Below, piece after piece: positions 1 through 64,000 of a DNA stretch of 64,000 nucleotides. The position numbers and the translations under genes are program-made. Numbering within the stretch: position 1 is the first letter of the stretch; each line of letters starts with the position of its first letter. Origin of the DNA: a virus (lineage: Duplodnaviria > Caudoviricetes); the IMG/VR virus record IMGVR_UViG_3300031555_002748, positions 2,439 through 66,438 of that record; one strand, written 5' to 3'. The notes under the pieces are model-generated. The model was not told the DNA's origin. It saw nothing but the letters and a program-made list of their open reading frames with translations, and searched no databases.

Positions 1-1164
1 GTTTGTTGCGGATTTATAGGCGTTTACAAGTGATGCCGGTACGTAAATAGAGCCAAATGAACCTGTATAACTTGACAATGACATTGGGGTTGAATAAAAC
101 GCATTTACATGATTCAAAGTTGCCACCGAAGAAGCCCCTAATTGCAACGAAGTTAATTTTGAACAACCATAAAAAACACTACCCCTAATATAAGTACAAG
201 CTGGAAAAATTGCCGATGTTAAACTTGTGCAAGAATAAAAAGCCCAACTACCAATACTTTTACAAGCTGAAAAACTTACTGATGTTAATTTTTTACAATT
301 ATGAAAAGCCTGACTACCAATGTTTGTACAAGCTGGAAAAATTGCCGATGTTAAACTTGAACAATCACAAAAAGCAGAACTACCAATGTTTGTACAAGCT
401 GGAAAAATTGCCGATGTTAAACTTGTGCAAGAATAAAAAGCACAACTACCAATACTTTTACAAGCTGAAAAACTTACTGATGTTAATTTGTTACATTTAT
501 AAAAAGCAGAACTACCAATGGTTATACAAGCTGGAAAACTTACCGATGTTAAACTTGAACAAGAATAAAAAGTATACGGTTTAATAGATGTAACCCTATC
601 ATTGATATAAGTAGAAGAAATAGCGCCTGTAATTATAGCATCTTCCACAGATGTATTTCCACCACTACTTCCGCCACCAACAGTTGCGGTACCAACAACC
701 CCAAATATACTTTTGCCACTAACTATATTACTAGCAACCAAGTTTGCATCACCTTTAACAGTAATGCTTCCGCCAGTATAATAACCAGAAGAAACCGCAA
801 TCTGATTGGTTGTGCCAGGAGTTATTGTTTTTGCGGCTTGGAACGCTAGTTGTTTTGTAGCAGATTTGCTTCCAGCAGTTACATAACCAGCCGTTTGAGT
901 TGCTGTTGCCGTAATAAGTCCATTCGAATTAATAGTAATACTCGGTGTCGCTTGTGTTGCTGTAGGCATAGCATTAACTATAACGGTATCTAAGCCGTCG
1001 TATCCACTATCTGCCTTAACGGTTTGAGATGTTGTGCTAGGCGTTATAGTTTTATCTTGAAGAACAGGGTTTGAGCCCCCTGCATCGGGCATATTATTTA
1101 ATTGTGTTATAATTTCCTCTAAAGAGGAATTGTTTGTTTGTAAAGTTGTATTATAATTTGACAT
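1..1164 (-). CDS. BspA-type (LRR_5-like) leucine-rich-repeat virion adhesin/fibre protein, 3' end outside window
   Basis: Not in the ORF track because it has no stop in the window. ATG at 1164 after RBS AAGGAGGA, and the frame stays open to base 1. Translation MSNYNTTLQTNNSSLEEII... then six 22-aa repeats such as LTSAIFPACTNIGSSAFCDCSS and the BspA-like cap IYVPASLVNAYKSATN. Confidence 0.85.
   Translation of the reverse strand, partial: MSNYNTTLQTNNSSLEEIITQLNNMPDAGGSNPVLQDKTITPSTTSQTVKADSGYDGLDTVIVNAMPTATQATPSITINSNGLITATATQTAGYVTAGSKSATKQLAFQAAKTITPGTTNQIAVSSGYYTGGSITVKGDANLVASNIVSGKSIFGVVGTATVGGGSSGGNTSVEDAIITGAISSTYINDRVTSIKPYTFYSCSSLTSVSFPACITIGSSAFYKCNKLTSVSFSACKSIGSCAFYSCTSLTSAIFPACTNIGSSAFCDCSSLTSAIFPACTNIGSQAFHNCKKLTSVSFSACKSIGSWAFYSCTSLTSAIFPACTYIRGSVFYGCSKLTSLQLGASSVATLNHVNAFYSTPMSLSSYTGSFGSIYVPASLVNAYKSATN
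157..552 (-). repeat. Six tandem 66-bp repeats encoding LRR units
   Basis: Unit starts (TTAAC on minus) at 552, 486, 420, 354, 288, 222 and 156, an exact 66-bp period. Confidence 0.95.
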
Positions 1165-1184
1165 TGTTTAATTCCTCCTTGTCT

Positions 1185-2042
1185 TTATTCTGATATTAAA
1201 GTGCCATCGCCCACTACAAAGAATGCCTGATCGTATGTATCGGAACTAGTAAGACAACTTATACTGCCTTCATTCCACACAGAAGAGCGAAGGGTTATAT
1301 TTGAATAAACTATACTATTTTTAAGAACAGTAATAGTGATTGGGTTGCCTAAAGAAGGAATTGATATAGATTGTACAGTGGAAGTCCCATCAGAATACCA
1401 AAGCTTCTCGTTGCCCATTAATGGCGCTCCTCCTTGCATAGTAACAGTACAAGTTTCAACTCCTCCGCCACCAGAACTTCCACCACTACCTTCGTAAGTA
1501 CCAGTGACACCAAATATAGATGTACCGCTCTTAATATTGGACGCTACTAAATTAGCATCTCCTTTAATTGTTTGAGTTCCAGTCAAATATGTTCCACTTG
1601 ATATAGTTTGGTTTGAAGTGGTTGGTGTATAAGTTGCAGTCGTTTTGGAGGGAATAGTACCAGTGATTTTTGAGCCCTTGACATAAGCGGTTTTACCACT
1701 CAAGATATCACTCGCCGTAGCCGTTGCATCAGAAGTGTCAGTTCCGCCTTGAGGATTTGCTTTCTGTGCAACTAATGTCGTAATCTGTGATATCAAATCA
1801 TTTTGTTCTGTTAATTCTTCTTCTATGGTAAAAGTACCAGTGACTTTGCCATCTGCTGTGTATGCGGTTTCACCAGCAAAGATTTCGTCGGATGTGGCGG
1901 TTGCGTCAGAGGTGTCTGCACCAACTTCAATGTCTTGAACGGCTATCGCCATCTCATCCAAAGTAAGAGTATTGGTTATGCCGGTTTTATCACGAATAGC
2001 ATCGGCTAATGCCGTCATTTTCGAATTTACGCTCATTACCAC
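1185..2042 (-). CDS. Tail fibre-like protein with Thr/Gly-rich repeats
   Basis: 285 aa; duplicated DTSDATAT..I..G.TAY..G.K.TGT motif; KGDANLVASNIKSGTSIFGV module; GGSSGGG linker. Confidence 0.7.
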   Translation of the reverse strand: MVMSVNSKMTALADAIRDKTGITNTLTLDEMAIAVQDIEVGADTSDATATSDEIFAGETAYTADGKVTGTFTIEEELTEQNDLISQITTLVAQKANPQGGTDTSDATATASDILSGKTAYVKGSKITGTIPSKTTATYTPTTSNQTISSGTYLTGTQTIKGDANLVASNIKSGTSIFGVTGTYEGSGGSSGGGGVETCTVTMQGGAPLMGNEKLWYSDGTSTVQSISIPSLGNPITITVLKNSIVYSNITLRSSVWNEGSISCLTSSDTYDQAFFVVGDGTLISE

Positions 2043-2584
2043 TCACCCCCAAGGATTGCCTCATCAACATAAGATTTGATTTCGGCTTTATCCGCATTAG
2101 TCCAATAGTCTGTACCACGAACGGGAGAATAACCTGGGGCACCCGTTTCGCCTTGAATACCTTGATCTCCTTTACTACCTTTTGAGCCATTTTGAACAGT
2201 AAAAGTTGATGTAGTACCATTGGTTAATCTAACTGTAATTATATTGTTACCATCATCTGCGGTAGATGTAGTGGTTTGTTGTACAGAAACTATACCAATA
2301 CCATCGTCACCTTTAGCTCCATCAGCACCATCAAATTCTCCCGAAGCTTTAGCTTGAGCAAGAACGGTATCTATATCAGTTTCTAAAAGAAATTCGTCGG
2401 CAGTATGTGAGTTAAATGTTTCCGCATCTTTTGCGTTAATTTGTTTTCTTTGTAAAACGCCATTAGCGTCTATATAATCTATATGAAATGAGCCATCGTC
2501 CGTACAGAAATACGCATATCCAGCGTGTTTTTCTTGTGCGTCTAACGATGTACGGCTCCCCATAAAAGGTTTAAAAAGTGCCAT
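2036..2584 (-). CDS. Collagen-like (Gly-X-Y) fibre protein
   Basis: GADGAKGDDG and GSKGSKGDQGIQGETGAPG, followed by PVRGTDYWTNADKAEI, a motif typical of phage collagen fibres. Confidence 0.75.
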   Translation of the reverse strand: MALFKPFMGSRTSLDAQEKHAGYAYFCTDDGSFHIDYIDANGVLQRKQINAKDAETFNSHTADEFLLETDIDTVLAQAKASGEFDGADGAKGDDGIGIVSVQQTTTSTADDGNNIITVRLTNGTTSTFTVQNGSKGSKGDQGIQGETGAPGYSPVRGTDYWTNADKAEIKSYVDEAILGGEW

Positions 2585-2732
2585 ATTCGTTCTCCTTTCT
2601 AAGTAAGAATTTGTTGGCTTTATATTAAAGTTTCTTTGCGTCTCTGACTACAAAGCCAACTGTTGTTTTCAAAGTTAATTGTTTAAATGTTTATATTATA
2701 TAATTGTTTTATATAAATTTTATTTTTAATAA

Positions 2733-2761
2733 AAGGGGCTACCAAATAATTAGTAGCCCCT
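2733..2761 (-). terminator. Intrinsic terminator
   Basis: Stem AGGGGCTAC/GTAGCCCCT followed by a T-run on minus, just downstream of the 714-aa gene. Confidence 0.75.
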
Positions 2762-2793
2762 CCCATTTTTAATTTGTACACTTTTAATTGAAA

Positions 2794-4938
2794 TTAGAAA
2801 GAACCCCAAGTATGAGCTTCTTCAACGGCCGTAGCGATAGCCGCATTAACTTCGTCTTTTGTGAAAGTTTCAGTTTTAGCATATACATCAGCACTGTTAG
2901 CTTTTGTAGCAATAGCTTCGGTATTGGTCTTAACTTGACCATCAGCAAGAGCCTTAACATCTGCATCAATTTCAGCAGTAATTTCGGTTCTAGCTGTTGC
3001 AAGTGCGCCAGCAGCAGTAGCTTCCGCAGCGGCTTGAGCATCAGAAGCTTTACCATCTGCGTAACTAGTAGTAGCGTAGCCTTTAGCGGTAATTCTTGCT
3101 TCTACTACTGTTTCAAAATCAGTAATGTCAGCAACCACATGGTCGTGTTCAGCTTCAGCGTAATTACCAGCAAGACCGTCTGCATAATCTTTAGCTTGTT
3201 TTAAGATACCAGTTTCGGCATTATTGATAGCTGCGATATCTTCCTTGTTCTTGTTGATATCAGTTCTCATACCGTCAGCAACAGTACCATGGTCTTTAAC
3301 GTATTGAGTAAATTCGTTAATAGAGTTGATAGCACCTTCGGCATCAGGGTTGTTCATTATTGTGTTAATTTGATTTTGAAGAGCTTCTTTATCAGCAGCT
3401 TTGAGATAGTCTGCTTCAATAGCGTCAATAGCGTCTTCTGCAGCTTTAACTCTTGTGTCGTTTTCAGACTTGTAGTTATCTAATTGCTGTTTAACAGACG
3501 CAGCTGTTTCGCTAGAACCACCTTGAGCAGCAGCAAGAGTTTCTTCTGCTTTCTTGTTAACATAAGAAATAACGTTCGTGATATCAGCGTATTTTTCATC
3601 ACTAGGAATTGTACCTACATAAGTTTCAAGTGCGTCAACTTCTTCTTGTGCTTTATCAGCGGCAGATTGAGCAGCAGCAATAGCTTCATCTTTGCCATCA
3701 GCGTAATCTTTGGCTTGTTTCAAAATACCAGTGTCAGCATTATTAATTGCAGCGATAGCGTCTGTGTTGTCACCGATTAAACCACGAACTTCTGCGTCAT
3801 CGTAGTTATCAACGTCAGCTAATCTTGCAATTTCGGTATCAGAAACTAAAGAGTAACCTTCAACTTTGTCTACCTTCTTGCCAAGTTCAGTAGTCATCGT
3901 AGCAGAATCTGCTTTCTTAGCGATGTCAGCTTTAACCTGAGTATCATCATAGTTAGTAACATTTGCCAATCTTGCGATTTCAGTATCAGAAATTAAAGAT
4001 TTACCTTCAACTTTATCAACCTTACCTGCAAGAGCAGATTCAACTTCGGTCTTAACAGCAGCAGCGTCAGCTGTTGCTTTTACGCCAGCAAGAGCAGAAT
4101 CATTAGAAGTCTTATATGCTTCTAAAGCATCATTAACCACTTTAACGTCAGCGTCGATTTCAGCAGAAATTTCTGATTTAGCAGTAGCAAGCTTGCCATC
4201 AGAATATGATTTTGCTTGTGCAAGGATACCGTTAGTACCGTCAACGATTTCAGCAATATCATCTTCAACTGCTTTAACACGTGCATCATTGGTTACTTTG
4301 TATGTTTCGATGTTGGTATTAGCGTCAGTACCAGCCTTCTTAGCTTCTTTAATTGCATCTTCAAGAGTTGTTTTGTCAGCAGAAGTTAAGTGGTCTGCAA
4401 CAACTGCATTCCATTTAGCAACATCGCCGTCAGCAATCTTGTTAAGTTCAGATTCAACAAACGTATGAGCGTGCTTTTTAGCAACAGCATCAGCAAGGTT
4501 TGCTTCTGTTTGAGTATAGGTGTCTAAAAGTTCCTTGTTGCTGTGACTATGATTGCCTTCAGCAGCAGCGTTTACTTTTTCTTTTAAGCTTGCACCAAGG
4601 TTTGCTTCAGAAACTTCGCTGAGATAAGCAAGTGAACCTAAACCAAGAAGACCTTTTAATTCTTCAGCTGTAGGTTGTTTGTTGATTTGTTTCCATTCTG
4701 CACCATTCCATTTTGCAAGAATGTTTTCTGCTACACAGTAATAGAGACAACTTTCGTGTGCCTTTGCGGGAAGAGATGCAACATTGTCTACTTGAACAAA
4801 GTCACCAAGTCTCTTCATTCCAGTGCCGGTACCAAGATAAATAGCACCTTCGTCGGTGGTAATATACAACGCACCGTTAACACCAGAAGCGGGCAAAGAA
4901 GCCTCTAAACCTTTAAAAAATTTGATCATGTCTGCCAT
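2794..4938 (-). CDS. Long alpha-helical fibre protein with internal repeats
   Basis: 714 aa, Ala-rich; repeats KVDKVEG.SL.SDTEIARLA.V.NYDD (x2) and GIL.QAK.Y.DG (x3); N-terminal ALYITTDEGAIYLG; located in the fibre cluster. Confidence 0.7.
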   Translation of the reverse strand: MADMIKFFKGLEASLPASGVNGALYITTDEGAIYLGTGTGMKRLGDFVQVDNVASLPAKAHESCLYYCVAENILAKWNGAEWKQINKQPTAEELKGLLGLGSLAYLSEVSEANLGASLKEKVNAAAEGNHSHSNKELLDTYTQTEANLADAVAKKHAHTFVESELNKIADGDVAKWNAVVADHLTSADKTTLEDAIKEAKKAGTDANTNIETYKVTNDARVKAVEDDIAEIVDGTNGILAQAKSYSDGKLATAKSEISAEIDADVKVVNDALEAYKTSNDSALAGVKATADAAAVKTEVESALAGKVDKVEGKSLISDTEIARLANVTNYDDTQVKADIAKKADSATMTTELGKKVDKVEGYSLVSDTEIARLADVDNYDDAEVRGLIGDNTDAIAAINNADTGILKQAKDYADGKDEAIAAAQSAADKAQEEVDALETYVGTIPSDEKYADITNVISYVNKKAEETLAAAQGGSSETAASVKQQLDNYKSENDTRVKAAEDAIDAIEADYLKAADKEALQNQINTIMNNPDAEGAINSINEFTQYVKDHGTVADGMRTDINKNKEDIAAINNAETGILKQAKDYADGLAGNYAEAEHDHVVADITDFETVVEARITAKGYATTSYADGKASDAQAAAEATAAGALATARTEITAEIDADVKALADGQVKTNTEAIATKANSADVYAKTETFTKDEVNAAIATAVEEAHTWGSF

Positions 4939-5007
4939 AATAGTTTCCTCCTATAAATAAAAATTATTTTATACTAAATTAATTATTTTATCTTTTATAA
5001 TAATCTT

Positions 5008-5667
5008 TTAAATTTCTCTCCACATCATCGATTCTTCAAAAAAACCAACCGTTTCTTTAATTTCTGCCACATCTTCAATTACAGCATCAAGTGCAATCTT
5101 GTCTTCTTTAGACATAGCACCATCAGAATCGTGTGTTGCTAGATTTAATGTTAACGCGCCATCAACCATAGTAAGCCCATGCGTGTTGTCAGCGAGTTTA
5201 ACAGGAATAGACGGAACAAATAAACCACCATCTACCGCCGTAAGTATGTTGTTAGCAACTGGAGCGATAGCTACACCAATAGATTTTCCTTCATTGGAAA
5301 TCACTATTGTGCCATCAACTGGCGTCAAACCACCAACAGAAGTATCATCTGTCGTACTCAACTTCTTCCACATTGCAAAATATGTGTCAACATTTTCTCC
5401 TGTTGCCAATGCGGTCTTATATGCCGCATAATTATCGGCCGTTATAGCCTTTCTGTCGGTAAGGTAATACACGCCATTATGTTCACCATCAGAGTTAACC
5501 GCTACAATCATACCATTGTAAGTGGCTTCCGTGGTGAGAGTATTAGTTATCCAAACTGTTGGATTAATCAAGTCCTCTCGTTTAGTAACGAGCATTCTCG
5601 AATCAAGCGGAAAACGTTTATTTGCATCCAACACCATAGCAAATAAACCGCCTTTAACTCTTCCCAT
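5008..5667 (-). CDS. Virion fibre-associated protein
   Basis: Likely start MGRVKGG at 5667 after GGAGG; PLDSR...YNGMIVAV...GVYYL N-terminal motif seen in phage fibre proteins. Confidence 0.6.
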   Translation of the reverse strand: MGRVKGGLFAMVLDANKRFPLDSRMLVTKREDLINPTVWITNTLTTEATYNGMIVAVNSDGEHNGVYYLTDRKAITADNYAAYKTALATGENVDTYFAMWKKLSTTDDTSVGGLTPVDGTIVISNEGKSIGVAIAPVANNILTAVDGGLFVPSIPVKLADNTHGLTMVDGALTLNLATHDSDGAMSKEDKIALDAVIEDVAEIKETVGFFEESMMWREI

Positions 5668-5671
5668 GTTT

Positions 5672-7000
5672 TTATACCTCCACTTCAAATCTCCAATATT
5701 CAGTATTAGTAATAGCGTCACCCATCATTTCTACGTTATAAGCGTATGTAGTATACACCACTTCTTTACCATTAACAATTTTAGTTTCCTCACCAGTCTT
5801 AATCCAATAAGTGCCATCAAAACCCATATCCATCCATTGTTGTAATGTAGGTTCATATTGATATGCTGTCACAATTTTTGCAATTGAACATATCGCAAAT
5901 GTTTGTGCTTTACCCTCTGTATTGCCGTCAATAACCATTTGATAGCCAGCATTAGTTATAACGCCATTGGTGTTTGTCGTTGTGTAAAAACCTTGGTCAG
6001 TATATAATGCTGTTGCGGTATCTAATTGTTTGTATGTGACCTCAGATAATCCTTCGCCTTCTACGCCACTATAATACGGAATTGAATTGCCAATAATCTC
6101 CTCTACGGTAGATTTTGGCGCCTCTTTGATACCAAGTAGCATTATGAGGACATCTTTTACCGTTTTGCCTTTTAATGAAGTGCCAGCGGCAATGCCCTCG
6201 AAACCAATCGATGTCACTACATCACCAAATGGATCATTGTCGCCCTTTAACCATTGCAAAAACTCATCTTCGCTTCCACTGTGACCTGCGTCAAGCCAGG
6301 TTTGATATGCTGATTTTCCATCTTTACCGCTTATACCATCTTTACCGTTCAATCCGTCTTTACCATCAGCACCTTTTACTCCATCAGAACCTTTTGCTTT
6401 TACGCCAGTATTTGTTCCATCAATATACCAATAATCATTTTGGATATAAGGCGTTTTACCATCAACACCATCTTTTCCGTTTTGCCCATTCGCACCATCT
6501 TTGCCCTTCAACCAATTCAAAAAATCTGACTCGGTTCCAGTATGTCCATCGTTAAGCCACACTTCGTAAGCAGAAAGCCCGTCTTTGCCAACCGTCCCAC
6601 TAACTTCAACATTTGCAATCTCTTGATCTACATATGTATAAATTGCGTTTTCGATATCGCGTACAGCACCAACTGTCGTTACCGTATTATATATTTCGCT
6701 TTCAGGCACTGTGTAAGCATCGGTTACAGGTGCATAAATAGTCTGTAACCATTCAGTTCTATCAGGCGACAATGTATAACCATTGCGTGTTTCGGTAATG
6801 TAATACACAACACCATCTGCTGCACATTTGCATTCTGGTAAATCTGCCTTTGTTGGTATAACACGTACACCATCTGTATAAACTGACTGACCTTTGAAAA
6901 TTTCGTTGGTATCTTGACAGAAGTATAAGGCATTCTCATCATATGTATCACGATTAAGATACTTAAGTTTAGTTGTTTTAATAAATCTTACGTTAGCCAT
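5672..7000 (-). CDS. Collagen-like fibre protein
   Basis: Likely start MANVRF at 7000; GKDG/GADG triplets and two G.SAY..W...G..G.E..FL.WLKG repeats. Confidence 0.75.
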   Translation of the reverse strand: MANVRFIKTTKLKYLNRDTYDENALYFCQDTNEIFKGQSVYTDGVRVIPTKADLPECKCAADGVVYYITETRNGYTLSPDRTEWLQTIYAPVTDAYTVPESEIYNTVTTVGAVRDIENAIYTYVDQEIANVEVSGTVGKDGLSAYEVWLNDGHTGTESDFLNWLKGKDGANGQNGKDGVDGKTPYIQNDYWYIDGTNTGVKAKGSDGVKGADGKDGLNGKDGISGKDGKSAYQTWLDAGHSGSEDEFLQWLKGDNDPFGDVVTSIGFEGIAAGTSLKGKTVKDVLIMLLGIKEAPKSTVEEIIGNSIPYYSGVEGEGLSEVTYKQLDTATALYTDQGFYTTTNTNGVITNAGYQMVIDGNTEGKAQTFAICSIAKIVTAYQYEPTLQQWMDMGFDGTYWIKTGEETKIVNGKEVVYTTYAYNVEMMGDAITNTEYWRFEVEV

Positions 7001-7476
7001 TATTCTTCCTCCCACTCATATTCGCTTTCTGTTTCATCTTCTACCCAGTCGTCAGCCAAGTTTAAATCCACTGGATTAGGTACTGGCATGTCTTTTGTTG
7101 CTTCTTGAATTGTCCACGATAAAATTTTATCTTGGTCAATAGACGGAACATATACAACACTTGTGCCATCGCTGACACCTTCTTTTGGTTCAACCGGAAT
7201 TTTTACCGTGTTAGTATGAATTTCTCCACCATATAAAGAAACCTTAAAACAAGGGTCGTGAATTGCTTCTTTTGGCACAATGCATTGATTGTATGCATCG
7301 AGCTGTGTTTCATAGTTTTTTCCTTTGTAACTGAATACTGCCGTTTTTGTTGTGGCTGAATTCCAGTCTTCTGTTTTAAAAATAAATTCGAATTTTAAAT
7401 TGGCGCCTTCTGTAATCACTCCAGAGGTATAGCGCCAGGCTCTTTGATTAGAAATAAAAAATTTAATTATTTGCAC
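7000..7476 (-). CDS. BppU-like baseplate/fibre-anchor protein
   Basis: 158 aa, GTG start after GGAGG; FEFIFKTEDW...KTAVF...CIVPKE pattern resembles the BppU N-terminus. Confidence 0.5.
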   Translation of the reverse strand: MQIIKFFISNQRAWRYTSGVITEGANLKFEFIFKTEDWNSATTKTAVFSYKGKNYETQLDAYNQCIVPKEAIHDPCFKVSLYGGEIHTNTVKIPVEPKEGVSDGTSVVYVPSIDQDKILSWTIQEATKDMPVPNPVDLNLADDWVEDETESEYEWEEE

Positions 7477-7515
7477 ATCGAAGATACCTCCTTGTTATTT
7501 TTTATTTTTGGACAA

Positions 7516-7740
7516 TCAGAGCTCGTGATTATCCCATTTTTGCTTTGCTTCTTGGGTCTCAGGACATTTTTGCCAAATAAAAACGCCCATGCCATCCCTT
7601 TTATCAGATGAAGCATCCATATCTACAAAATATTGCCAACCACCAAAATATCTTGCGTATGCAAAATGCTGTTTTGGATTGGTAATATAGATGACTTTCG
7701 TGGGATCAAAAGGTTGGCCCGTTATTTTGCTAGTTTTCAT
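7516..7740 (-). CDS. Small hypothetical protein (DUF5659-like)
   Basis: 74 aa, good RBS; YITNPKQ..Y...VFIW...ET.EA..KW pattern. Confidence 0.55.
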   Translation of the reverse strand: MKTSKITGQPFDPTKVIYITNPKQHFAYARYFGGWQYFVDMDASSDKRDGMGVFIWQKCPETQEAKQKWDNHEL

Positions 7741-7788
7741 TTTATTATTCTCCTTTTGTTCAAAAAAAATAAGGATACACTACTTTTC

Positions 7789-7980
7789 TTATTCAGATGT
7801 AGACATATCCTTATCGGTTATAACTACTTCTACATCCACTGTTGGGATAACTTCTTTTTTAAATTCTCTGTAGCACTCTTTGCTACAAAATCCTAAATCT
7901 TTATAATATATTGGTTTAAAAACACATTTTCTACAATATGCAAATTTCAAACCACATTGTTTGCACACATGAATGTCCAT
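7789..7980 (-). CDS. Small Cys-rich Zn-binding protein
   Basis: CKQC, CRKC and CSKEC motifs; follows the tail tube gene. Confidence 0.6.
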   Translation of the reverse strand: MDIHVCKQCGLKFAYCRKCVFKPIYYKDLGFCSKECYREFKKEVIPTVDVEVVITDKDMSTSE

Positions 7981-8002
7981 ATATGCCTCCTAATTAATAG
8001 CA

Positions 8003-8028
8003 TTAAAGGGGAGTTGTCTCCCCTTTAA
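8003..8028 (-). terminator. Hairpin/terminator after tail tube gene
   Basis: TTAAAGGGGA...TCCCCTTTAA inverted repeat. Confidence 0.6.
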
Positions 8029-8041
8029 CACATTATTAAAA

Positions 8042-8821
8042 TTACGCTCTAAGAGTTTCGTCCTTAACGATAACGATATCTACGAGTTTTCTGTCGCCAC
8101 AGTAGTCGGGCATTGCGGTAACTTCAAATGCATGAGCACCGTCTCTAGCCATACCCCATTCAGCTTCACCAGAGAGTTTACCTCTCATGAATAAGAACGC
8201 GAAGTAGATTTCTTGAGAACAAAGGTCACGTAAAAGAACTTCTGCTGTGATATCAAGTAATTCATTTTCTGCGTCAGCAAGAGCAGTAATTCTTTCGCCA
8301 GCAGGAGCTTCGATGTCATAAACAACGAGATATTTGCCATCTTTAACGCCACCAGTAACTGCCTTACCTTCAACTTTTACAGTTACAGAAGGGGTAGCGG
8401 TCTTGAAAGAACCGTCACTTTCAAGTTCGTAAACAACAGGAGCTACGCCATCTTCTTCTTTAATAACAGGTGTATAAGTAAGAGTAGCAGCGCCATCCTT
8501 GTCAGCTGTAATCATTTCGAACTTAGAAATAAGTGCTCCAGTAGAATCTTCTACTTTGCTACCAACTTGTGCAGCAAGGATAGAAGTGTTGAAGAATGCG
8601 TTAGAAGCACCAAAAGTTGCGCCTCTACCGTTTTGAAGAACCATAACTACGTTGTTACGTGCGTCCATAATTTCTTCGGTTTCGCTCGTAAAGTTGAGCG
8701 TGGGCTCAGTAATTTGTTCTGCCCAGAAAGCGAGCTGACCAGCTTCAATTTTCTTGTCAGCATTTGCGCCAACATAAGTACCAGCTACTGAAATCGCTCT
8801 ATCAAATGCGTATTGTGCCAT
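8042..8821 (-). CDS. Major tail (tube) protein
   Basis: About 259 aa from MAQY; beta-rich and Ala/Gly/Val-rich; follows the neck genes and precedes a terminator. No sheath gene is seen, suggesting a siphovirus. Confidence 0.65.
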   Translation of the reverse strand: MAQYAFDRAISVAGTYVGANADKKIEAGQLAFWAEQITEPTLNFTSETEEIMDARNNVVMVLQNGRGATFGASNAFFNTSILAAQVGSKVEDSTGALISKFEMITADKDGAATLTYTPVIKEEDGVAPVVYELESDGSFKTATPSVTVKVEGKAVTGGVKDGKYLVVYDIEAPAGERITALADAENELLDITAEVLLRDLCSQEIYFAFLFMRGKLSGEAEWGMARDGAHAFEVTAMPDYCGDRKLVDIVIVKDETLRA

Positions 8822-8881
8822 AATAATTTCCTCCATTTAATAAAAATTTTATATTATTTTTAATAATTTAAGTTAAAGCGG

Positions 8882-9676
8882 TTATCTAACCACTCCATCG
8901 GCAATTGCTTTGCCATTATCTTTTACATCTTCTTCTATATTTCTTGTCCAATTTAATACTGTTTTGTCCATTTTCTTAGTGTCAACAAAACCACTATACA
9001 TACCACCTAATGCGGCATCAGCTTGAACTATAATATTTAATCTTGACAAATCATCCATTAATTCAAAAATACCCATCTGTTTTATATAATCCATTGAGTA
9101 TCCTTGACGACATTTGACCGCCGAAATTACTGGTCTTAAAAAAGACTCATGTGGTTTGTTCTTTGCCATCTCGGCATCTTGACGAGCTAAACGAATTAAT
9201 TGTCTACGAGTAATTTCGTTACCAGCCTTATCTACTTGTTTCCTAAAATTGTGCATCTTACGAATGTAAGTCACCAAAACCTCATAAATAATTGGATTAA
9301 TTATAATGGGACTTTCATCATTCTCTGTGCCCTCGTAGACCAAAACAACTTCTTCACTATCTTTGATAGCGTGAGGCTTAAATTTCCTTAAATCTAAATC
9401 TCCTAAAAGAAGCCTAGTTGATTCTATACTTAATGACTGTGCTACCATCATAAAAAGTTCAAAATCTTTAATTTTCATATAGTTAAGTTTCATATCATCA
9501 AGTTGTACCTTCATACTACTTGGTGTCGCACATAATGTTTGCACCATGGCAAAATATTCACTTTCACCGTATTCTGCAACATCTTTAATTTTAGGACACT
9601 TTAATATAATACCATTTGCAATTTTTATATCTTCTGACATATACAGTTTAAGTTCGTCTACTTGAAATCCTTCCAT
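8882..9676 (-). CDS. Morphogenesis protein, possibly tail chaperone
   Basis: 264 aa between the tail terminator and tail tube candidates. Confidence 0.5.
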   Translation of the reverse strand: MEGFQVDELKLYMSEDIKIANGIILKCPKIKDVAEYGESEYFAMVQTLCATPSSMKVQLDDMKLNYMKIKDFELFMMVAQSLSIESTRLLLGDLDLRKFKPHAIKDSEEVVLVYEGTENDESPIIINPIIYEVLVTYIRKMHNFRKQVDKAGNEITRRQLIRLARQDAEMAKNKPHESFLRPVISAVKCRQGYSMDYIKQMGIFELMDDLSRLNIIVQADAALGGMYSGFVDTKKMDKTVLNWTRNIEEDVKDNGKAIADGVVR

Positions 9677-9679
9677 AAA

Positions 9680-10201
9680 CTACCTCTTGTAAGTATATTC
9701 ACGAGGATTAGTTCTTAATGGTTTAGTAGAATTATCATCTACTAATTCGAATTTAAGTGTACGAGTAATATAATCTGTATCTGTTGCACCCTCAAGATTA
9801 GAAACAAGATTCATTTGTGGTCCAAGTTTATTGGACAGATGAAAAATATCACGAATGATATAACTCAAACAATCGTGTCTAGCCATACCATATTTTGTTT
9901 TTACTAAATCTTTGTGTACAAAAACAACAAATTGGACATATTGAGATTTCATCACTTCGTTACCTGGTATACGACCCATGTCGCTTACCGAAAAGGTGAT
10001 GAAATTTTTTGATTTATCTTGTGTGCCAGGAATTCGTATAAATGGATATATAGACGAATATACCAATTCTTCTGGACAAGACGGATCAATATCTGAGTTA
10101 TCAAGTAACTCCACGATATCTTCATCAGAATAGAGTGTTTGTTCAATAATACGTTTTTTGCGAATAATATCATCATCAATATTTTGAATATCACGTTTCA
10201 T
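9680..10201 (-). CDS. Tail terminator/completion protein (putative)
   Basis: Likely start MKRDIQ at 10201; IYPFIRIP...RHD.L..II pattern and synteny. Confidence 0.55.
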   Translation of the reverse strand: MKRDIQNIDDDIIRKKRIIEQTLYSDEDIVELLDNSDIDPSCPEELVYSSIYPFIRIPGTQDKSKNFITFSVSDMGRIPGNEVMKSQYVQFVVFVHKDLVKTKYGMARHDCLSYIIRDIFHLSNKLGPQMNLVSNLEGATDTDYITRTLKFELVDDNSTKPLRTNPREYTYKR

Positions 10202-10202
10202 T

Positions 10203-11288
10203 TTATACCACCTCCACTCTGATTTCGGCAGTACTACCGTCACTGCCAATCACTTGAACGATGAGCACCTTTCCTATCAATTCATAATTAAGTGCTATCT
10301 TAAGTTTCATTTGTTTATCTAAATATTCAATTGTATAATTGCTTGTATCGGTCGAAATATCGCCGTTTTCATCGCTGACGAGCCATTTATCGACCACAAT
10401 ATTTTCGTCGCTAAATGAAGCCGTAAAGACCTTGTATGAGCCTCCTACTTTAATAGTAGGTTGCGTACCATTGTAAGTAATGATTGCCGTACCAAGAATT
10501 TCTGTATCAGATTCGCTCTCTTCGGGCTCTACATTACTATCATAATAATTAGCAAGCATAAGCTCTGCGTTATCATGGACTGCATCAAATGTGCCTTGTG
10601 AAATTACAAATTTTGTAACGCCAATGGGCATTGTATCAGTAATTGTAGCCACATTATAGCAAAGCGGGGGCATACGACCTTCGTCCGAAATCAAAAGTCG
10701 TTGTCCAGGTCTAATGGTTTGAGTATCAGTGTTTGTTGCCATCCATATTATCCCATTGCCATTAACCACGGTTGTGTATGCATTTTCATCAGCCTCTCTG
10801 GTAGAACTACCATGACGAAGTACGCCAAGGTGGTGATAAATCTTTCCATCTACAACCCAACCGAAAGTCCAATTACATTTTAGTATTTGTAACTTTTTAA
10901 GTTCGTTATCATCTTCAATGAAAACAATCATCCACCATTCTGGAATATTGTCCGTATTTGGAATACTTACATACGCGCCAACTTTAATTTCAGGATGTCT
11001 CTTCAACTCGCCTGGACGGAATGTTAAATAGTAAGGAGATTCACCACTGTTAAGACTGTATGCACTCTTTGACTCAAAATGTGCATCTATAGGGTCTTCA
11101 AACTCATCAGGGCTTTTGTACTCAAGCGGTAAACCACGATTTAACCATTTGACTTGTACACGGCGTGCCGCCACAGAATTTAACCAAGTTGCATTAACAA
11201 CTGCATCAGATTGTATACGCATAGTTTCGCCCATAAAACTTCCTCTTCGGCTCATCCTATTACGAAACTCTTCATACATTAAAATCAC
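10203..11288 (-). CDS. Head closure/neck protein with C-terminal Ig-like region (putative)
   Basis: 361 aa; ILKCNW motif; beta-rich C-terminus; located in the neck module. Confidence 0.5.
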   Translation of the reverse strand: MILMYEEFRNRMSRRGSFMGETMRIQSDAVVNATWLNSVAARRVQVKWLNRGLPLEYKSPDEFEDPIDAHFESKSAYSLNSGESPYYLTFRPGELKRHPEIKVGAYVSIPNTDNIPEWWMIVFIEDDNELKKLQILKCNWTFGWVVDGKIYHHLGVLRHGSSTREADENAYTTVVNGNGIIWMATNTDTQTIRPGQRLLISDEGRMPPLCYNVATITDTMPIGVTKFVISQGTFDAVHDNAELMLANYYDSNVEPEESESDTEILGTAIITYNGTQPTIKVGGSYKVFTASFSDENIVVDKWLVSDENGDISTDTSNYTIEYLDKQMKLKIALNYELIGKVLIVQVIGSDGSTAEIRVEVV

Positions 11289-11583
11289 CGCCTTTGAGTT
11301 TATCTACCATATTGGCAGCATCAAGAATACATTTACGAAACTGCTCTGGGCACTCTCTCGCCGTTTCAAGATTACTTACAATGGTAAGTACTTCGGCTTG
11401 ATACCCAAATAGTTTATTTGAACCCAATATTTCATTAATAACTGTTTGTATAGTTGCGTCCACAAATGGGCTGTCAGCATCATGAATGTGAAGTATATTG
11501 ATGATTGCTCCATAAAAATGACGTTTTTGTTTTTCAATTTGATTTAATGGGATGTTTGTATAATTATTTTCCATAGTAAACAC
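11272..11583 (-). CDS. Neck-region hypothetical protein
   Basis: 103 aa in the head-tail joining cluster. Confidence 0.55.
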   Translation of the reverse strand: MFTMENNYTNIPLNQIEKQKRHFYGAIINILHIHDADSPFVDATIQTVINEILGSNKLFGYQAEVLTIVSNLETARECPEQFRKCILDAANMVDKLKGGDFNV

Positions 11584-11586
11584 CCC

Positions 11587-12018
11587 TTAATCAAAATATT
11601 CGTTATTAACATATGTGTTGTCACGAAGCAATTTCTTGATTTCGAGTTTGTACTTTTCATCAAGTGCCATAAGTTGCTTTAAGTGTTCCGCCTGCGAATA
11701 ACCTTCTTTCTTTGAAAACTGCCGCCAAGTATTAAGCGTAGATGAAATTTGAGGTCTAAGCCATTCTCTAGTAATTCCCAACGCAAGTACTGTTTTTACG
11801 GTATCCGACAAATCGTTCGCAAAACCAAGAGTATCGGCGTTTGCGGGCTTAAAATCGTCGCGTTCAACTACCTCAGAACGAATCTGTGGCAATTTACCGA
11901 TTGCTTTTTGCAACCACTTATACAACTCATTGGAAAGATCCTCCTCCGGCCATTGTGCCAGAGAAGGATCGGTAATTTCCGATAAAGCTAAATTAAAAAT
12001 TTCAGCATAAGAGGTCAT
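11587..12018 (-). CDS. Head-tail adaptor protein (putative)
   Basis: 143 aa, helical; MTSYAEIF...SQAEHLKQL; two genes downstream of the capsid gene. Confidence 0.55.
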   Translation of the reverse strand: MTSYAEIFNLALSEITDPSLAQWPEEDLSNELYKWLQKAIGKLPQIRSEVVERDDFKPANADTLGFANDLSDTVKTVLALGITREWLRPQISSTLNTWRQFSKKEGYSQAEHLKQLMALDEKYKLEIKKLLRDNTYVNNEYFD

Positions 12019-12032
12019 TGGTGTGTGCCTCC

Positions 12033-12602
12033 TTAGATAAGCATTTTAAGTTCCGTACCAAGAATTTCGTCAATTGCTTTAATCATAGACAAACTGTCAA
12101 GCGTTCCATCTTGAATCATTGCATATGCCATGTTTTGAACAGTAGATTTCATACCCGTAGGCAATTTTTGCAACTGTGCCTTAAAACGACCAAGTGGAAG
12201 TTTAAATAATGCTTTTAAATCTATTTGTTGTAAATCATCATACAATTTACCAAAGTCTGCTTTCCATTCTTCGCAAATATCCTCGTCTTCAATGATAATC
12301 ATTGGTTCGTATAGATATTTAGAACCCAAAGCTTTCCAAGATAAAAGATCTTGATATTCAACTTCTCTCACATCACCTTCGTTGGCCCAGCTGTAAGGCA
12401 TACGAGTTTTGGGTCCAATTAATCTTAATTCACCAAAACGTACACTTCTACAAGGTACTAATTCGCCGGAATCATGCTTAGGTTTATTAATCTTTTTCTG
12501 AGTAGATTTAACTTCTTTAACAACAACTTCTTCAACAGTTTCTTCTTTAACGGTTTCTTCGATAGCATCTTCTACAGATGCTTTAGTTTTTGTATCTGCC
12601 AT
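12033..12602 (-). CDS. YonA-like hypothetical protein downstream of capsid
   Basis: 189 aa; C-terminal LDSLSMIKAIDEILGTEL; SPbeta-like synteny. Confidence 0.5.
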   Translation of the reverse strand: MADTKTKASVEDAIEETVKEETVEEVVVKEVKSTQKKINKPKHDSGELVPCRSVRFGELRLIGPKTRMPYSWANEGDVREVEYQDLLSWKALGSKYLYEPMIIIEDEDICEEWKADFGKLYDDLQQIDLKALFKLPLGRFKAQLQKLPTGMKSTVQNMAYAMIQDGTLDSLSMIKAIDEILGTELKMLI

Positions 12603-12636
12603 ACTATTTTCTCCTTTTATTCCTTATTGTTTTAAA

Positions 12637-13746
12637 TTAGATAATTTCCCAAACACCAAATACCGTGTTAAGAATAACGTTGATACCCATTTTATAGAGC
12701 ACTTCGTATTCGTGTGAGCCATCTCTGTTGGTGCTATTATCAGCTACTTGGTCAACTTGGGTTTCACCATAGTTAACAACCTTGATGAATTTTTGGTTAA
12801 CACCGGTAGGAATGATATACAATCTGTCCGTATCAAGTTGATATTCAACAGAAGCACTATTGATACCAGCACCTCTCTTAAGGCCTTGACCAATTTCTGC
12901 AACCGTAAATCCTTCCCAGTTACCTAAAATACCGCCGTTTTGATGATATTCGTTTTTCATTGCTTCAGAAATCCAATTAACATCAGACATAGCTGTTAAA
13001 GCAGACAAAGCTGAACGTGCACCAAAAATTGTTACAGGGCTACCCGTAGCCATTTCGATATCTTGACAAAGTTTAACAAGAGTTGCTTTGTTAGCTGTTT
13101 CAAGAGATGCACTTTTAACCCAGTTAGCACCAAGGCTGTCTTTAGCACCTCTAAGAGCTGCATAAAGGGCATCATAAAGGTAACGATTGATTGCATCAGT
13201 AACTTTCATAACGAAAGTGCTCCATTCAACCGCACCAGTTAAAAGACGTTCAAAATCTTCATAAATTTTGATTCCGTACCATTCGCCAGCTACAGAGAAG
13301 CGTGTACCTGCTCCGAGCTTTTGGCGAATCATGTTGTGATGATTACCTGAAACTTTAGATACACTCAAAATAGAGTCGTCTTCTACATAGAACTCATTTT
13401 CGTCATCCAAAGCAAGGTTTTTGTATTCAACAAATTGGTCGAAGAATTTGTTACCTTCGGTCCAACCAGTATGAATCATTTCATCAATAGTTTCTTCAAT
13501 CAAAGCATAAACAAGCTGTCTGTTTGCTCTAACAGCTCTTTTAACTTGACTAGGCTTATCAGTAGGTTCAATACCTAAGGCAGCTCTAAACTTTTCAATA
13601 ATTTTAGATTTTACTTCTTCTTTAGAATAATCTTGAACATTTTTCTTTGCTGCATCAGTCAATAATTTTTGGAAGTTAGCAAATTGTTCAGGTTCGTTAT
13701 TAAATGCACACTTTGCAGTGCTATCAAATCTCATAAAATTAGCCAT
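12637..13746 (-). CDS. Major capsid protein
   Basis: 369 aa with strong RBS, downstream of the scaffold and decoration genes; FFDQFVEYKNLALDDENEFYVED motif typical of SPbeta-like capsids. Confidence 0.8.
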   Translation of the reverse strand: MANFMRFDSTAKCAFNNEPEQFANFQKLLTDAAKKNVQDYSKEEVKSKIIEKFRAALGIEPTDKPSQVKRAVRANRQLVYALIEETIDEMIHTGWTEGNKFFDQFVEYKNLALDDENEFYVEDDSILSVSKVSGNHHNMIRQKLGAGTRFSVAGEWYGIKIYEDFERLLTGAVEWSTFVMKVTDAINRYLYDALYAALRGAKDSLGANWVKSASLETANKATLVKLCQDIEMATGSPVTIFGARSALSALTAMSDVNWISEAMKNEYHQNGGILGNWEGFTVAEIGQGLKRGAGINSASVEYQLDTDRLYIIPTGVNQKFIKVVNYGETQVDQVADNSTNRDGSHEYEVLYKMGINVILNTVFGVWEII

Positions 13747-13769
13747 AATTCTTTATCCTCCTTATAAAA

Positions 13770-14246
13770 TTACTCAGCCACGTAACCAGTGCCATCTGTC
13801 CAAGTAACAGATTGTCCAACAGTAGGAACTGTATCACCAAATGCGTCCGCAGAAACAGCAAACACATCATGCTTAACCATAGGATAAGCTCTAACGCGGT
13901 CACCTTTTGCGTTATAGAAACAATGTCTTTCTTTATATGATTTTAAGAAATCGTTAGGCATAGTTTCAGGGTTGTGAATGAAATAAGCATCACAATCTTC
14001 TTGAAGTTCGAAACGAACCATAGTTAAGTTGCTATTATAAACAACTTCAATAACCTTTGCGTTAAGTGTGCCAGCAAAAGGTTTTACACCGTAATATTCG
14101 CCACCTTTGTATGCATCAATAGCAACGAGTGAACCATTATCACGATTTTCATCCATTTCAACAGAAAGGATGTGTCCAGTACCATACACAGCTGCTACTC
14201 TAGAAATTTCAGCAACATAGTGTTTATTCATGATATCTTGAGCCAT
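13770..14246 (-). CDS. Capsid decoration/cement protein (putative)
   Basis: 158 aa between scaffold and MCP; ENRDNGSLV and GDRVRAY motifs. Confidence 0.55.
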   Translation of the reverse strand: MAQDIMNKHYVAEISRVAAVYGTGHILSVEMDENRDNGSLVAIDAYKGGEYYGVKPFAGTLNAKVIEVVYNSNLTMVRFELQEDCDAYFIHNPETMPNDFLKSYKERHCFYNAKGDRVRAYPMVKHDVFAVSADAFGDTVPTVGQSVTWTDGTGYVAE

Positions 14247-14350
14247 AATTTTTTCCTCCTAAATTTTAATTATAATTTTTTTATTTTTTGTATTAAAAAA
14301 GAACCCTTAAGGGCTCTATTTAATTTTCGTGATTTATATCACTATTTGGT

Positions 14351-16015
14351 TTAATCAAATAAATCGCCATAAACCTTTTTCTTAGCCTTATCATTACTCT
14401 TAATGCTAAACTTCATAGCAGTTTGCTTTTCATCTTCCACTTTATTAGCAGAGAATGTAGCTTTCGCATAAGCGGCGAGCACCAAGTCAGCTTTAACAGA
14501 AAGTTCTTCAACTGAATATTTATCGGCTTCATCAACCAACTTCTTGAACGCTTCATTTTCAGCCAAGCAAGCATATTCTTCTTTATTAAGAATAGCTTCT
14601 TTTTCGGCCTTAAGTTGAGCGGCATCATAGTTGGCTTTAAATTCTGCAAGCTCGTTGTATTTAACCTCAAGTGCAGAATAGTCTTTACGAAGTTTTTCAA
14701 TAGCAAGTTTTTCAGATTCTGTAACTATAATTTCAAATACTTCTTGTCTGTCACCTTCAAGTGATACGTTTTCGCCATCAACTTTGTAGCTTTGTTTGTA
14801 TAATTTGTTCACAGACCAACTTTGCATATAAAAATAATCATCAAAAACTTCACGAATAAAGTACCAGCAATTATCTGTTTCTTCGTATTGTGCAATTAAA
14901 TTATACAAGGCCGTATGAATATCTTCATGGCTTAATTCAATTGTAAAAGTCTTTATAAACTTTGCATTTTCAACAACTGGTTCTGCAACCACAGATTCTT
15001 CGACAACTGGGTCGGAAGTTGGTTCAGCAACAGGATCACCCTCGTCACCCTCAGAAGCAGGAGCTCCTTCTGTGGCAGGATCTTCTGTAACTGGTTCAGT
15101 AGCTTCACCGAAAATTTCTTCGAATTTTGCTTCAAGTTCTTCGTCAGATAACCCTTCGATTTCAAAAGTGATATCTTCAGTAGCCTTGTTATACTTTTGT
15201 AACAATTCTTCAAACTTATTCACAGCTTCTCCTCCTCCTTTATTTAAATTTTTATCATTGAAACTTGAAAGCGTAAAATCAAGCTTTTCAAGTATTTCAA
15301 TCAATTTGTTTTGATAATTAAATGTAGGCTCTTTGTGGCAGAAATCTGTGATGTCAAGTCTCGCGCCCAACATTCCCTCTCCGATTTCGTTACCTTCGTC
15401 GTCGCAACCAAGTAGAGTACAACCGCCGAATATAAAATCAGTTAAATCAAGATATTTTTCTTTAGCATTGTAAGAAAGTTCGTTAATCACCAACTCACAG
15501 CTTACCTTGGTGCCATTCTTTCTACGAATAATATCTGCGGCTTTTGTGTACTCTTCTGGAATAACTGCGTTAGCCATAACATAAGTTTTATCTTGTTCTG
15601 CATCATATTCTAAGTATGGTTCATCTGCTGTAAAGCAACCAACTTGATTTTCAATATAAACAATATCTTCTTCGCCATTTTCGTTTTCTACAATTTCAAT
15701 GTTGTGAGCATAAAAATCCCATGTACCATCTTTAAGTTGGTGAATGTACGCGAGAATCGGTCTATATTTCAATGTTGGCATTGCTTTCAACATGTTTTCT
15801 TCAGATATAAAAGAACCATTTCTGTTTAGTTCCGTATGGCAAACTTTAATCTTTGTTTGCAACATACCAGGCATATCATCTTTGGTTAATTCGAAACTGC
15901 CAGGCACAGAAACCACAATAGGTTTGCCAGATTCTTTTGCACTAAAATTCACTGCTTGGTTTTGTTGTACAAAGAACTGATATAAATTATCAAGCGTTAA
16001 AATTTTCTTTGGCAT
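14351..16015 (-). CDS. Prohead protease/scaffold fusion (YonD-like)
   Basis: N-terminal CHTELNRNGSFIS...VSCEL..GCTLLG domain, acidic Pro/Glu linker and coiled-coil C-terminus; lies between portal and MCP. Confidence 0.7.
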   Translation of the reverse strand: MPKKILTLDNLYQFFVQQNQAVNFSAKESGKPIVVSVPGSFELTKDDMPGMLQTKIKVCHTELNRNGSFISEENMLKAMPTLKYRPILAYIHQLKDGTWDFYAHNIEIVENENGEEDIVYIENQVGCFTADEPYLEYDAEQDKTYVMANAVIPEEYTKAADIIRRKNGTKVSCELVINELSYNAKEKYLDLTDFIFGGCTLLGCDDEGNEIGEGMLGARLDITDFCHKEPTFNYQNKLIEILEKLDFTLSSFNDKNLNKGGGEAVNKFEELLQKYNKATEDITFEIEGLSDEELEAKFEEIFGEATEPVTEDPATEGAPASEGDEGDPVAEPTSDPVVEESVVAEPVVENAKFIKTFTIELSHEDIHTALYNLIAQYEETDNCWYFIREVFDDYFYMQSWSVNKLYKQSYKVDGENVSLEGDRQEVFEIIVTESEKLAIEKLRKDYSALEVKYNELAEFKANYDAAQLKAEKEAILNKEEYACLAENEAFKKLVDEADKYSVEELSVKADLVLAAYAKATFSANKVEDEKQTAMKFSIKSNDKAKKKVYGDLFD

Positions 16016-16067
16016 TTATCTCCACCTCCTTTTTTTAGTTTTGTTTATGTAAAACTCCAAAAGGAGA

Positions 16068-16250
16068 TTACAAATGTAGTTTATTGGTAAAACAATATTT
16101 TGTCTTATCTATCTCGTCGAATGTAAAATTTTTAGGTATTTTATTAACAAATGTGTATACACCTGCGATTTCACTGACGAGCTGTAGTCCGGCCGCAATA
16201 AACTTAGTTGCAACTTGGCCATCTTTTGTTACAATAAATTTCTTTTCCAT
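16068..16250 (-). CDS. Small hypothetical protein
   Basis: 60 aa with RBS GAGGTG; KFIVTKD..A.KF...G.QLV pattern. Confidence 0.55.
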   Translation of the reverse strand: MEKKFIVTKDGQVATKFIAAGLQLVSEIAGVYTFVNKIPKNFTFDEIDKTKYCFTNKLHL

Positions 16251-16264
16251 AACATCACCTCTTG

Positions 16265-17773
16265 TTATTTCTTATCTCTGGTTGCCACACCTTCGTCGGA
16301 CAAATCATCTCCGTCTTTGATTGGGGCTCCTTCTTTGTCAGATGCATTACCCGATTGAGTATTTGATGAAACTAAAGGTTGATTCCATTCGGTAGTTCCA
16401 AGTCCCAATGCTTTTTCAAGCACAGACATACCGCGTTCTTTTGCCGGATTGCCACCAAGTAATGAATAGTATTCAAGTTTCACTGGTAATGACATTCCAC
16501 CAGCTTCCTTTAGTAGTTTAATTCTATCCTCAACAAAATAAGGCGATATATCACTATATTCTACCATCCAATTTTCAATCTTATATGTATTACGCAAATA
16601 CAAATTTAACCATGCGTTAATTTGTTGGACCGGCTTCATTGCATCAAGACATTCTACAAGCATCGCTTTTTTGAAGCTTTCACTATTGGTAATTCTATTA
16701 GAGTTTAACACAATACTACCATTGCTTTCGATCAATGAAGAATACGCTTTACTTAATGTATTGACATCATCTGCTGCCGAGTTTTTACCAAAATCTATCA
16801 ACTCCAAATCCATAGGAGACATACCTAATGTAACCCCGTCTGGCACAATATCTAATAGTTTGTTATAGAAGTCTGCCGCCAAATCTAAATCAATTTCAAA
16901 GTCATCAGGTTGATTTGTACCACTTAGCGTTCCTATCTTTGCCCAAAGCAACTTATATGCCCCAAGTTCATCAACAACGTTTTGGACAGCTTGTAAATCT
17001 TCAAGGTTTATAATTTCTTCCAATAACGAAGCAAATGGAACAAGTGGAAAGTCTAAGTTGTCTATATTAATTTTAATACATATTGTTTTTTCAATAGGCA
17101 ACTCTTTCCAACGAATATTGTCACTTTCATATTGTCTATATAGCTTTTGGAACTCCTTATCGTAGTACTCAAGATCATCTGGATATGTTCTAAAATAGCT
17201 CATATCAAACGCTACACCAAGCACTCCTTGATAAAATGAAGAACTATATATACGCACATAATCCAAATCTAAAGGATGAATGTAAAAACTCCCATCTCCT
17301 TCTGGGTCACCATAAATGTAGCCAACAGAAATATCATTCTTCCATGCTCGTAACATTATTTTCAAAATCTGCTGTTCCATATGCATATTATTTACAATAC
17401 GAGTAATTCTACCGTACTCCTGTTTTAGCGTTTCGGTATCAACTTCTTGCGCCAAATCGAGAATAGGGTATGCCGTCCAAGACTTACAAGTAATCTGTTC
17501 TGCCTTGTAGTTTATCATTCTTCTATAGACGTGAGACACGTTGTAAAGATAATTACTTAACTTACGCAAATTCTTCTGGTTACTTTCAGTACCAGGATTA
17601 CGAAGATATGCACGCAAATTCTCTTTGTTGAATATATTCGAAGTAATTGTTTTACCCTTTTCAAGGTTAATCAACTGTAACGCACCCTTTAGTGCGGCAA
17701 ACGCAGCCTTTCCTTGCTCTTGCTTTGATAAATATTCAATTTTTTCTTTAGTTGTTTTTTCTTGCTGAGCCAT
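16265..17773 (-). CDS. Portal protein
   Basis: 502 aa directly after terminase; LSNYLY.VS.VYRR motif; C-terminal SSNTQSG...GAP tail typical of SPbeta YonE-like portals. Confidence 0.8.
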   Translation of the reverse strand: MAQQEKTTKEKIEYLSKQEQGKAAFAALKGALQLINLEKGKTITSNIFNKENLRAYLRNPGTESNQKNLRKLSNYLYNVSHVYRRMINYKAEQITCKSWTAYPILDLAQEVDTETLKQEYGRITRIVNNMHMEQQILKIMLRAWKNDISVGYIYGDPEGDGSFYIHPLDLDYVRIYSSSFYQGVLGVAFDMSYFRTYPDDLEYYDKEFQKLYRQYESDNIRWKELPIEKTICIKINIDNLDFPLVPFASLLEEIINLEDLQAVQNVVDELGAYKLLWAKIGTLSGTNQPDDFEIDLDLAADFYNKLLDIVPDGVTLGMSPMDLELIDFGKNSAADDVNTLSKAYSSLIESNGSIVLNSNRITNSESFKKAMLVECLDAMKPVQQINAWLNLYLRNTYKIENWMVEYSDISPYFVEDRIKLLKEAGGMSLPVKLEYYSLLGGNPAKERGMSVLEKALGLGTTEWNQPLVSSNTQSGNASDKEGAPIKDGDDLSDEGVATRDKK

Positions 17774-17785
17774 TATCTCACCTCC

Positions 17786-19834
17786 TTATCCGAATAATTT
17801 ATTTATTGGTTTGGCCCGTGTTACGGGCAGTTTATCTATAATATTGTATGTAGGTTTTTTACGAGTAACCAAGTGTTCTCTTCTTAATTGCTGTAATACC
17901 CAAGCACCCATTGCACAAACATACGCACGGTCATCGTGCATTTTGTTTACCTTATCAGGTGCCAAATCAAACCTATCATTTCCACTAGCTTGTTTAAATC
18001 TATATATATTAACAAGTTCGTTTTTCATTGCATCAATTTGTTTTAATGCAACCTCTTCATCGGAATTAAGATGATAGGGCTCTCTAACAATTTCAATTCC
18101 CTTTTTAGAAAGTTCTTTTACTTCTTTTTCTGTTGGTTCTATATATCTTAGTGTTTTTACTCCAGTTTTTGTATTATGTTCGTACATCATCATTAAATAA
18201 CCACGACCATCATATTCTGCTGGCCATTCAATAAGATTCATATCTGTCATTTCAATCAGAGCTTTAAACATTTCTACCTTATACTTGGAAGGTTGTATTA
18301 ATCTCATTTTATCCGTGATAGCATTAGGGTATAATTTAACTTCCTCTGGGCTATACTCCTTATCAATTAAACCTCTGTGCATAACACCTTTGTCATCAAA
18401 CCAATCTTCCCAAAAGAAGTCGCTAATGTTAACACCTGCACCACCAGCACCGGCATCTATACCAATGCTAATTATATTTTCATAATCAGCAGCTTGTTCA
18501 CCATTATATGCTAATAACAACTTTTTAAATTCTTTAACTTGATTTGGAGTTGTCATTGGTGTTTTGTGTTTTTTTTCTATGTTAATTAAGTTAACAACAT
18601 TTTGAATTCTCATTTTCCAACCAACTACTGGATCTTGATAATATTCTGGAATAAAAATAACAGAGTTATCTTTAGAACGAGCAGGGTCATAAAATAAACC
18701 CCACTTACTATCACCACCATCATTTTTGAGCCTTGGTGGTCTAATAACGGAGTTTTTAATAATTGTCGCCCTTTTGATAATTTGACCATCTCCACCTTCG
18801 GAAGTAAAAATGTTTTTATATTCTCGAAGTGCCGCCTCTTTATCTTCACGCATTGCTTGGTCAACTTTTTCTTGAGTTAATAATGGTACTGGCCATATTT
18901 TGTTATGCACTGTTGCGTTAATAATCACATCACAAGAGATATCCGCACAAAAATAACGTTTATCACCAGCAAACATACGAATTGAAAATTCCCTATATTT
19001 TTTAAAGAAATACTGATCGGTTCTTCCTGCCGATGAGCAATATAGTAATTGGTTTGGAAATGGAATTGGTTCTGCCATTAAGTCTTCTGCATTAAAATCT
19101 TTACCCATTTTAAACTCAGAGTTCTGAGTGGTAAACGGTTCAGAGGTGTGAAACAGTTCATCTGGGGCATTCATTGCTTCGTCGTATACATTAAGATTTG
19201 AACGTTTACTTCTATTATTATCGAACGCACCGTTCAATGTAAAACACTGTGAGCCACCATAAGTTCTTACAGTATATGAAGCTGGATTATGTACCCAACC
19301 ACTTGAGTTGGCTTGCGATTTAACAACATTGCTTTGGAACACGTCATTTAAATTAGTAAAAGAAGATATGTTCTTCATAGCAAATTGTTCCATCTTGGTA
19401 AACAATTCAATAGATTGTGAGCCAACTCCGGCAAGTATGTATGCTTTAAACCCTGGAATAAGTAGCATTTTTGCCATAATAAACAATGCAGCGAGTACAG
19501 ATTTCCCTCCGTTACGGCTCATTGCCCAAGCCACAAATGGTTTATTCCAAGAACTATCAATAAGATATCTTTGATAGTCCATTAATTGAACACCAAAAAC
19601 CTCCTCGATAAATCGTGAAGGATTTCTTCTTCCCCATTGTAAAAATTCTGCCAAATTTAATTTTTCACGATATTTTTTTGTAGTCATATCATATAAGTTT
19701 GGTCTTACGAAAATTCCACCTTCATAAAAAATATCTCCAAGTTCTTTACATAAGTCTTTAAACCCCTCAAAACAATCTTCTATACAGTTTTCAATTATTT
19801 GTTGTTCAGTTAAGATAATATCACTCATTGTCAA
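17786..19834 (-). CDS. Terminase large subunit
   Basis: Walker A SRNGGKS, Walker B VYDE, coupling motif SSAG, nuclease motifs FYDPAR and HDDRAY. Confidence 0.9.
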   Translation of the reverse strand: MTMSDIILTEQQIIENCIEDCFEGFKDLCKELGDIFYEGGIFVRPNLYDMTTKKYREKLNLAEFLQWGRRNPSRFIEEVFGVQLMDYQRYLIDSSWNKPFVAWAMSRNGGKSVLAALFIMAKMLLIPGFKAYILAGVGSQSIELFTKMEQFAMKNISSFTNLNDVFQSNVVKSQANSSGWVHNPASYTVRTYGGSQCFTLNGAFDNNRSKRSNLNVYDEAMNAPDELFHTSEPFTTQNSEFKMGKDFNAEDLMAEPIPFPNQLLYCSSAGRTDQYFFKKYREFSIRMFAGDKRYFCADISCDVIINATVHNKIWPVPLLTQEKVDQAMREDKEAALREYKNIFTSEGGDGQIIKRATIIKNSVIRPPRLKNDGGDSKWGLFYDPARSKDNSVIFIPEYYQDPVVGWKMRIQNVVNLINIEKKHKTPMTTPNQVKEFKKLLLAYNGEQAADYENIISIGIDAGAGGAGVNISDFFWEDWFDDKGVMHRGLIDKEYSPEEVKLYPNAITDKMRLIQPSKYKVEMFKALIEMTDMNLIEWPAEYDGRGYLMMMYEHNTKTGVKTLRYIEPTEKEVKELSKKGIEIVREPYHLNSDEEVALKQIDAMKNELVNIYRFKQASGNDRFDLAPDKVNKMHDDRAYVCAMGAWVLQQLRREHLVTRKKPTYNIIDKLPVTRAKPINKLFG

Positions 19835-20993
19835 TCACCTTCCCAAACTCGTCAATTAATCCTTTTTCTTTTATAAATTCTTTTAAATCTTTGTTTTCAA
19901 CAAGTAGTAATCTTGCTCGTTCTACGGCTTTATCTCTTTGTTTTTGCAAATCATCAACAAGTTCACGTCTAATATTTGATATTTCGTTCATTACATTTTC
20001 GTCAAATCCAATTTGATCAACTTGTGCTTTTGCACTTATTTCAGCTACTTGTTGCATACCTTTGCAATAATCAATATCATACATATTAATTTTTGCATCT
20101 CTAAATCCAATTAAATCTAACTCTTTCATTTTCCCAGTAAGAGTGTTTTGTCCTTTGGATTTTGAATTATTAAAGTTTACAGAAATTCCATTATCCTTAG
20201 CTAATGCATTTGCACCAGAAAGAAGCTTTGAAATTGTATCTGCGTGCCCTTTGATTGTGCCATTATTACTATTTAATTTGGTAACATCTGAAGATAATAC
20301 ATTAATTGCATCATTAATCTTTTGTATTTGATTGAATGCTTGTACGATTTGTATAACCGCATTCATCTTCATACCATCATTTTTAGTTTCTTCATCAATA
20401 AAACTAATTAATTGTGCATATAATACTGGTAAATCTTCTTTTGCTGGATAATTTTGAAATGGATCGTAGCCAACAAGTCGTATAATATCTCTCTTGTTAG
20501 TTTGGTACTCGTTCCAAACATCTGGATTTTTAATTACATCCTCGTCAGTAGATACGCTTGATTGCTCATTGTTCTTAAACAAATCCCCATCTCTCCAGCG
20601 CAAACCGTTATAATTATGCAGTTTGATATTCTTAGCATAGGCTGCCCATACATTTGTCTTTGGTTTTTTTAAACTAGGATCGTTAACCTCGTTAACCGAA
20701 GCCTCCCAAACTCGTTCCAAATATGGCACATCCATTCTCTCACATGCCTCCATTAAAGAGGTTTTAGTGACATCTCCGAATTCTTTGTAATTATTATTAT
20801 AATTTCTCGCAATCTTCTCCAAACAGTCTTTGCAATAACAAATTACCCCAACAGAATTAAATGCATCTGTAGAAGTGTAAAACTTAGAGCGAGGTTTAAT
20901 TTCACCACAACAATAGCATAAAAATTCTTCTTTTTTAGGAATATCTTCTATCTTTTTCATGGGCTTAGATTTTCCCATTGGTTTTCCTGCCAT
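19821..20993 (-). CDS. YonG-like Zn-finger protein, possible terminase small subunit
   Basis: N-terminal CYCC...CKDC, helical C-terminus; overlaps the start of the terminase gene. Confidence 0.55.
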   Translation of the reverse strand: MAGKPMGKSKPMKKIEDIPKKEEFLCYCCGEIKPRSKFYTSTDAFNSVGVICYCKDCLEKIARNYNNNYKEFGDVTKTSLMEACERMDVPYLERVWEASVNEVNDPSLKKPKTNVWAAYAKNIKLHNYNGLRWRDGDLFKNNEQSSVSTDEDVIKNPDVWNEYQTNKRDIIRLVGYDPFQNYPAKEDLPVLYAQLISFIDEETKNDGMKMNAVIQIVQAFNQIQKINDAINVLSSDVTKLNSNNGTIKGHADTISKLLSGANALAKDNGISVNFNNSKSKGQNTLTGKMKELDLIGFRDAKINMYDIDYCKGMQQVAEISAKAQVDQIGFDENVMNEISNIRRELVDDLQKQRDKAVERARLLLVENKDLKEFIKEKGLIDEFGKVIDNE

Positions 20994-21030
20994 AAGCGTC
21001 CACCTCCTTTATAGATTTGTCGCTACGACA

Positions 21031-21270
21031 TTAGTCTATCATTTCTGGTTTTTCTTCTTGTGATTTTTTAAGTTCATCTTTGGCCTTAAACTCAGCTGTA
21101 ACTTCTTCAAAAGCCTTTTGGAACAATTCATTGTCTTCAAAAACAAGAACTGTTCTTGTTTTATCTGTTTTTAAAGGTTTGCAATCAATTACATTGCAAC
21201 CCATATGAATAAGCTTACGACATACACGCATGTCAAAACATAGTTTACTTTTTACATTTTTGTTTTCCAT
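21031..21270 (-). CDS. DUF5659-like small protein
   Basis: CRKLIHMGCNVIDCKP...RTVLVFEDNELFQKAF pattern. Confidence 0.55.
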   Translation of the reverse strand: MENKNVKSKLCFDMRVCRKLIHMGCNVIDCKPLKTDKTRTVLVFEDNELFQKAFEEVTAEFKAKDELKKSQEEKPEMID

Positions 21271-21415
21271 AATTTTCTCTTCCTTTTTAGTTAATCATTT
21301 TTAGTTAAAAACAAAGATTGCAACCAAAAACAGTTGCAATCATTTTGTTTTGTTTAACATTTATTTTATATATATAACATTTTGAATGTTAATGATGTAA
21401 TAAAAATGTTATATA

Positions 21416-22639
21416 TTAAAGTTTAATTTTATACTCAACACTAATTCCTGCATCTTGCTCGACCATTAAAAGTGTTGCACCTGGATTAGATGTTTTGTTT
21501 AAAGACATCGAATAATCATCTATACCAATAATCGAAGGCACGTTAACAACTTCTCTATTAACACCAACAACTTCTGCTTTATAGTGATGCATATGCCCAC
21601 CAATAAGAATTGAAATATCTGTGTTGTATGTACTAGAAAAATCTTTCATTGCCCTTTCCATATCCTTAACTTCGCCATGTATGGCTAAAACATTTAAACC
21701 AGCTACTTTATCAAATATCAATCCTGTTGGATTAATAATCATTTCAAAATTAGGATTATTTTCAAGACGAGTTTTAATCATCTCTCTAACAAACAAACCA
21801 GTATTTTCATCTTTGAAAGTGCCTTTTGGCTGATTTAACATGCGCAGCTCGCTATGATTCCCAAAGGTCATTTGATATCTAATATTTACATGTTTAGATA
21901 ATTCATTAAGCCAAGTTGAAATAAAATCAGCATATTTTACGGTACCTTCAACAACCCCATATCTTAATTTCATTAACTGACTACAGCGAAGCACACCATC
22001 TGTAAAATCCCCAAGTGCAAAAATATGTAATAATTCAATATCTTCTTTTTCTACAATTTCTAATACTTTATAAAATAAATCCCACATTCTTTGCTCAAAT
22101 ATTTCTGGACTATAAGAGTTGATAACTTCACCATAAAGTCCATATATAGTAAACTCTGTACCAAAATGTTCATCGCCAAAACCCAAAATGGCACTTTTAG
22201 GTTTTGCACCAATATTTCTACACTTTGGAATACTTAATGGTTTGAGTTCTTTAATTGCACTACAAATATGCTCTGCAATTAATTCGTCTCTAGCATATTC
22301 ACGAAGCCATTTGTTATTCTCAAGTTTTTCAGTTTGAATTTGAATTTTTAATTTTTGCAATTCTCTTTTTTGAGCCACATATTCGGAATTTTGTTTTTCA
22401 GTAAAATTATCTTTACTAAATAACTGCTCGTAAGCGTCTATATAGTTTCTATATTTCTTCCTATACGCACTCGAATCATAATAACAAGTTTCGTCTTCAC
22501 GGTATTGTTTGTTAAAAACTTCGGCTATTTCGGGCCACGTGATGTCTTCTAATAAACCTGCGTCTTTTGCTTTACCTACATCCCATAGTGCTTTGTATTC
22601 GTCTTTACCTTCTATTATTTGTTTAATTTTTTCTTTCAT
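21416..22639 (-). CDS. Calcineurin-like metallophosphoesterase (YonJ-like)
   Basis: Motifs GDEH, LGDFTDG, GNHSE, IHGE and GHMHH; N-terminal coiled coil. Confidence 0.8.
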   Translation of the reverse strand: MKEKIKQIIEGKDEYKALWDVGKAKDAGLLEDITWPEIAEVFNKQYREDETCYYDSSAYRKKYRNYIDAYEQLFSKDNFTEKQNSEYVAQKRELQKLKIQIQTEKLENNKWLREYARDELIAEHICSAIKELKPLSIPKCRNIGAKPKSAILGFGDEHFGTEFTIYGLYGEVINSYSPEIFEQRMWDLFYKVLEIVEKEDIELLHIFALGDFTDGVLRCSQLMKLRYGVVEGTVKYADFISTWLNELSKHVNIRYQMTFGNHSELRMLNQPKGTFKDENTGLFVREMIKTRLENNPNFEMIINPTGLIFDKVAGLNVLAIHGEVKDMERAMKDFSSTYNTDISILIGGHMHHYKAEVVGVNREVVNVPSIIGIDDYSMSLNKTSNPGATLLMVEQDAGISVEYKIKL

Positions 22640-22690
22640 AAAATTTTCTCCTCATAAATTCTTCTATATATAAAAAGAGAACACATAATA

Positions 22691-23017
22691 TTATGCGTCC
22701 TCTGATTTTTTACGTTCATAATTTTTTTGGATGGTGCTCCTAAAGACATCACTAAACTTCGCAAAAGGTTTTACAGTAGCTTTAACAATGACTGGTGATT
22801 GGTCTTGAGGGTTGACACGCTCTCTTTCTGGTATCACCTTACAGCCGACAGCGATACCTTCTACTATTCTAATAGAAATTTCTTCGTCGTCAGTAACTTC
22901 CGCAAAAACTTCTTTTACATAGTCGTCCATTGCTGAAAGCACATCTTTGATGTCTTTTAAATAAAAGTTAGTTTTTTCAGCTAACACCCTTGCCATTTGG
23001 TCTTTTGTTATTGTCAT
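22691..23017 (-). CDS. HU/IHF-family DNA-binding protein
   Basis: ITKDQM...LAEKT N-terminus, arm ERERVNPQ..., KPFAKFS; corresponds to the SPbeta HU-like gene. Confidence 0.8.
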   Translation of the reverse strand: MTITKDQMARVLAEKTNFYLKDIKDVLSAMDDYVKEVFAEVTDDEEISIRIVEGIAVGCKVIPERERVNPQDQSPVIVKATVKPFAKFSDVFRSTIQKNYERKKSEDA

Positions 23018-23081
23018 AATTTCTTCTCCTTTCTTTTATTTTAATCATTTAAAGTGCAATTTAAAGTGCAACTTTTATTAT

Positions 23082-23157
23082 TGGAGCTTCGGAACGGAAT
23101 CGAACCATCAACCTGCTGATTACAAATCAGCTGCTCTGCCAGTTGAGCTACCGAAGC
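23082..23157 (-). tRNA. trnT: tRNA-Thr(UGU)
   Basis: Cloverleaf GCTTCGG...CTGAT TTGTAA(T) CAG...TTCGATT...CCGAAGC TCCA; CCA encoded. Confidence 0.95.
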
Positions 23158-23236
23158 ATAATATATACTATTCCTCGCCGTATATAGGGGCGTATTTCAC
23201 AAGTTCTACTCTATTTCAAGCGATATACTTTATGCC

Positions 23237-23313
23237 TGGTACCCAGTACGTGATTCGAACACGCGAATGCCACCGTGAAAGGGTGGTGAGTTAAGCCGCT
23301 TCTCCAACTGGGC
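23237..23313 (-). tRNA. trnE: tRNA-Glu(UUC)
   Basis: GCCCAGT...CCACC CTTTCAC GGTGG...TTCGAAT...ACTGGGT ACCA. Confidence 0.95.
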
Positions 23314-23430
23314 ATTTATCTGAATCAAGATATCTAAGTATCCAGATTCAGAGTAGTTATTCAACATAACCCGTACTTCACTCCAACTAGAAGTGAATCT
23401 ATAGCTTCGTAACAACAAAACCATACCTTT

Positions 23431-23505
23431 TGGCTCCTCCAGTAAGACTCGAACTTACGACAACGCGGTTAACAGCCGCGGGCTCTACCGCTGAGCTATA
23501 GAGGA
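23431..23505 (-). tRNA. trnN: tRNA-Asn(GUU)
   Basis: TCCTCTA...CGCGG CTGTTAA CCGCG...TTCGAGT...TGGAGGA GCCA. Confidence 0.95.
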
Positions 23506-23669
23506 ATATTTAACACAATACTAATTGCCTTGGGTAGAGTTAGGTCAACAAAGTCTAATACCTATGCAATTTCAGTATTAGAAAAATCCTATTAGCTCTT
23601 TGGTGGGTTACCCCTATCAATTGCCTTAGAATACATTAACCTCAATATTCTTCGTTGTATTGTGTTTGT

Positions 23670-23746
23670 TGGCGACCCATAGCGGACTTGAACCGCTGAT
23701 CTCTTGCGTGACAGGCAAGCGTGTTAACCAACTGCACCAATGGGTC
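23670..23746 (-). tRNA. trnD: tRNA-Asp(GUC)
   Basis: GACCCAT...CTTGC CTGTCAC GCAAG...TTCAAGT...ATGGGTC GCCA. Confidence 0.95.
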
Positions 23747-23917
23747 AATTTGCTACATTTTTAAGGATAGATTTGCGTCCGTGAAATCTCTGATTATACC
23801 CCGTAGCTATCGCACACTTTCTCTCAACCTCGCCCCGCAGAGTCGGCTAAACCGATGGTTATAATTATCGTCAAGAGAGCTTTGACTATATGCTTTTCAC
23901 ATAAATCAGTTCCTTTA

Positions 23918-23993
23918 TGGTGGAGAATACAGGAGTCGAACCTGCGACATTCTGCTTGCAAGGCAGACACTCTGCCAACTGAGTTAATTCCCC
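23918..23993 (-). tRNA. trnA: tRNA-Ala(UGC)
   Basis: GGGGAAT/ATTCTCC acceptor stem with G3:U70; anticodon arm TCTGC CTTGCAA GCAGA; ACCA end. Confidence 0.95.
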
Positions 23994-23996
23994 AAA

Positions 23997-24073
23997 TGGG
24001 TGCAAAGATTGGATTCGAACCAATGATTTCCGACTTATGAGGACGGCGAGATGACCAACTTCTCTACTCTGCA
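23997..24073 (-). tRNA. trnM: tRNA with CAU anticodon (Met/fMet-like, atypical)
   Basis: TGCAGAG TA GAGA..TCTC G CCGTC CTCATAA GTCGG..ATTGG TTCGAAT CCAAT CTTTGCA C CCA. Confidence 0.85.
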
Positions 24074-24347
24074 ATGTAAAAGATAAAGATTTGTAGTTAA
24101 TCGTTATCTCTGTGTTTGTTGCCATTTAATTCGGCAAGAACCTGTAAATATAAAGCAAGCGCTAAAGCATTACAGTTATCTGTATTAAAATCAAACATCA
24201 TCTTTCACTCCTTAAATTATTTTGGCTGTTTAATACATTTACACCTGCACCAATTAAGAGTAAAAACTACAATGATGGTAGTTTAATTTTGGAGGGGAAC
24301 ATCCCCTCCGTAGGTGGACCTAGGGAATTTCACCCAGCCCATTGTGT

Positions 24348-24572
24348 TTAAATTATTTCACCAGTTTCTTTATCTACTTCAACTTCTTCGGGTACACTCT
24401 GTTCTTCGTCATACGAACAAGAGAGTTTAACTTTATATCCATCAAAATTAACTAATAATTTCTTTAAACTAAATGTCCCAACATCTTCTACCTCAATCAA
24501 AACATCTTTGTCTTCGATATTAAGAATGCCACTCGCACTCACTTTCATCTGTTTGATTACCTTTTCTGCCAT
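24348..24572 (-). CDS. YonK-like protein
   Basis: 74 aa; ..FSLKKLLVNFDGYKVKLS.. resembles SPbeta YonK, and synteny matches. Confidence 0.6.
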   Translation of the reverse strand: MAEKVIKQMKVSASGILNIEDKDVLIEVEDVGTFSLKKLLVNFDGYKVKLSCSYDEEQSVPEEVEVDKETGEII

Positions 24573-24586
24573 AATCTTTTCTCCTT

Positions 24587-25300
24587 TTAATATTCTAAAT
24601 CATCTGCATGACTTGAAATCCAACCACGATGATTAGTTTTAAGTTCGCATACTGCTGTTCTTGGGTCATCTTTAAAATGATTTAAATAACGAACAAATCC
24701 ACTGTTTTCAGGATTATGATATAAATCTATTTGCCCGCTATGTCCAATCACAATAACCTTACAGTTATCACTCATACGAGTAAGAGTTTTCTTAAGCTCA
24801 TCACAATAATAATTTTGTGTTTCATCTAAAATTACAACCTTATTTTCAAAGTTACAACCACGAAGGTAAACGTGCGTTATTGCTTCTATGTATCCTTCTC
24901 CGTTTTTTAGATTTACAACATCAAGTAATTGCTTAACTTTTGTTTGTGGATTAATATTTAATTTAACTAAAGCCTCAAAAAATGGCTCATTATAAATAAG
25001 TGTTTTTTCTGCGATTTCTCCAGGTAAAAAACCTAATTTTCCTTCTTGAGTAGGGGCTGAGATATAAACAATTCCTTCATATCTACCATACTGAACCAAT
25101 AAATCTGCTGTCGCTGTAGCTATTAATGTTTTACCAGTACCCGCCTTGGCATTGCAAAAAACAACTAATTTTTCAGGATTCCAAATAGCGTCTCTAAAAA
25201 TCTTTTGGTCATCGTCCAATTTTAATCCGTAAAAAGGGTGATCTTCTAGTGTTCTTGGTGCGTCTACTTTTACAGTTTGTTTATTATTTGTTTTTGCCAT
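24587..25300 (-). CDS. phoH: PhoH-family ATPase
   Basis: Motifs AKAGTGKT, LGFLPG, YLRGCNF, ILDETQN and IGHSGQID. Confidence 0.9.
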   Translation of the reverse strand: MAKTNNKQTVKVDAPRTLEDHPFYGLKLDDDQKIFRDAIWNPEKLVVFCNAKAGTGKTLIATATADLLVQYGRYEGIVYISAPTQEGKLGFLPGEIAEKTLIYNEPFFEALVKLNINPQTKVKQLLDVVNLKNGEGYIEAITHVYLRGCNFENKVVILDETQNYYCDELKKTLTRMSDNCKVIVIGHSGQIDLYHNPENSGFVRYLNHFKDDPRTAVCELKTNHRGWISSHADDLEY

Positions 25301-25314
25301 ATGAACTCAGCTCC

Positions 25315-25947
25315 TTACGTTATTTCATCAAAATCCTCTACAATATGATCTATTACACCAAGTTGTAAAGCTTGTTCTTCATTAAAATAATAATCGTCTC
25401 TCATTTTCTTTTGCGTTTTAGTATCTATGTTAGTCATGCTATAAACATGGTCAGTAACTCTTTTGCCCATTGCATCGTAAAACTTCTTTGCTGCTTCAAC
25501 TTGTTGAGCTGTACCTTGATAAGCACAACTTCCTGCGTGCATCATTATGTTAGTGCCTGGTAACGCATATCTTAATCCTTTATGCCCACAAGCAAGTAAA
25601 TCGGCCGCCGCACTATAAGCTGTGCAATAACATACTGTTCTAACAGGTGTCTTACTAATGGCGATTGCCTTAACTAAGGTAAGTAACACCTCTACAGAAC
25701 CACCAGGACTATCAATCATAATCGTTATTGGTTTACGTTGTTCAACGGAAATGCCTTTGTCTTCTTTATTACAACGCATAATCATTTTTACCAAATCAAG
25801 CGTTGGTGCGTCAATTTGATCATCTACCCAAAATATTCTATCTTTCTCATCACGGTAGCGATTTCTTAAAATTGGGTCTGGTAGTTGCATGTTAGGTATG
25901 CCTTCTGGAACACATTCGAGTAATTCTTCGAGTTTAATTTCTTCCAT
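25315..25947 (-). CDS. clpP: ClpP-like serine protease
   Basis: IDSPGGSV, AYSAA (catalytic Ser), IMMH (catalytic His), DYYFNEEQALQLGVIDHI. Confidence 0.85.
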   Translation of the reverse strand: MEEIKLEELLECVPEGIPNMQLPDPILRNRYRDEKDRIFWVDDQIDAPTLDLVKMIMRCNKEDKGISVEQRKPITIMIDSPGGSVEVLLTLVKAIAISKTPVRTVCYCTAYSAAADLLACGHKGLRYALPGTNIMMHAGSCAYQGTAQQVEAAKKFYDAMGKRVTDHVYSMTNIDTKTQKKMRDDYYFNEEQALQLGVIDHIVEDFDEIT

Positions 25948-26077
25948 GTTTTGTTCTCCTTTTAATTCTTTTATTTTTGATAGGAAAATACTAAGCGTTT
26001 TCCTTTATATCCATTAGGAAAATCTCGACACTATTTTTTACCAAATTAAATACGCCTAGGTTTTTCCTACTTGTTTT

Positions 26078-26875
26078 TTAATCATTTTGTTGTGTGAGAT
26101 TTTCGTTACATTTTTCTCTATAGCGCCTAACTCGTTCTTTAGAATTTTCTCTTTCAACTATTTCAGCACATTCTTCACAATACTTACGTGGCCTAGTTTT
26201 GCTTTGTTTGATTAACTTATTGCACCGTTGACACCTAGTATATCCTTTTCCTTCATTCTTCCAATTAAGATAAACATAAGCAAGCTCTTGACAATCAGTT
26301 TCATCAAGCTCTAACACCACATCGTTATCTTCATTGATAAAATTAACAATTAAACACTTAGTATCGTTCTTTTTGGGGCACTCAAGTAGCCCCTTTTGTA
26401 CTATATTATATAAAATATACTCTCTATCGTCTGCTGGTACAGATATTCTTGCTGTTTTACATAGGTCTGGAAGAGAATATCTAACCAAACCATTAGTGAA
26501 CCCATTAATAACGCTTTGCTGTTTTGCCATACATAACAACACAAATAACACCTTTTCTGCTCTTAAATTGTCCAAAGAAACAATCAAATCTAACTCAGAT
26601 TGGGTAATTTTGATGTTTTCAATATGATAAAATGGAATTTTATGCGCCCTTTTAATAGCATCTGAAATCAAATTAGAATAATAACTTTCATCAAAGTTGC
26701 TATGGTTTTCGTTCATCCATTGCACGGTATATTTATAATTATCCTCGTCATTATATTCGAGAGAATAAAGATTATATCTTGTAAGATAGCCAATTTTAGC
26801 TACTACTGACTTAATTGTATCGTTGTTTCCATTATATAAACTTTGAGCATATCTCTCTTCATTCAAAATCAACAT
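26078..26875 (-). CDS. Hypothetical protein with C-terminal Zn ribbon, coupled to RNAP gene
   Basis: 265 aa; CQRC...YCEEC; start overlaps the 3' end of the polymerase gene. Confidence 0.65.
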   Translation of the reverse strand: MLILNEERYAQSLYNGNNDTIKSVVAKIGYLTRYNLYSLEYNDEDNYKYTVQWMNENHSNFDESYYSNLISDAIKRAHKIPFYHIENIKITQSELDLIVSLDNLRAEKVLFVLLCMAKQQSVINGFTNGLVRYSLPDLCKTARISVPADDREYILYNIVQKGLLECPKKNDTKCLIVNFINEDNDVVLELDETDCQELAYVYLNWKNEGKGYTRCQRCNKLIKQSKTRPRKYCEECAEIVERENSKERVRRYREKCNENLTQQND

Positions 26876-29693
26876 CTAAACCACCTCCAATCTGTTTGGT
26901 TTGTAACGCAAATCTTTGTCCACCAAACTCTATATCACCATTATCATCTTTTATAGGTATATTTAACACATATCCATTGTTTTTTAATACATTATTAAAA
27001 ATTTCTTCTCCCGCTACTTCCCATGCAAATGATTTATTTTTGTTAGTTGTGTAACACACATCAACAATGATATTTGCTAAAACCTCACTATCGGGACAAA
27101 CAGTATAACAAGCATTAGAAAACTCTTCTATTATTTGTGCAACAAAGGCATCTCGCTCTTCTTTTTGAGAGTCATTCTTTTTAACCCCTTTTAAAAACAG
27201 TTGCATATTAGCATTATATTCTTCGTATAATTGCTTAATGGAATTATATTCTTCTTCTGTGTACTCTGCATTGCTTTTTAATATCGAATAATCAAATTCA
27301 ACATCTGGTAACACGTCAGTAGTTTGAAATTCATCTTCTATTCTCCAACAAATACGATTCATTGTACCAGGAGCTCTACTAATTGGCATATATTTTTCAT
27401 AATTATATATAAAAAGCTGTTCTTCTTCCGACTTATTATCATCTACATATAACTCGTCTAAATTTTTACCAAAACGAATCTTACAATTTGATTTTACTGA
27501 TTTCATATATTTATCTAATTCTGATTTTAAATGAGAATAACGATAAATAAAAAACCAAGGTTTAACTTCCGCAGCTATATTTACATTAATTTGTTTATCA
27601 AGAATTGTTGCTTCATCATCTTCTTCTTTAATTTTAAACAAACGTGAATCAAGCCACTCTTTTGGTACAGGTCTAGCAACAACGCCTTTTATTCTATCGA
27701 TAGCATTCTGTTGATAATTCATCATTGTGCTTATTCGATATGTCAAACGCTTATATTCCTCACTATCTTTATCGAATTGTTCTCTTAAAGAAATCATATT
27801 TGTAGCTTTATTTGTAACACTTCCTATAGAATCGCCAAAACCATTTATGTCTGATTTAACATAATCTTCTTCGGTAGGCACTTTTTTAACACTACTTTCT
27901 TGTTCGCACATTAAAGTTGTTTTATATTCGAATGCTTCAAGTAAAACTTTATTGTCAGTGCAAAAATTTGAATCAGAATCGTAGTCTTCTCCATTACATC
28001 TAATCGCTGTTGTATCCCAACTGTTTAAAAGAATACAAGTTTTAATATGCTGATACCATTTTTCCATTTCTGGACTTGTTACGACTTTAAGTTTACAAAC
28101 ATTTTCTATCGAAGTCATTGGTGCTCTAAACACACATATTTCTTCTGCGCCATTATCTGACCAATATTTATGGTAGCACTCTCCTGCTTTTAATAATCCT
28201 GTAATTTCTAGCCCAAAAATGCTTTGTAATAAAGAATATGGGTCATTTCCAGCAATTGCATAATCTCCATTGACATCTAAAACACCAATTTTAGCAGAAT
28301 TTATGCGTTTTTGTATCATTCTACTAACCTTTGACCTAACATAAGGGTCATTTATTAGCTCTGGATTAGCCATAATTGCCTTACATATAGGCTCCATATG
28401 TAACACATTTTTCTCGTCTAGCCCTGAACCACACATATATAAAATCAGTTTTCGCCAGTCTAAACCAAGACAGTCCTTAATTTTTGTCACAGTTGGTTCT
28501 ATAAGTTCATCAATTTGCTTGTCTGTGAAGCGAAAATCTTGTAAATACTGATAATTAGTAGTATGAACATTGCGAAGATCGTGAGGTGTGCTCTTTGCTA
28601 TACAAAATTCATACCCATTTTTCATACAATTATTGTAATAATCTTCGTATCCAGCGTATGAGTTCCATAGTTTTAGCATTGATACGGTTAAAATAACGTC
28701 TGTGTCTCTAACATCTCGCTCATCACCCCAAGCATCTTTGATGATGTAGGTATGTGCGACCTCTTCTGCGAATTTTTTAAAATCAACCGTAAATACCATA
28801 CCTTTTAGGAAAGCACAACGAGTATTAAACCCAGACAAAGGCTCTGAACCCTCATTTAATGCCTCTGCCCACTTAGCACTCATCTCAGGTGATATAAAAC
28901 CCATGCCATCACAGGTATTAATTTCAATCTCTATTTCTTTTGCTTCGCTTACACTAGGCCATTCTGGGTTTTCTCCGCCAGTATTCTTCACTATTCTTAC
29001 AACATCTCTGAATTTAGTGCTAGCGTCATCAACCACAATAACACGAGGCCAAGGGACGGGTATACTTGCTGAACACTGAAGAGCAAAATAAGCATTAATT
29101 TTAGCTGGTATAAATTTATAATTCAATTCTTTTCCATTGTAAGTTTTAACCGCTTCGTTTGTTTGTGGTCCCTCGTAACGTCCATTGTTAATCCTCTCTA
29201 CCAATTGACTATGAATATTTCTATTTACAAACATAATTGTACTTTTCTTTATAGAACCAGCAGTGCCAAGAAATCTTTTATATTCTACTGTTTCTGTTTT
29301 ATGTCCATAATCAATCGTGATAGAAAAGCCATGTTTGTACGCATACTGGTAATCTTTAGTAGAATCCATAACAAGCATCATATAATGTGGTTGAAACTGT
29401 AATTCATACAACTCATCGTATTTTTGACTAATTTTTTTCTTATTTTCTAACGAATTGCCTTGTTTTTTTAAGTATTTAATTTCTTGTTTAATCTTTGACG
29501 CTTCAATATCAGCGTCGTGTTTTCCAGTTAATTCTGGCATCCACCTAAGAACTTGAGATGACCCCAAGCTAACTACAAGCTGAGGTCTTCTCCTAATTTC
29601 ACTTAACTTAAGTGTTAGGTGCCAATTATTCTTAGATAGATATCCAGTATTAATTTTTAACACAAAAGTTTGATTTTTTTGTGATTTTGCCAT
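26859..29693 (-). CDS. yonO: YonO-like single-subunit (RdRP-related, double-psi-barrel) DNA-dependent RNA polymerase
   Basis: 944 aa; CDGMGFIS, R..FLKGM, FRAPM and the catalytic DxDxD motif (NGEDYDSD); upstream of the late genes as in SPbeta. Confidence 0.8.
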   Translation of the reverse strand: MAKSQKNQTFVLKINTGYLSKNNWHLTLKLSEIRRRPQLVVSLGSSQVLRWMPELTGKHDADIEASKIKQEIKYLKKQGNSLENKKKISQKYDELYELQFQPHYMMLVMDSTKDYQYAYKHGFSITIDYGHKTETVEYKRFLGTAGSIKKSTIMFVNRNIHSQLVERINNGRYEGPQTNEAVKTYNGKELNYKFIPAKINAYFALQCSASIPVPWPRVIVVDDASTKFRDVVRIVKNTGGENPEWPSVSEAKEIEIEINTCDGMGFISPEMSAKWAEALNEGSEPLSGFNTRCAFLKGMVFTVDFKKFAEEVAHTYIIKDAWGDERDVRDTDVILTVSMLKLWNSYAGYEDYYNNCMKNGYEFCIAKSTPHDLRNVHTTNYQYLQDFRFTDKQIDELIEPTVTKIKDCLGLDWRKLILYMCGSGLDEKNVLHMEPICKAIMANPELINDPYVRSKVSRMIQKRINSAKIGVLDVNGDYAIAGNDPYSLLQSIFGLEITGLLKAGECYHKYWSDNGAEEICVFRAPMTSIENVCKLKVVTSPEMEKWYQHIKTCILLNSWDTTAIRCNGEDYDSDSNFCTDNKVLLEAFEYKTTLMCEQESSVKKVPTEEDYVKSDINGFGDSIGSVTNKATNMISLREQFDKDSEEYKRLTYRISTMMNYQQNAIDRIKGVVARPVPKEWLDSRLFKIKEEDDEATILDKQINVNIAAEVKPWFFIYRYSHLKSELDKYMKSVKSNCKIRFGKNLDELYVDDNKSEEEQLFIYNYEKYMPISRAPGTMNRICWRIEDEFQTTDVLPDVEFDYSILKSNAEYTEEEYNSIKQLYEEYNANMQLFLKGVKKNDSQKEERDAFVAQIIEEFSNACYTVCPDSEVLANIIVDVCYTTNKNKSFAWEVAGEEIFNNVLKNNGYVLNIPIKDDNGDIEFGGQRFALQTKQIGGGLDVDFE

Positions 29694-29722
29694 TCTTACA
29701 CCGCCTTAATCATTTTGTTCTG

Positions 29723-29800
29723 TTAAAATTTCTTCTTTTTCTTGCTGATTAATCTTAAACCTATGCAAAACAGTGGTATTAAAAACCATGCACCATACAT
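29723..29800 (-). CDS. 25-aa hydrophobic/basic peptide
   Basis: RBS GGAGGAG, then MYGAWFLIPLFCIGLRLISKKKKKF*; below the ORF-track cutoff. Confidence 0.55.
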   Translation of the reverse strand: MYGAWFLIPLFCIGLRLISKKKKKF

Positions 29801-29834
29801 AATCAACTCCTCCTAGTTATTTTGTTGTGTTGAA

Positions 29835-29863
29835 ATTATACAACAAAACTTGATGTATGTCAA
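29835..29863 (-). promoter_or_regulatory. sigmaA-type promoter driving the yonO operon
   Basis: Perfect consensus TTGACA-17-TATAAT. Confidence 0.85.
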
Positions 29864-29896
29864 GCAGAATGACGGCATATTTTGAAATTTTTGCCA

Positions 29897-30640
29897 TTAT
29901 TCTATAACTACACAGTTGATTTTACCGCTGTAAGCCACACAAGCATCAATAGCCATAATACCAACATCAACAAAAGGTTCAAATTTGGCGACATTTTTGC
30001 CCCACTCAAAACCATCATCATGTAAATAAGCATGTCCCCAAGATGTGTGCCAATGACCACAAATAATTGTTTTACCATCAACTCTGTTTTTAGGATTTTG
30101 CCACATATCCATACCATTTATCCACCTTGCTTCTTTCCAATCAGATTCGTCGGCATCTCTAAAATCTTTTAAATGATAATAGGTTGGCAACCAAGCATGG
30201 GTAAAAATATAATCGCCTACTTCGTAATAGTTTACACAATTTTCATTAATAAAATCTAATATTGGTTGCATAGTATCTAAAATTTGACTTCTCGAAGCGG
30301 GGTCGTGAATAATCCATTCGCTCTGACCACAGAACTGACAAATTGTTTTTACAGTACCGTTGCTAAAATGATGGCGACTCGGAGTGTATTTTTTCTTAAG
30401 CTCATCCACGCAATCAAAGAGTAAATCTTCGTGGTTTCCTCTTATATAAATTAACCTACCTTGCTTTGCCATCTCTTTAGCAAACTCATATACTTGTACT
30501 GTTTCATCCATTCTATCAAACAAATCACCGCATATAATAACTTTGTGCTCATAATTATTTTTATCAAAACCCGCTTTTATTAAAGCATTCATTAACGGTG
30601 TGTACGCACTATGCACATCACTTGTAACAAAATATTTCAT
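29897..30640 (-). CDS. Calcineurin-like metallophosphoesterase (Ser/Thr phosphatase-like)
   Basis: Motifs SDVH, GDLFDR, RGNHE, THA and GHWH. Confidence 0.85.
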   Translation of the reverse strand: MKYFVTSDVHSAYTPLMNALIKAGFDKNNYEHKVIICGDLFDRMDETVQVYEFAKEMAKQGRLIYIRGNHEDLLFDCVDELKKKYTPSRHHFSNGTVKTICQFCGQSEWIIHDPASRSQILDTMQPILDFINENCVNYYEVGDYIFTHAWLPTYYHLKDFRDADESDWKEARWINGMDMWQNPKNRVDGKTIICGHWHTSWGHAYLHDDGFEWGKNVAKFEPFVDVGIMAIDACVAYSGKINCVVIE

Positions 30641-31240
30641 TTACTTATTCTCCAATCCAATCATCACTTCTTTCATTCTATTTTTATTTGCTAAAATCTC
30701 ATCTAATGTCACTGGCTCGTAATCCCAATACATACATCCAACATTATAGATTTCATTCTGAAGCCCACGCTCATTTAATGTTTCAGCAATTGCAATCTCT
30801 ACCATTGCTTCGTCACCAACATGTGAATGTCCGTGCAAATGAATTGCTCCATATCTATGTCCATTATACATAGGAATAAAATAATGGCTAAGAATGCAGC
30901 GACGAGTTGTACCATCCTTGAGCGTTACGGGAACGTCATAACAATCTCTAATGTCATCAAAGCACTTTCTTGCCTCAGGATTACGCAAAAATTGGTCGTG
31001 GTTACCCTTAACAAGAATCTTATGACCATTAAGTTGTTTAAGTATCTTGGGGGCATCGTCATTGCGTGTCTTCCAAACAACATCTCCTAAAATATAAACC
31101 GTATCGTCTGGACCAACCTTGTTGTTCCAACGACGGATTAATTCTTCGTCCATTTCTTCTACGGATTTAAATCCACGCTTGTCGAACTTAATTGCGTTTT
31201 GATGTCCGATGTGCAAATCTGCTGTAAAAAATATACTCAT
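30641..31240 (-). CDS. Metallophosphoesterase
   Basis: Motifs ADLH.GH, LGDV, KGNHD, LSHY and LHGHSH. Confidence 0.85.
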   Translation of the reverse strand: MSIFFTADLHIGHQNAIKFDKRGFKSVEEMDEELIRRWNNKVGPDDTVYILGDVVWKTRNDDAPKILKQLNGHKILVKGNHDQFLRNPEARKCFDDIRDCYDVPVTLKDGTTRRCILSHYFIPMYNGHRYGAIHLHGHSHVGDEAMVEIAIAETLNERGLQNEIYNVGCMYWDYEPVTLDEILANKNRMKEVMIGLENK

Positions 31241-31257
31241 TTCTTTTATTTTCTCCT

Positions 31258-31614
31258 TTAATTTATATAACCTTCATCTTCTTCAATCTCTAAGTACTTA
31301 AAAAGTACCTTTTTATAATCTTCATTTGTTTCGCAATCTGCGGTAATGTCATCCCAGTCATCAGGTAAGCATTCAAGCGACCATATCTTGTTGCCAAACC
31401 TATCATAATAAACTCCTAAAACTGTTTCGGCTGGATAAGTGATATAACTTAACATTCCACCCGTAATTTCACTATAAACTTTTGGAACTTCTTGCATTAT
31501 GGTATAAAAATCATGTAATTCTTTTTTTAATTGTTCTAAATTAATACTACCGTTCTCATCGCAGACAATATCTTTCCAAAATTCTTGCCAAACCTTTTCT
31601 ATTTCTTTTCGCAT
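31258..31614 (-). CDS. Hypothetical protein
   Basis: 118-aa ORF in a co-oriented operon. Confidence 0.6.
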   Translation of the reverse strand: MRKEIEKVWQEFWKDIVCDENGSINLEQLKKELHDFYTIMQEVPKVYSEITGGMLSYITYPAETVLGVYYDRFGNKIWSLECLPDDWDDITADCETNEDYKKVLFKYLEIEEDEGYIN

Positions 31615-31910
31615 ATAATCTTCTCCTTGTTTAATTTATCAAACTCTTCGCACCAAGATTTATAAACATTATCATATGATGCTTCATTCATATAAAGTGC
31701 TTGTGTCAATAATGATTTATAAAATCTTCTGTCGCGCTCTTGCTCATATCTGATTTCTTGAATGGCATCTCCGATTATTTTAAGAAATTTATCAGTTATT
31801 TCTTCAGATTTTTCTGTTGCTTCGGCAATTCCTTTTATAGTTGCTTCAAGTGCTGGCTGAACTATATTTGTACAAATAAATTCAACATCTTCTTTTGTCC
31901 AATTAACCAT
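31599..31910 (-). CDS. Hypothetical protein
   Basis: Likely start MVNW at 31910 after GGAG. Confidence 0.55.
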   Translation of the reverse strand: MVNWTKEDVEFICTNIVQPALEATIKGIAEATEKSEEITDKFLKIIGDAIQEIRYEQERDRRFYKSLLTQALYMNEASYDNVYKSWCEEFDKLNKEKIICEKK

Positions 31911-32736
31911 TGTTGCTCTCCCTAAACGTATTTTCAACATAATCTCTGTCTTGTGTAAAAATGGGAATCTCTTTATCGATACACCATTTTTTATTTATTG
32001 ATATACCTTCTTCCCATAATTTCTCTACTTCTTTCTTTATGCAACAAACGCCTCGCTTAAACTCTGTGGGCATATCATTAAAGTTAATACCTTTTTGTAG
32101 CATTAACATATCTTGAATATCATTACAAGATTTATTTTGTAGTTCCTTGTGAGAGAAGTTGCACTGACCGAGCATCTGGATGGCGTTACGGGTTGCATCT
32201 TGCTGACGCCAGATGAAGCAATTAGTTACTTCATCCTCGGGAATGTTGAAGCAACGAGAGTCAAACATAGCCTTAAATCTTTTATTATAAAGCTTATTAG
32301 CTATATGTTCATCTTCTTCGGTTCTACGAAAATGATTGCTTAAATTATCCTGATTATCCCAAAATTCTTCATCAATCACCTGATTGAATTTCAAAGTAGC
32401 CATGCTTGCCGAAACACTACACATCTTCTGTACAGAATAATCAAACCAACCATCTGTCGTAAGAGTATCATAGTCGGTCAGAAGTAGAGTAATCTCATCT
32501 GATTGAGTATAGCCGAGTTTACAGCCTTGAATATTTTCACATAAATATTTCATTGTTTCATTCATTGCATTATGGAATATCTCGTCATAAGGCTTATCAA
32601 ATCCTTTTGTGAACGAGTGGAAGGCTTTGCCGTCAAGTCTAATGATGACTGGCATCCTACGAACCAAATAAATCTTGGCACGGTTCTCATAGTTTTCTTT
32701 CATACGATCGCCAAGCGAATCTTTTTTATTACTCAT
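31903..32736 (-). CDS. tRNA(His) guanylyltransferase Thg1-like protein
   Basis: Motifs RLDGKAFHSFT, YTQSDEI, FDSR and WRQQDATRN. Confidence 0.9.
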   Translation of the reverse strand: MSNKKDSLGDRMKENYENRAKIYLVRRMPVIIRLDGKAFHSFTKGFDKPYDEIFHNAMNETMKYLCENIQGCKLGYTQSDEITLLLTDYDTLTTDGWFDYSVQKMCSVSASMATLKFNQVIDEEFWDNQDNLSNHFRRTEEDEHIANKLYNKRFKAMFDSRCFNIPEDEVTNCFIWRQQDATRNAIQMLGQCNFSHKELQNKSCNDIQDMLMLQKGINFNDMPTEFKRGVCCIKKEVEKLWEEGISINKKWCIDKEIPIFTQDRDYVENTFRESNNG

Positions 32737-32752
32737 TGTTTTTCTCCTTTAA

Positions 32753-33139
32753 TCATTCTGTTTTGTTATCAATAATATCAAATACATCAAGTTGCCCTGG
32801 TAGTTGCTCAATTTCAACTTTCTTGCGCTTTCTTTTCGGCTTATCTTTTGTTTTGAGCCAATGCTCATAAAGTTCGTCGTAAGTAGGGGCATTTTGTTTG
32901 TAGTGAATAAACCCATCACTGTATTTCATAACATTGCCGTATTTATCTATGGCAAATATTTTATCCTCTGAGATAAAAAACTTTCGTCCATCTTCCGCTT
33001 CTAATGTTATACCCTTATCTTCTTTAGGTTTAACGTCGGCAAAAGCACTTTCTTCACTATTTAGTGCGTCTTTAATTTCTTTTGCCTTTTGTGGATCTTC
33101 AATATACACAGTGCCTTCATTCATTGATTGTATTGACAT
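32753..33139 (-). CDS. Hypothetical protein
   Basis: 128 aa; C-terminal QLPGQLDVFD resembles a sliding-clamp-binding motif. Confidence 0.6.
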   Translation of the reverse strand: MSIQSMNEGTVYIEDPQKAKEIKDALNSEESAFADVKPKEDKGITLEAEDGRKFFISEDKIFAIDKYGNVMKYSDGFIHYKQNAPTYDELYEHWLKTKDKPKRKRKKVEIEQLPGQLDVFDIIDNKTE

Positions 33140-33462
33140 ATCATTTATCCTCTTTTACTCTTTTCATCCAACTTCTCTTACCACAATGTGGGCACTTAAC
33201 ATATACCCATTTGCCAAAAAGATGAAATGAATTTACTTCTTTCCAGAAGCTAACGTCTCTTGTTTCGCCACAATGTTTACATTTAAATTGTTTCATATTT
33301 GTGGTTAACCTCCAATTTATTTTCTTTACAATACTCTAATGCATCTTGCCTACTCTTAAAAGTTAACATATTATAACCATCTTCTTTTCTTATAATTGAT
33401 TGTCTAGTAGGTTCAATAATTAAAAACAAATCTTTTCCATATTTTAGAATTCTATACATAAC

Positions 33463-33726
33463 TTAATCCCTCCCAATAGTACACAGCCAAATAAACAAAC
33501 CTATTAACGCGTAAATAGGTGTAAATGCCAAGTGTAATAACCACAAAAATATTGCACCAAACATATTAACTTTACAATATTTATATAAAGTGTAAGGTGA
33601 AAGAAATGTTATATTAAATTCCTCTTGAATCCATGCAATAACAATAAATCCTAAAAAATGTGTCACCATATAAATAATTATTAAAATCTGCCACCATAAC
33701 ATATTACTTTGCCTCCATCCAACCAT
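33463..33726 (-). CDS. Small membrane protein
   Basis: Two long hydrophobic segments; real start probably MLWWQ. Confidence 0.6.
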   Translation of the reverse strand: MVGWRQSNMLWWQILIIIYMVTHFLGFIVIAWIQEEFNITFLSPYTLYKYCKVNMFGAIFLWLLHLAFTPIYALIGLFIWLCTIGRD

Positions 33727-33859
33727 TTTTTAATTTGTTTTTGTTTTTAACATCAATATCAGGATAATTATAAAAGCAATATGTATTACAAGTCCCTTTT
33801 TGTGGGTCAACATATTGACATTCTATACCTTTTCTTTTACAAACCATAGTTGTTTCCCC

Positions 33860-34372
33860 TTAATCATCTACCACAGTATAACCAAACGGCACTTCGCCAT
33901 CTATAATATTCTTCCAATGAGTTCTTACGCATTGGCTAGCAAATTCTGATGAACTAAGATTTTCTTGTGCTTGTTTTTGTAAAGCTTCCCAGATATCTGA
34001 ACTAATTGTTTTGTTAAACTTATGATAATACTGTGGATAAAGCATATTATCATAATCAACAAGTTTGAGACCACATTTATTGTCAAGACAATTCCATCCA
34101 GTAATAAAATCCCACGTTACGGCACCAGCTTGAAATCCAGTAATGCCGAATTTGCTTGAAAGATACCAAGCTACCGCAAGTGCAGCTTGAGCTATTGCAC
34201 GAGGTGCTTCGCCATAACCACAGTTGTAATGCTCTTCAACGTCTTTGATAAAAGCGGTGAGATCTTCAAAAGTTTTGATTTGCTTGCGTTGTTCTGTAAG
34301 TTTATCACGAACTATAAATTCGTATGGGGTTTCATTTTCTTCTTCTGTTAAAAAACTTCTTTTTTCTTCCAT
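33860..34372 (-). CDS. Hypothetical phage protein
   Basis: Likely start MEEK at 34372; GITGFQAG and MLYPQY motifs. Confidence 0.65.
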   Translation of the reverse strand: MEEKRSFLTEEENETPYEFIVRDKLTEQRKQIKTFEDLTAFIKDVEEHYNCGYGEAPRAIAQAALAVAWYLSSKFGITGFQAGAVTWDFITGWNCLDNKCGLKLVDYDNMLYPQYYHKFNKTISSDIWEALQKQAQENLSSSEFASQCVRTHWKNIIDGEVPFGYTVVDD

Positions 34373-34406
34373 AATTAAACTCCTATAATCATTTTGTTTC
34401 GTAACC

Positions 34407-34435
34407 AATATATCACATTTGGAAATATTTGTCAA
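34407..34435 (-). promoter_or_regulatory. sigmaA-type promoter
   Basis: TTGACA-17-TATATT with extended TG. Confidence 0.7.
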
Positions 34436-34549
34436 CTGATTTGAGGGGTATTTTTAAAATTATTTCAAATTATTGACTATAAACTACTATATATAATCAA
34501 TAATTAATTACACACATTATCTTATATCTTAAAACTCTATTTTTATGTG

Positions 34550-35002
34550 TTAGTCCATTAAATCAACTTCATACTTTGAATAATAATCAGATGAGCGTTT
34601 ATGGTATTCGTGCATATCATTTTCACAATACATACCATATCTATCAGTTCCAATGTTTGCTCGTCCACAAGTGTCCTTTAATAAGAAGACACCATCTTCA
34701 ACATCATCCCATTTATTCTTACAGCCTCTACATTTTATACACTCTGCTTCTCGTTTATCGTCTTCGTACCAATCTTTATTCTTTTCTGCAATAAACTCAT
34801 CACACTTCTTTTCATCTAGGAATACGGCAATAGGGCTTGAATCATCACAAATATTCAAAGACTGATATACTATATACGCTTTACTCATATTCTCACCATC
34901 ACTTAAAATTTTTTTATTTTTTTTATTAGTTTCATTCATTTTTATTCTCCTCCAACCATTTTGCAAATTCTTCTTGGCGTTTTTGCCACGCCGCGTAGTC
35001 AA
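34550..35002 (-). CDS. Hypothetical Cys-rich protein
   Basis: ORF track; real start probably further downstream (MSKAY). Confidence 0.5.
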   Translation of the reverse strand: MTTRRGKNAKKNLQNGWRRIKMNETNKKNKKILSDGENMSKAYIVYQSLNICDDSSPIAVFLDEKKCDEFIAEKNKDWYEDDKREAECIKCRGCKNKWDDVEDGVFLLKDTCGRANIGTDRYGMYCENDMHEYHKRSSDYYSKYEVDLMD

Positions 35003-35291
35003 CGTTGTTCCAACGCTTGCGACATTTGAGGCAGAGTGACTTGTTTTGTTGTGTGCAGCACTCTGTGTCCGTGGTAACTACTTCGTTATAGATAGGGCAG
35101 TTGATTTCTGGATTGCCGAATCTATACTCGATATAATCTTCATAATCAGTTACATAAGCGCCGACGCATTCTTCTTTCAGTTCGCCGTCTTCTAGGTATT
35201 CGATAATATAGGTTTGGCCATAGTCGTCTTGCCCAAGGTTGATCATGTGACCGTTGTAGACGATAGTTTTAATGTATTCTTCTTGTTTCAT
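34932..35291 (-). CDS. Hypothetical protein
   Basis: 119 aa, translationally coupled. Confidence 0.6.
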   Translation of the reverse strand: MKQEEYIKTIVYNGHMINLGQDDYGQTYIIEYLEDGELKEECVGAYVTDYEDYIEYRFGNPEINCPIYNEVVTTDTECCTQQNKSLCLKCRKRWNNVDYAAWQKRQEEFAKWLEENKNE

Positions 35292-35542
35292 TTGTTAGAC
35301 TTCTCCTTGTTGGTTTTTTCAAAAGTGATTGGGTCATAATCCCAACGTTTACAATAATCTAACACCTCTTGCTCGGATATTTCTTCTATTGTCTCTGTTC
35401 CACATAATCTACAGCGATAATAATGTTTGCGTTCTTTGTAGTTAGAACTACACCATTCAAAGTCATGTGGACAAATCTCTGGGTGTGTAACACACATTTT
35501 AAAAAACATATTTGCTGCATATTCTAAGTTATGTATATCCAT
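35288..35542 (-). CDS. Small Zn-finger protein
   Basis: CPH...CRLC motifs. Confidence 0.6.
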   Translation of the reverse strand: MDIHNLEYAANMFFKMCVTHPEICPHDFEWCSSNYKERKHYYRCRLCGTETIEEISEQEVLDYCKRWDYDPITFEKTNKEKSNK

Positions 35543-35543
35543 T

Positions 35544-35735
35544 TTAATTCTCCTCTAATTGTTTTCTAACGTGCATAATTGCCGCTTTGCACTTGTCGCA
35601 GATTTTTGGGCCACCATGCCACATTGATATCGATACGTCTTCGCCACAAATTAAACAAGGTATAACAAATTCGTACACCGGTGCAATGTCTGTTTTAATT
35701 ACACAGTCGTTTTGTCCTATTTTTATTTCATCCAT
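35544..35735 (-). CDS. Small Zn-finger protein
   Basis: CLIC...CDKC motifs. Confidence 0.6.
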   Translation of the reverse strand: MDEIKIGQNDCVIKTDIAPVYEFVIPCLICGEDVSISMWHGGPKICDKCKAAIMHVRKQLEEN

Positions 35736-36261
35736 TTTTGTTCTCCTTTGTCGTATTGCTTGATACTGTTATTGTTGGTGCTGGATTTGGATTACCTACC
35801 GATGTTCCACCACAATAAACAATATTTGGATAATAACCACCACCAGAACAATCACAGAAATCTCTATGTGGTGCATTTACTTTGCCGCACTTAGGACAAA
35901 TCCAACCGTAGTTAAGCGTGCTCGGTGGGTCACAAGGTGTTGGGCTCGGTGGCCAATCGCCTGGTTGTGGTGACGGTGGCCAATCTCCGACCTTGGGTGT
36001 TCCTAAAATGGATTGGTCGTGCCCCCATAGTTTATTCAAAGCGTCGTTGTCCGTCCATTCTGTTTCAAATCCAGAAGTAAAATAGAAGTCACATTTTTTA
36101 CATCTTAATTGTGCTTTAGGTGGGTTGCTAGTTAATATGAGTTGCGTATTATATTCTATTTCATCACTAGCGCATCTTGGACATATATTACTTCCAGTCC
36201 AACGTTCCCATTCGGGGCGAGAGTAGTTGTTTACGCATGATATAGTTTCATTTTTATTCAT
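35728..36261 (-). CDS. Double Zn-ribbon protein with Pro-rich linker
   Basis: CPRC/CKKC, GDWPPSP twice, and GWICPKCGKVNAP..DFCDC. Confidence 0.65.
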   Translation of the reverse strand: MNKNETISCVNNYSRPEWERWTGSNICPRCASDEIEYNTQLILTSNPPKAQLRCKKCDFYFTSGFETEWTDNDALNKLWGHDQSILGTPKVGDWPPSPQPGDWPPSPTPCDPPSTLNYGWICPKCGKVNAPHRDFCDCSGGGYYPNIVYCGGTSVGNPNPAPTITVSSNTTKENKNG

Positions 36262-37431
36262 TATTATTCTCCTTTAAACATTTATCACAAGGATAAATAT
36301 ATGCGTTATGTATTTTATTTGTGGTACGGTGCAACACTCGTTGGTTATACTTCGTGCAAATGTGGGGTGGGCAAGTGCCATCACGCTGTTTTATGATGTT
36401 TTGTTCGGCCTCGGTTATATTTAGGTGTTTACAGTTGTTGCAATCCATAGTTGTTGAGGTATTCAAGGATTTCATCTTGGCTCATCTCCTTTGTTTCTAA
36501 TAATTTATTTAATGATTTAATTGCTTCATTAAGTATTCGCTTGCCGTGGTACCTAGCCGGAATAACATAGCTACGTGGATTTTCATAGAGTATATATAAA
36601 AAATCCTTTTGCCAATCTAAAAGTCTATGTCCGAGGGTGGTTTCTATGTGGTCGAGGCATTGCTCGAAGGTAGGTTTGGGTTCTTTCATAGTTAAAACCG
36701 TAAGTGCCAAAGAGCCTTAAGGGTTCTTCTCCACTTTCCTTTTTTAAATTCGTAACCATTAATGTAAACTTTGCCATCTATTTGGGTGACCGACGAGTTT
36801 TTACTTTTTGTAGGTGCGGGTGGCAACTCTTCGCCGTTGATCCAGACGCGGTTGCCGATAACTGTGCAGTTGTTATTAGTTTGAATGTTGCTCATTGTTG
36901 TTCTCCTTAATCTTTTCTTTAACTGTGTTTATTTTATAGGTTTCCCACTCTAAACAATTAGATAAATAGATTTGCAACATCTTTTCTGCCATATCTTTGT
37001 CCATAGTTACAGTGACAGTGGTACATATTGGGTTGAACCAGCCATATATAGATTTTGCTTGATATACTTTGTGTATAATTTCGTAAAGTTCCATATTAGT
37101 TCTCCTTAATTAATTCTTCAATTCTCGCAATAATCTCTGCGTCGCTGTGGTAACAGATACCTCGATCTCTTTCGTAATCGTTTTCATATTCAACAACGTC
37201 GGGTAAATTAAACCATTCAACTATAAGAGGATAGAGGTATTGTAGTGGTAAACCACCGCAGCCGTCTATGTCGCAGCTGTCTTTGATGAGCGACCATAAT
37301 TCTTTGATGGTTTCGAATGGGCCGATTAGCCAATCGGAGTCACCACATTGTTCGCAGTAGAGTTGTTTGTGGCTGAGTTTACGACTTGTGTAATAGATGC
37401 CACCTAAGTGGCTTTCGTATAAATATTTCAT
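36254..37431 (-). other. Run of five small hypothetical genes
   Basis: Coupled ORFs 36254-36475, 36429-36710, 36692-36895, 36876-37094 and 37096-37431, each with a GGAG RBS. Confidence 0.55.
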
Positions 37432-37547
37432 TTTAGTTCTCCTTTAATCTATATAAATCTAACTCATTTCTGGTGCAAAAGAAAAGTAATTTACTATAAT
37501 CTTCTTCTTTTATATGAATGTCAACTGAATCGCTACCATTCCAAATT

Positions 37548-37946
37548 CTAACTTCTATCATTTTCTCCCTCCCAAGTTTTACCGTAATCAAAACTCCATC
37601 TCTTTATAAATCCATCAAAAGACTCATCAATATTCTCTAATAATTTCACGTAGCACTGTTTTGTTTCCAGGTTAACAACTGTAAAATAACAGCCTTCATA
37701 GTATCCGTGATTTCCCACATCAACTAAATCGCAATGTTCTTGTGCTTCTACTAAACATTCGATGCCGTCCCAAGTTTCTATTTCCCACATAGTTGCATTG
37801 TGTATACCAAAAGGCATTTTGTAAAATTCATCCAATACTTTAAGTGCCGTTAGATCGGGTGGCACTTCTTTTTCGATAACGGTTTTCTTTACTAGTACGG
37901 GTTTGCCGTCAGTCACCATATATTCTTCTATAATTTCTTGTGTCAT
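37548..37946 (-). CDS. Hypothetical protein
   Basis: 132 aa with GAGG RBS. Confidence 0.55.
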   Translation of the reverse strand: MTQEIIEEYMVTDGKPVLVKKTVIEKEVPPDLTALKVLDEFYKMPFGIHNATMWEIETWDGIECLVEAQEHCDLVDVGNHGYYEGCYFTVVNLETKQCYVKLLENIDESFDGFIKRWSFDYGKTWEGENDRS

Positions 37947-38322
37947 TATTAGATTCCTCCGTGATTAAATCTTTTAATTCTATTAGAGTATTTTGTAAAA
38001 GTGTTTGTAGTTGATCAGAGTAAGCATCTTCGTATTCTTGAGCAAAATTTATAAGTATGTCAGATACTTTGTTGTCCACATCTTTGCTAAACACTATGTC
38101 TCTATATTTTTTAACTCTTTGATAAATTGAATAACCTTCATCTTTTATTTTTTGAAGTCTATCCATGGTTAGAATTTCATTTTCTCTCAATAATATATCA
38201 ACATTGTAATGACAGTTACCCCAAGCCAAATCACTCAAAATAATGCCGTATTCTTCACATTCTAAAATATCTTGATAAGTTTCTATTTCTTTGCCCCTAA
38301 CAAATTTGTATTCATCTAACAT
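37909..38322 (-). CDS. Hypothetical protein
   Basis: 137 aa with GGAGG RBS. Confidence 0.6.
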   Translation of the reverse strand: MLDEYKFVRGKEIETYQDILECEEYGIILSDLAWGNCHYNVDILLRENEILTMDRLQKIKDEGYSIYQRVKKYRDIVFSKDVDNKVSDILINFAQEYEDAYSDQLQTLLQNTLIELKDLITEESNNDTRNYRRIYGD

Positions 38323-38327
38323 ATGTA

Positions 38328-38718
38328 TTAATCCTCCACTTGGTAAAAATAACTTTCGTATTCTTCAACGTGAATATACTCTCTCGGCAATCTACCTTTA
38401 CCGTGAATATATTTGTTTTCTAGTTTTTTAATTGCTTCGTCTAAATTCTTTGCTTTAACCATTTCAGTAAAGTTGAGGTTTACTGCAACTTCGAATTCTT
38501 CTTGTTTGTCTTTCATTTTAATTCTCCTCTATATATTCTGGGCAATCCGCCTTGTCTTTGTTGCAAAATTTGTCGTGATCATTACAATCTCTGCAAATAG
38601 TTCCATCGCCATAGCACGTATTACATAAGCAACTTCCGAAAGCACTTCCTACGGCCCAGCCATAATCATAGGTGCGGTCGCAACATTGGCAACCTTTACA
38701 TTGTTCATCTCGTTTCAT
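38328..38718 (-). other. Two small genes: DpnD/PcfM-like 62 aa and Cys-rich 66 aa
   Basis: 38328-38516 FEVAV..TEMVKAKNLDEAIKKLENKY; 38518-38718 carries multiple CxxC motifs. Confidence 0.5.
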
Positions 38719-39215
38719 TGTTGATTCTCCTTTACATATCTTATTAAATCAGCAACGTAGTTTGGGTTCTTTGTCATAGCTAGACGGCACTTTTCTTCGA
38801 GTGGGTGTTGGGCACGCCATTTTTCGGCTTTAAGTTGTTCTTGAATGCTGAGAAGATCAAGTTCTTTGATTTCTTCTGAGAAGAGTTTGTCTATTAATGT
38901 TTCCTCATAGTTTTCTATGTAACGGTCATAATCATATAATCTAACAAAACATATTGCCGCACCCGACACACCAAAAAACAAACCAAAAATAATCAATGAG
39001 AACGCTATCGGAACCCCTTCTTCTACAAGACCTAAACAGGTAAGTGTAATAAATATGGAGCAAACAAGTAATGTAACTAAAACATTTGTTATAACTTTCT
39101 TTGCAAATTGCCACTTGGTCATTTCTTTTTTGAGGCGTTTGTCTTTATGTTCGATTTCGTTGGTTTCTTCATTGAAGTATAGATAGTGTGCGTCGTATAA
39201 ATAATAATGTTTCAT
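38715..39215 (-). CDS. Two-TM membrane protein
   Basis: Likely start MKHYY; two hydrophobic helices. Confidence 0.6.
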   Translation of the reverse strand: MKHYYLYDAHYLYFNEETNEIEHKDKRLKKEMTKWQFAKKVITNVLVTLLVCSIFITLTCLGLVEEGVPIAFSLIIFGLFFGVSGAAICFVRLYDYDRYIENYEETLIDKLFSEEIKELDLLSIQEQLKAEKWRAQHPLEEKCRLAMTKNPNYVADLIRYVKENQQ

Positions 39216-39216
39216 T

Positions 39217-39822
39217 TTAGTGCTCCTTAATATATTCCTTGACAACATTGCCTTTTCTATCACATAAACGAATGTCTGCAAGTTGAGCATCCTTATCCAT
39301 GTATTTGTATGGCTGTTTGGTAAAGAAATCTTTCATACGAGGAATAATAATATTCTCCCAATATTCACTAAGAGGTTTAACGAGTTGTATTTTAAGGACA
39401 TTACGCTTTTCTTTATGCATAATATCCCAATCTATCTGATAGAAGGTAAGCTGATCCCAGTCATCAACGGCCTGAAAGGTTTCAAGTAGATAATCTTGTA
39501 ATAGCACATAATTTTCCAATGCGTACTTGAACGAAATACGGGGTCTGCCGAAAACATCCTGCCAAAACATCTCAAGCTCTTCTTCGGAGTGGTCAATACC
39601 CATCTGCACATCGTCAAGGATGCCAAGTGAATACGCAATAAATTCTCTTTCGAAATTACCCCAATAAGAGTTGCATTCGATTTCTAAAGTGTAGGGGATA
39701 ATAGGGTGGCTTCTACGTAAGTTTTTGAGGTGATTTGTGAAGTGGTACCTAGAGGGCACATCTTGCCATCCGGCACCGATACCGAGTTTATCTCTCCAGA
39801 TTTGATGATTTTTGTATACCAT
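39217..39822 (-). CDS. Hypothetical protein
   Basis: Likely start MVYKN after AGGAG. Confidence 0.6.
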   Translation of the reverse strand: MVYKNHQIWRDKLGIGAGWQDVPSRYHFTNHLKNLRRSHPIIPYTLEIECNSYWGNFEREFIAYSLGILDDVQMGIDHSEEELEMFWQDVFGRPRISFKYALENYVLLQDYLLETFQAVDDWDQLTFYQIDWDIMHKEKRNVLKIQLVKPLSEYWENIIIPRMKDFFTKQPYKYMDKDAQLADIRLCDRKGNVVKEYIKEH

Positions 39823-39835
39823 AATTAATTCTCCT

Positions 39836-40063
39836 TTAATATATAATTTCGTAATAACCTTCAATCTCGTCATCAATAAATACGGGCAATCCTTGATATT
39901 CACCAAGAAAACCGTAATTAACTTTGAGAAGTTCAATGTCGATGGGTGGATAAAGCATTGTTAGGTAGCGGGCAAACAGCCTGGTCACTTTAGTCCCTTT
40001 TGGGAGCTTTGACAACTGTTGCATTGCAAATATTGCGTCTTCTAATTCTTTTACATTAAACAT
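39836..40063 (-). CDS. Hypothetical protein
   Basis: 75 aa with RBS AAGGAG. Confidence 0.55.
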   Translation of the reverse strand: MFNVKELEDAIFAMQQLSKLPKGTKVTRLFARYLTMLYPPIDIELLKVNYGFLGEYQGLPVFIDDEIEGYYEIIY

Positions 40064-40075
40064 AGTTGTGCTCCT

Positions 40076-40855
40076 TTAAATCTCTTCTTGCCCATTTTTC
40101 AAATCTGTTTTTGTCGTTCCATAAATTCTTTCTTTTGCTATATTAAAATACTTTTCTTCTAATTCAATACCGATAAAACTTCGGTTGGTGTTCACACACG
40201 CTACACCCGTGCTCCCACTTCCCATGCAATTATCTAAAACAGTTTCGCCTTCGTTAGTGTAAGTTTTTATTAAGTACTCAAGTAGTGCGACAGGTTTTTG
40301 TGTTGGGTGCAATCCCTTTTCATTCTTAAACATTATAATATCTGTTGGGTACCGATATCCTTCGTTGCAAAGTTCGGTGGCCTTGTTTGCACCCGTATGT
40401 AACATTTCTCTTTGTCCAGCCTTTCTTTTAATTTTGTACGGTTCGCCAACCGTAAATTGAGGATTATAATTCTTAGGTCGTTTTTTATTATATGATGTGG
40501 CAAAATTACCAAAGACGCAAATCCGTTCTGTCTTTCTAAACGGCTGATATTTTACTGTTGCAAAATTTGTGCCATTTTCCTTTTGCCAAATCCAATCATA
40601 CTTGTACATTTCTAGATTGCTACACCGAAGCAAGCTTGCAAATGGTTCGTTGCCAAATAGTACTATTGCTCCGTTATCCTTAATTATTCGGTTGTATTGC
40701 TCCCATAGTGGTTCAAAAGGTATTACATTATCCCATTTACACGCCGTTGTTCCATATGGTAAGTCGCAAAGTATCATATCAACGCTTTTATCTGGAATAT
40801 TCTTCATTAGCTCAAGGCAATCACCAAGTTTTAAATCCATTTGATTTTTCATCAC
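40076..40855 (-). CDS. DNA methyltransferase (N6A/N4C, beta class), orphan
   Basis: GDCLE, DLPY (motif IV), HPTQKP and DNCMGSGST (motif I); no adjacent restriction enzyme. Confidence 0.9.
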   Translation of the reverse strand: MMKNQMDLKLGDCLELMKNIPDKSVDMILCDLPYGTTACKWDNVIPFEPLWEQYNRIIKDNGAIVLFGNEPFASLLRCSNLEMYKYDWIWQKENGTNFATVKYQPFRKTERICVFGNFATSYNKKRPKNYNPQFTVGEPYKIKRKAGQREMLHTGANKATELCNEGYRYPTDIIMFKNEKGLHPTQKPVALLEYLIKTYTNEGETVLDNCMGSGSTGVACVNTNRSFIGIELEEKYFNIAKERIYGTTKTDLKNGQEEI

Positions 40856-40906
40856 GCATCTCTCCTTATTAATCAGTTTGTTGTGTTATAATCAGTTTGT
40901 ATTGTT

Positions 40907-40935
40907 ATTTTAGCACCTTTGGAAAAACTTGTCAA
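40907..40935 (-). promoter_or_regulatory. sigmaA-type promoter
   Basis: TTGACA-17-TAAAAT with extended TG. Confidence 0.75.
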
Positions 40936-40968
40936 ATATTTTTAAGGTGTTTTTTGAAAAATGTTGTT

Positions 40969-41328
40969 TTAAAAATCAAAAGCTCGCTCAACAGTCTTGA
41001 CGCTGCATTTAAGCTGCTCGGCAATCTCTTGATTTGAAAATCCTTGCTCGTGCATCTGTAAAATAGTTTCTTTTGAAAAACGTGGTGGTCGTCCACCTTG
41101 TGTGCCATTATCTTTACTTGCCTTATAACGCTTCTGGGATTTTTCAATTTGAATGGCACACATACCGTTAACGAGATCTATAATATCTTTGTTGTCGGTA
41201 GTATATTGTCCCTTCGTGCCATAATTGATAATTTCCCACGCCACTTCTTTTGCAAACTGAATATCTTTTATCTTGCTAAGGGCGTGCAAAGTATCGGTCC
41301 ATCCTTCGTAAAATACTAAATTTGCCAT
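40969..41328 (-). CDS. DUF6291-like (replication-organiser N-domain) protein with C-terminal HTH
   Basis: LVFYEGW...IINYG...QIEKSQKRY.AS..NG..GGRP, then the HTH SNQEIAEQLKCSVKTVER. Confidence 0.7.
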   Translation of the reverse strand: MANLVFYEGWTDTLHALSKIKDIQFAKEVAWEIINYGTKGQYTTDNKDIIDLVNGMCAIQIEKSQKRYKASKDNGTQGGRPPRFSKETILQMHEQGFSNQEIAEQLKCSVKTVERAFDF

Positions 41329-41355
41329 TTTAAGCCTCCTATATTATATAATGTT

Positions 41356-41541
41356 TGGACAAAACAGTTATGTCGCTAGTTATGTCTGTGCGTCCTAGGA
41401 AAAACCTAGTGGACAAAACCTACGACATAACCTAGACATAACCAGAATATAAATATTAATATAAATACTAATATAAATATAAATATTTAATATTATGTCA
41501 AGACATAATATTTATAAAAGTTATGTCGCAATTAGTTTGTC
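41356..41541. repeat. Iteron-like GACA(T/A)AAC boxes in both orientations around an AATATA-repeat tract
   Basis: Boxes near 41358, 41367, 41379, 41412, 41424, 41435 and 41520; palindrome at 41489-41512. Confidence 0.75.
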
Positions 41542-41557
41542 TTGTATGCTCAGAGGC

Positions 41558-41586
41558 ATTATATCATATTAGGAAAGATTTGTCAA
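41558..41586 (-). promoter_or_regulatory. sigmaA-type promoter for the left arm
   Basis: TTGACA-17-TATAAT with extended TG. Confidence 0.85.
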
Positions 41587-41644
41587 ACGATTTTCGGTAG
41601 GGTTTTAAAATTTGTTGAAAAATTTTTGTGCAGCACAGAAAGAA

Positions 41645-41840
41645 CTAAATAAAAATATAATATTAAATGTATTATATGTTTATATTATATATTTATATAT
41701 TAATTATATATATTATATTATTATATATTAATAATTAATTATTATATATTTATAAATTATATATAGATATATATTAATTATATTATATCCCGTAATTATA
41801 AATACTCGTTAAATAAATTTAACTCGCATTTATAATTACT
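41645..41840. repeat. Almost pure A/T low-complexity tract ending in an inverted repeat
   Basis: About 140 nt of TATA/ATTA; GTAATTATAAAT...ATTTATAATTAC at 41792-41839. Confidence 0.85.
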
Positions 41841-42929
41841 TGTAAGTTTCGAGTTTTGTCACGAATAGTACCCAATAGATGTGACAGTATAGTGGTCGAA
41901 TTCGACTAGTTTGAAATAAATGCAAACTCTTGTCTGCGACGCTTCTGTGCTAACGTTCAGTCAGCTTCGCTTCCTTCGAACTTATAGCACGAGGGGCTCT
42001 GCCCCTATAACCAAAAAGAAGAATAGTGATGGATAAACTGAATGAGCCTAAAATAGCCGTTTTAAGCCGAGTAATGGTGTGGGGGTGAGAGTTTGGACTA
42101 GGTTGGAGTGCTTCGTGGCTTCTAGGGGCAAATTTGGGGCTCAGAATTGATTTTGGGATATTTGTATAGGTATAGGTGTTATATATAGGGATGTTTTACA
42201 TATAGTTTTATAATACCCCGGGGGTACTGTACGAAAAAGCAACTTCCTAGCGTTGCGTTTGCGAAAAGCAATCATATGTAGTTGCGTTTTCAAAAATGGC
42301 ATACCAAATGAACAAAAATAATCACATATTACAGGTTTTTCCTGGGATTGGTGTTTTAAACGTGTGCAAATGAACATAAATGATCATAAGCGTGTATAAA
42401 CGAAAATGGATAGGGATTTGCTGTGGGGATGTAGGCATAAATGAACAAATGTGAACAGAAATGTGCATTTTGTTGTAAACGGTTACAGGATTGGAAAGGG
42501 TTGTGGGTTTTTCGATATTGGGTCGGATGGGAGATGGGTAGGTTTTTACTAGGGTGAGTGGTTTTCTGGTAGAGAAGTGTGGTTTTATGGGTACGGATGG
42601 GCTGTTTGTATATATTTTTATATAATGTTTATGGGGAATAGGGTGGTAAAGGGTGATAAATTTGGTAAGTTACGTGGGGTTAGATGTAAAGAAAAAATGT
42701 CATTTATAGGCGTAATTTTAAGGAAAAAATGACAAAATTATTTTTCACAGTTTTATTGTTGATTTTGCAGTCAGTGTGTAAACAAACCTCGTACCATCAA
42801 AAGTGGGTTTTCGCTAGGTTTTATCAGTTTTTAATACCCCTCCGTATCCCAGATTTTTTAGAAGTGTAGAAAATTTATATTTTTCACACTTTTTTAAGTT
42901 TTTTGCAATTTTTTATGCTTGTTTTTTTG

Positions 42930-42938
42930 TGGTATAGT
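42930..42938 (+). promoter_or_regulatory. Extended -10 promoter candidate for the right arm
   Basis: TG-G-TATAGT about 100 nt before the first plus-strand gene; poor -35; inverted repeat AAGTGT..ACACTT at 42862-42891 upstream. Confidence 0.45.
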
Positions 42939-43036
42939 TAATTTGCCAAAGGGAAAGCAAAATTTTTCGTTGTAGGCTTTAACCCTTTGAGTAGTAATTT
43001 AATATTTTTTATTTAGACATATAGGAGGTAAAAATT

Positions 43037-43459
43037 ATGTCAAAGAAAATTACAGGTAAACTTATTAACTCAACAAGTGGTATCAAGGTTAGCCTTGAAA
43101 TCGCAAAGGCAAAAAACAAGCAAGGTGAAGCAATTGAATTTATCCGTATAAATACGGATAAAAAGCCATCTCAAACTGTTATCAATGCAATTAAATTGCA
43201 AGGTGGCTCTTACTTTAATAAAGACCAAAGTTGGTCTTTATTTAACTCAGTTCGTAACCAAAAGTTCGTCAACAAAATGATCTTAAAAGATGCTTTTAAG
43301 ATTGAAGTCGAAGAAGAAGAAGTTAAAACTTCTAAACCTAAACAAGCCGTTAAAGGTAAAGCACAAGCAAGCAAGGCACAACCTAAATCTTCTCTTGAAA
43401 AGAGAGTAGACAAACTCGAAGATAAACTTGATAAAATCCTTGCGTTGTTAAGCAAATAA
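43037..43459 (+). CDS. Basic protein with C-terminal leucine zipper; first gene of the right arm
   Basis: 140 aa, Lys-rich, strong RBS; ends LEKRVDKLEDKLDKILALL. Confidence 0.75.
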   Translation: MSKKITGKLINSTSGIKVSLEIAKAKNKQGEAIEFIRINTDKKPSQTVINAIKLQGGSYFNKDQSWSLFNSVRNQKFVNKMILKDAFKIEVEEEEVKTSKPKQAVKGKAQASKAQPKSSLEKRVDKLEDKLDKILALLSK

Positions 43460-43473
43460 CTTAACAAAAGACA

Positions 43474-43509
43474 AGCCCCTAACCATTTCGGTTGGGGGCT
43501 TATTTTTTT
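43474..43509 (+). terminator. Intrinsic terminator
   Basis: AAGCCCCTAACC ATTTC GGTTGGGGGCTT ATTTTTTT. Confidence 0.85.
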
Positions 43510-43660
43510 GTCTTTATGAAAGCCCTAAAACTGAAAGGTTTTCGCCTATATAAAATATATAGGGCGAGAGCCTTTTTTGTATCCGTTTTGGATATAAGCC
43601 ATAAAGGGCTTTATGGTTGATTCAGCGACCATTGAAAAACTTAATAAAGGAGGTGCAGAA

Positions 43661-43852
43661 ATGCGAAAGATTTTTTGTACAAGATTTTATAACATAAAAG
43701 GCGACTGTTATAAAACCTACGAAAAACCCTATGATCCTAGATATGATCATGAAGGAACAACCTACGGAAACGGTTTCCGTCGTGTATCCTACATAAGAAC
43801 TGAAAGGGTTGAGGGCAGAAAAGTCTATACACCACAAGGAGGTCAACAATGA
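43661..43852 (+). CDS. Small hypothetical protein
   Basis: Likely start MRKIF after AAGGAGGT. Confidence 0.65.
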   Translation: MRKIFCTRFYNIKGDCYKTYEKPYDPRYDHEGTTYGNGFRRVSYIRTERVEGRKVYTPQGGQQ

Positions 43853-44016
43853 CAAAAGCAGAAGCCGTTTCATTTATGCAATTAAAGTCCGAACTTGAAC
43901 GAGAAATGGATAGATTCAAGGATACGGAAACTCGTGAAAGCATTTTGAAACAAATTAAAGCAAATGAGCCATTATTCATAAAGGCTCAAAAAGTTATCGC
44001 TCGTTACAACAAGTAA
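43849..44016 (+). CDS. 55-aa helical hypothetical protein
   Basis: RBS AAGGAGG, ATGA overlap with the upstream gene; MTKAEAVSFMQLKSELERE...VIARYNK*; below the track cutoff. Confidence 0.65.
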   Translation: MTKAEAVSFMQLKSELEREMDRFKDTETRESILKQIKANEPLFIKAQKVIARYNK

Positions 44017-44022
44017 CGGGCA

Positions 44023-44072
44023 AACCGTCTTACGGTGAAAGTCCGTAACTGATGAGCAATAGCGAAACGGTT
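44023..44072 (+). ncRNA. Hammerhead ribozyme, type III
   Basis: AACCGUC / stem I UUACGG-UGAAAGU-CCGUAA / CUGAUGA / stem II GC-AAUA-GC / GAAACGGUU. All core nucleotides are present; GUC cleavage site at 44027-44029. Confidence 0.9.
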
Positions 44073-44084
44073 CGTTGACGCACA

Positions 44085-44740
44085 ATAACATCACAAGGGT
44101 GATTGAGTGGTATTTTTTTCGTTTTGCTTTTTGCTCGTTAGCCATTAGGCTCTGATAGTGCCTTAAAACTTTCAGCGGTTTGGACAGCCGACCAGATAGG
44201 TATTTGACCGAAATGGCGAATAAATCAAGGGATACAGCACCCTTGACCATAAGTGTTTTTGCTTTATAGCAAATAGTGGAGATAAGCACCACTACCTTGT
44301 TGCAAAAAGTTGCAATAAAAGGGATAAGTTGTGGAAACAGCACCACGACCGAAAGATAATTGAACGCTTTAAGGTGTAGTCCTACGCCTTAACACCAACC
44401 GACCTCGTTATATGAAGAATATAACGGCGATCCGTAATAGTTGCTATGCACTCACTACTCTCATTTGGTAAGTGAGTTTTTCAAAATAAATGGCAACGAA
44501 TAGAGTTTAGGGGTGCAAATAGCCTAGTAATTTACAAACGAAACGGCATTTTAGTTAGACACAACGAGAGTTTGTAAATGAAAGGGAATAAGGAACAGTT
44601 TAGAGTTTGCTAAAACTTATTAAGGTGGGGATTTAGTTGGTCTACTTGACAGGGGTAGTTGGCAACCACTAATGAAACAACTTGACTTTCAATGGTCGTT
44701 CTGTAAGCAACCAGATAGCGACCACCATTACCAAAGGGCG
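44085..44740 (+). ncRNA. Large ornate structured ncRNA (ROOL/GOLLD-class candidate)
   Basis: About 650 nt without a credible ORF in an otherwise gene-dense arm; more than 12 helices found by eye; family not confirmed. Confidence 0.7.
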
Positions 44741-44779
44741 AAATAAAAATAAAAAACAAAATAGTCGGAGGACAAAATT

Positions 44780-45217
44780 ATGAAAACAATGAAACAACAA
44801 CTTATGGAACTTGCAACAAAGCATTTAGACTGTGAATTATGGGCTTGTGATGATGGCTGTAAAGTTCACATAATCAACCACAATGGAATTTGCGTCAAAT
44901 CTTATTCGTGGTATTGTACTGAAATTGAAGTCGATGATGGCGAAGATTATGGCGAATACAAAGACAGCATATACGGAATCGGCGAAGATAAAGAAGATAT
45001 ACTAATGGCTTATGCCGAAAACCACGAAAGCGTTGAACTCATTAGACCAAAACTCTATGAAGAGCATAAGCAACTCTTGTTAGATGCACTTAAAAATGCT
45101 CATAAAGCATACTGGCTTTGGAGGTCAAATTTCGTAACCCAAAGTGATATAGACTTTGAAGAATTGACCGATATTGCCGTTGCAATAGACAATTTTGTTA
45201 ATGAAAGGGAGGTGTAA
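44780..45217 (+). CDS. Acidic hypothetical protein
   Basis: 145 aa with GGAGG RBS. Confidence 0.7.
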   Translation: MKTMKQQLMELATKHLDCELWACDDGCKVHIINHNGICVKSYSWYCTEIEVDDGEDYGEYKDSIYGIGEDKEDILMAYAENHESVELIRPKLYEEHKQLLLDALKNAHKAYWLWRSNFVTQSDIDFEELTDIAVAIDNFVNEREV

Positions 45218-45218
45218 T

Positions 45219-45416
45219 ATGTTTAGACAATACGAAAACCCACACAAGTTGCAACAACAACTTGAAGAACTTGAAAGGCAATATGCCGAAAACCCAGAAG
45301 ATGCAGATTTATGCATTGAAATTGCAGCACTCAAAGACCGTATAAATTTTGCGTGGCAAGACGACGAGTATGACTGTGATTATATGCAAGAAAATTATCC
45401 AGAAGATTACGAATAA
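45219..45416 (+). CDS. Acidic hypothetical protein
   Basis: Likely start MFRQYENP. Confidence 0.65.
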   Translation: MFRQYENPHKLQQQLEELERQYAENPEDADLCIEIAALKDRINFAWQDDEYDCDYMQENYPEDYE

Positions 45417-45430
45417 AGGAGCGAATACAA

Positions 45431-46543
45431 ATGAACATCATTAAGCAAATTGAGATGAAAATCAAGCAAGAACGACTTTATCAAGAAGATTATGCCCTAG
45501 CAATGGAACGAGAGCATAAACGCCTTGACAAAGAGCGTAGAGAGCAAGAAGAACAGTTTGAAGAATTTATGGCAGACTATAAAAGAGATAGTGCCAAATT
45601 CGGGTTCTAATGCGATATTTTTGAAAGTTTACAAGGAGGTGTAAATCAATGAGCAAGGCACAACAAATTGCTGAACTTATTTTGCTTGGCTATTCACAAG
45701 AAGATGCCCAAGAAATAGTAGCAAGTAAATAATAAAAAACTGTCCTAAGCACGACAATAAAAGGCTCAAAATAAAACAAGCCAAAGGAGATAAAAAATTA
45801 TGGCGAAAAGAATTTATGACGAGTATGCAATATACTCAAAGGCAAGACCGAGCAAACAAAAGGGCAAAGAAAAAAGCAAAATGTCCTATGAACAGTACAA
45901 AGCGTACAAAGCAAAGAAAAGGGGGAAATAAATCATGGGAAGAATGAGTAATAAAGTGCTTGGATACAAGAGCAAAGACAAAGGAAACTGTAAAACAGCA
46001 ATAGAGGCATTTGATAAGATAGAGCAATGCCGTGATACGCTATTCTCAATAAGCCGCGAAAAGAAGAAGTCTTGGGGAACGGCTTGGTATGATTACACAA
46101 GACACAATATGTTCGAAATGGCAATAAAGGAAATTATCCTACAACCAGAAGACTTTGTAAAGAGTGTGGCAATAACTTGCATCAATGACATTGCACGACT
46201 TTGGAAAGAATTAAGAGAACTTGAAACGAAAGGTGGTGTAAGATAAATGCACAACATTAACGATTTCATAGGCAAATACACTGTTGTTCTTATGGACAAT
46301 GGTGCTTTTGCCGTGGACAATGAAAACGGCACATATACAATTTATGCCGACAAAAAACAGCCGAAAACAATAACGGCAACACTTGTAGATATAATATAGG
46401 AGGATATAAAAATGAACATCTACATTGACGGAAAATTAGCCACAGAGCAACAACTATTTTTGCTCGAACTTGCACTTAAAAAGCGACTTTTTAGAGCAAA
46501 CGCTTATGCTAACAAACTTGGCATTTTTTATGTAACATTTTAG
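45431..46543 (+). other. Run of short hypothetical genes (27-103 aa)
   Basis: RBS-preceded ORFs starting at 45431, 45649, 45800, 45935, 46247 and 46412. Confidence 0.55.
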
Positions 46544-46555
46544 GAGGAAATAACA

Positions 46556-46885
46556 ATGGAAAATTCTATAAGAAAGGGGTATGAAAGATTGGCAACAAAA
46601 GTGCTAAAAGACTTTAATGGCGATTGGGTAAGGGCAATTGTATTTCGTGACAAAGAAAGCGACTTTGACGAATTAAGGAAGTTTTTTGCGACTGAAAATT
46701 ATGAACTTTTTTGCAACTTATGCAGCATAAATGCCAAAGATTGGCAAAACTTCCTTGAAAATCTAAAAACAAGGGCTTTTGCCGACAAGAAGTTGCACGC
46801 AACGTTGCAAGAACAATGGTATAAGCAACAACACAATAAAGATTTTTATGACGATTTGCTAATGGAGCAACAAGAACAAATGTAA
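46556..46885 (+). CDS. Hypothetical protein
   Basis: 109 aa with AGGAGG RBS. Confidence 0.65.
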   Translation: MENSIRKGYERLATKVLKDFNGDWVRAIVFRDKESDFDELRKFFATENYELFCNLCSINAKDWQNFLENLKTRAFADKKLHATLQEQWYKQQHNKDFYDDLLMEQQEQM

Positions 46886-46898
46886 GGAGAGATGAAAA

Positions 46899-47228
46899 AT
46901 GTTAATACTATCAACAAAACTGAAAAATGCACTTAACAAGCAAGGTGGCGATATGCCGTTGCAATTTACTCTAAAAAATATTACAATAAATGGTGCAAAG
47001 CGTGGTTGCAGTGGCTTTGTGCGAAACCTTGACAATAACACGGTAGTATATATAAATACCGAAGAACCTTGTTTGTCAAACTTGCACTATATGTATAGAT
47101 ATGCCGACCACGAAAAGGACTATACAGGATACCATAACCGTTGGGCAGATACACTTGATGCGTTGGCTTATTCTGTTTGCCGTTTGTTAAAAAGTACACC
47201 TCAAGAACAAAATGATAGGAAAATATAA
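46899..47228 (+). CDS. Hypothetical protein
   Basis: 109 aa; NG.KRGCSGF and YRYA...KDYTG..N motifs. Confidence 0.65.
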   Translation: MLILSTKLKNALNKQGGDMPLQFTLKNITINGAKRGCSGFVRNLDNNTVVYINTEEPCLSNLHYMYRYADHEKDYTGYHNRWADTLDALAYSVCRLLKSTPQEQNDRKI

Positions 47229-47245
47229 AAGGAGAACACGACAAA

Positions 47246-49495
47246 ATGACTATAATAAATACAAAAAACTATGACGAAAAAATGTATAGAATAAATCTTT
47301 TAACAGGAACGGTTTGGATAGAGCAATACGGTGTTTATGCCTATAACGAACAAGAGGCTTGCGATACACTTGCCGATTACTTGGAAGAAAACGAAAGTGG
47401 TTTGTGTATTGACTATTGGCACTTGAACGACTTATGCGACAGTTTTCAGTCAGTAGACGAGTATGCCGAAGCCCACAACTTAACTTGCTGTGGAAACCAT
47501 AGCGTATACTTGGAAATAGAAAGCATTACGGAGGTAGTGCAACAATGAAGCATAACGAGATAAAATTTGATATTAAAACAACTGATGCAATATTGCGTAA
47601 TTTATGTGCAACATTAAAAGTAAATAGCCTTGATTATGTTTGCAATTTTGACAAAGACCATTATATTGTAGGTATAAAATGTGGCAAGTATATTATTGAT
47701 CGTCCGTTAATCATAACCACGGGGTTATTATTTACAGTAACTGACGACAAAAATATTTCGTGTGGACTTTATGATACCAAATACTTGTTGAAACTTTTAA
47801 TTGAGGCACAAAAGAAAGAAAAAGCAAAAATGACAGGTTACAATCCAACACCATACGAGAAAGGCATAACCGACTCAATTGAAAGGAGTTGGGAAATAAA
47901 AAAGAATATAAAAAAGTGGGAGGGTAAAGAATAATGCCACCAAAAGAACGAGAACGACTTGAATTTGAGTTTACTCATAATGGAAGAATTTACTATTTTG
48001 ATAATTACTATATCACAGAAGATGGCAAATATGTTTGCCGTTGTGATTTAACTGCAACAAATTATTATGGCAACAAAGAAGTTATGCTAATATGTTGCAA
48101 AATTGCCCTTGACGCTTATCTTGAAAGTAAAGAACAAGCCGAGAGAGATGTTAAACAAGAAATTTGCAAAGTGCTTGGAGTATACAAGGAGAACTAAAAT
48201 GACAGAAGAAATGCTTAAAAAAGAATATGAACAAAAATTGGCTGCACTTCGTAATAAGCAAAATAATTGCAATCATACTTGGGGAGAAACAAAGTATGAT
48301 CCCGAAATAATACAAGAGCCTAGATATGAAATGAAGTTTCAAGGAAGCGATTGTTATCACGAAGTAGTTGGTTATACGGAATGCAAAAAAGATAGATGGA
48401 GTAGAACTTGTGTAAACTGTGGAAAGGTTGAGTATACTTATACGCAAAAACCTATACAGTATGCACCAGATTTTGATTAAGGAGGACTAACATGAAACAA
48501 AACCGAAAAAAGTTAGTGCGAAAATTTATTGCAAAACTGAATGGTGAAATTCAAGAATTAAGAGATTATTACAATAGGTTGCTTAAAAACAAATATATTG
48601 ATGACAAGCAAAATTGCAGACTTAATTTAATCAAATTAGATGTGGTCGAAAAGATTTTCTGTAATGAGGAATTCTACGGCGAGATGTATTCCGAAGATAA
48701 TTATGTTATCTCTAATCATTTGTTGAATTTATTATGCATCAGAGATTTAAGTACGGCGGCAGACCTTATGGATAGTGTCTATATGTCTACAAAACTTGCA
48801 ATCCCCAAAAATTTTTCATTCAACTTACTCACACCATTAGAACGGGGAATGTTAAACGACCAATTTAAGGAGAACAACAATGAACGAAAACGAAATTAAA
48901 GACCTATTATACGATTTAGCAATGGGCATAGTTGATTTATTCCACGAAAACGCTGAGTTAAGAGAGATAAACAAGCAACTCAAAAAATACAAGGAAAAAA
49001 GAGAGCAAGAAGATCAAGAGTATTTACAACATAGCCAAAAACAAGTGAGTAAAACTCTTGCGACTTTATTGAGAGCAAACAAGGAGGAGAACAACAATGA
49101 ACGACAAAATTAAGGCATTTGCCGAAAAACAAATGAAACTTGCTAACCACGGCATAGATACAAGCAAAATGGTGGGCTTTGAATACAAGGGGCAATATAT
49201 CATAAACCCTTTTGTAGACGAAACTTGCCGATTTGAAGTAGATCCATACGAATACTATGGAATGCACGAAATGCTTGAATACACCAATGGCATAATTGAA
49301 AAAGCCGAAAAAATGCAAGAGTTTTACTATACTTTTGGAAGCTACTACGAAGACCTTGATAATCTTGCCAAAAAATTGCAAGACGATTATAATGGTGGCA
49401 AAGAATTTATGCAACAAGAAGAAGATAGACTTGGTTTGTGCTTCTTACTTGATATGTTTGATGATGTGGAGGTAAATAACAATGAGAAAAACTAA
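47246..49495 (+). other. Run of seven coupled hypothetical genes
   Basis: 47246-47548, 47545-47934, 47934-48197, 48199-48480, 48492-48899, 48880-49113 and 49097-49495. Confidence 0.65.
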
Positions 49496-50030
49496 ATTCA
49501 ACATTGACAACAACGAAAACATTTATGAAGGCTACACATACGGAGATACTTGGAATGGCTGGGCTTGTCCTTATTTTACAAAGGAAGTTGCCGATAAAAT
49601 GGCAAAAGATTATGACTATGCAATGTATTATGAAGAACGTATTGATGCGTTTATTGTGGCAAATGTAGGTGCTCACGAGACATTAGATGAGGGCTCAAGA
49701 GATTTAGTTGATAGAATTATCAAGTATGCAAACCCAGATATAACAAAAGACTACGAAGTTAGAAACATAATATCAATACTTATAGGACTTGATTTTGAGG
49801 TATATACTGGCGAAGATATTAAAGTTGATGGCGAAATCTTGCACCTTTACGATATAGGAAATTGTTGCTGGATTTGGGACGAATACGAAATGGTTACTTG
49901 TGCTTGGTGTGGCGAAGATTATGAAGAAAGTGAACTCAAAAACACCGACCTTGGTAAACTATGCGACGATTGTATTGAAGCAATGCGTAGTCGTGGCGAA
50001 AGTATAACAATAAAATTTGGGGAGGACTAA
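49482..50030 (+). CDS. Hypothetical protein with C-terminal Zn finger
   Basis: WNGWACPYF motif; CAWC...CDDC. Confidence 0.65.
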   Translation: MRKTKFNIDNNENIYEGYTYGDTWNGWACPYFTKEVADKMAKDYDYAMYYEERIDAFIVANVGAHETLDEGSRDLVDRIIKYANPDITKDYEVRNIISILIGLDFEVYTGEDIKVDGEILHLYDIGNCCWIWDEYEMVTCAWCGEDYEESELKNTDLGKLCDDCIEAMRSRGESITIKFGED

Positions 50031-50226
50031 AAATGAAACTTACTAACAAGCAAATGTACGAAATAGAAACCTATTGCTGGAACAACTATTGTCCAGTAGA
50101 AACTTTCCTTGAAAACTTGGAATACGAACTTGGCAACGAAAAGATTGCTAAAATTGAAAACAAAATCATAACCACAACAAGTGGCAATAAAATAAGATTT
50201 GGCGAAATTATTTAGGAGGAATAAAA

Positions 50227-50433
50227 ATGCGAAAAGTACCTATTAAACAAGAGTATGAAGAATACTACATTTATTTAGAAGAGTTGCGTTTATCTGGCGA
50301 AACAAATATGTGGGGTGCAACGCCGTATTTGGTTTGTAGATACGGTTTAGACGAAGTTAGAGCAAACGAAATTCTTTTTAGTTGGATAGACAACTATGAA
50401 GAACTTGCCGAAAAATATCAATGGAGGAATTAA
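50227..50433 (+). CDS. Small hypothetical protein (DUF5049-like)
   Basis: LEELRLSGETNMWGA motif. Confidence 0.55.
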   Translation: MRKVPIKQEYEEYYIYLEELRLSGETNMWGATPYLVCRYGLDEVRANEILFSWIDNYEELAEKYQWRN

Positions 50434-50435
50434 CT

Positions 50436-51170
50436 ATGCGTGAACAAGAAATTTTTGAAAGAAACTACAAAGGCTACAAATTTGTGGCAATACAGCAAGC
50501 ACCCGAAGATACCGAGCCACCTATGATATTTGATGATTTTGAAGAAAATTACCCAAATGTAATTATTATGGGCAATCGAGAGTTTAAGTATTATGGTGTT
50601 GAAACTTGGTTTGAAAGAGTTTGGGAGTATTTTGAATACGCCAAAGACACTATAACTGATATTAACAATGGCGTTGATGATTGCTATGATTCAGTTGAAG
50701 ATTATCTTGATGATTACTTCCCAAACATGAAAGGTAATGGTGGTCAATACGAGCCAGAAAGAGTAGAAAAACTTATAAAGGCTTTGGAAGAATCATATAT
50801 ATTCACAAGAGCCGACTTTGATAGTTGCTTATGCCGAGTTCTTGGTGTTATGTTCGATAAAAAGTGGAATTACACTACATTGAGTGGTTATTGCCAAAGC
50901 GATTGGCAAGGTTGCTACTATTGCACGGAAGATAATGACAAAGAAATTATTAAAGCACTTGAAGCCTATTATTTCAACACAGGCAATGAATACAGAGTTC
51001 ATTTTGTAGATGAAAACGGCAACATTGATGAAGATGAGTGTGAATACGATTATGTATATAAATACCCAGAAGAACAACAACTTGCCGACAATTATGGTTG
51101 CAAGATTGAAGAAATCAAATTTTTTAGACATAACGGATACTACAAAATATCTAAATATGAGGAGGACTAA
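50436..51170 (+). CDS. Very acidic hypothetical protein
   Basis: Likely start MREQ; GYCQSDWQ motif. Confidence 0.65.
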   Translation: MREQEIFERNYKGYKFVAIQQAPEDTEPPMIFDDFEENYPNVIIMGNREFKYYGVETWFERVWEYFEYAKDTITDINNGVDDCYDSVEDYLDDYFPNMKGNGGQYEPERVEKLIKALEESYIFTRADFDSCLCRVLGVMFDKKWNYTTLSGYCQSDWQGCYYCTEDNDKEIIKALEAYYFNTGNEYRVHFVDENGNIDEDECEYDYVYKYPEEQQLADNYGCKIEEIKFFRHNGYYKISKYEED

Positions 51171-51173
51171 CCT

Positions 51174-52833
51174 ATGAAAACACCTTGGAAACAATACATT
51201 GAATATCTTAAAGATTGGGCAGAAGATCACAGTAGCGAACTTTGTGATGGAATGAGCCCAGTTTGTTACGACGAATGGCTTGACAATGAATATACTGAAA
51301 GTGGACTTGATGCATCTATATGTCCATACTGTGAAAGCGAAAATACCGAACAACTTGATTTTGATTGGGAAAGCAATTCTGCAAAGCACATTTGCCGAGA
51401 TTGCAATCAAGACTATATTGCTTGGTATGACGATACAACCGAAAAGTGCAACGAAATAACCGATAGACACAACAAAATGATTAAGAAAATGGAGGACTAA
51501 ATAATGTACGAAGAAATTTTGAAAATTGTAGAAAAATATTTTGGCAATATTGGTTGCGAAGATTGCGAGTGTTGTGCGCAAGAAATTGCAATTAAAATTG
51601 AAGACCCAGAGGGTTATAAAGAAATTTTTAAGGAGGACTAACCTATGCTACACATTAAATTCAAGTATGCCGACGCTATGTCAAATTGGCAATGGAGAGA
51701 ACAAGAATGCACCGTTTCAAGCGTTGAAGAGTGCAAGAGAATTTACGGTCTTGGAATAGATTGTGAATACGAAATTTTATCAGTTGAGGAGGTATAAGTA
51801 TGACAGGTTATCATAACACAAAAATTATAGCAATATTTGAAGGAATTGAAGAACACTACAATGTTCCGTTTAAGCACACTCTTGTTTGTGACACTATGGA
51901 AGAAGTTGCAGAATATAGAGAACACCTTTGCTGTTGTGAGTACAGAATTGATAATGAAACAATTTTGGAAAACCAAGATGTAATAACCATCAATAAAGAG
52001 GAGGTATAGGTATGAAGAAACAATGGTACACAGTAAGTTTTAGTGCAAAAATGACCGAAGAAGATGTAAGAGCAATGAAAAATTGCTTTTATCAAGCAAT
52101 GGAAGAGGCAATGCAAATAAGCCCTTGTGCTGCACTCGATATTGAACTTGAAGATGACCAAGATGAAGATGAGGAGGACTAATTATGACAGGCTTTAATT
52201 TTAGAGCATATCTCAGAAATTATGAGATACTACAAGTTATAGGAGTAAACAAAACTCGAAAGCAATTCAAGAATTTTCTTAGGGTTTTGTATGGCAAAAA
52301 GAAAGATCGTGGGCATATAAAGCCCAAGATAGAAAAGCAAATTCAAGAAAACGCAAATAATAGAGTAAAGATATTCGGCGCGATATCAAAAGTGATGCCA
52401 AGTTTGTCTATAATGGGACAAAGTTTCTATTGGTTCTAAAGGAGGATATATTAAAATGGCAAGAACTGATTTTGAAAGAGGTGCAATATATGCGAGAGAT
52501 TGCATTATCGCAACAATTTTAGGTATGCAAGAAAGTGTCAGGGGCACAGCAAAATACTCAGTATACCAAGAAGTTATGGATATGATTGAGGAACGACTTG
52601 GTAATATGTTTCAAGACTTTAAGGGATAACGGAGGTATAAAATGAAACTCGGTAGATTACACATAGGCATACGAAAAAGTAGCCGTACACAATTCAAATG
52701 GTTTTACTGTCCACTTATCTCATATAAAAAGGGTGATGAACTTGATAGATTCTCCCCTTGGCACACATTATCACATTTTTGGTGGGTAGGTTGGCACTTT
52801 TATATTGCGATTGAAAGGAGGAAACAAAAATGA
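51174..52833 (+). other. Run of short hypothetical genes
   Basis: RBS-preceded ORFs starting at 51174, 51503, 51645, 51800, 52012, 52185, 52456 and 52642. Confidence 0.55.
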
Positions 52834-53303
52834 ACTGTTCAAAATGTGGTAAACCCATAAACGGAAAAATATACCCAGATAACACTTGTCAAAGTTGCTA
52901 TCTTTATTATCACAAAGGTGGCACAGATAATCCTATTCCAGCAAAAGGTATCATTGCCCACGACTATCGTGGCTATGTAGTTTGCCACATTTGTGGTAGA
53001 GCCTACAAACGACTTGGCTCTCATATTAAAGAGTGCCATAAAATGACTATTGCCGACTACAAAGCCGAGTTTGAGTTGTGCAATAATGCAAGAACAACCG
53101 AGCAAAACTATTCAAAGCATATGAGCAAACTTGCTTATAAATACGATATGGACCAGCAACTTAAAATTGTTGGTGCGGCAACTCGTATCAAGAAAGGGCA
53201 AAAAGATATGCGAAAAGGTAAAAAAGTACGCTTACAAGAGTGTATAGATAAAAAAATAAGAATGTTGGAGGTACGAAACAATGACAAAACAACAAGCGTT
53301 TAA
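52830..53303 (+). CDS. ROS/MucR-like zinc-finger protein
   Basis: CHICGRAYKRLGSHIKECHKMTIADYKAEFEL matches the MucR pattern; additional N-terminal CSKC/CQSC. Confidence 0.7.
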   Translation: MNCSKCGKPINGKIYPDNTCQSCYLYYHKGGTDNPIPAKGIIAHDYRGYVVCHICGRAYKRLGSHIKECHKMTIADYKAEFELCNNARTTEQNYSKHMSKLAYKYDMDQQLKIVGAATRIKKGQKDMRKGKKVRLQECIDKKIRMLEVRNNDKTTSV

Positions 53304-54244
53304 ACAATTCACAGAACTTTACTATGAGGACAAGTACAATCTACAAAGGGCAGTTGACCAAGACTATTGTAAGGTGCAATTAGAATGGTCTTGCTTTGTA
53401 GACAACTTAAACCGTGACGGAGAAATTACCGACAAGCAACGCCAAACTTGGGGAACACCATTTAGTAAGAAAGGTAGGAAATAATTATGAAAGATTGTAG
53501 AGAAGAATTTAGCAACTATACTGCATTTGCAGTGTGGTTTGAACCAGTTCATATTGTAAAACAAGGCAAGAGTTACTATGTATATTATGAAAACCTTAAC
53601 GAGTGGATTCAATGTGGCTCAAAAGAATATATTAACGGTTGGTTGTATGGTTGCGTACAAACAGTTTGTGGACGAGCAAGAAGATTAAAGGAGGAGTGCA
53701 CAAATGTATAAACGTAAAACAAGAGATGTCTATATAATCATGGCAAACTATGGCTATGGTTGGGAAGAAGAGTGCCAAGCCGACACTCGTGAAGAGGCAA
53801 AGCAAAATCTCAAAGAGTACCGTGAAAACGGTGGTGGTCATTACTACTTAAAGACTAAAAGAGAAAAAATTGAGGAGGCAAAATAAAATGAACAAAGATG
53901 TAGCAAAAACACTAAAAAACTATGATGTTTTTCCAATTGAGGATTTAACAAGCATAAGAGCACCACATAACACCCTAGAAAGCGAGGGTGTTTTATTTGT
54001 CGCAAGCCGATGGATAGTTAATAATCTTATCACAGATGATGACATTAAAGATGTTTATGATAACTTCCACGGTTATAGATCTGGTGTAAGTGGTGGTTCA
54101 TTTGACCTTGATGATAATTATAAAATATACGGCGAAGAAGAAAGGTTTGAAATTAGTCACGCAGTATTAAATGGCGATTGTGTTTATTTAATCGTGCTTG
54201 ACGCAAAACAAGATAAATACGTAGCAGCAATTAGAATTAATTAA
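53281..54244 (+). other. Four hypothetical genes
   Basis: 53281-53484, 53487-53711, 53704-53886 and 53888-54244. Confidence 0.6.
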
Positions 54245-54259
54245 TAGGAGGAATGTAAA

Positions 54260-54814
54260 ATGGATAACAAATTTGTTTATTGGGATGATATTTATACAAA
54301 CGGAAAGGGCAGATACTGCACCGAGCAAAATTTAATCAACAACTTTTATAAGAAACAACCATTAGGTAATCAATACATTTATGTAAGCGATTATGATGAA
54401 AACGATATTTATAGCAAGGTGGAAAACCCACACGACGAACTTTCTGGCAAGACGGTTCGTTGTAATTATGCACAATTGTTCTGCGATAATGATAGTTTGT
54501 TGCTTTGTAATAATATACCACAAGTTGACACATGCTTGTTTGATAATGTTGAGGGTGGCGAATTATGTGAGTATTATAACAAAGATGGCGATGAAATTAC
54601 TCGTGAAGAATACAAAGAACTTGGTTGGGAAAATGCAACGGAACAATATCGTGATATCTATCAATATTACTTAATCAACGAATCGCTTGCACATATGTTG
54701 ATTAACCACACAGACAACCTTGTGTTCTATTCTGATGCACTTGATCTATATGTACTTGGTGTAACTCATTTTGGCACAGGTTGGTCTTGTGTTGATGAAG
54801 ATTTTCAATGGTAA
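54260..54814 (+). CDS. Acidic hypothetical protein
   Basis: 184 aa; IYQYYLI...YVLGVTHFGTGW. Confidence 0.65.
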   Translation: MDNKFVYWDDIYTNGKGRYCTEQNLINNFYKKQPLGNQYIYVSDYDENDIYSKVENPHDELSGKTVRCNYAQLFCDNDSLLLCNNIPQVDTCLFDNVEGGELCEYYNKDGDEITREEYKELGWENATEQYRDIYQYYLINESLAHMLINHTDNLVFYSDALDLYVLGVTHFGTGWSCVDEDFQW

Positions 54815-54820
54815 AGGAGG

Positions 54821-57302
54821 ATGAGTAAAATGAAATTTTATGCAGAAACAAGCAAAGGCGAAGAACTTTATATTAGTACAATTAAAGCACCAAACAAGCA
54901 ACAAGCAATTAACTATCTTGAAAAAGAGGGCTACAAAGTAGAGAAAATTGTTGACGCTTCAACACACCACTTATGTAAATACTGTGGTGGTATAGCCGAG
55001 GGCAACTACGAAGACTTGTTATGTGAAGAATGTCGTTATGACTTTGGACACACAATGTATAGTGAGTTATAAGAGGTGATTTATGAAAAAATATTACATT
55101 GAAATGGTAGATAGGAACGGCGAAAAACCATATGTAATACAATCCCGTTGGTTTGATACCGAAGAACAAGCGTTAGAGTGGCTAAACACTACTATCGATT
55201 ATTGCGATTTGATAATATGCTTAATGTCAGCAGTATTTGATAAAGATACTGGCGAATACGAAATTGAATTTGAAAAATATTTAACTTGGGAGGACACTGA
55301 TTTATGAAAATACAAGAAATGTTAGAAATTACAAACACACACTTTGACAAATATACGGAGCAATTCTCAACAAGAGAAGATCTTATAAATAATTCATATA
55401 AGATTGCTCTTGCTAGTAATTTTCAGGGCTGTTTACAAGAGTATGTATTTGAAACAGATTATTTTGAAGACGACGAAATTGAGAAACATAGAGAGCAATA
55501 CGAAATACTTTTTAAGCAAGAAAATATTTACAAAACACTTGTAAATACATTCTTTGATTTCACCCACCCAGAAAGAACTGATATATGGGGCTACTATGAA
55601 GGTTGGGGTGGCACAAAAGATGTCATTGATGAAATAATTAAGATATTAAAAACGGAGGGAAAGTAATATGAACATTAAACAATGGATTGCCGATTGGGCA
55701 AAAGAAAACAATTACACAGGCAAGGAAGATTTTTGGGATTTCTTCTACGATATGAAACCAGATGTGGAAGCTTTCAAAGAAGAAGATTTTGATGATTGGT
55801 ATGACAATGAGTTTTTTGAAGTCGCAAAACCAATTATGATGGAATTGTTTGGATATACTGAGGAGGATATTGAGTTATGATGGTGCAAGAATTAAACCAA
55901 GACCAACTTGACTACCTAAAAACAGTTATGTTTTGGGGTGATGATAACAACAAACCATTACTTTATAAATACGATTATTATTGCGACATACCAAACGAAA
56001 TGGTATTTGAAAGATTTGAAGGCATTAGTTTTGTAGAAGAAGATTTTGAAATTAAAGAATAAAAATTAAAGGAGATTAGATAAATTATGAAAGAAATTAG
56101 AATTACAAAAATGGTAGAACAAACAACAGTAACATTTGAGGCAAATGACGGCAAGAAATTTACGGGGGAAAATGCCGAAAGAGAATGCAAGAACTACGAA
56201 ATGCAATTAAATAAAGACCTTTGCGAAAAGGAATTCAAGAAATTGAAACCAATCTTCTTGGACGAAGTTATTTGGCAGTGGTTTAGTGGCAATACAGAGG
56301 ATTACTTTGTAATCGTGAACTTGAAAAATCAAAATGATTTTGATTGTTTGAGAAATTATTGCGAAAGCAGAAATCCGTATCTTGAATTTGATATTGCTGA
56401 ACCAAAAGAATATCCGAAGCAAATGGTAGTAAGTATGAGCGATAGTTGGGTTTGTGAATATCGTAAAGGCTTAAGTGACTTAACACAACAACTTGAAAAC
56501 ATAGTAGAAAAATGCCACAAGGTACAAGGAGATGAAACACCATGCAAGAATTCTTAAAAGCAATGCACGAAGAGAGAGCTTACACTTGGTTTAATGCAAA
56601 TGGACATAAGTTGAGCAAAGAAGAATTGATGTTGATTGTCAAAGAATTTATTTATGTGATTGGCGATATGTCCGAACTAAACATTGGTAGCCAAGCGTAT
56701 TTAAGTTATGTAGCAGAAAGTATAGAAGAAGAAATGGAGGAAAAATAATATGAAAATAACAGTCGCAAACAAAAACTATGGTCTTGTAGAATTTTATGAC
56801 GAGGTAGCAACACAACTTGGGTATGATAAAGATAGGGTTGAATACGATTGTACGAAGATTTGTGTAGCAGCAAACATTCAAGACAATTTCTTTGCACATT
56901 ACAGAGAAGAAAACCCAGAATTAAGCGAAAGTGATCTTAATACTGGTGTTGGTATGATGCTTGTATGCTCTGGTCCAAAAGTAGATAAGAGCTTAAAAGA
57001 TAATGAAGTCGAAGTATCTGTCGGCTTTATAATAAACAAGGAGGTTGAGTAGTATGAAACATTATGTAGTAGTTTGTGATTGGTGTGATGAAGATTTTAG
57101 TGAAGGTGTTGATATTGTGGCAGTATGTCATTCGTATGATGAAGCAATAAATGAATTTGCAAAAAGACTTAAAGAAGAAAAACAAATCGCAGAAGATAAT
57201 GGTTGGCAAGTGTTTATTGATACTATTGCGGAATTTCAAGCATACGAAGATGGAAATTACCACGACAACCACACATACTTATATATCGAGGAGGTAAAGT
57301 AA
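54821..57302 (+). other. Run of nine small acidic hypothetical genes
   Basis: Starts at 54821, 55083, 55304, 55668, 55877, 56087, 56542, 56750 and 57054, each with an RBS. Confidence 0.6.
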
Positions 57303-57303
57303 T

Positions 57304-57999
57304 ATGGCAAAACTTACAAAACAAAACATTGAGCAATTAGCAAACGAGGTAATGGATTGGTTAATCCGTAACGAACTTAGCATGGATGTGTGTATTTATT
57401 ACAACAACCAAAAAATGCAACACAAATATCATTTCGATAAAGATTACAACATGATTGATGATGGTATTACTGTTGAGAAAGATGTAGATCCACATCAAAT
57501 AACTCAATGGGCAGCACACGACCACATCCTTACAATGACATTTGAGGGTGGTTTGTACAGCTTGTTAAACTACAATGGTGGCAAGTTAGAAATCGAGTTT
57601 GAAAACCTATTCAACAAATATGGACTTTATTATGAGTTTGGCGAAGCTTGGAATCTTACTTGTTATCCTATTTACAACGAACTTGAAGTTGAGTATACAG
57701 TATATGAAAAACCACAACCAACAATTTACTTGTACAGATATGACACAAGCAACAATCCACCAGAATTACAAAAAATAATGGATATTTGGTACGAATTATC
57801 ATCAAAAGTTGGCGATGAAGGTAGTTGTGTGCTAGGTGCTGGGTTTAAGTTTAAGTGGCAAGACAAGAAATATTTTATGTGTGCTTGTAGCCCATATCAA
57901 GGCTCAATATCTTGGGAAAAACATAAGGATACAATTGAAGTATTACTTAAAGACATTGGTGCAGAAAATATTCAATATGATTGGGGGCGTATGGATTGA
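57304..57999 (+). CDS. Hypothetical protein
   Basis: 231 aa with GGAGG RBS. Confidence 0.7.
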   Translation: MAKLTKQNIEQLANEVMDWLIRNELSMDVCIYYNNQKMQHKYHFDKDYNMIDDGITVEKDVDPHQITQWAAHDHILTMTFEGGLYSLLNYNGGKLEIEFENLFNKYGLYYEFGEAWNLTCYPIYNELEVEYTVYEKPQPTIYLYRYDTSNNPPELQKIMDIWYELSSKVGDEGSCVLGAGFKFKWQDKKYFMCACSPYQGSISWEKHKDTIEVLLKDIGAENIQYDWGRMD

Positions 58000-58112
58000 G
58001 AATTTACTACAAAAAGCAATATATAAAAGTAAATTTCGAACAAGCAATGGTTATCTTAAAAACAAACATTGCGTTAACAATACAAACTAATTAAAATAAA
58101 AGGAGATAATTT

Positions 58113-58664
58113 ATGGATTTATTTGCGTACACACAAATTGAAGTTTTAGAAGAAATTCTAAAAAGACAAAAAATTGATGTGCCAAGACTACGTGGACTTC
58201 GACTTATGAAAGATGAAGAGGTTGTAAGTGAAGAAAAAATTGAGGAAATGATTCACGACGAAATTTTGGACACAGTGACAAAAATTGTGGAGCAAGGAAC
58301 TTTAAACAGTTGGTCATCTTGGCTCGAGGATACACGTAATGATATTTTAATCCGCAAAGATGTGGTTCACGAATGGGGAACAAAAAGAGAAGTTGTCGGG
58401 TATCGTTGGGATAAAATTCACGGCAAGAAAAGAAAGTGGATTAAACTTGAGATTAAGCAAATCAAGAAGAGAGTGCGTAAGCAGTATGAAATGTGGAACA
58501 AACATGTTGGGCAAGATGTATTGTATGTACATTCTCGTTGCGGTGGTGATAACTGGAGTTATTTTGGTGCAGATAAATTGCTTGCACACCCCGATTTTCT
58601 TGATAGGTGTGACGATTATTGGGATGGCACTTATTGTGATATATATTTTAAAATTAAAAATTAA
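58113..58664 (+). CDS. Hypothetical protein
   Basis: 183 aa; MDLFAY..I...VPRLRGLRLM...DDYWDGTYCDIY. Confidence 0.7.
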   Translation: MDLFAYTQIEVLEEILKRQKIDVPRLRGLRLMKDEEVVSEEKIEEMIHDEILDTVTKIVEQGTLNSWSSWLEDTRNDILIRKDVVHEWGTKREVVGYRWDKIHGKKRKWIKLEIKQIKKRVRKQYEMWNKHVGQDVLYVHSRCGGDNWSYFGADKLLAHPDFLDRCDDYWDGTYCDIYFKIKN

Positions 58665-58677
58665 AGGAGATAAAATT

Positions 58678-59460
58678 ATGACTTTTAGAGAACAGTTAAG
58701 TAAAGTAAACGAACTAGGTATTAATATTTGCGACCTTGAGGTTGCGAACGAATGTGATTGTGTGTTTAATTTTGAATACACCGAACAAGAATTTGAGCAA
58801 CTTTGTGATTTTGCAAGACATTGCTACTTAAAAGACCAAAGTGGTAATATTACGCCAAATCACATTGCACAAGCAATTAATGAATTAATCACAGAAGATG
58901 GCAAAACAATTCAAGAAGTACTTGATATAAACAGATGGGATATGCTTGATAAAGCAAGTAATTGGTTGTAAGTAAAATATGGTTGTGCTACCGACCGTAA
59001 ACGGGCAAATAAATTAAAGTGAGGTAACGTTATGAAAATTTATAGAACTTGCAATCCAACAAAATTTATTGGAGGAATTGAAACACAGTTTGCTCACAAG
59101 TTAATTATGACTTGTGGTGGTGGTATGGGTGGCTCTCGTTGGGAGGAATATATTACAGACCTTGATCCACATGATTTTACCACAGAACACCCAATTGAAT
59201 GCACAAATTATCTTGGCGAAACGGTATTTATTAATCCTAAATATGTTGCAAAAATGACCGAGGTAAAGGTGGTTAAAGTACAAGAAGATATTACGGCATG
59301 GAAAAATTATCATTCTGGCGATGACGGTAGACAATATATTACAACTCGTTATTTGGAGTGTAAAGTAGATGAATCGTGTTCTCTTGTAGATGAATATAAG
59401 TATGAGTCAGATAAGGGCTGTGTGATTTCAACAAAAACTATTTCAAGAAAAAAATATTAA
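58678..59460 (+). other. Two hypothetical genes
   Basis: 58678-58971 (start MTFR) and 59032-59460. Confidence 0.6.
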
Positions 59461-59477
59461 TTAGGAGGATGTAATAT

Positions 59478-59741
59478 ATGAATAGTGAATTTCAAAAATA
59501 TCTTGATAAGGCATTTAGCGAATTAGATGTAACGGTAACTAAAAAAGGTGTGTTTAAAGTAACGATTGAAGAAATGGTATCTGAAACATTTGAAGTCGAA
59601 GCTACCAATATTGAAGAAGCAATGCAAATTGCCGAAGAAAAATATAATAATGGCGAGTTCGTGCTTGAACCCGGCAACTTAACTTGTAAGCAAATGATGG
59701 CAGAGGGCGACAACGAAACTACTGAATGGGTTGAATTTTAA
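59478..59741 (+). CDS. DpnD/PcfM-family protein
   Basis: FKVTIEEMVSETFEVEATNIEEAMQIAEEKYNNGEFVL. Confidence 0.7.
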   Translation: MNSEFQKYLDKAFSELDVTVTKKGVFKVTIEEMVSETFEVEATNIEEAMQIAEEKYNNGEFVLEPGNLTCKQMMAEGDNETTEWVEF

Positions 59742-59752
59742 GGAGGTTATAT

Positions 59753-62700
59753 ATGGGAATGGATTATAATTATGCGGGAAGTGCAAGTTATCCGAGATTT
59801 GATGAGGAAATTTGTAAAGTTGCAGAAGTGTTTGGTGGTATTAAAACGGAATACCTTAAACAGAGAAAAGAAACTGAAAATGAAAGACCATTTGGATATT
59901 GGTTTGGGTTTTTAAGTTCGGACAATTCTGATGAAACTAAGTTTATCTTTCCAGAAGATACAAATGCAACTCTTGTTAAATGGTTTAATAATCTCTATGA
60001 AGATTTATCGCAGCAAGAAACAGAAGTTGTTGCAGAACTTATTTTTCAACACCCGGAAATTAAAGAAATATCAGAACAGCTTTGGTACGAATTTGAATGT
60101 TTAATTCAATGTGGAGACAACTGGAGTATTTGTTAAATTTTAAGGAGGTATAAACATGAGAAATCGTAAAGAGATTTTAGAATATCTTAATATTCCCGAA
60201 TATTCGGATGACGTTATAGATGTTAATAAAGTTGTAGAAACTGCTCAACGCATTGAGCAAGAATACGAAGAAGAATTGAGCGAAGATAGTGTTGGATATG
60301 GTTTGCTTTGTGATTTTGAAAGCAAACCTTTTGTTCTTGAAGATTGTGAGATTGAAAAAATTATAGAAATAAATGGTATTGTAGTTTATAAAAAATTGGA
60401 GGATAAATAAATGAAAACAAGTGCAGGAGAAATTACAACAAGATTTTATGATGATGATATAGCAAAAGGCGTTGAGATTTTGCTCAACGGAGAAGTTGTG
60501 GCAATGGTTGATGTGTATGAGCCAATAGGCGACGAAACTGAAGGCGAAGCAAGAGTGCTTGTATATTGCAATGGCGATGACGAGCCGACCGAATGTATTA
60601 CAATAAATAGATAACTTAAGGAGGTATAAATTATGAGTAGAATTGATAACATTGTAAACTTTGCACAAAAGAGAGAAGAAGATAAGGTGGCAAAAGAATT
60701 AGCCGCACAACAACGCATTGAAAATTACAAGAAACAAATTATTGCGTTAAAACCAAGAATTGATGAGATTATTGAAGTTGGAAATGCTTGTCGAGAAAAC
60801 AACATCCCTATAGCATGTAAATGTGGTTGTCACCAAGGATACGATACGCATTATTTCTATACAAATGGTTGGTCGCATTTATTAGGTTTTGTCGATGAGT
60901 GTAAAAATGGAAGAAGAATACCAATTACTAGATTAGGAATCCAAGGCGGTGGTTGTTGTCATTATGACTTGGAAACCGACGGTATAACGGTTGATGTTTC
61001 TGGTAGGGACACCGAATATGTTTTAAAAAGATTTGTCAACGAATTTGATGAATTTGAAACCGAATTCTACAAATATGTTGACGGTGTAACCCAAGGTAAA
61101 TAAAGGAGGATATATCAATGGAAAACAAAATTAAAGTAACAGTAGAATATGAAAAACCTGAAATGAGCAAGATTGATGCTTTATTAAAAGAATATGAAGC
61201 TGCCGCCAATGTGGCTTCTGAAACCAAACGAGAACTTACACCTGTAATTAAAGAAGTTGGACTTGCAAAATACGCAGCAATTATGAAACAACTTGAACCT
61301 ATAATGGACGGTATGAAAAAACTATCGCATTTAAATGACATACTTAATGGTCGTGATTCTGGTGTTCGCCTTGTTGTTTATTATGAACATCCGGGTGTAG
61401 GTGCAAGAAAGTTTATAATTGATTATGGTAGAGGTAATAATTGTGAAAAATTTGATATTAAATATTGTGTTAGCCTTGAATCGTATAGTGACAAAGGAGA
61501 AAACTTTAAAGATACTTCTTCTGATGAATACAATCTTATGTTTGGAGAAAACAGAGGAATTGTTACTCATTGGAATAAAATTGGCATAATCGATAAATTA
61601 AACAAAGAACTTGAAAAAAGAATTAAAGATAATATAGATAGTGCTTTTCGTATTAAAAAAGCAACCGAAAACAAATTAAACAATTTAATAAATGATTAAG
61701 GAGGTATACACCATGGAAAAACGCACAGCAATAAACAAAGAACTCAAAGTAAAATATGACAAATTCAGAGACGAATGTGGTCACATTGGTTACTTTAATA
61801 TGATAGTTTCGTATCTATTGCAAAAAGGATACGAAAATGTGTTAGAAATAACCGACAAACATATCGCAAATATGAAAAAGCGACTTGAAAAAGAAGATGA
61901 AGAACTTCGTGCCCAACACAAAATGAGTTTAATGACACCTGAATTTCAAGTATGGCTCGTAGAAATGTCAGTTAAGCTTGCCAAAATAGGTAAGCTTTTT
62001 GACTTGCTTAAATATATTCAAAATGAAATGTGGATTAATTAGGAGGCGTAATAATGAAACAACAAAACAAATATGAAATATTATTTCAAGAATGGTTAGA
62101 TTTAACTGAGTTCAGTCTTGTTAAGCACACAAACCCAGAACACATTGTAGAGTATGAAACTACTAATGGAGAACCTGATTGTGCAATTGAGTATTATGGT
62201 GTTTGGAGTATATATGATAGACAAGGTGCAAATCTCGGTAACATTAACGAAAATAGGTTTGATAACGCTGGACAAATCATTGATAGAATGGATATTTACA
62301 TCAATGATTACATTTATAGGGATTTAGAAGAAGAACTTGATGCTTACGAAGTAGATTTAGAAGATAATGAGCTACCTTGGAGTGCAGACAAGTGGTTGGC
62401 GTTAGCGAACAATAAAGAGTTTTACAAAAAGAACAAGGATTACTTTGATAACCACCAATGGGAATTTAATATGTTAGATATGATTGCAAACCATTGCGAC
62501 GAAATCAATCTTGAAAATATTTATTACGAGGAGGAAGAATAAATGAAAGTTAAAGATTTACAAGCGATTTTAGCAACAATGAACCCAGATACTGAATTAA
62601 GATTGTACTGTGGTGGCGAAACATTTTATGAAGATTATCCACTTGATGGTGTCGAACACCACGAAGATGATGGTTTTATTTGCTTCAACTTAACTGATGA

Positions 62701-63165
62701 GGGTAAATATGGCATAGCGTTGGAAGTTGAATTAGAAGATTTTGAAAACGCTATTGACTGTCTTGACGGCAATTTCTTAGCCGTTGATTATGTGGAGCGT
62801 GAGAGACTTAGACTTAAAGTAGAAGATGCTCTCGCAAACAATGACACTTACAACGCAATATACAACGAAACCTTGCAAGAGGTAGTTAGACAAGAATGTC
62901 CAAAGATTTTTAAGGAGGAAGAGTAATGAAAAGAAAGTACGTTTATTATTTCAACGCAGAAGAGGTTAGTAAAAAGGAATTTACACACAAATTACAAATG
63001 GATTGTCAAAAGGTGGTTAGTACTGATTACTCTTGTGGTTTTGGTGTAGACCTTATGCAATTCGACAAGAAGAAATTTAACGAAAACATGAGAGCTATTG
63101 AAGATGGTAGCCATGTAGTGTTTTTAGATAGTAGAAACAAGTATTATAGAAGGGAGGTAAGATAA
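59753..63165 (+). other. Run of nine hypothetical genes
   Basis: Starts at 59753, 60156, 60411, 60633, 61118, 61713, 62054, 62543 and 62926, head-to-tail with GGAGG RBSs. Confidence 0.65.
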
Positions 63166-63166
63166 T

Positions 63167-63727
63167 ATGCCAAATCATATTACAACAGTTGTAGAATTTA
63201 CAGGAAAACAAGAAAACATTGACAAGATTTTTGAACTTATTAGAGGTGAAAATGGGGCAATTGACTTTGATAAATTAATTCCTATGCCAGATAATGTTTA
63301 TCAAGGCAATGTTGGTCAAAAAGAACGAGAACTTTACGGTGAAAATAATTGGTACGATTGGAGTATAAAACACTGGGGAACTAAATGGAATGCTTACAGT
63401 ATATCTGTGGACGACAACACATTAAGCTTTGATACGGCTTGGGATTTTCCAGCACCAGTTATGAACGCACTTGCTGAATTATGTTATGAACACAAGGTAG
63501 ATTTTACTGGCGAATGGGCAGATGAAGATACGGCATATAACACTGGTTATTTTGAAAGTGATTGCCAAGAGGACGAATATTATTTTGCATATAATCATTA
63601 TGAGAATGCAAGCAACGAGGCGTTTGAAGCTTATATTAGATGTAAAGGAGAGAGTGATTGTATAGGCAAAGATAAAAATGGCAATTGGGTACATTATGAT
63701 TGTGATAATTGCCCAAACAAGTGTTAA
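63167..63727 (+). CDS. DUF1281/YubB ferredoxin-like domain protein
   Basis: MPNH...DFDKLIPMP...WYDWSIKHWGTKWNA...FDTAW..P motif. Confidence 0.75.
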   Translation: MPNHITTVVEFTGKQENIDKIFELIRGENGAIDFDKLIPMPDNVYQGNVGQKERELYGENNWYDWSIKHWGTKWNAYSISVDDNTLSFDTAWDFPAPVMNALAELCYEHKVDFTGEWADEDTAYNTGYFESDCQEDEYYFAYNHYENASNEAFEAYIRCKGESDCIGKDKNGNWVHYDCDNCPNKC

Positions 63728-64000
63728 CACGACAAAATAATTATGGAGGAATGATATATGAAAAAAATTAAAGCAAAAATAGGAACACCTGTGGCAGTTT
63801 TACTTTTAGATATACTTGAAACGTTAAAACATAATGATTACGAGGTGTTGCGTGAAAATGGGTTTGATACTGAATACAAAGATGGGATATTAGAGCCTTG
63901 TATTGAAGGTTTGATAGATGATTTTTGTAAACCTATAATCGAATATGACAGAGATGTAGAAATTAATTTGGAGGATAAAAAAATGAAACATGTGAGTAAA

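What the first reader, a model, noticed from the sequence alone, without database searches (positions are those of the whole stretch)
43849..44779. Candidate new system: ribozyme-released giant ncRNA at the head of the early host-takeover operon
Seen: the order is small gene, protective hairpin, hammerhead, ~650-nt ornate RNA, A-rich linker, then about 60 small genes over 19 kb with no terminator I could recognise. The large RNA lies 20 kb from the tRNA cluster where such RNAs are often found. Inference: self-cleavage defines the 5' end of the large RNA without host RNases. The RNA then acts as a multivalent sponge or scaffold via the repeated AGCA loops, as an anti-defence decoy, or in cis as a stabilising/antitermination leader for the array. 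I do not know of a described hammerhead-plus-ornate-RNA coupling, but I could not search.
Basis: inference. Interest (0 to 1): 0.85.

Follow-up and report, generated by a model that had tools for sequence, protein, structure and literature searches.

The report
Hammerhead-capped large phage RNA
An uncultured gut phage carries a self-cutting hammerhead RNA joined to a folded, roughly 590-base RNA of no known family at the start of its small-gene operon; the parts are real, but it is only half supported that the cutter exists to release the big RNA.

Summary
At 44022-44073(+) there is a complete type III hammerhead, cutting between C44029 and U44030. Rfam Hammerhead_3 scores it 31.9 bits, below its 48.5 cut-off. 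It belongs to a large phage class with covarying stems (46 distinct sequences). In 9 large phage records this class occurs once per record, ahead of an array of small genes.

After the hammerhead comes a 707-nt non-coding stretch. Its core, 44142-44730, folds strongly on the + strand (z -3.7, against -1.6 on the - strand). It matches no Rfam family, ROOL and GOLLD included. Two related gut-metagenome contigs keep it at about 94-96% identity while their flanks are unrelated. In both, one hairpin is rewritten but preserved, and in one an arm is swapped for a GAAA-tetraloop hairpin.

I found one new feature. Bases 44119-44141 pair over 21 bp with the ribozyme core, an anti-hammerhead strand seen in none of 46 other class members.

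The coupling is only partly supported. One relative has the hammerhead next to the RNA; the other shows no hammerhead in the 30 nt printed upstream. Other class members sit directly before genes. The function of the RNA is unknown.

The parts
43473..43501 (+). Strong intrinsic-terminator-like hairpin that closes the preceding unit (context)
   Evidence: 12-bp stem, 7 G-C pairs, followed by a T run.
43661..43852 (+). Small ORF (63 aa from the ATG behind the AAGGAGG site; the ORF list gives 43613-43852, 79 aa)
   Evidence: No Pfam or PHROG family.
43849..44016 (+). Small ORF, 55 aa, the last gene before the ribozyme
   Evidence: No family. No relatives in viral contigs.
43999..44021 (+). 9-bp hairpin spanning the stop codon. 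After cleavage it becomes the 3'-terminal hairpin of the upstream fragment.
   Evidence: -13.3 kcal/mol, z -5.18; inverted repeat I2.
44022..44073 (+). Type III hammerhead ribozyme. Stem III 44023-28/44067-72; cleavage between C44029 and U44030; stem I 44030-35/44043-48 with a 7-nt loop; CUGAUGA 44049-55; 2-bp stem II 44056-57/44062-63 with a 4-nt loop; GAAA 44064-67.
   Evidence: RF00008, 31.9 bits; class covariation; R2, 71.4 bits.
44090..44103 (+). Small hairpin in the linker, followed by a U-rich run
44119..44141 (+). Anti-hammerhead strand. It pairs with 44049-44070 (ribozyme core, stem II and the 3' strand of stem III): 21 bp including 4 G-U.
   Evidence: (-27.5 kcal/mol against a class median of -11.7; 0 of 1000 shuffles).
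44142..44730 (+). Conserved core of the large structured non-coding RNA (589 nt)
   Evidence: borders of similarity in X6 and X7; strand asymmetry; sub-domain z -5.58; not coding; no Rfam family.
44225..44349 (+). Invariant sub-domain holding three hairpins whose 8-9-nt loops end in AGCA and are closed by G-C pairs (44225-46, 44274-94, 44328-49), plus two small hairpins, enclosed by helix 44251-58/44362-69
   Evidence: No differences in X6 or X7 over 44191-44324. Pair 44330-44347 changes U-G to C-G in X6 and to U-A in X7.
44450..44477 (+). Hypervariable hairpin. It is rewritten in X6 and X7 but still forms a perfect 7-bp or 6-bp stem around a largely unchanged loop.
   Evidence: tables 3-4, worked out by hand; for the reference hairpin.
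44525..44581 (+). Replaceable arm (a long hairpin). In X7 it is swapped for a 12-nt GAAA-tetraloop mini-hairpin.
   Evidence: tables 5 and 5c.
44693..44724 (+). 3'-terminal hairpin of the core, carrying the fourth AGCA-type loop and followed by CCA
   Evidence: Similarity to X6 and X7 ends at 44729-30.
44731..44779 (+). A-rich unstructured linker with an RBS (GGAGGA, 44767-72) in front of the ATG at 44780
44780..45217 (+). First ORF (145 aa) of the array of about 55 small + strand ORFs
   Evidence: No family. No relatives.

Best explanation
The stretch is a composite RNA unit inside the rightward polycistronic transcript of an uncultured large siphophage from animal guts.

Shown from sequence and comparison:
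1. A canonical type III hammerhead lies right after a 9-bp hairpin at the end of a 55-aa gene.
2. The hammerhead belongs to a large phage class. In related large phages that class occurs once per record, after the first one or two rightward genes and directly before the small-gene array.
3. A strand 50-70 nt downstream is complementary to the ribozyme core.
4. A 589-nt RNA follows that folds strongly on this strand, belongs to no described family, and is kept nearly unchanged in two relatives whose flanks differ.

Inferred mechanism:
1. The hammerhead folds and cuts between C44029 and U44030 while the transcript is still being made.
2. The upstream fragment (two tiny genes) ends in the 9-bp hairpin and a cyclic phosphate.
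3. The downstream fragment starts with a 5'-OH that lies inside the stem I hairpin.
4. Once 44119-44141 is transcribed, it converts the ribozyme core into a 21-bp helix. The ribozyme is then locked, and the 5' end of the large RNA becomes a 112-nt base-paired rod that should resist 5'-end-dependent RNases.
5. The 589-nt core is then most likely freed by a host endonuclease in the A-rich linker and acts in trans as a stable protein-binding scaffold through its three or four AGCA hairpins.

Step 5 is the weakest: it is inference only.
For: Hammerhead:
- Complete core and pairs by direct reading; full-length RF00008 match.
- 80 of 116 matches to the core motif in IMG/VR have the same architecture.
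- Across 46 distinct sequences, 93.8% of 644 cells are paired. The covariation score is 0.52 against 0.105 in shuffles (0 of 500 reach it). Stem III, which I did not select for, shows 4-6 pair types at four positions.
- Loop residues outside the searched motif are invariant: U, A and U in loop I, A in loop II.

Position:
- Exactly one copy in 9 of the 10 large records searched.
- In the 3 evaluable records the copy lies 2.4-3.1 kb past the divergent switch and before the small-gene array.
- G002 and G003 share 3 small rightward proteins with the window.
- Perreault et al. 2011 (PMC3088659, passages read) describe a halovirus hammerhead 13 nt upstream of the first ORF of an early polycistronic transcript, whose mapped 5' end lies within 3 nt of the cleavage site.

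Lock:
-.
- The 4 non-Watson-Crick positions are all G-U on the + strand.

Large RNA:
- Fold z -3.70 on the + strand against -1.60 on the - strand. The 151-nt sub-domain folds at z -5.58.
- X6 has 33 substitutions and 4 gaps over 573 nt. X7 has 24 substitutions and 4 gaps over 532 nt. Their flanks are unalignable at 80% likeness.
- One hairpin is rewritten with its stem kept, an arm is replaced by a tetraloop hairpin, and one U-G pair is resolved two ways.

Coupling:
- The X6 contig carries the hammerhead 8 nt from the core.
Against: - There is no direct evidence of cleavage or of any RNA end.
- Nearest-neighbour folding never makes the hammerhead the minimum-energy fold. It is 3-6 kcal/mol above it before the anti-strand exists and 10-20 kcal/mol above it afterwards, so the strand could equally silence the ribozyme.
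- In a 76-nt frame the window is among the 5 of 52 class members with the largest penalty. That frame cuts the upstream hairpin, which inflates the figure.
- The anti-strand segment is absent from X6, so the RNA does not need it.
- X7 shows the RNA without the hammerhead in the 30 nt printed upstream.
- Outside the hypervariable hairpin, 7 of 25 substitution events break minimum-energy pairs, 6 keep them and 12 fall in unpaired positions. The long-range helices of the model are therefore unreliable.
- Only three sequences of the RNA exist.
- No 3' end signal, promoter or partner protein was identified.
Confidence: 0.45

Rival explanations
1. There is no specific coupling. The hammerhead serves the operon: it uncouples the first rightward genes from the small-gene array and gives the array mRNA a hairpin-protected 5' end. 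The 589-nt RNA is an independent cassette that landed in the permissive gap between ribozyme and first gene.
For: - Other large phages have the same hammerhead position without the RNA.
- An ORF starts 0-298 nt after the motif in 83 of 89 evaluable loci.
- X7 carries the RNA behind other sequence.
- The RNA has sharp borders, unrelated flanks and a 6-nt direct repeat (CCATTA) at both borders.
Against: - The anti-hammerhead strand ends exactly at the border of the core and is seen in none of 46 other class members.
- X6 keeps the hammerhead and the RNA 8 nt apart.
Confidence: 0.3
2. The large RNA is not released. It stays as a long structured 5' leader of the small-gene mRNA and acts in cis, for stability, translation control or read-through of terminators.
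For: - There is no terminator between the RNA and the first ORF.
- In the window, X6 and X7 an RBS follows the RNA within about 20-50 nt.
- The array has few terminator-like sites.
Against: - The gene that follows differs in the three lineages, which argues against a gene-specific leader.
- Related operons do without the RNA.
- 589 nt is far larger than known cis-acting antitermination RNAs such as HK022 put or EAR (sizes recalled, not tested).
Confidence: 0.2
3. The hammerhead is silenced in this phage. The anti-strand captures the core before it can cut, and the motif is a relic or works only when a factor holds the U-rich strand.
For: - The hammerhead conformer is 10-20 kcal/mol less stable once 44130-44141 exists.
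- The window has an unusually strong competing fold for its class.
Against: - All 13 core residues and the conserved loop residues are intact.
- Natural hammerheads are described as selected to act co-transcriptionally (PMC3185496, passage read).
- The anti-strand lies 47-69 nt downstream of the ribozyme's end.
Confidence: 0.12
4. The 589-nt stretch is not a functional RNA. It is decayed coding sequence or a DNA-level element such as an origin or packaging site.
For: - Only three closely related copies are known.
- No homologue was found in any other collection searched.
Against: - Folding is asymmetric between strands.
- U-G pairs are usable only on the + strand RNA.
- A hairpin was rewritten with its stem kept, and an arm was replaced by a tetraloop hairpin.
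- There is a 133-nt invariant block while the flanks are unrelated.
Confidence: 0.05

Closest known systems
Phage and prophage intergenic hammerhead ribozymes (Perreault et al. 2011, PMC3088659; Rfam RF00008, clan CL00010)
   Same: - Canonical core, and a stem II of only two base pairs, which that paper calls common (passages read).
- Location in intergenic regions of phage polycistronic units.
- One precedent at the head of an early transcript, in haloviruses HF1 and HF2.
   Different: - It scores below Rfam's gathering cut-off (31.9 against 48.5 bits). None of 16 class members in 15 loci is reported at that cut-off.
- It occurs once per record in large gut phages.
- Here it is followed by an anti-ribozyme strand and a large RNA rather than by a gene.
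ROOL and GOLLD, large ornate RNAs of phages and prophages (Weinberg et al. 2017, PMC5737381; Kretsch et al. 2025, PMC12286853)
   Same: - Size: ROOL averages 581 nt (passage read); this core is 589 nt.
- Ruminant or animal gut origin, phage-borne, many hairpins and junctions, function unknown.
   Different: - No match to the ROOL model and no GOLLD match in the whole-Rfam scans.
- It lies 20 kb from the tRNA cluster instead of beside it.
- It sits inside an operon of small genes, behind a ribozyme.
Transient hammerheads of avsunviroids and viroid-like RNAs
   Same: The hammerhead fold is not the most stable one. It is thought to act during transcription and then give way to a more stable alternative (PMC3185496, passage read).
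   Different: This is a DNA phage with a single ribozyme and no rolling-circle or circular RNA. The alternative fold is a dedicated downstream antisense strand.
Synthetic ribozyme insulators (RiboJ type; recalled, no paper read)
   Same: A hammerhead plus hairpin placed between upstream sequence and a downstream unit, so that the downstream RNA gets a defined, structured 5' end.
   Different: This is a natural element, and the downstream unit is a large non-coding RNA.

Membership tests
Hammerhead ribozyme, type III (Rfam RF00008) | Conserved core C3 U4 G5 A6 N7 G8 A9 and G12 A13 A14 | tested here: met
   Direct reading at 44049-55 and 44064-66; aligned by RF00008.
Hammerhead ribozyme, type III (Rfam RF00008) | A15.1-U16.1 pair, a non-G residue at position 17 before the cleavage site, and a G10.1-C11.1 pair | tested here: met
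   A44067-U44028, C44029 and G44056-C44063. U-A and G-C are invariant in all 46 sequences, though G-C was fixed by the search motif.
Hammerhead ribozyme, type III (Rfam RF00008) | Three stems around the core, with stems I and II closed by loops and stem III open | tested here: met
   6-bp stem I, 2-bp stem II, 6-bp stem III.
Hammerhead ribozyme, type III (Rfam RF00008) | Compensatory changes in the stems among relatives | tested here: met
   9 of 14 pairs change on both sides. Stem I pairing was a selection criterion; stem III pairing was not.
Hammerhead ribozyme, type III (Rfam RF00008) | Score at or above Rfam's gathering cut-off | tested here: not met
   31.9 against 48.5 bits; not listed. 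The alignment shows 4 residues where the model has 12 between the two stem II strands. That this short stem II costs the score is my reading, not a tested result.
Hammerhead ribozyme, type III (Rfam RF00008) | Loop I - loop II tertiary contact that gives fast cleavage at cellular Mg2+ | tested here: inconclusive
   Loop residues are invariant or nearly so across 46 sequences, which fits a contact. No contact was modelled.
Hammerhead ribozyme, type III (Rfam RF00008) | Site-specific self-cleavage | not testable with these tools
   No RNA run holds the stretch. It needs an in vitro transcription assay.
ROOL RNA (Rfam RF03087) | [quoted passage not shown] | tested here: not met
   No hit at E<=10. 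In one search the control genomes did not ring either, so that call alone proves little.
ROOL RNA (Rfam RF03087) | Usual location near tRNA genes in phages or prophages | tested here: not met
   The tRNA cluster is 20 kb away and on the other strand.
GOLLD RNA | Match to the family covariance model | tested here: not met
   No such family appears in the whole-Rfam scans. My separate look-up used a wrongly recalled accession and tested nothing.
Type III toxin-antitoxin antitoxin RNA (ToxI-like decoy) | Tandem direct repeats of one unit | tested here: not met
   No tandem array and no long direct repeats in 43950-44800.

The most novel reading that the evidence does not exclude
A self-capping ribozyme matures a new class of large phage RNA. 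The hammerhead cuts during transcription and then refolds with a dedicated antisense strand into a base-paired 5' rod. That releases and stabilises a 589-nt ornate RNA, made at the very start of the small-gene (probably early) programme, which acts in trans on a host or defence protein through its repeated AGCA hairpins. More broadly, a single hammerhead per genome would be a conserved punctuation mark at the head of this operon in a whole group of large gut phages.
Probability: 0.25. Interest if true: 0.8.

Novelty: new variant of a known kind. Interest (0 to 1): 0.6.

Why it matters
- The biological role of bacterial and phage hammerheads is still called unknown in the 2019 review I read passages of (PMC6765202). 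A class that sits once per genome at one defined operon position gives a concrete case to test.
- The anti-ribozyme strand would be a natural example, in a DNA phage, of the cut-then-lock folding known from viroids.
- The 589-nt RNA adds a candidate to the very short list of large structured phage RNAs (GOLLD, ROOL), whose functions are open. This one sits in a different context: in an operon of small genes rather than a tRNA island.
- On the practical side, this hammerhead class is invisible to routine Rfam annotation at gathering score.

Tried and rejected
Searches for homologues of the large RNA that found nothing usable:
- blastn (distant mode) against GenBank phages: no match.
- Flanking proteins in viral contigs: no relatives.
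- The closest complete relative by portal protein (G001, 57% identity): no blast match and no hammerhead. Its ORF-poor regions hold tRNAs, a DUF3800-I RNA and other things.
- A 22-nt stretch of the invariant block: 0 hits in viral contigs. One hit in metagenome contigs, which alignment showed to be a chance match in an unrelated GC-rich contig.
- A three-loop pattern in viral contigs: 35 loci, all low-complexity coding repeats.
- A two-loop pattern in genome contigs: 2 loci, both unrelated.
- Covariance model R1 of 44222-44372: no hit in 5 whole phage records. In 100 sources (1.03 Mb) only the window itself hit, at 193.7 bits.
- blastn against 399 sampled Clostridia genomes, with 2 further genomes not scored: only 27-nt and 40-nt matches at E about 4e-4 per genome, which I read as chance.

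Other points:
- No RNA holder was listed among the sequencing runs, so nothing can be said about expression.
- Coding under a changed stop codon is rejected: all three stops occur in every frame.
- The 124-aa minus-strand ORF 43972-44346 has no credible family; its one sub-threshold Pfam hit has E 0.005.
- No promoter was identified. The scan gave no more promoter-like sites than shuffles.
- The 76-nt folding comparison was partly misleading because it cut the upstream hairpin. replace it.
- The tRNA-minihelix reading of the 3' end (a hairpin followed by CCA) is my own idea and is untested.
- Print searches listed no paper that describes a hammerhead joined to a large ornate RNA. I judged this from listings and abstract openings only.
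- Supplementary files were not opened. The hammerhead lists of PMC3088659 and the motif lists of PMC5737381 may bear on whether this class or this RNA was seen before.
Full report
WHAT THE WINDOW IS. The window is bases 2439-66438 of a 66,438-base IMG/VR virus record that CheckV rates 38% complete. Genes on the minus strand fill 1-41.3 kb. They include a portal, a probable large terminase, tail proteins and an exonuclease. From about 42.5 kb onward, small genes run on the plus strand, and both GC and AT skew switch there. The portal is about 30% identical to portals of large Bacillus, Brevibacillus, Alicyclobacillus and Lactococcus siphophages. Near-identical DNA occurs in animal gut and faeces metagenomes: 7 runs hold at least a fifth of the sampled words.

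THE OBSERVATION.
- The 55-aa gene ends at 44016.
- A 9-bp hairpin at 43999-44021 spans its stop codon: -13.3 kcal/mol, z -5.18.
- A complete hammerhead follows at 44022-44073 (details below).
- Bases 44074-44779 have stops of all three kinds in every frame and fold well. The whole 44017-44779 has z -4.62.
- An A-rich linker and an RBS precede the ATG at 44780.
- 55 non-overlapping plus-strand ORFs of at least 40 aa (median 100 aa) cover 94% of 44780-64000.
- There are only three weak plus-strand terminator-like sites.
- The six tRNA genes lie at 23082-24073 on the other strand.

THE HAMMERHEAD.
- By direct reading it has stem III, U16.1, C17, a 6-bp stem I with a 7-nt loop, CUGAUGA, a 2-bp stem II with a 4-nt loop, and GAAA.
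- Rfam missed it at gathering score and in a 1.6-kb scan at E<=10. In an 86-nt scan the type III model matched end to end at 31.9 bits, under the 48.5-bit cut-off.
- A scan of IMG/VR for the core motif with four free loop bases gave 114 stretches. By my script, 80 of the 116 matches have the same architecture.
- 45 distinct examples plus the window align without gaps. 93.8% of pair cells are standard pairs and 9 of 14 pairs change on both sides. The covariation score is 0.52 against 0.105 in shuffles (0 of 500) and at most 0.128 when the partners are slid.
- Stem I pairing was a selection criterion and stem II was fixed by the motif. Stem III was neither, and it carries 4-6 pair types at four positions.
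- Loop residues outside the motif are invariant, as expected if the loops touch.
- A two-base-pair stem II is described as common in natural hammerheads (PMC3088659, passage read).
- I therefore file the element as a hammerhead. Its activity is not shown.

WHERE THIS CLASS SITS.
- In the motif loci an ORF of at least 40 aa starts 0-298 nt after the motif in all 83 of 89 rows that could be judged. Here the distance is 707 nt.
- A covariance model of the class (R2) finds exactly one copy in the window's record and in eight other records of 94-216 kb, and none in G001. Those eight were chosen because they had the motif, so the finding is that none has a second copy.
- In the three records where the surroundings can be judged (the window, G002, G006), the copy lies 2.4-3.1 kb past the switch from leftward to rightward genes. 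It comes after the first few rightward genes and directly before a long array of small rightward genes.
- G002 and G003 share three small rightward proteins with the window.
- So 'at the head of the small-gene operon' is a recurrent position for the ribozyme. That these genes are early or host-takeover genes is not shown: none has a family.
- A published precedent is the halovirus HF1/HF2 hammerhead. It lies 13 nt before the first ORF of an early polycistronic transcript, whose mapped 5' end is within 3 nt of the cleavage site (PMC3088659, passage read).

A NEW FEATURE: AN ANTI-HAMMERHEAD STRAND.
- Bases 44119-44141 are complementary to 44049-44070, that is, the catalytic core, stem II and the 3' strand of stem III. 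The helix has 21 pairs including four G-U, with one small internal loop. It is also present in the minimum-energy and centroid folds.
- The duplex energy is -27.5 kcal/mol. The median over 47 class members (the window included) is -11.7 and the next best is -16.2. None of 1000 shuffles of the window's own downstream sequence reaches it; the best is -21.5.
- Folding of growing transcripts puts the best hammerhead-containing structure 3-6 kcal/mol above the minimum until about 44124, and 10-20 kcal/mol above it once 44130-44141 exist.
- The post-cleavage 3' fragment 44030-44146 folds as the stem I hairpin at its very 5' end followed by the 21-bp helix: -39.8 kcal/mol, z -4.94.
- I read this as cut-then-lock, as proposed for viroid hammerheads that act during transcription (PMC3185496, passage read). 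The same data also allow the strand to silence the ribozyme.

THE LARGE RNA.
- Its limits come from two related contigs in public runs.
- X6 (9,076 nt) holds the hammerhead (44023-44068), then 8 other bases in place of 44069-44146, then 44147-44719 with 33 substitutions and 4 gaps. A single extra base then breaks the alignment, and similarity runs on to about 44729.
- X7 (20,387 nt) holds 44142-44524, 12 bases in place of 44525-44581, and 44582-44730, with 24 substitutions and 4 gaps.
- Beyond these limits both contigs are unalignable at 80% likeness.
- The core 44142-44730 folds at z -3.70 on the plus strand and -1.60 on the minus strand. The 151-nt centre folds at z -5.58.
- Bases 44191-44324 are invariant in both relatives.
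- The changes fit a structure in three ways:
  1. Pair 44330-44347 is U-G here, C-G in X6 and U-A in X7.
  2. The hairpin at 44450-44477 carries 15-17 edits in each relative yet, by my hand reconstruction from tables 3-4, still forms a perfect 7-bp (X6) or 6-bp (X7) stem around a largely unchanged loop.
  3. The long arm 44525-44581 is replaced in X7 by a three-pair hairpin with a GAAA loop.
- Against the detailed model: of 25 substitution events outside that hairpin, 12 are unpaired, 6 keep a pair and 7 break one. The breaks are mostly in long-range helices, which I therefore do not trust.
- Three hairpins, and a fourth at the 3' end, carry loops ending in AGCA closed by G-C pairs. AGCACC occurs 3 times against 0.21 expected.
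- No Rfam family matches, ROOL and GOLLD included, and there is no tandem repeat array.

IS THE RIBOZYME THERE FOR THE RNA?
- For: the X6 contig keeps the two 8 nt apart, and in the window the anti-strand ties the ribozyme to the first base of the core.
- Against: the class normally precedes genes, and related operons have the ribozyme without the RNA. X7 has the RNA behind other sequence in the 30 nt shown. I could not see the rest of that contig, and 5 pieces of the table were not listed.
- I put the specific-coupling reading at roughly even odds with the reading that the RNA cassette simply occupies the gap behind an operon-level ribozyme.

FUNCTION. Nothing tests it. I commit, at low confidence, to a released, stable, trans-acting protein-binding RNA. 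The reasons are its cassette-like conservation with changing neighbours, its repeated hairpin motif, and a 5' end that would be fully base-paired after cleavage. A cis-acting leader is the main alternative, since an RBS follows within 20-50 nt in all three lineages and no terminator intervenes.

VERDICT. The hammerhead is a new member of a known kind. The RNA is an unclassified large structured phage RNA known from three close copies. The ribozyme-plus-anti-strand-plus-RNA arrangement is a new variant that I did not find described in the listings of searches.

Noticed in passing
window 24294-24341 (-): DUF3800-XI RNA (Rfam RF02975, 45.6 bits against a cut-off of 37.8) lies just beside the six-tRNA cluster at 23082-24073. 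The relative G001 has a DUF3800-I RNA directly abutting a tRNA (L012 6650-6773).
   Followed up: no
window 41412-41788: AT-rich tandem repeats (periods 5-57) lie in the 812-nt ORF-free region between the leftward and rightward gene blocks. They may be a promoter or origin region.
   Followed up: no
loci L021-L083 (15 loci): None of the 16 hammerheads of this class in these loci is reported by Rfam at gathering score. Routine annotation will miss the class.
   Followed up: partly
records G000, G002, G003, G006-G011: Each of these nine large phage records holds exactly one hammerhead of the class. The portal relative G001 has none.
   Followed up: partly
window 44142-44147 and 44725-44730: The same six bases (CCATTA) stand at both borders of the block conserved in X7. 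This could be a target-site duplication, recombination microhomology or chance.
   Followed up: no
window 44693-44727: The 3'-terminal hairpin of the core is followed by CCA, and similarity to both relatives ends 2-3 nt later. That is faintly like a tRNA acceptor minihelix, and 3'-end trimming enzymes might define the end. ARAGORN calls nothing here.
   Followed up: no
L012 5330-6470 and 6470-6650 (record G001): An ORF of about 380 aa with paired Cys motifs near its end looks by eye like a TnpB-type transposon nuclease. It is followed by a structured stretch, a DUF3800-I RNA and tRNAs. The protein was not scanned.
   Followed up: no
L021 9181-9261; L025 6734-6781; L043 6062-6109: A skipping-rope RNA lies about 900 nt upstream of the hammerhead of L021. 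gut-2 RNAs occur in two small phage loci that also carry the hammerhead.
   Followed up: no
L170 6856-8805 (record G002): A stretch of about 2 kb with almost no ORFs separates the leftward genes from the first rightward genes, upstream of that phage's hammerhead. Model R1 does not match it.
   Followed up: partly
window 43527-43625: Between the terminator at 43473-43501 and the next gene there are further hairpins: a terminator-like one at 43561-43574 and, by eye only, a near-perfect AT-rich palindrome. No promoter was recognised here.
   Followed up: no

Follow-up and report, generated by a model that had tools for sequence, protein, structure and literature searches.

What a hammerhead ribozyme does for the phage that carries it is the question raised by the locus described here. 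Hammerheads have been proposed to cut long phage transcripts into gene-length mRNAs (Perreault et al. 2011, PMC3088659), a role that a 2019 review (PMC6765202) repeats in terms of pieces differing in stability or translation. In the accessible parts of both sources this role is presented as unproven, and the review adds that the purpose of bacterial and phage hammerheads needs additional work. At the present locus, a hammerhead motif stands directly behind a small gene, and in place of a downstream gene it is followed by a gene-free conserved element of about 590 nt, which the original prediction of the ribozyme had overlooked.

The window (i.e., the whole stretch of 64,000 nt that was analyzed) covers most of an IMG/VR virus record of 66,438 bases with an estimated completeness of 38%, and the source of the motif is an uncultured gut phage. 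The minus strand up to about 41 kb carries portal, terminase-like, and exonuclease genes as well as a tRNA cluster, and from about 42.5 kb onward the plus strand holds small orphan open reading frames (ORFs) in quantity. Adjoining the six-tRNA cluster (23085-24073, minus strand), positions 24294-24341 of the same strand match the DUF3800-XI RNA motif with 45.6 bits, above its gathering score.

Around the ribozyme, searches of PHROGs assigned no family to the window ORFs 43037-43459, 43613-43852, 43849-44016, 44780-45217, 45935-46246, and 43972-44346 (minus strand), to three more small plus-strand ORFs downstream of the ribozyme, or to four ORFs adjoining the ribozyme in relatives. In IMG/VR, the 55-aa ORF just upstream has a single weak match (44% over 27 residues), and no relatives were found for the 145-aa ORF downstream or for a 140-aa ORF flanking the locus. 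The 124-aa minus-strand ORF 43972-44346, which overlaps the ribozyme, was rejected as a gene because no family matches it and plus-strand genes are favored by the local strand composition. A blastn search of 43000-45500 against 50,697 phage records gave no match, and no tRNA or tmRNA was found in 43900-44900. Among the sequencing runs listed as holding the stretch, none is recorded as RNA, and the stretch is found instead in DNA contigs of other samples.

The ribozyme had been placed in an early transcript, which was a guess from the abundant small orphan ORFs. Promoter and terminator scans gave counts close to the shuffle expectation and nothing convincing beside the ribozyme, with the exception of a strong terminator-like hairpin at 43473-43501 (plus strand; 12 pairs followed by a T run) after ORF 43037-43459. 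Given this hairpin, the ribozyme-bearing transcript may begin between 43501 and 43613 or come from read-through. The features needed for the argument are the following, all on the plus strand:

43849-44016, plus: upstream 55-aa ORF with a good SD (AAGGAGG); its TAA stop (44014-44016) lies 6 nt 5' of the hammerhead
43999-44021, plus: 9-bp hairpin GCTCGTTAC/GTAACGGGC with one U.G pair and loop AACAA; it overlaps the upstream stop
44023-44072, plus: type III hammerhead ribozyme motif with complete core and three stems
44023-44028 / 44067-44072, plus: stem III, AACCGT/ACGGTT, 6 bp
44029, plus: C17; predicted cut between 44029 and 44030 (C17/U1.1), a position taken from the motif
44030-44035 / 44043-44048, plus: stem I, 6 bp, with the 7-nt loop TGAAAGT
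44049-44055, plus: core CTGATGA
44056-57 / 44062-63, plus: stem II, GC/GC, 2 bp, loop AATA
44064-44066, plus: core GAA
44119-44141, plus: anti-ribozyme arm, forming a 21-bp helix with 44049-44070 that includes 4 G.U pairs
44142-44730, plus: ORF-free element of ~590 nt, ~93% conserved in two other metagenome contigs
near 44228, 44277, and 44331 (within 44226-44351), plus: three similar small hairpins, ~50 nt apart
44450-77 and 44530-79, plus: variable hairpins
44780-45217, plus: next ORF (145 aa) with SD GGAGG, 707 nt 3' of the ribozyme

The hammerhead motif and its phage family

The core of the hammerhead class, C3-U4-G5-A6-N7-G8-A9 together with G12-A13-A14, is present as CTGATGA (44049-55) and GAA (44064-66). 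The A15.1-U16.1 pair is formed by A44067 and T44028, position 17 is a non-G (C44029), G10.1-C11.1 (G44056-C44063) closes stem II, and the three helices measure 6/2/6 bp in the window, with covariation of stems I and III in relatives. Each feature of the complete type III hammerhead was thus recovered exactly where it had been predicted, and sequence, fold, and family membership agree. Judged by its letters, the motif appears to possess every defining trait of the class, falling short only of the Rfam score threshold. Hammerhead cleavage leaves a 2',3'-cyclic phosphate and a 5'-OH end; by analogy, the products here would carry the former on 44029 and the latter on 44030. Owing to the type III permutation, nearly the whole ribozyme would remain on the downstream RNA, with its first base paired in stem I.

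Could such a motif be fortuitous? A descriptor scan of both window strands matched only 44023-44072. In 400 dinucleotide-preserving shuffles of the window, 3/2/3-bp versions occurred 67 times in total and 4/2/4 versions in 7/400 shuffles, whereas the 6/2/6 arrangement was seen in 0/400. Nevertheless, stem II has only two pairs, which counts against a functional ribozyme, and when very many windows are scanned, some chance motifs are to be expected, for which reason relatives were sought in IMG/VR.

Rfam, too, could be read in favor of chance. At gathering scores it leaves 44023-44072 unreported, and a search with 301 nt yielded as its sole match Hammerhead_II with 13.6 bits (E 4.5), the alignment following the wrong permutation; the check originally proposed, Infernal with hammerhead models, therefore fails with the models of Rfam. 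The motif belongs to the same class as RF00008 (Hammerhead_3, clan CL00010) and shares its circular permutation, open at stem III, yet this model does not report it, the score remaining below the gathering threshold of 48.5 bits. The same holds for the relatives described below: in a scan of 20 family loci (22 family hammerheads), the best RF00008 score was 35.6 bits, with six matches at E <= 1 and 0 matches reaching 48.5. Hence, the Rfam type III model misses a phage subfamily, and annotation pipelines will miss such hammerheads.

The pattern used on IMG/VR, CTGATGAGCNNNNGCGAAAC, leaves stem I unconstrained and specifies a single stem III letter, C15.2. It gave 116 matches in 114 stretches, 79 of which have the type III architecture of the window (called when a hairpin with 5 bp or more immediately precedes the core as stem I, the cleavage site reads U-H, and stem III has 3 bp or more), and ~15 of the remaining matches resemble type I hammerheads. 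These 79 represent 47 distinct sequences, 45 of them with a 19-nt stem I hairpin, and their loop I follows the consensus U-R-N-R-A-G-U, which is absent from the search pattern. Among the 47, 100% of the stem I cells are paired and both partners change at 5/6 pairs, stem III has both-side changes in 6/8 columns with covarying inner pairs, and stem II is invariant, being fixed by the search pattern. The covariation score of 0.481 (0.115 in shuffles, matched by 0/500) is partly circular as a pairing statistic, since its rows were pre-selected by a stem-demanding descriptor. Independent evidence for a family comes from the yield of 79/116 and the conserved loop I.

A covariance model built from the 47 relatives with the window left out (R1) finds 44021-44074 over the full model length with 70.2 bits (E 2e-17), although the core share of this score is not independent because the search pattern was derived from the window. 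Elsewhere in the window the next best score is 10.9 bits, and the motif is the sole R1 match in the whole 66-kb record. Furthermore, the window shows the combination typical of the subfamily, namely a 6-bp stem I, a U-R-N-R-A-G-U loop, a GC/GC stem II, and a 4-nt loop II. Position 2 of loop I covaries with position 3 of loop II in 45/45 distinct combinations (A/G 29, G/A 9, G/U 7, the window being G/U), and their 0.94 bits is the highest value among all loop-loop column pairs. This covariation suggests a tertiary pair, albeit two lineages could give part of the signal. A tertiary contact between loops I and II is needed for fast hammerhead cleavage at cellular Mg2+.

In one genome per species from 185,579 prokaryote species, the family pattern has only 6 occurrences (Butyrivibrio, Eubacteriales, Caproicibacter, Paludibacteraceae, Prevotellaceae, and one uncultured genome). 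One R1 match each is present in five phage records of 43-216 kb, and when these are compared with the 4 kb around the motif, only the 44-45-nt ribozyme is similar, at 91-95% identity. Four of the five have a portal match with a protein identity of 28-32%, and in those four, as in the window, ribozyme and portal gene are on opposite strands and 26-32 kb apart. Ribozyme identity and shared portal distance together indicate an old feature at a constant position, whose conservation far exceeds that of the flanking DNA. That a 44-nt motif is the only similar DNA common to distant relatives, and at the same genomic position, argues against a chance motif without activity, as do the empty 6/2/6 class among the shuffles, the R1 score, and a loop I that lies outside the search pattern and still fits both the family consensus and the loop-loop rule. 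We regard chance as a very improbable explanation.

Apart from this, two IMG/VR phage contigs (L045 and L069) each contain two family hammerheads on the same strand, 600 and 326 nt apart, respectively, which corresponds to the gene-flanking arrangement described for prophages.

Placement between genes and the upstream hairpin

To place the ribozyme relative to genes, 75 family loci with distinct context were surveyed, counting upstream ORFs of at least 50 codons on the same strand. A stop codon precedes the ribozyme in 65/75 loci (median 16 nt before it; 62/65 within 60 nt), and an SD plus start follows in 68/75 (median 20.5 nt after it; 62/68 within 60 nt). On the upstream side the window fits this picture with its stop 6 nt before the ribozyme, but on the downstream side it departs from it, as SD and start are 707 nt away.

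The 9-bp hairpin that overlaps the upstream stop was found as predicted, including its single U.G pair, and it would be the 3'-end structure of the 5' cleavage product. The idea that it caps this product gained support from the relatives. In 72 distinct loci, the 40 nt just upstream of the ribozyme fold with a mean MFE of -13.9 kcal/mol (mean z -2.87), compared with -6.6 kcal/mol (mean z -0.35) for a control stretch 110-150 nt upstream, and 47/72 upstream stretches against 16/72 controls reach -10 kcal/mol or lower. The Wilcoxon P of ~4e-11 is inflated, as many of these loci are closely related. Four of the five phage relatives (G001-G004) have another 9-bp hairpin that ends right at the ribozyme, and a metagenome contig called X6 has a different 8-bp hairpin in the letters just 5' of it (read by eye from the loose end). 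Stop and SD distances and upstream hairpins thus reveal a common design: stop codon, hairpin, ribozyme, SD, next gene, with both genes in the same orientation.

By analogy, this placement would fit the cutting of long phage transcripts envisaged by Perreault et al. 2011, and an intergenic phage hammerhead is as such of an already known kind; particular to the window are the conserved gene-free element downstream and the sequence that pairs with the core. The accessible part of Perreault et al. 2011 (PMC3088659) describes phage and prophage hammerheads with the consensus core, lying intergenically in phage transcripts and proposed to cut them. Those hammerheads form clusters flanking genes, whereas both the window record and the five phage records have a single copy per genome. 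Neither the order of stop, hairpin, ribozyme, and SD nor the rule linking loop I position 2 to loop II position 3 is in the accessible part of that paper's text, and its figures or supplements may already include these sequences.

Not all relatives have the hairpin. In L117, L131, L148/L151, and the loose ends of runs X2/X4, a shared, conserved motif of ~24 nt ending in TAAACTGC (or TAAACTAC) lies directly 5' of stem III, where the hairpin would be. It holds a TATAAA-like box, so the ribozyme might start the transcript at these loci.

Synthetic hammerhead insulators such as RiboJ place a ribozyme just 5' of the SD, where it trims the upstream context and stays as the structured 5' end of the mRNA. 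The family's median of 20.5 nt between ribozyme and SD plus start is reminiscent of such insulators. On the other hand, the family is natural and has its hairpin upstream rather than downstream, and the window goes without an SD for 707 nt.

A helix competing with the ribozyme core

Also overlooked in the original prediction was a competitor of the ribozyme fold, a 21-bp helix. The partner of the anti-ribozyme arm (44049-44070) comprises the core, stem II, GAAA, and four bases of the 3' strand of stem III, and with its four G.U pairs the helix is better on plus-strand RNA. When the 3' end is at 44072, hammerhead and upstream hairpin constitute the MFE fold (-24.3 kcal/mol). For transcripts ending past 44080 the MFE fold is no longer the hammerhead, and over 43995-44150 the alternative reaches -53.6 kcal/mol versus -36.0 kcal/mol with the hammerhead enforced. 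Unless cleavage is fast, the ribozyme could therefore be silenced to a large extent at this locus. At -27.5 kcal/mol, the duplex is stronger than those with 100/100 shuffled flanks (z -6.3), and among 3,975 22-mers sampled on the plus strand just 1 other has an equally strong downstream complement. The site of that other 22-mer (41989-42200, plus strand, -28.0 kcal/mol) is in the gene-poor strand-switch region.

A similar complement is absent in 45/45 family loci tested and in the X6 relative. The helix is outside the conserved design of the family and reads, on this comparison, as a lineage-specific add-on. Further complements surround it: 44033-44042 (the stem I/loop I region) and 44168-44177 match as a 9-of-10 complement, and GCTCGTTA occurs on both sides of the ribozyme (43999-44006 with 44133-44140). 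Taken with the 21-bp helix, the downstream complements give the appearance of an inverted ribozyme copy, now decayed, on the opposite strand. A minus-strand hammerhead within this inverted copy (44119-44177) was considered and rejected, its core being degenerate when read by eye.

On balance, we lean toward a functional type III hammerhead of a phage-borne subfamily that cuts cotranscriptionally and refolds later. The ribozyme would fold during plus-strand transcription, being the lowest-energy structure once 44072 is reached, and would cut between C44029 and U44030. The mRNA of the upstream small gene would then end with the 9-bp hairpin, 8 nt, and a cyclic phosphate, and the downstream RNA would have the body of the ribozyme at its 5' end, with the first base engaged in stem I, and continue into the ~590-nt conserved, presumably structured noncoding element and then the next gene. 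After cleavage, or in competition with it, 44119-44141 would pair with the ribozyme core and dissolve stems II and III. Such refolding would free the 5' product, block re-ligation, and leave a fully paired 5' end.

As for the fate of the downstream RNA, it had been called established that 5'-OH ends resist RNase J-type decay. This conflicts with the glmS ribozyme, whose 5'-OH end is a substrate for decay by RNase J1 (Collins et al. 2007, as summarised in the accessible part of PMC3328962). There, too, self-cleavage in a bacterial mRNA leaves a downstream 5'-OH that decides the fate of the RNA; unlike glmS, the predicted 3' product of the window has its first base in stem I, followed by the 21-bp helix. 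Any protection of the downstream RNA here would thus be due to structure, namely its paired 5' end, and not to the 5'-OH, which in glmS marks the RNA for RNase J1 decay.

The helix can also be turned against cleavage. The ribozyme might be real and held mostly inactive by it, being either a regulated or partial cutter (e.g., dependent on transcription speed) or a relic nearing loss, and the helix itself may be the working feature, for example as an RNase III-type site. Typical RNase III substrates have a helix length of ~21 bp, which is the length found here. The general specificity of the enzyme is treated in PMC3328962 (accessible part). In line with such an inactive ribozyme, the alternative fold is ~17 kcal/mol more stable than the hammerhead-enforced fold, and no more than one other of the sampled 22-mers has a local complement of this strength. 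However, all core bases, all stems, and the loop-loop rule are intact, a transcript ending at 44072 has the hammerhead as its MFE fold, and transcription reaches the arm 47-69 nt beyond the end of the ribozyme, which gives a fast ribozyme time to act. We judge this alternative unlikely. Of the two readings of the helix, a lock after cleavage or a brake that limits it, we slightly favor the lock, because the arm is made 47-69 nt after ribozyme completion.

The gene-free element downstream

No credible ORF lies between the ribozyme and the SD plus start at 44780. The three similar hairpins within the element consist of a 3-5-bp stem and an 8-9-nt loop ending in AGCA, with NACC after the stem, and they could be RNA modules or protein-binding repeats.

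Two other contigs show how the element varies. X6 (9,076 nt) has the ribozyme (44023-44068) with 3 differences, then 8 other letters replacing 44069-44146, and continues with 44147-44719 at ~93% identity (33 substitutions, 4 gap positions). Beyond both ends its sequence is unrelated, and ribozyme and element are still joined. X7 (20,387 nt) matches 44142-44524 and 44582-44730; in between, a 10-bp hairpin with a 30-nt loop (44530-44579) is swapped for a 12-letter GCC-GAAA-GGC hairpin. The 30 letters available 5' of 44142 in X7 are unlike the window, so that no hammerhead is seen directly before the element there.

The plus strand of the element folds with -161.5 kcal/mol (z -3.70; 0/100 shuffles as good), compared with -137.3 kcal/mol (z -1.60; 5/100 shuffles as good) for the minus strand. 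Its most variable part, 44450-44477, has about a dozen changes plus indels, yet each of the three versions retains a hairpin of 10-11 bp there, and the pair 44330-44347 reads U.G, C-G, and U-A across them. The consensus fold of the three sequences contains no fully compensatory pair, and substitutions are not depleted at the paired positions of the window-only MFE fold (~60% paired; paired/unpaired 19/11 in X6 and 13/8 in X7). Taken together with these fold models, 44142-44730 is probably a structured plus-strand RNA.

Could the hammerhead nonetheless be an ordinary intergenic processing site, with the 590-nt stretch an unrelated DNA-level element (such as an origin or a cluster of promoters or regulators) or merely a long leader belonging to the next gene, rather than a discrete RNA matured by the ribozyme? 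The family as such is not tied to a noncoding RNA, considering that 62/68 family loci with SD and start have these at most 60 nt away. Moreover, X7 shows no adjacent hammerhead in the 30 letters before the element, the substitutions in X6 and X7 do not avoid paired positions of the window-only MFE fold, and the three similar units could bind protein as repeats. An unrelated stretch is harder to reconcile with the strand difference in folding (z -3.70 versus -1.60), with the replacement of one hairpin by another in X7, with the 10-11 pairs retained by the hypervariable hairpin, and with the three states of pair 44330-44347. It also leaves unexplained why X6 retains the junction of ribozyme and element though both flanks differ. 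We consider this explanation improbable.

Known RNA families and close homologs were sought as well. Over 44000-44800, Rfam gave nothing at gathering score and, at E <=10, only chance-level matches to STnc50 and a sobemovirus element. The models for ROOL and GOLLD, which we take to be covered by this search, gave no match to the element at gathering score or at E <=10 over the same range. An exact 20-mer had 0 matches in IMG/VR, and a loose three-loop pattern gave 120 loci, none of them related by nhmmer. BLAST against all fetched loci revealed nothing beyond chance, five bacterial genomes gave nothing significant, and 802 sampled genomes of two orders only 27-44-nt chance-level matches.

A gene-poor stretch after a family hammerhead is also seen in L131, a Butyrivibrio genome contig, at 560-1234. 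Its stem I is identical to that of the window, and TTGACGCA follows a few bases 3' of stem III, as in the window. Beyond TTGACGCA, there are only short ORFs (48 and 64 aa) and repeated AAGGCAAA-like motifs, and this stretch has no sequence similarity to the element of the window.

Returning to a hammerhead that cuts and then refolds, a more specific and clearly tentative idea is that it matures the 5' end of a structured RNA of ~590 nt from animal-gut phages, previously undescribed and similar in size to ROOL and GOLLD, with the anti-ribozyme helix as a one-way lock: the RNA would be cut and then refold, thus freeing the product and burying the new 5' end. We see this as possible but doubtful. 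The large ornate ROOL and GOLLD RNAs of phages and prophages are comparable in size (ROOL averages 581 nt; Weinberg et al. 2017, PMC5737381), phage setting, and noncoding nature. The element differs from them in that it has no Rfam match and is known in three versions only, and the accessible part of PMC5737381 describes no hammerhead association for ROOL.

In summary, this work adds the anatomy of a hammerhead family (hairpin, ribozyme, SD, and loop-loop rule), a blind spot of Rfam, and, at the locus itself, a competing helix and a conserved element. Dozens of phages share a fixed order of stop codon, stabilizing hairpin, ribozyme, and ribosome-binding site, and the family supplies a testable loop-loop contact rule. 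The window contributes one case in which the ribozyme heads a candidate conserved noncoding RNA and carries its own competing helix. If 5' maturation with a one-way lock proved true, it would give a phage hammerhead a concrete job; locus and family together make the question of hammerhead purpose measurable.

Follow-up and report, generated by a model that had tools for sequence, protein, structure and literature searches.

We identified, in a gut phage, a non-coding RNA module of roughly 590 bases that is predicted to fold into many hairpins, matches no family in Rfam 15 and lies just downstream of a sequence with the complete anatomy of a self-cleaving hammerhead ribozyme. We read it as a new, narrowly distributed class of large structured phage RNA whose 5′ end is set by the ribozyme and which may act in trans as a folded scaffold, a reading to which we assign a probability of about 0.6, as it rests on only three near-identical variants (about 94-95% identity) and on no transcript evidence, and as both the cleavage and the function are inferred. 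While large, highly structured bacterial and phage RNAs are rare, almost every class studied has led to new biochemistry, and two of them, ROOL and GOLLD, were recently shown to build RNA-only cages, yet their function is unknown (10.1101/2024.12.08.627333). Phage hammerheads of this kind are already known (Perreault et al., 2011; PMC3088659); what is new here is the large module that follows one, and the observation that a compact and well-supported class of such ribozymes goes unreported at the Rfam threshold.

The window, by which we mean the whole stretch of 64,000 nucleotides that was analysed, corresponds to bases 2439-66438 of a 66,438-base IMG/VR virus record (IMGVR_UViG_3300031555_002748) that CheckV estimates to be 38% complete. 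Genes run on the - strand up to about 41.3 kb and include portal, terminase-like, tail and exonuclease genes, plus six tRNAs, while small genes of unknown function run on the + strand from about 42.5 kb, in an early-type operon. The nearest isolates by portal protein are large tailed phages of Bacillota, at about 30% identity, and 39 related loci with a portal identity of 52-91% were found in the viral_contigs collection. Searches of 20 neighbouring + strand ORFs against PHROGs and Pfam gave nothing informative, with four matches to PHROGs of unknown function and one sub-threshold Pfam hit, and no relatives of the flanking proteins 44780-45217 and 43613-43852 were found in viral_contigs.

An earlier note, made from the sequence alone, had proposed that positions 44085-44740 encode a large, ornate non-coding RNA of undetermined family, with three AGCA-loop hairpins and with G-U pairs favouring the + strand, and our analysis confirms the observation and supports this interpretation. 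No + strand ORF of 40 aa or more lies between the stop codon of ORF 43849-44016 and the ATG at 44780, and all ten helices that the note had listed are present at, or within a base of, the places given. The three loops read ATACAGCA (44232-39), AGATAAGCA (44280-88) and AAACAGCA (44335-42), on the stems TCAAGGG/CCCTTGA, TAGTGG/CCACTA and GTTGTGG/CCACGAC, each closed by GG/CC but otherwise different, and a fourth loop, TAAGCAAC, caps the last hairpin. Single hairpins with an AGCA-ended loop are common (9 in the window on both strands, against a mean of 7.2 in 200 dinucleotide shuffles), but the three observed here fall within 125 nt, and three within 200 nt occurred in 0 of 200 shuffles. The 763-nt gap 44017-44779 folds to -212.7 kcal/mol on the + strand (z -4.62, 0 of 20 shuffles as good) and to -181.7 kcal/mol on the - strand (z -2.64), although the conserved core 44147-44719 alone is weaker, with z-scores of -2.66 and -1.51 on the + and - strands, respectively (30 shuffles). 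Helices predicted in all three variants contain several U.G pairs on the + strand, for example 44330-44347, and others were read off those helices by hand; these would be C.A mismatches on the - strand. On the other hand, the limits given in the note need correction, as they lie about 57 nt too far upstream and 10 nt too far downstream of the conserved unit, and the ribozyme upstream had not been seen. The features are collected in Table 1.

Table 1. Features of the hammerhead-module region in window coordinates; X6 and X7 are the two related contigs described in the text.
Coordinates	Strand	Feature	Sequence elements	Support
44022..44073	+	Type III hammerhead ribozyme	Stem III AACCGU/ACGGUU (44023-28 with 44067-72); GUC at 44027-29, cleavage after C44029; stem I UUACGG/CCGUAA (44030-35 with 44043-48), loop UGAAAGU; core CUGAUGA 44049-55; stem II GC/GC with loop AAUA (44056-63); GAAA 44064-67; pairs U44028-A44067 (A15.1-U16.1) and G44056-C44063 (G10.1-C11.1)	RF00008, 31.9 bits over the full model 1-54, E 9.3e-6, when 44005-44095 is searched
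44074..44141	+	Linker specific to this phage	Inner hairpin AUCAC/GUGAU; U-rich tract with TTTTTGC x3 (44114-35); strand 44119-44141 complementary to the hammerhead core 44049-44070 (21 pairs, 4 of them G.U)	Inverted repeat; tandem repeat
44142..44730	+	Conserved structured RNA module, about 589 nt		Kept in X6 and X7
44225..44246	+	AGCA-loop hairpin 1	Loop AUACAGCA	Lowest pair probability 0.77 across the three variants; invariant in X6 and X7
44251..44369	+	Five-way junction domain	Closed by AAGUGUU/AACGCUU (44251-57 with 44363-69); UUGCU/AGCAA (44259-72); AGCA hairpin 2 (44274-94, loop AGAUAAGCA); CCU/AGG with GUUGCAA/UUGCAAU (44295-322); AGCA hairpin 3 (44328-49, loop AAACAGCA)	Helices predicted in all three variants
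44370..44391	+	Hairpin	UAAGGUGUA/UACGCCUUA	Inverted repeat; lowest pair probability 0.74
44406..44426	+	Hairpin	CGUUAUAU/AUAUAACG	Inverted repeat; lowest pair probability 0.78
44440..44497	+	Outer helix (44440-47/44490-97) enclosing a variable hairpin (44450-56 with 44471-77)	GUUGCUAU/AUGGCAAC	Outer helix invariant
44530..44579	+	Long variable hairpin	AUUUACAAAC/GUUUGUAAAU	Inverted repeat
44691..44729	+	Terminal hairpin	Loop UAAGCAAC; closes by UGGUCGU/GCGACCA or by AAUGGUCGU/ACCACCAUU	Inverted repeat; similarity to X6 and X7 ends at 44729/44730
44731..44779	+	A-rich spacer	Ribosome-binding site GGAGG (44767-71) before the ATG of ORF 44780-45217	No terminator called

The hammerhead has the full core, a GUC cleavage site and three helices, with stems I and II capped and stem III open, and the minimum free energy fold of its 52 nt is exactly this structure. 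It scores below the gathering cut-off of RF00008 (31.9 against 48.5 bits) and was missed in three wider Rfam scans, but none of the hammerheads of the same compact class in 10 other loci passes this curated cut-off either. A scan of viral_contigs for the core with a GC/GC stem II gave 114 stretches with 116 matches, 79 of which fold as the same type III ribozyme. Of these, we kept the 76 with a 6-bp stem I, a 7-nt loop, a U at 16.1 and an H at 17, which reduce to 41 distinct sequences and, aligned with the copy in the window, give 42 distinct members in which 89% of cells are paired, 10 of 15 pairs change on both sides and the covariation score is 0.50 against 0.11 in shuffles (0 of 500 as high). 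While stem I is paired by construction of this filter, stem III was not selected for, and its inner pairs are 100% and 90% paired. Phage and prophage hammerheads have been reported to flank genes and to have a stem II of often only two base pairs (PMC3088659). The element described here shares with this class the core, the GUC site, the 6-bp stem I with a 7-nt loop and the 2-bp stem II, its stem I and loop are identical to those of locus L032, and, like most of the class, it sits in an intergenic position on the sense strand. In contrast to most members, which lie in short gaps where the next ORF of 50 aa or more usually starts 5-100 nt downstream, it is separated from the next such ORF by 711 nt, and the gap holds a structured RNA; it also has a downstream strand complementary to its core.

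Twenty-one public sequencing runs, labelled animal feces or bovine gut, contain part of 43613-45217, and we compared contigs from four of them. Two (X2 and X5) hold near-identical pieces, while the other two, from two different studies, carry the module next to sequence unlike the window. A 9,076-nt contig (X6) carries the hammerhead (44023-44068), then 8 other letters in place of 44069-44146, then 44147-44719 (573 nt) with 33 changed letters and 4 gaps, and its loose end repeats the reference up to 44729 with one extra letter. A 20,387-nt contig (X7) carries 44142-44524 (383 nt, 21 changes, 4 gaps), a 12-letter replacement of 44525-44581, and 44582-44730 (149 nt, 3 changes). The unit kept across different neighbourhoods is therefore 44142-44730, whereas the 78 nt between ribozyme and module (44069-44146) are specific to this phage. 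In X6 the hammerhead lies 8 letters before the module, so that the two are linked in 2 of 3 contexts; X7 has no hammerhead within the 30 letters upstream of the module. Together, these contigs provide a natural set of minimal variants, with a linker present or absent and a hairpin swapped for a tetraloop stem.

To ask whether this variation respects the structure, we applied the listed differences to the reference and folded each variant, with the caveat that these omit a few changes. Helices predicted in all three variants include the three AGCA hairpins, two small hairpins between them, the 7-bp helix that closes these into a five-way junction, and the hairpins at 44370-91 and 44406-26, and no listed change breaks any of them. 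The one varying pair, 44330-44347, reads U.G, C-G and U-A in the reference, X6 and X7, respectively. The hairpin at 44450-77 is rebuilt with different base pairs and small indels in both relatives and still folds, and the long hairpin 44530-79 is replaced in X7 by a short GAAA-capped stem, while in X6 changes at 44531-32 break two pairs at its foot. For the 134-nt block 44191-44324, no difference is listed in either relative. Against the structure, 44190 G>A breaks a predicted terminal pair and the helix GCCAUU/AAUGGC, which was among those listed in the note, is not kept in X6. The 5′ and 3′ domains and the long-range architecture are only predicted and, as formal covariation rests on one pair plus two swapped hairpins, with no statistical test such as R-scape possible, the comparative support is suggestive rather than statistical.

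No family in Rfam 15 accounts for the module. Infernal searches against all 4227 Rfam 15 models gave nothing in the gap at gathering scores and only two chance-level hits (E 1.6 and 8.6) at E up to 10 on 43900-44900; group I and II introns, OLE and raiA, if included in that library, are covered by the same scans. ROOL (RF03087) was not matched at E up to 10 on 43900-44900, on the window or on the whole record, although the controls of the whole-record search matched nowhere, so that the other two scans carry the weight. GOLLD (RF02032) was likewise not matched, and here the search demonstrably works, as the same model finds a copy in a related phage (G029). ARAGORN found no tRNA or tmRNA gene in 43500-45300, and the region has no tandem repeats apart from two low-complexity runs (TTTTTGC x3 in the linker and AAATAA in the A-rich spacer). 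A - strand ORF, 43972-44346 (124 aa), has no PHROG and only a chance-level Pfam hit, overlaps the hammerhead, and is disrupted in X6, where 78 nt inside it are replaced by 8, which is not a multiple of three. Our literature searches surfaced no description of this RNA, which is only weak evidence that it is unpublished, as papers could not be searched by sequence.

The distribution of the module is very narrow. A distant-mode blastn search of the gap against 50,697 GenBank phage records gave no match. In viral_contigs, a two-loop pattern gave 9 stretches, all coding sequence or repeats by eye, and a looser three-loop pattern gave 0; in metagenome_contigs, a three-loop pattern gave 114 stretches, 0 of which were homologous by nhmmer; and in genome_contigs, the strict pattern gave 0 and the loose one 26 stretches, 0 of them homologous. 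An nhmmer search of the gap against 133 loci, mostly the hammerhead-bearing ones, matched only the hammerhead part. Among related phage records, the module was found in 0 of 29 by BLAST and in 0 of 30 by a covariance model of 44222-44395 (0 of 18 records that are at least 90% complete), while the positive control on the phage's own record scored 222.8 bits. It is therefore dispensable for this phage group and, as the compact hammerhead occurs in 1 of the 30 relatives, both elements are accessory. The closest complete relative (G001) has no hammerhead, no AGCACC hairpins and no nhmmer hit, and its early genes are not conserved, but it has a DUF3800-I RNA beside its tRNAs, while G029 carries its GOLLD-like RNA (97.8 bits over the full model, below the 150-bit cut-off) directly after seven tRNAs. 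Structured RNAs are thus exchangeable cargo in this phage group.

Taken together, we infer that the ribozyme cuts the polycistronic transcript between C44029 and U44030, 13 nt after the stop codon of the upstream ORF, and so sets the 5′ end of the module, with the 3′ product starting with the paired stem I. In this phage, the downstream strand in the linker can pair with the spent hammerhead core, which could close the 5′ end or limit cleavage, and this competing helix can mask the core; the minimum free energy of 44022-44146 is -40 kcal/mol (z -3.74, 2 of 200 shuffles as good) and the 117-nt cleaved product 44030-44146 has a z-score of -4.94 (0 of 200). X6 lacks this strand, so it is not essential. 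The module would then act in trans as a folded scaffold, with its three or four A-rich AGCA loops as repeated docking sites for a multivalent partner, either a protein or other RNA, possibly other copies of itself. No terminator or 3′ processing site was found, so a discrete RNA is not shown, and no second ribozyme that might point to a circular RNA lies downstream.

In kind, the module resembles ROOL and GOLLD but is not a member of either. ROOL RNAs average 581 nt, have many hairpins and multistem junctions, occur in phages and were first seen in cow rumen data, and their function is unknown (PMC5737381). While ROOL is often near tRNAs, however, this module is about 20 kb from the tRNA array of its phage, and no hammerhead is mentioned with ROOL in the texts we read (PMC5737381; 10.1101/2024.12.08.627333). 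GOLLD is likewise a large, ornate phage or prophage RNA of unknown function that occurs sporadically, but the module lies in a different place in the genome and shares no sequence with it, as our covariance model does not hit G029. Our preference for a scaffold follows ROOL and GOLLD, which self-assemble through kissing loops and A-minor contacts (10.1101/2024.12.08.627333). A further parallel is found in the theta (HDV-like) ribozymes next to phage tRNAs (PMC10879173), where a small self-cleaving ribozyme is placed beside a non-coding RNA gene in gut phages so that self-cleavage defines an end of that RNA; there, the ribozyme class and the trimmed side differ, the partner is a tRNA, and nothing here links the module to recoding.

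Among the alternatives, a decoy or sponge whose repeated AGCA loops titrate a host RNA-binding protein or a defence nuclease, a special case of the trans-acting reading, is possible but unlikely. It would fit the repeated similar loops on different stems and the sporadic, accessory distribution in an operon of small unknown genes. However, no known binding motif fits, GGA triplets are not enriched by a hand count, as would be relevant for a CsrA-type sponge, there are no tandem repeats like those of ToxI or of a CRISPR-repeat mimic, no Rfam antitoxin or sRNA family matches, and about 400 nt outside the loops is just as conserved, more than a simple sponge needs. Slightly less likely still is a long cis-acting leader that controls translation, stability or read-through of the following gene. 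In its favour, the SD and ATG follow 50 nt after 44730 in the window, a GGAGG lies within about 20 letters in X6 and X7 (in X7 with an ATG as well), and ribozymes of this class often sit directly before an SD, with an SD-like motif within 14 nt in 36 of 76. Yet the downstream sequence differs between the window and X6/X7 while the module is kept, about 590 nt with a 134-nt invariant block is far more than known leaders of small phage genes need, and no riboswitch, T-box or leader family matches.

That the module has no function of its own, and is a decaying remnant or a selfish mobile cassette that happens to fold, is doubtful. Its narrow distribution, its sharp borders in different contexts, with CCATT at both ends (44142 and 44725), and the modest z-score of the core would agree with this, but an identity of about 94-95% with a long invariant block beside flanks that cannot be aligned at 80%, together with compensated hairpin changes, indicates selection on structure. 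A DNA-level element, such as a replication origin, a packaging site or protein-binding iterons of the form GGA..AGCACC, is suggested by three direct copies of a 12-13 nt motif at 49 and 54 nt spacing but is very unlikely, since each motif sits in the loop of a hairpin whose stem differs, U.G pairs, a GAAA cap and the stronger + strand fold favour one strand as RNA, a same-strand ribozyme shows that this strand is meant to be transcribed, and the GC content is 40% with no AT-rich unwinding tract, the AT-rich, symmetric region at 41329-42140 being a better origin or promoter candidate.

A more speculative, and improbable, possibility is that this is a third, independent class of giant phage RNA beside GOLLD and ROOL, the first whose 5′ end is cut out by a hammerhead, and that it forms a self-assembling scaffold or cage that docks phage tRNAs, or another repeated ligand, through loop-anticodon contacts. 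The three junction loops read ACAGCA, UAAGCA and ACAGCA, and ACA and GCA are the codons read by the phage's own tRNA-Thr(UGU) and tRNA-Ala(UGC). The stems UUGCAA and UUUGUAA also match the anticodon loops of the phage tRNA-Ala and tRNA-Thr, but we rejected anticodon-loop mimicry, as the second hairpin is altered in X6 and deleted in X7 and short matches of this kind are expected by chance.

Short motifs recur inside the structured RNA module, in which ACC occurs 15 times against 4.9 expected and GACC 6 times against 0.9. By eye, ACCAGATAG and GACCGAAA were each also found at two positions within it, and CCATT lies at both ends of the module, each copy with an AATGG partner, which allows either two local closing helices or a swapped long-range pairing. 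Upstream, about 520 nt before the hammerhead, lies a strong terminator-like hairpin of 12 pairs followed by a T run, and no + strand promoter-like site was called between this hairpin and the ribozyme. Further upstream, the diverging − and + gene blocks are separated by an 812-nt stretch that is free of ORFs of 45 aa or more, has a GC content of 29%, and folds far better than shuffles on both strands (z −6.4 and −8.3). It also carries a perfect TTGACA-17-TATAAT promoter-like site on the − strand, and is a candidate control region or origin.

Other RNA elements were found in the same window and in related phages. In the window, a match to the DUF3800-XI RNA (45.6 bits, cut-off 37.8) lies next to six tRNA genes (Thr-UGU, Glu-UUC, Asn-GUU, Asp-GUC, Ala-UGC and Met-CAU), with adjacent ORFs that are PhoH-like and ClpP-like, but no DUF3800 protein is among the four ORFs tested. 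In the closest complete relative (record G001), a DUF3800-I RNA (55.6 bits) abuts a tRNA gene in a region with four tRNAs, while a related phage whose portal is 55% identical (record G029) has a GOLLD match over the full model (97.8 bits, although below the 150-bit cut-off) directly after an array of seven tRNAs.

Positions of the features noted in the window and in related or hammerhead-bearing phage loci.
Sequence	Position	Strand	Feature
Window	23082-24073	−	Six tRNA genes
Window	24294-24341	−	DUF3800-XI RNA match
Window	41329-42140		Stretch free of ORFs of 45 aa or more between the diverging gene blocks
Window	41586-41558	−	TTGACA-17-TATAAT promoter-like site
Window	43473-43501	+	Terminator-like hairpin
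Window	44142-44730		Structured RNA module
Window	44142, 44725		CCATT
Window	44212, 44691		AATGG partners of CCATT
Window	44191, 44710		ACCAGATAG
Window	44205, 44347		GACCGAAA
L135 (record G001)	6650-6773	+	DUF3800-I RNA
L324 (record G029)	33-392	−	GOLLD match
L080	8445-8501	−	Twister-P5 ribozyme
L060	5550-5597		gut-2 RNA motif
L065	6761-6808		gut-2 RNA motif
L079	4303-4350		gut-2 RNA motif

Among the hammerhead-bearing phage loci, a twister-P5 ribozyme lies about 500 nt from a compact hammerhead in one (L080), and gut-2 RNA motifs occur in three. In the compact hammerhead class itself, as sampled in the viral contig loci L021-L134, none of the copies in 10 loci passes the Rfam gathering score, and 36 of 76 copies have a Shine-Dalgarno-like motif within 14 nt after GAAAC, so that the 3′ strand of stem III overlaps the ribosome-binding site of the next gene, which cleavage might unmask.
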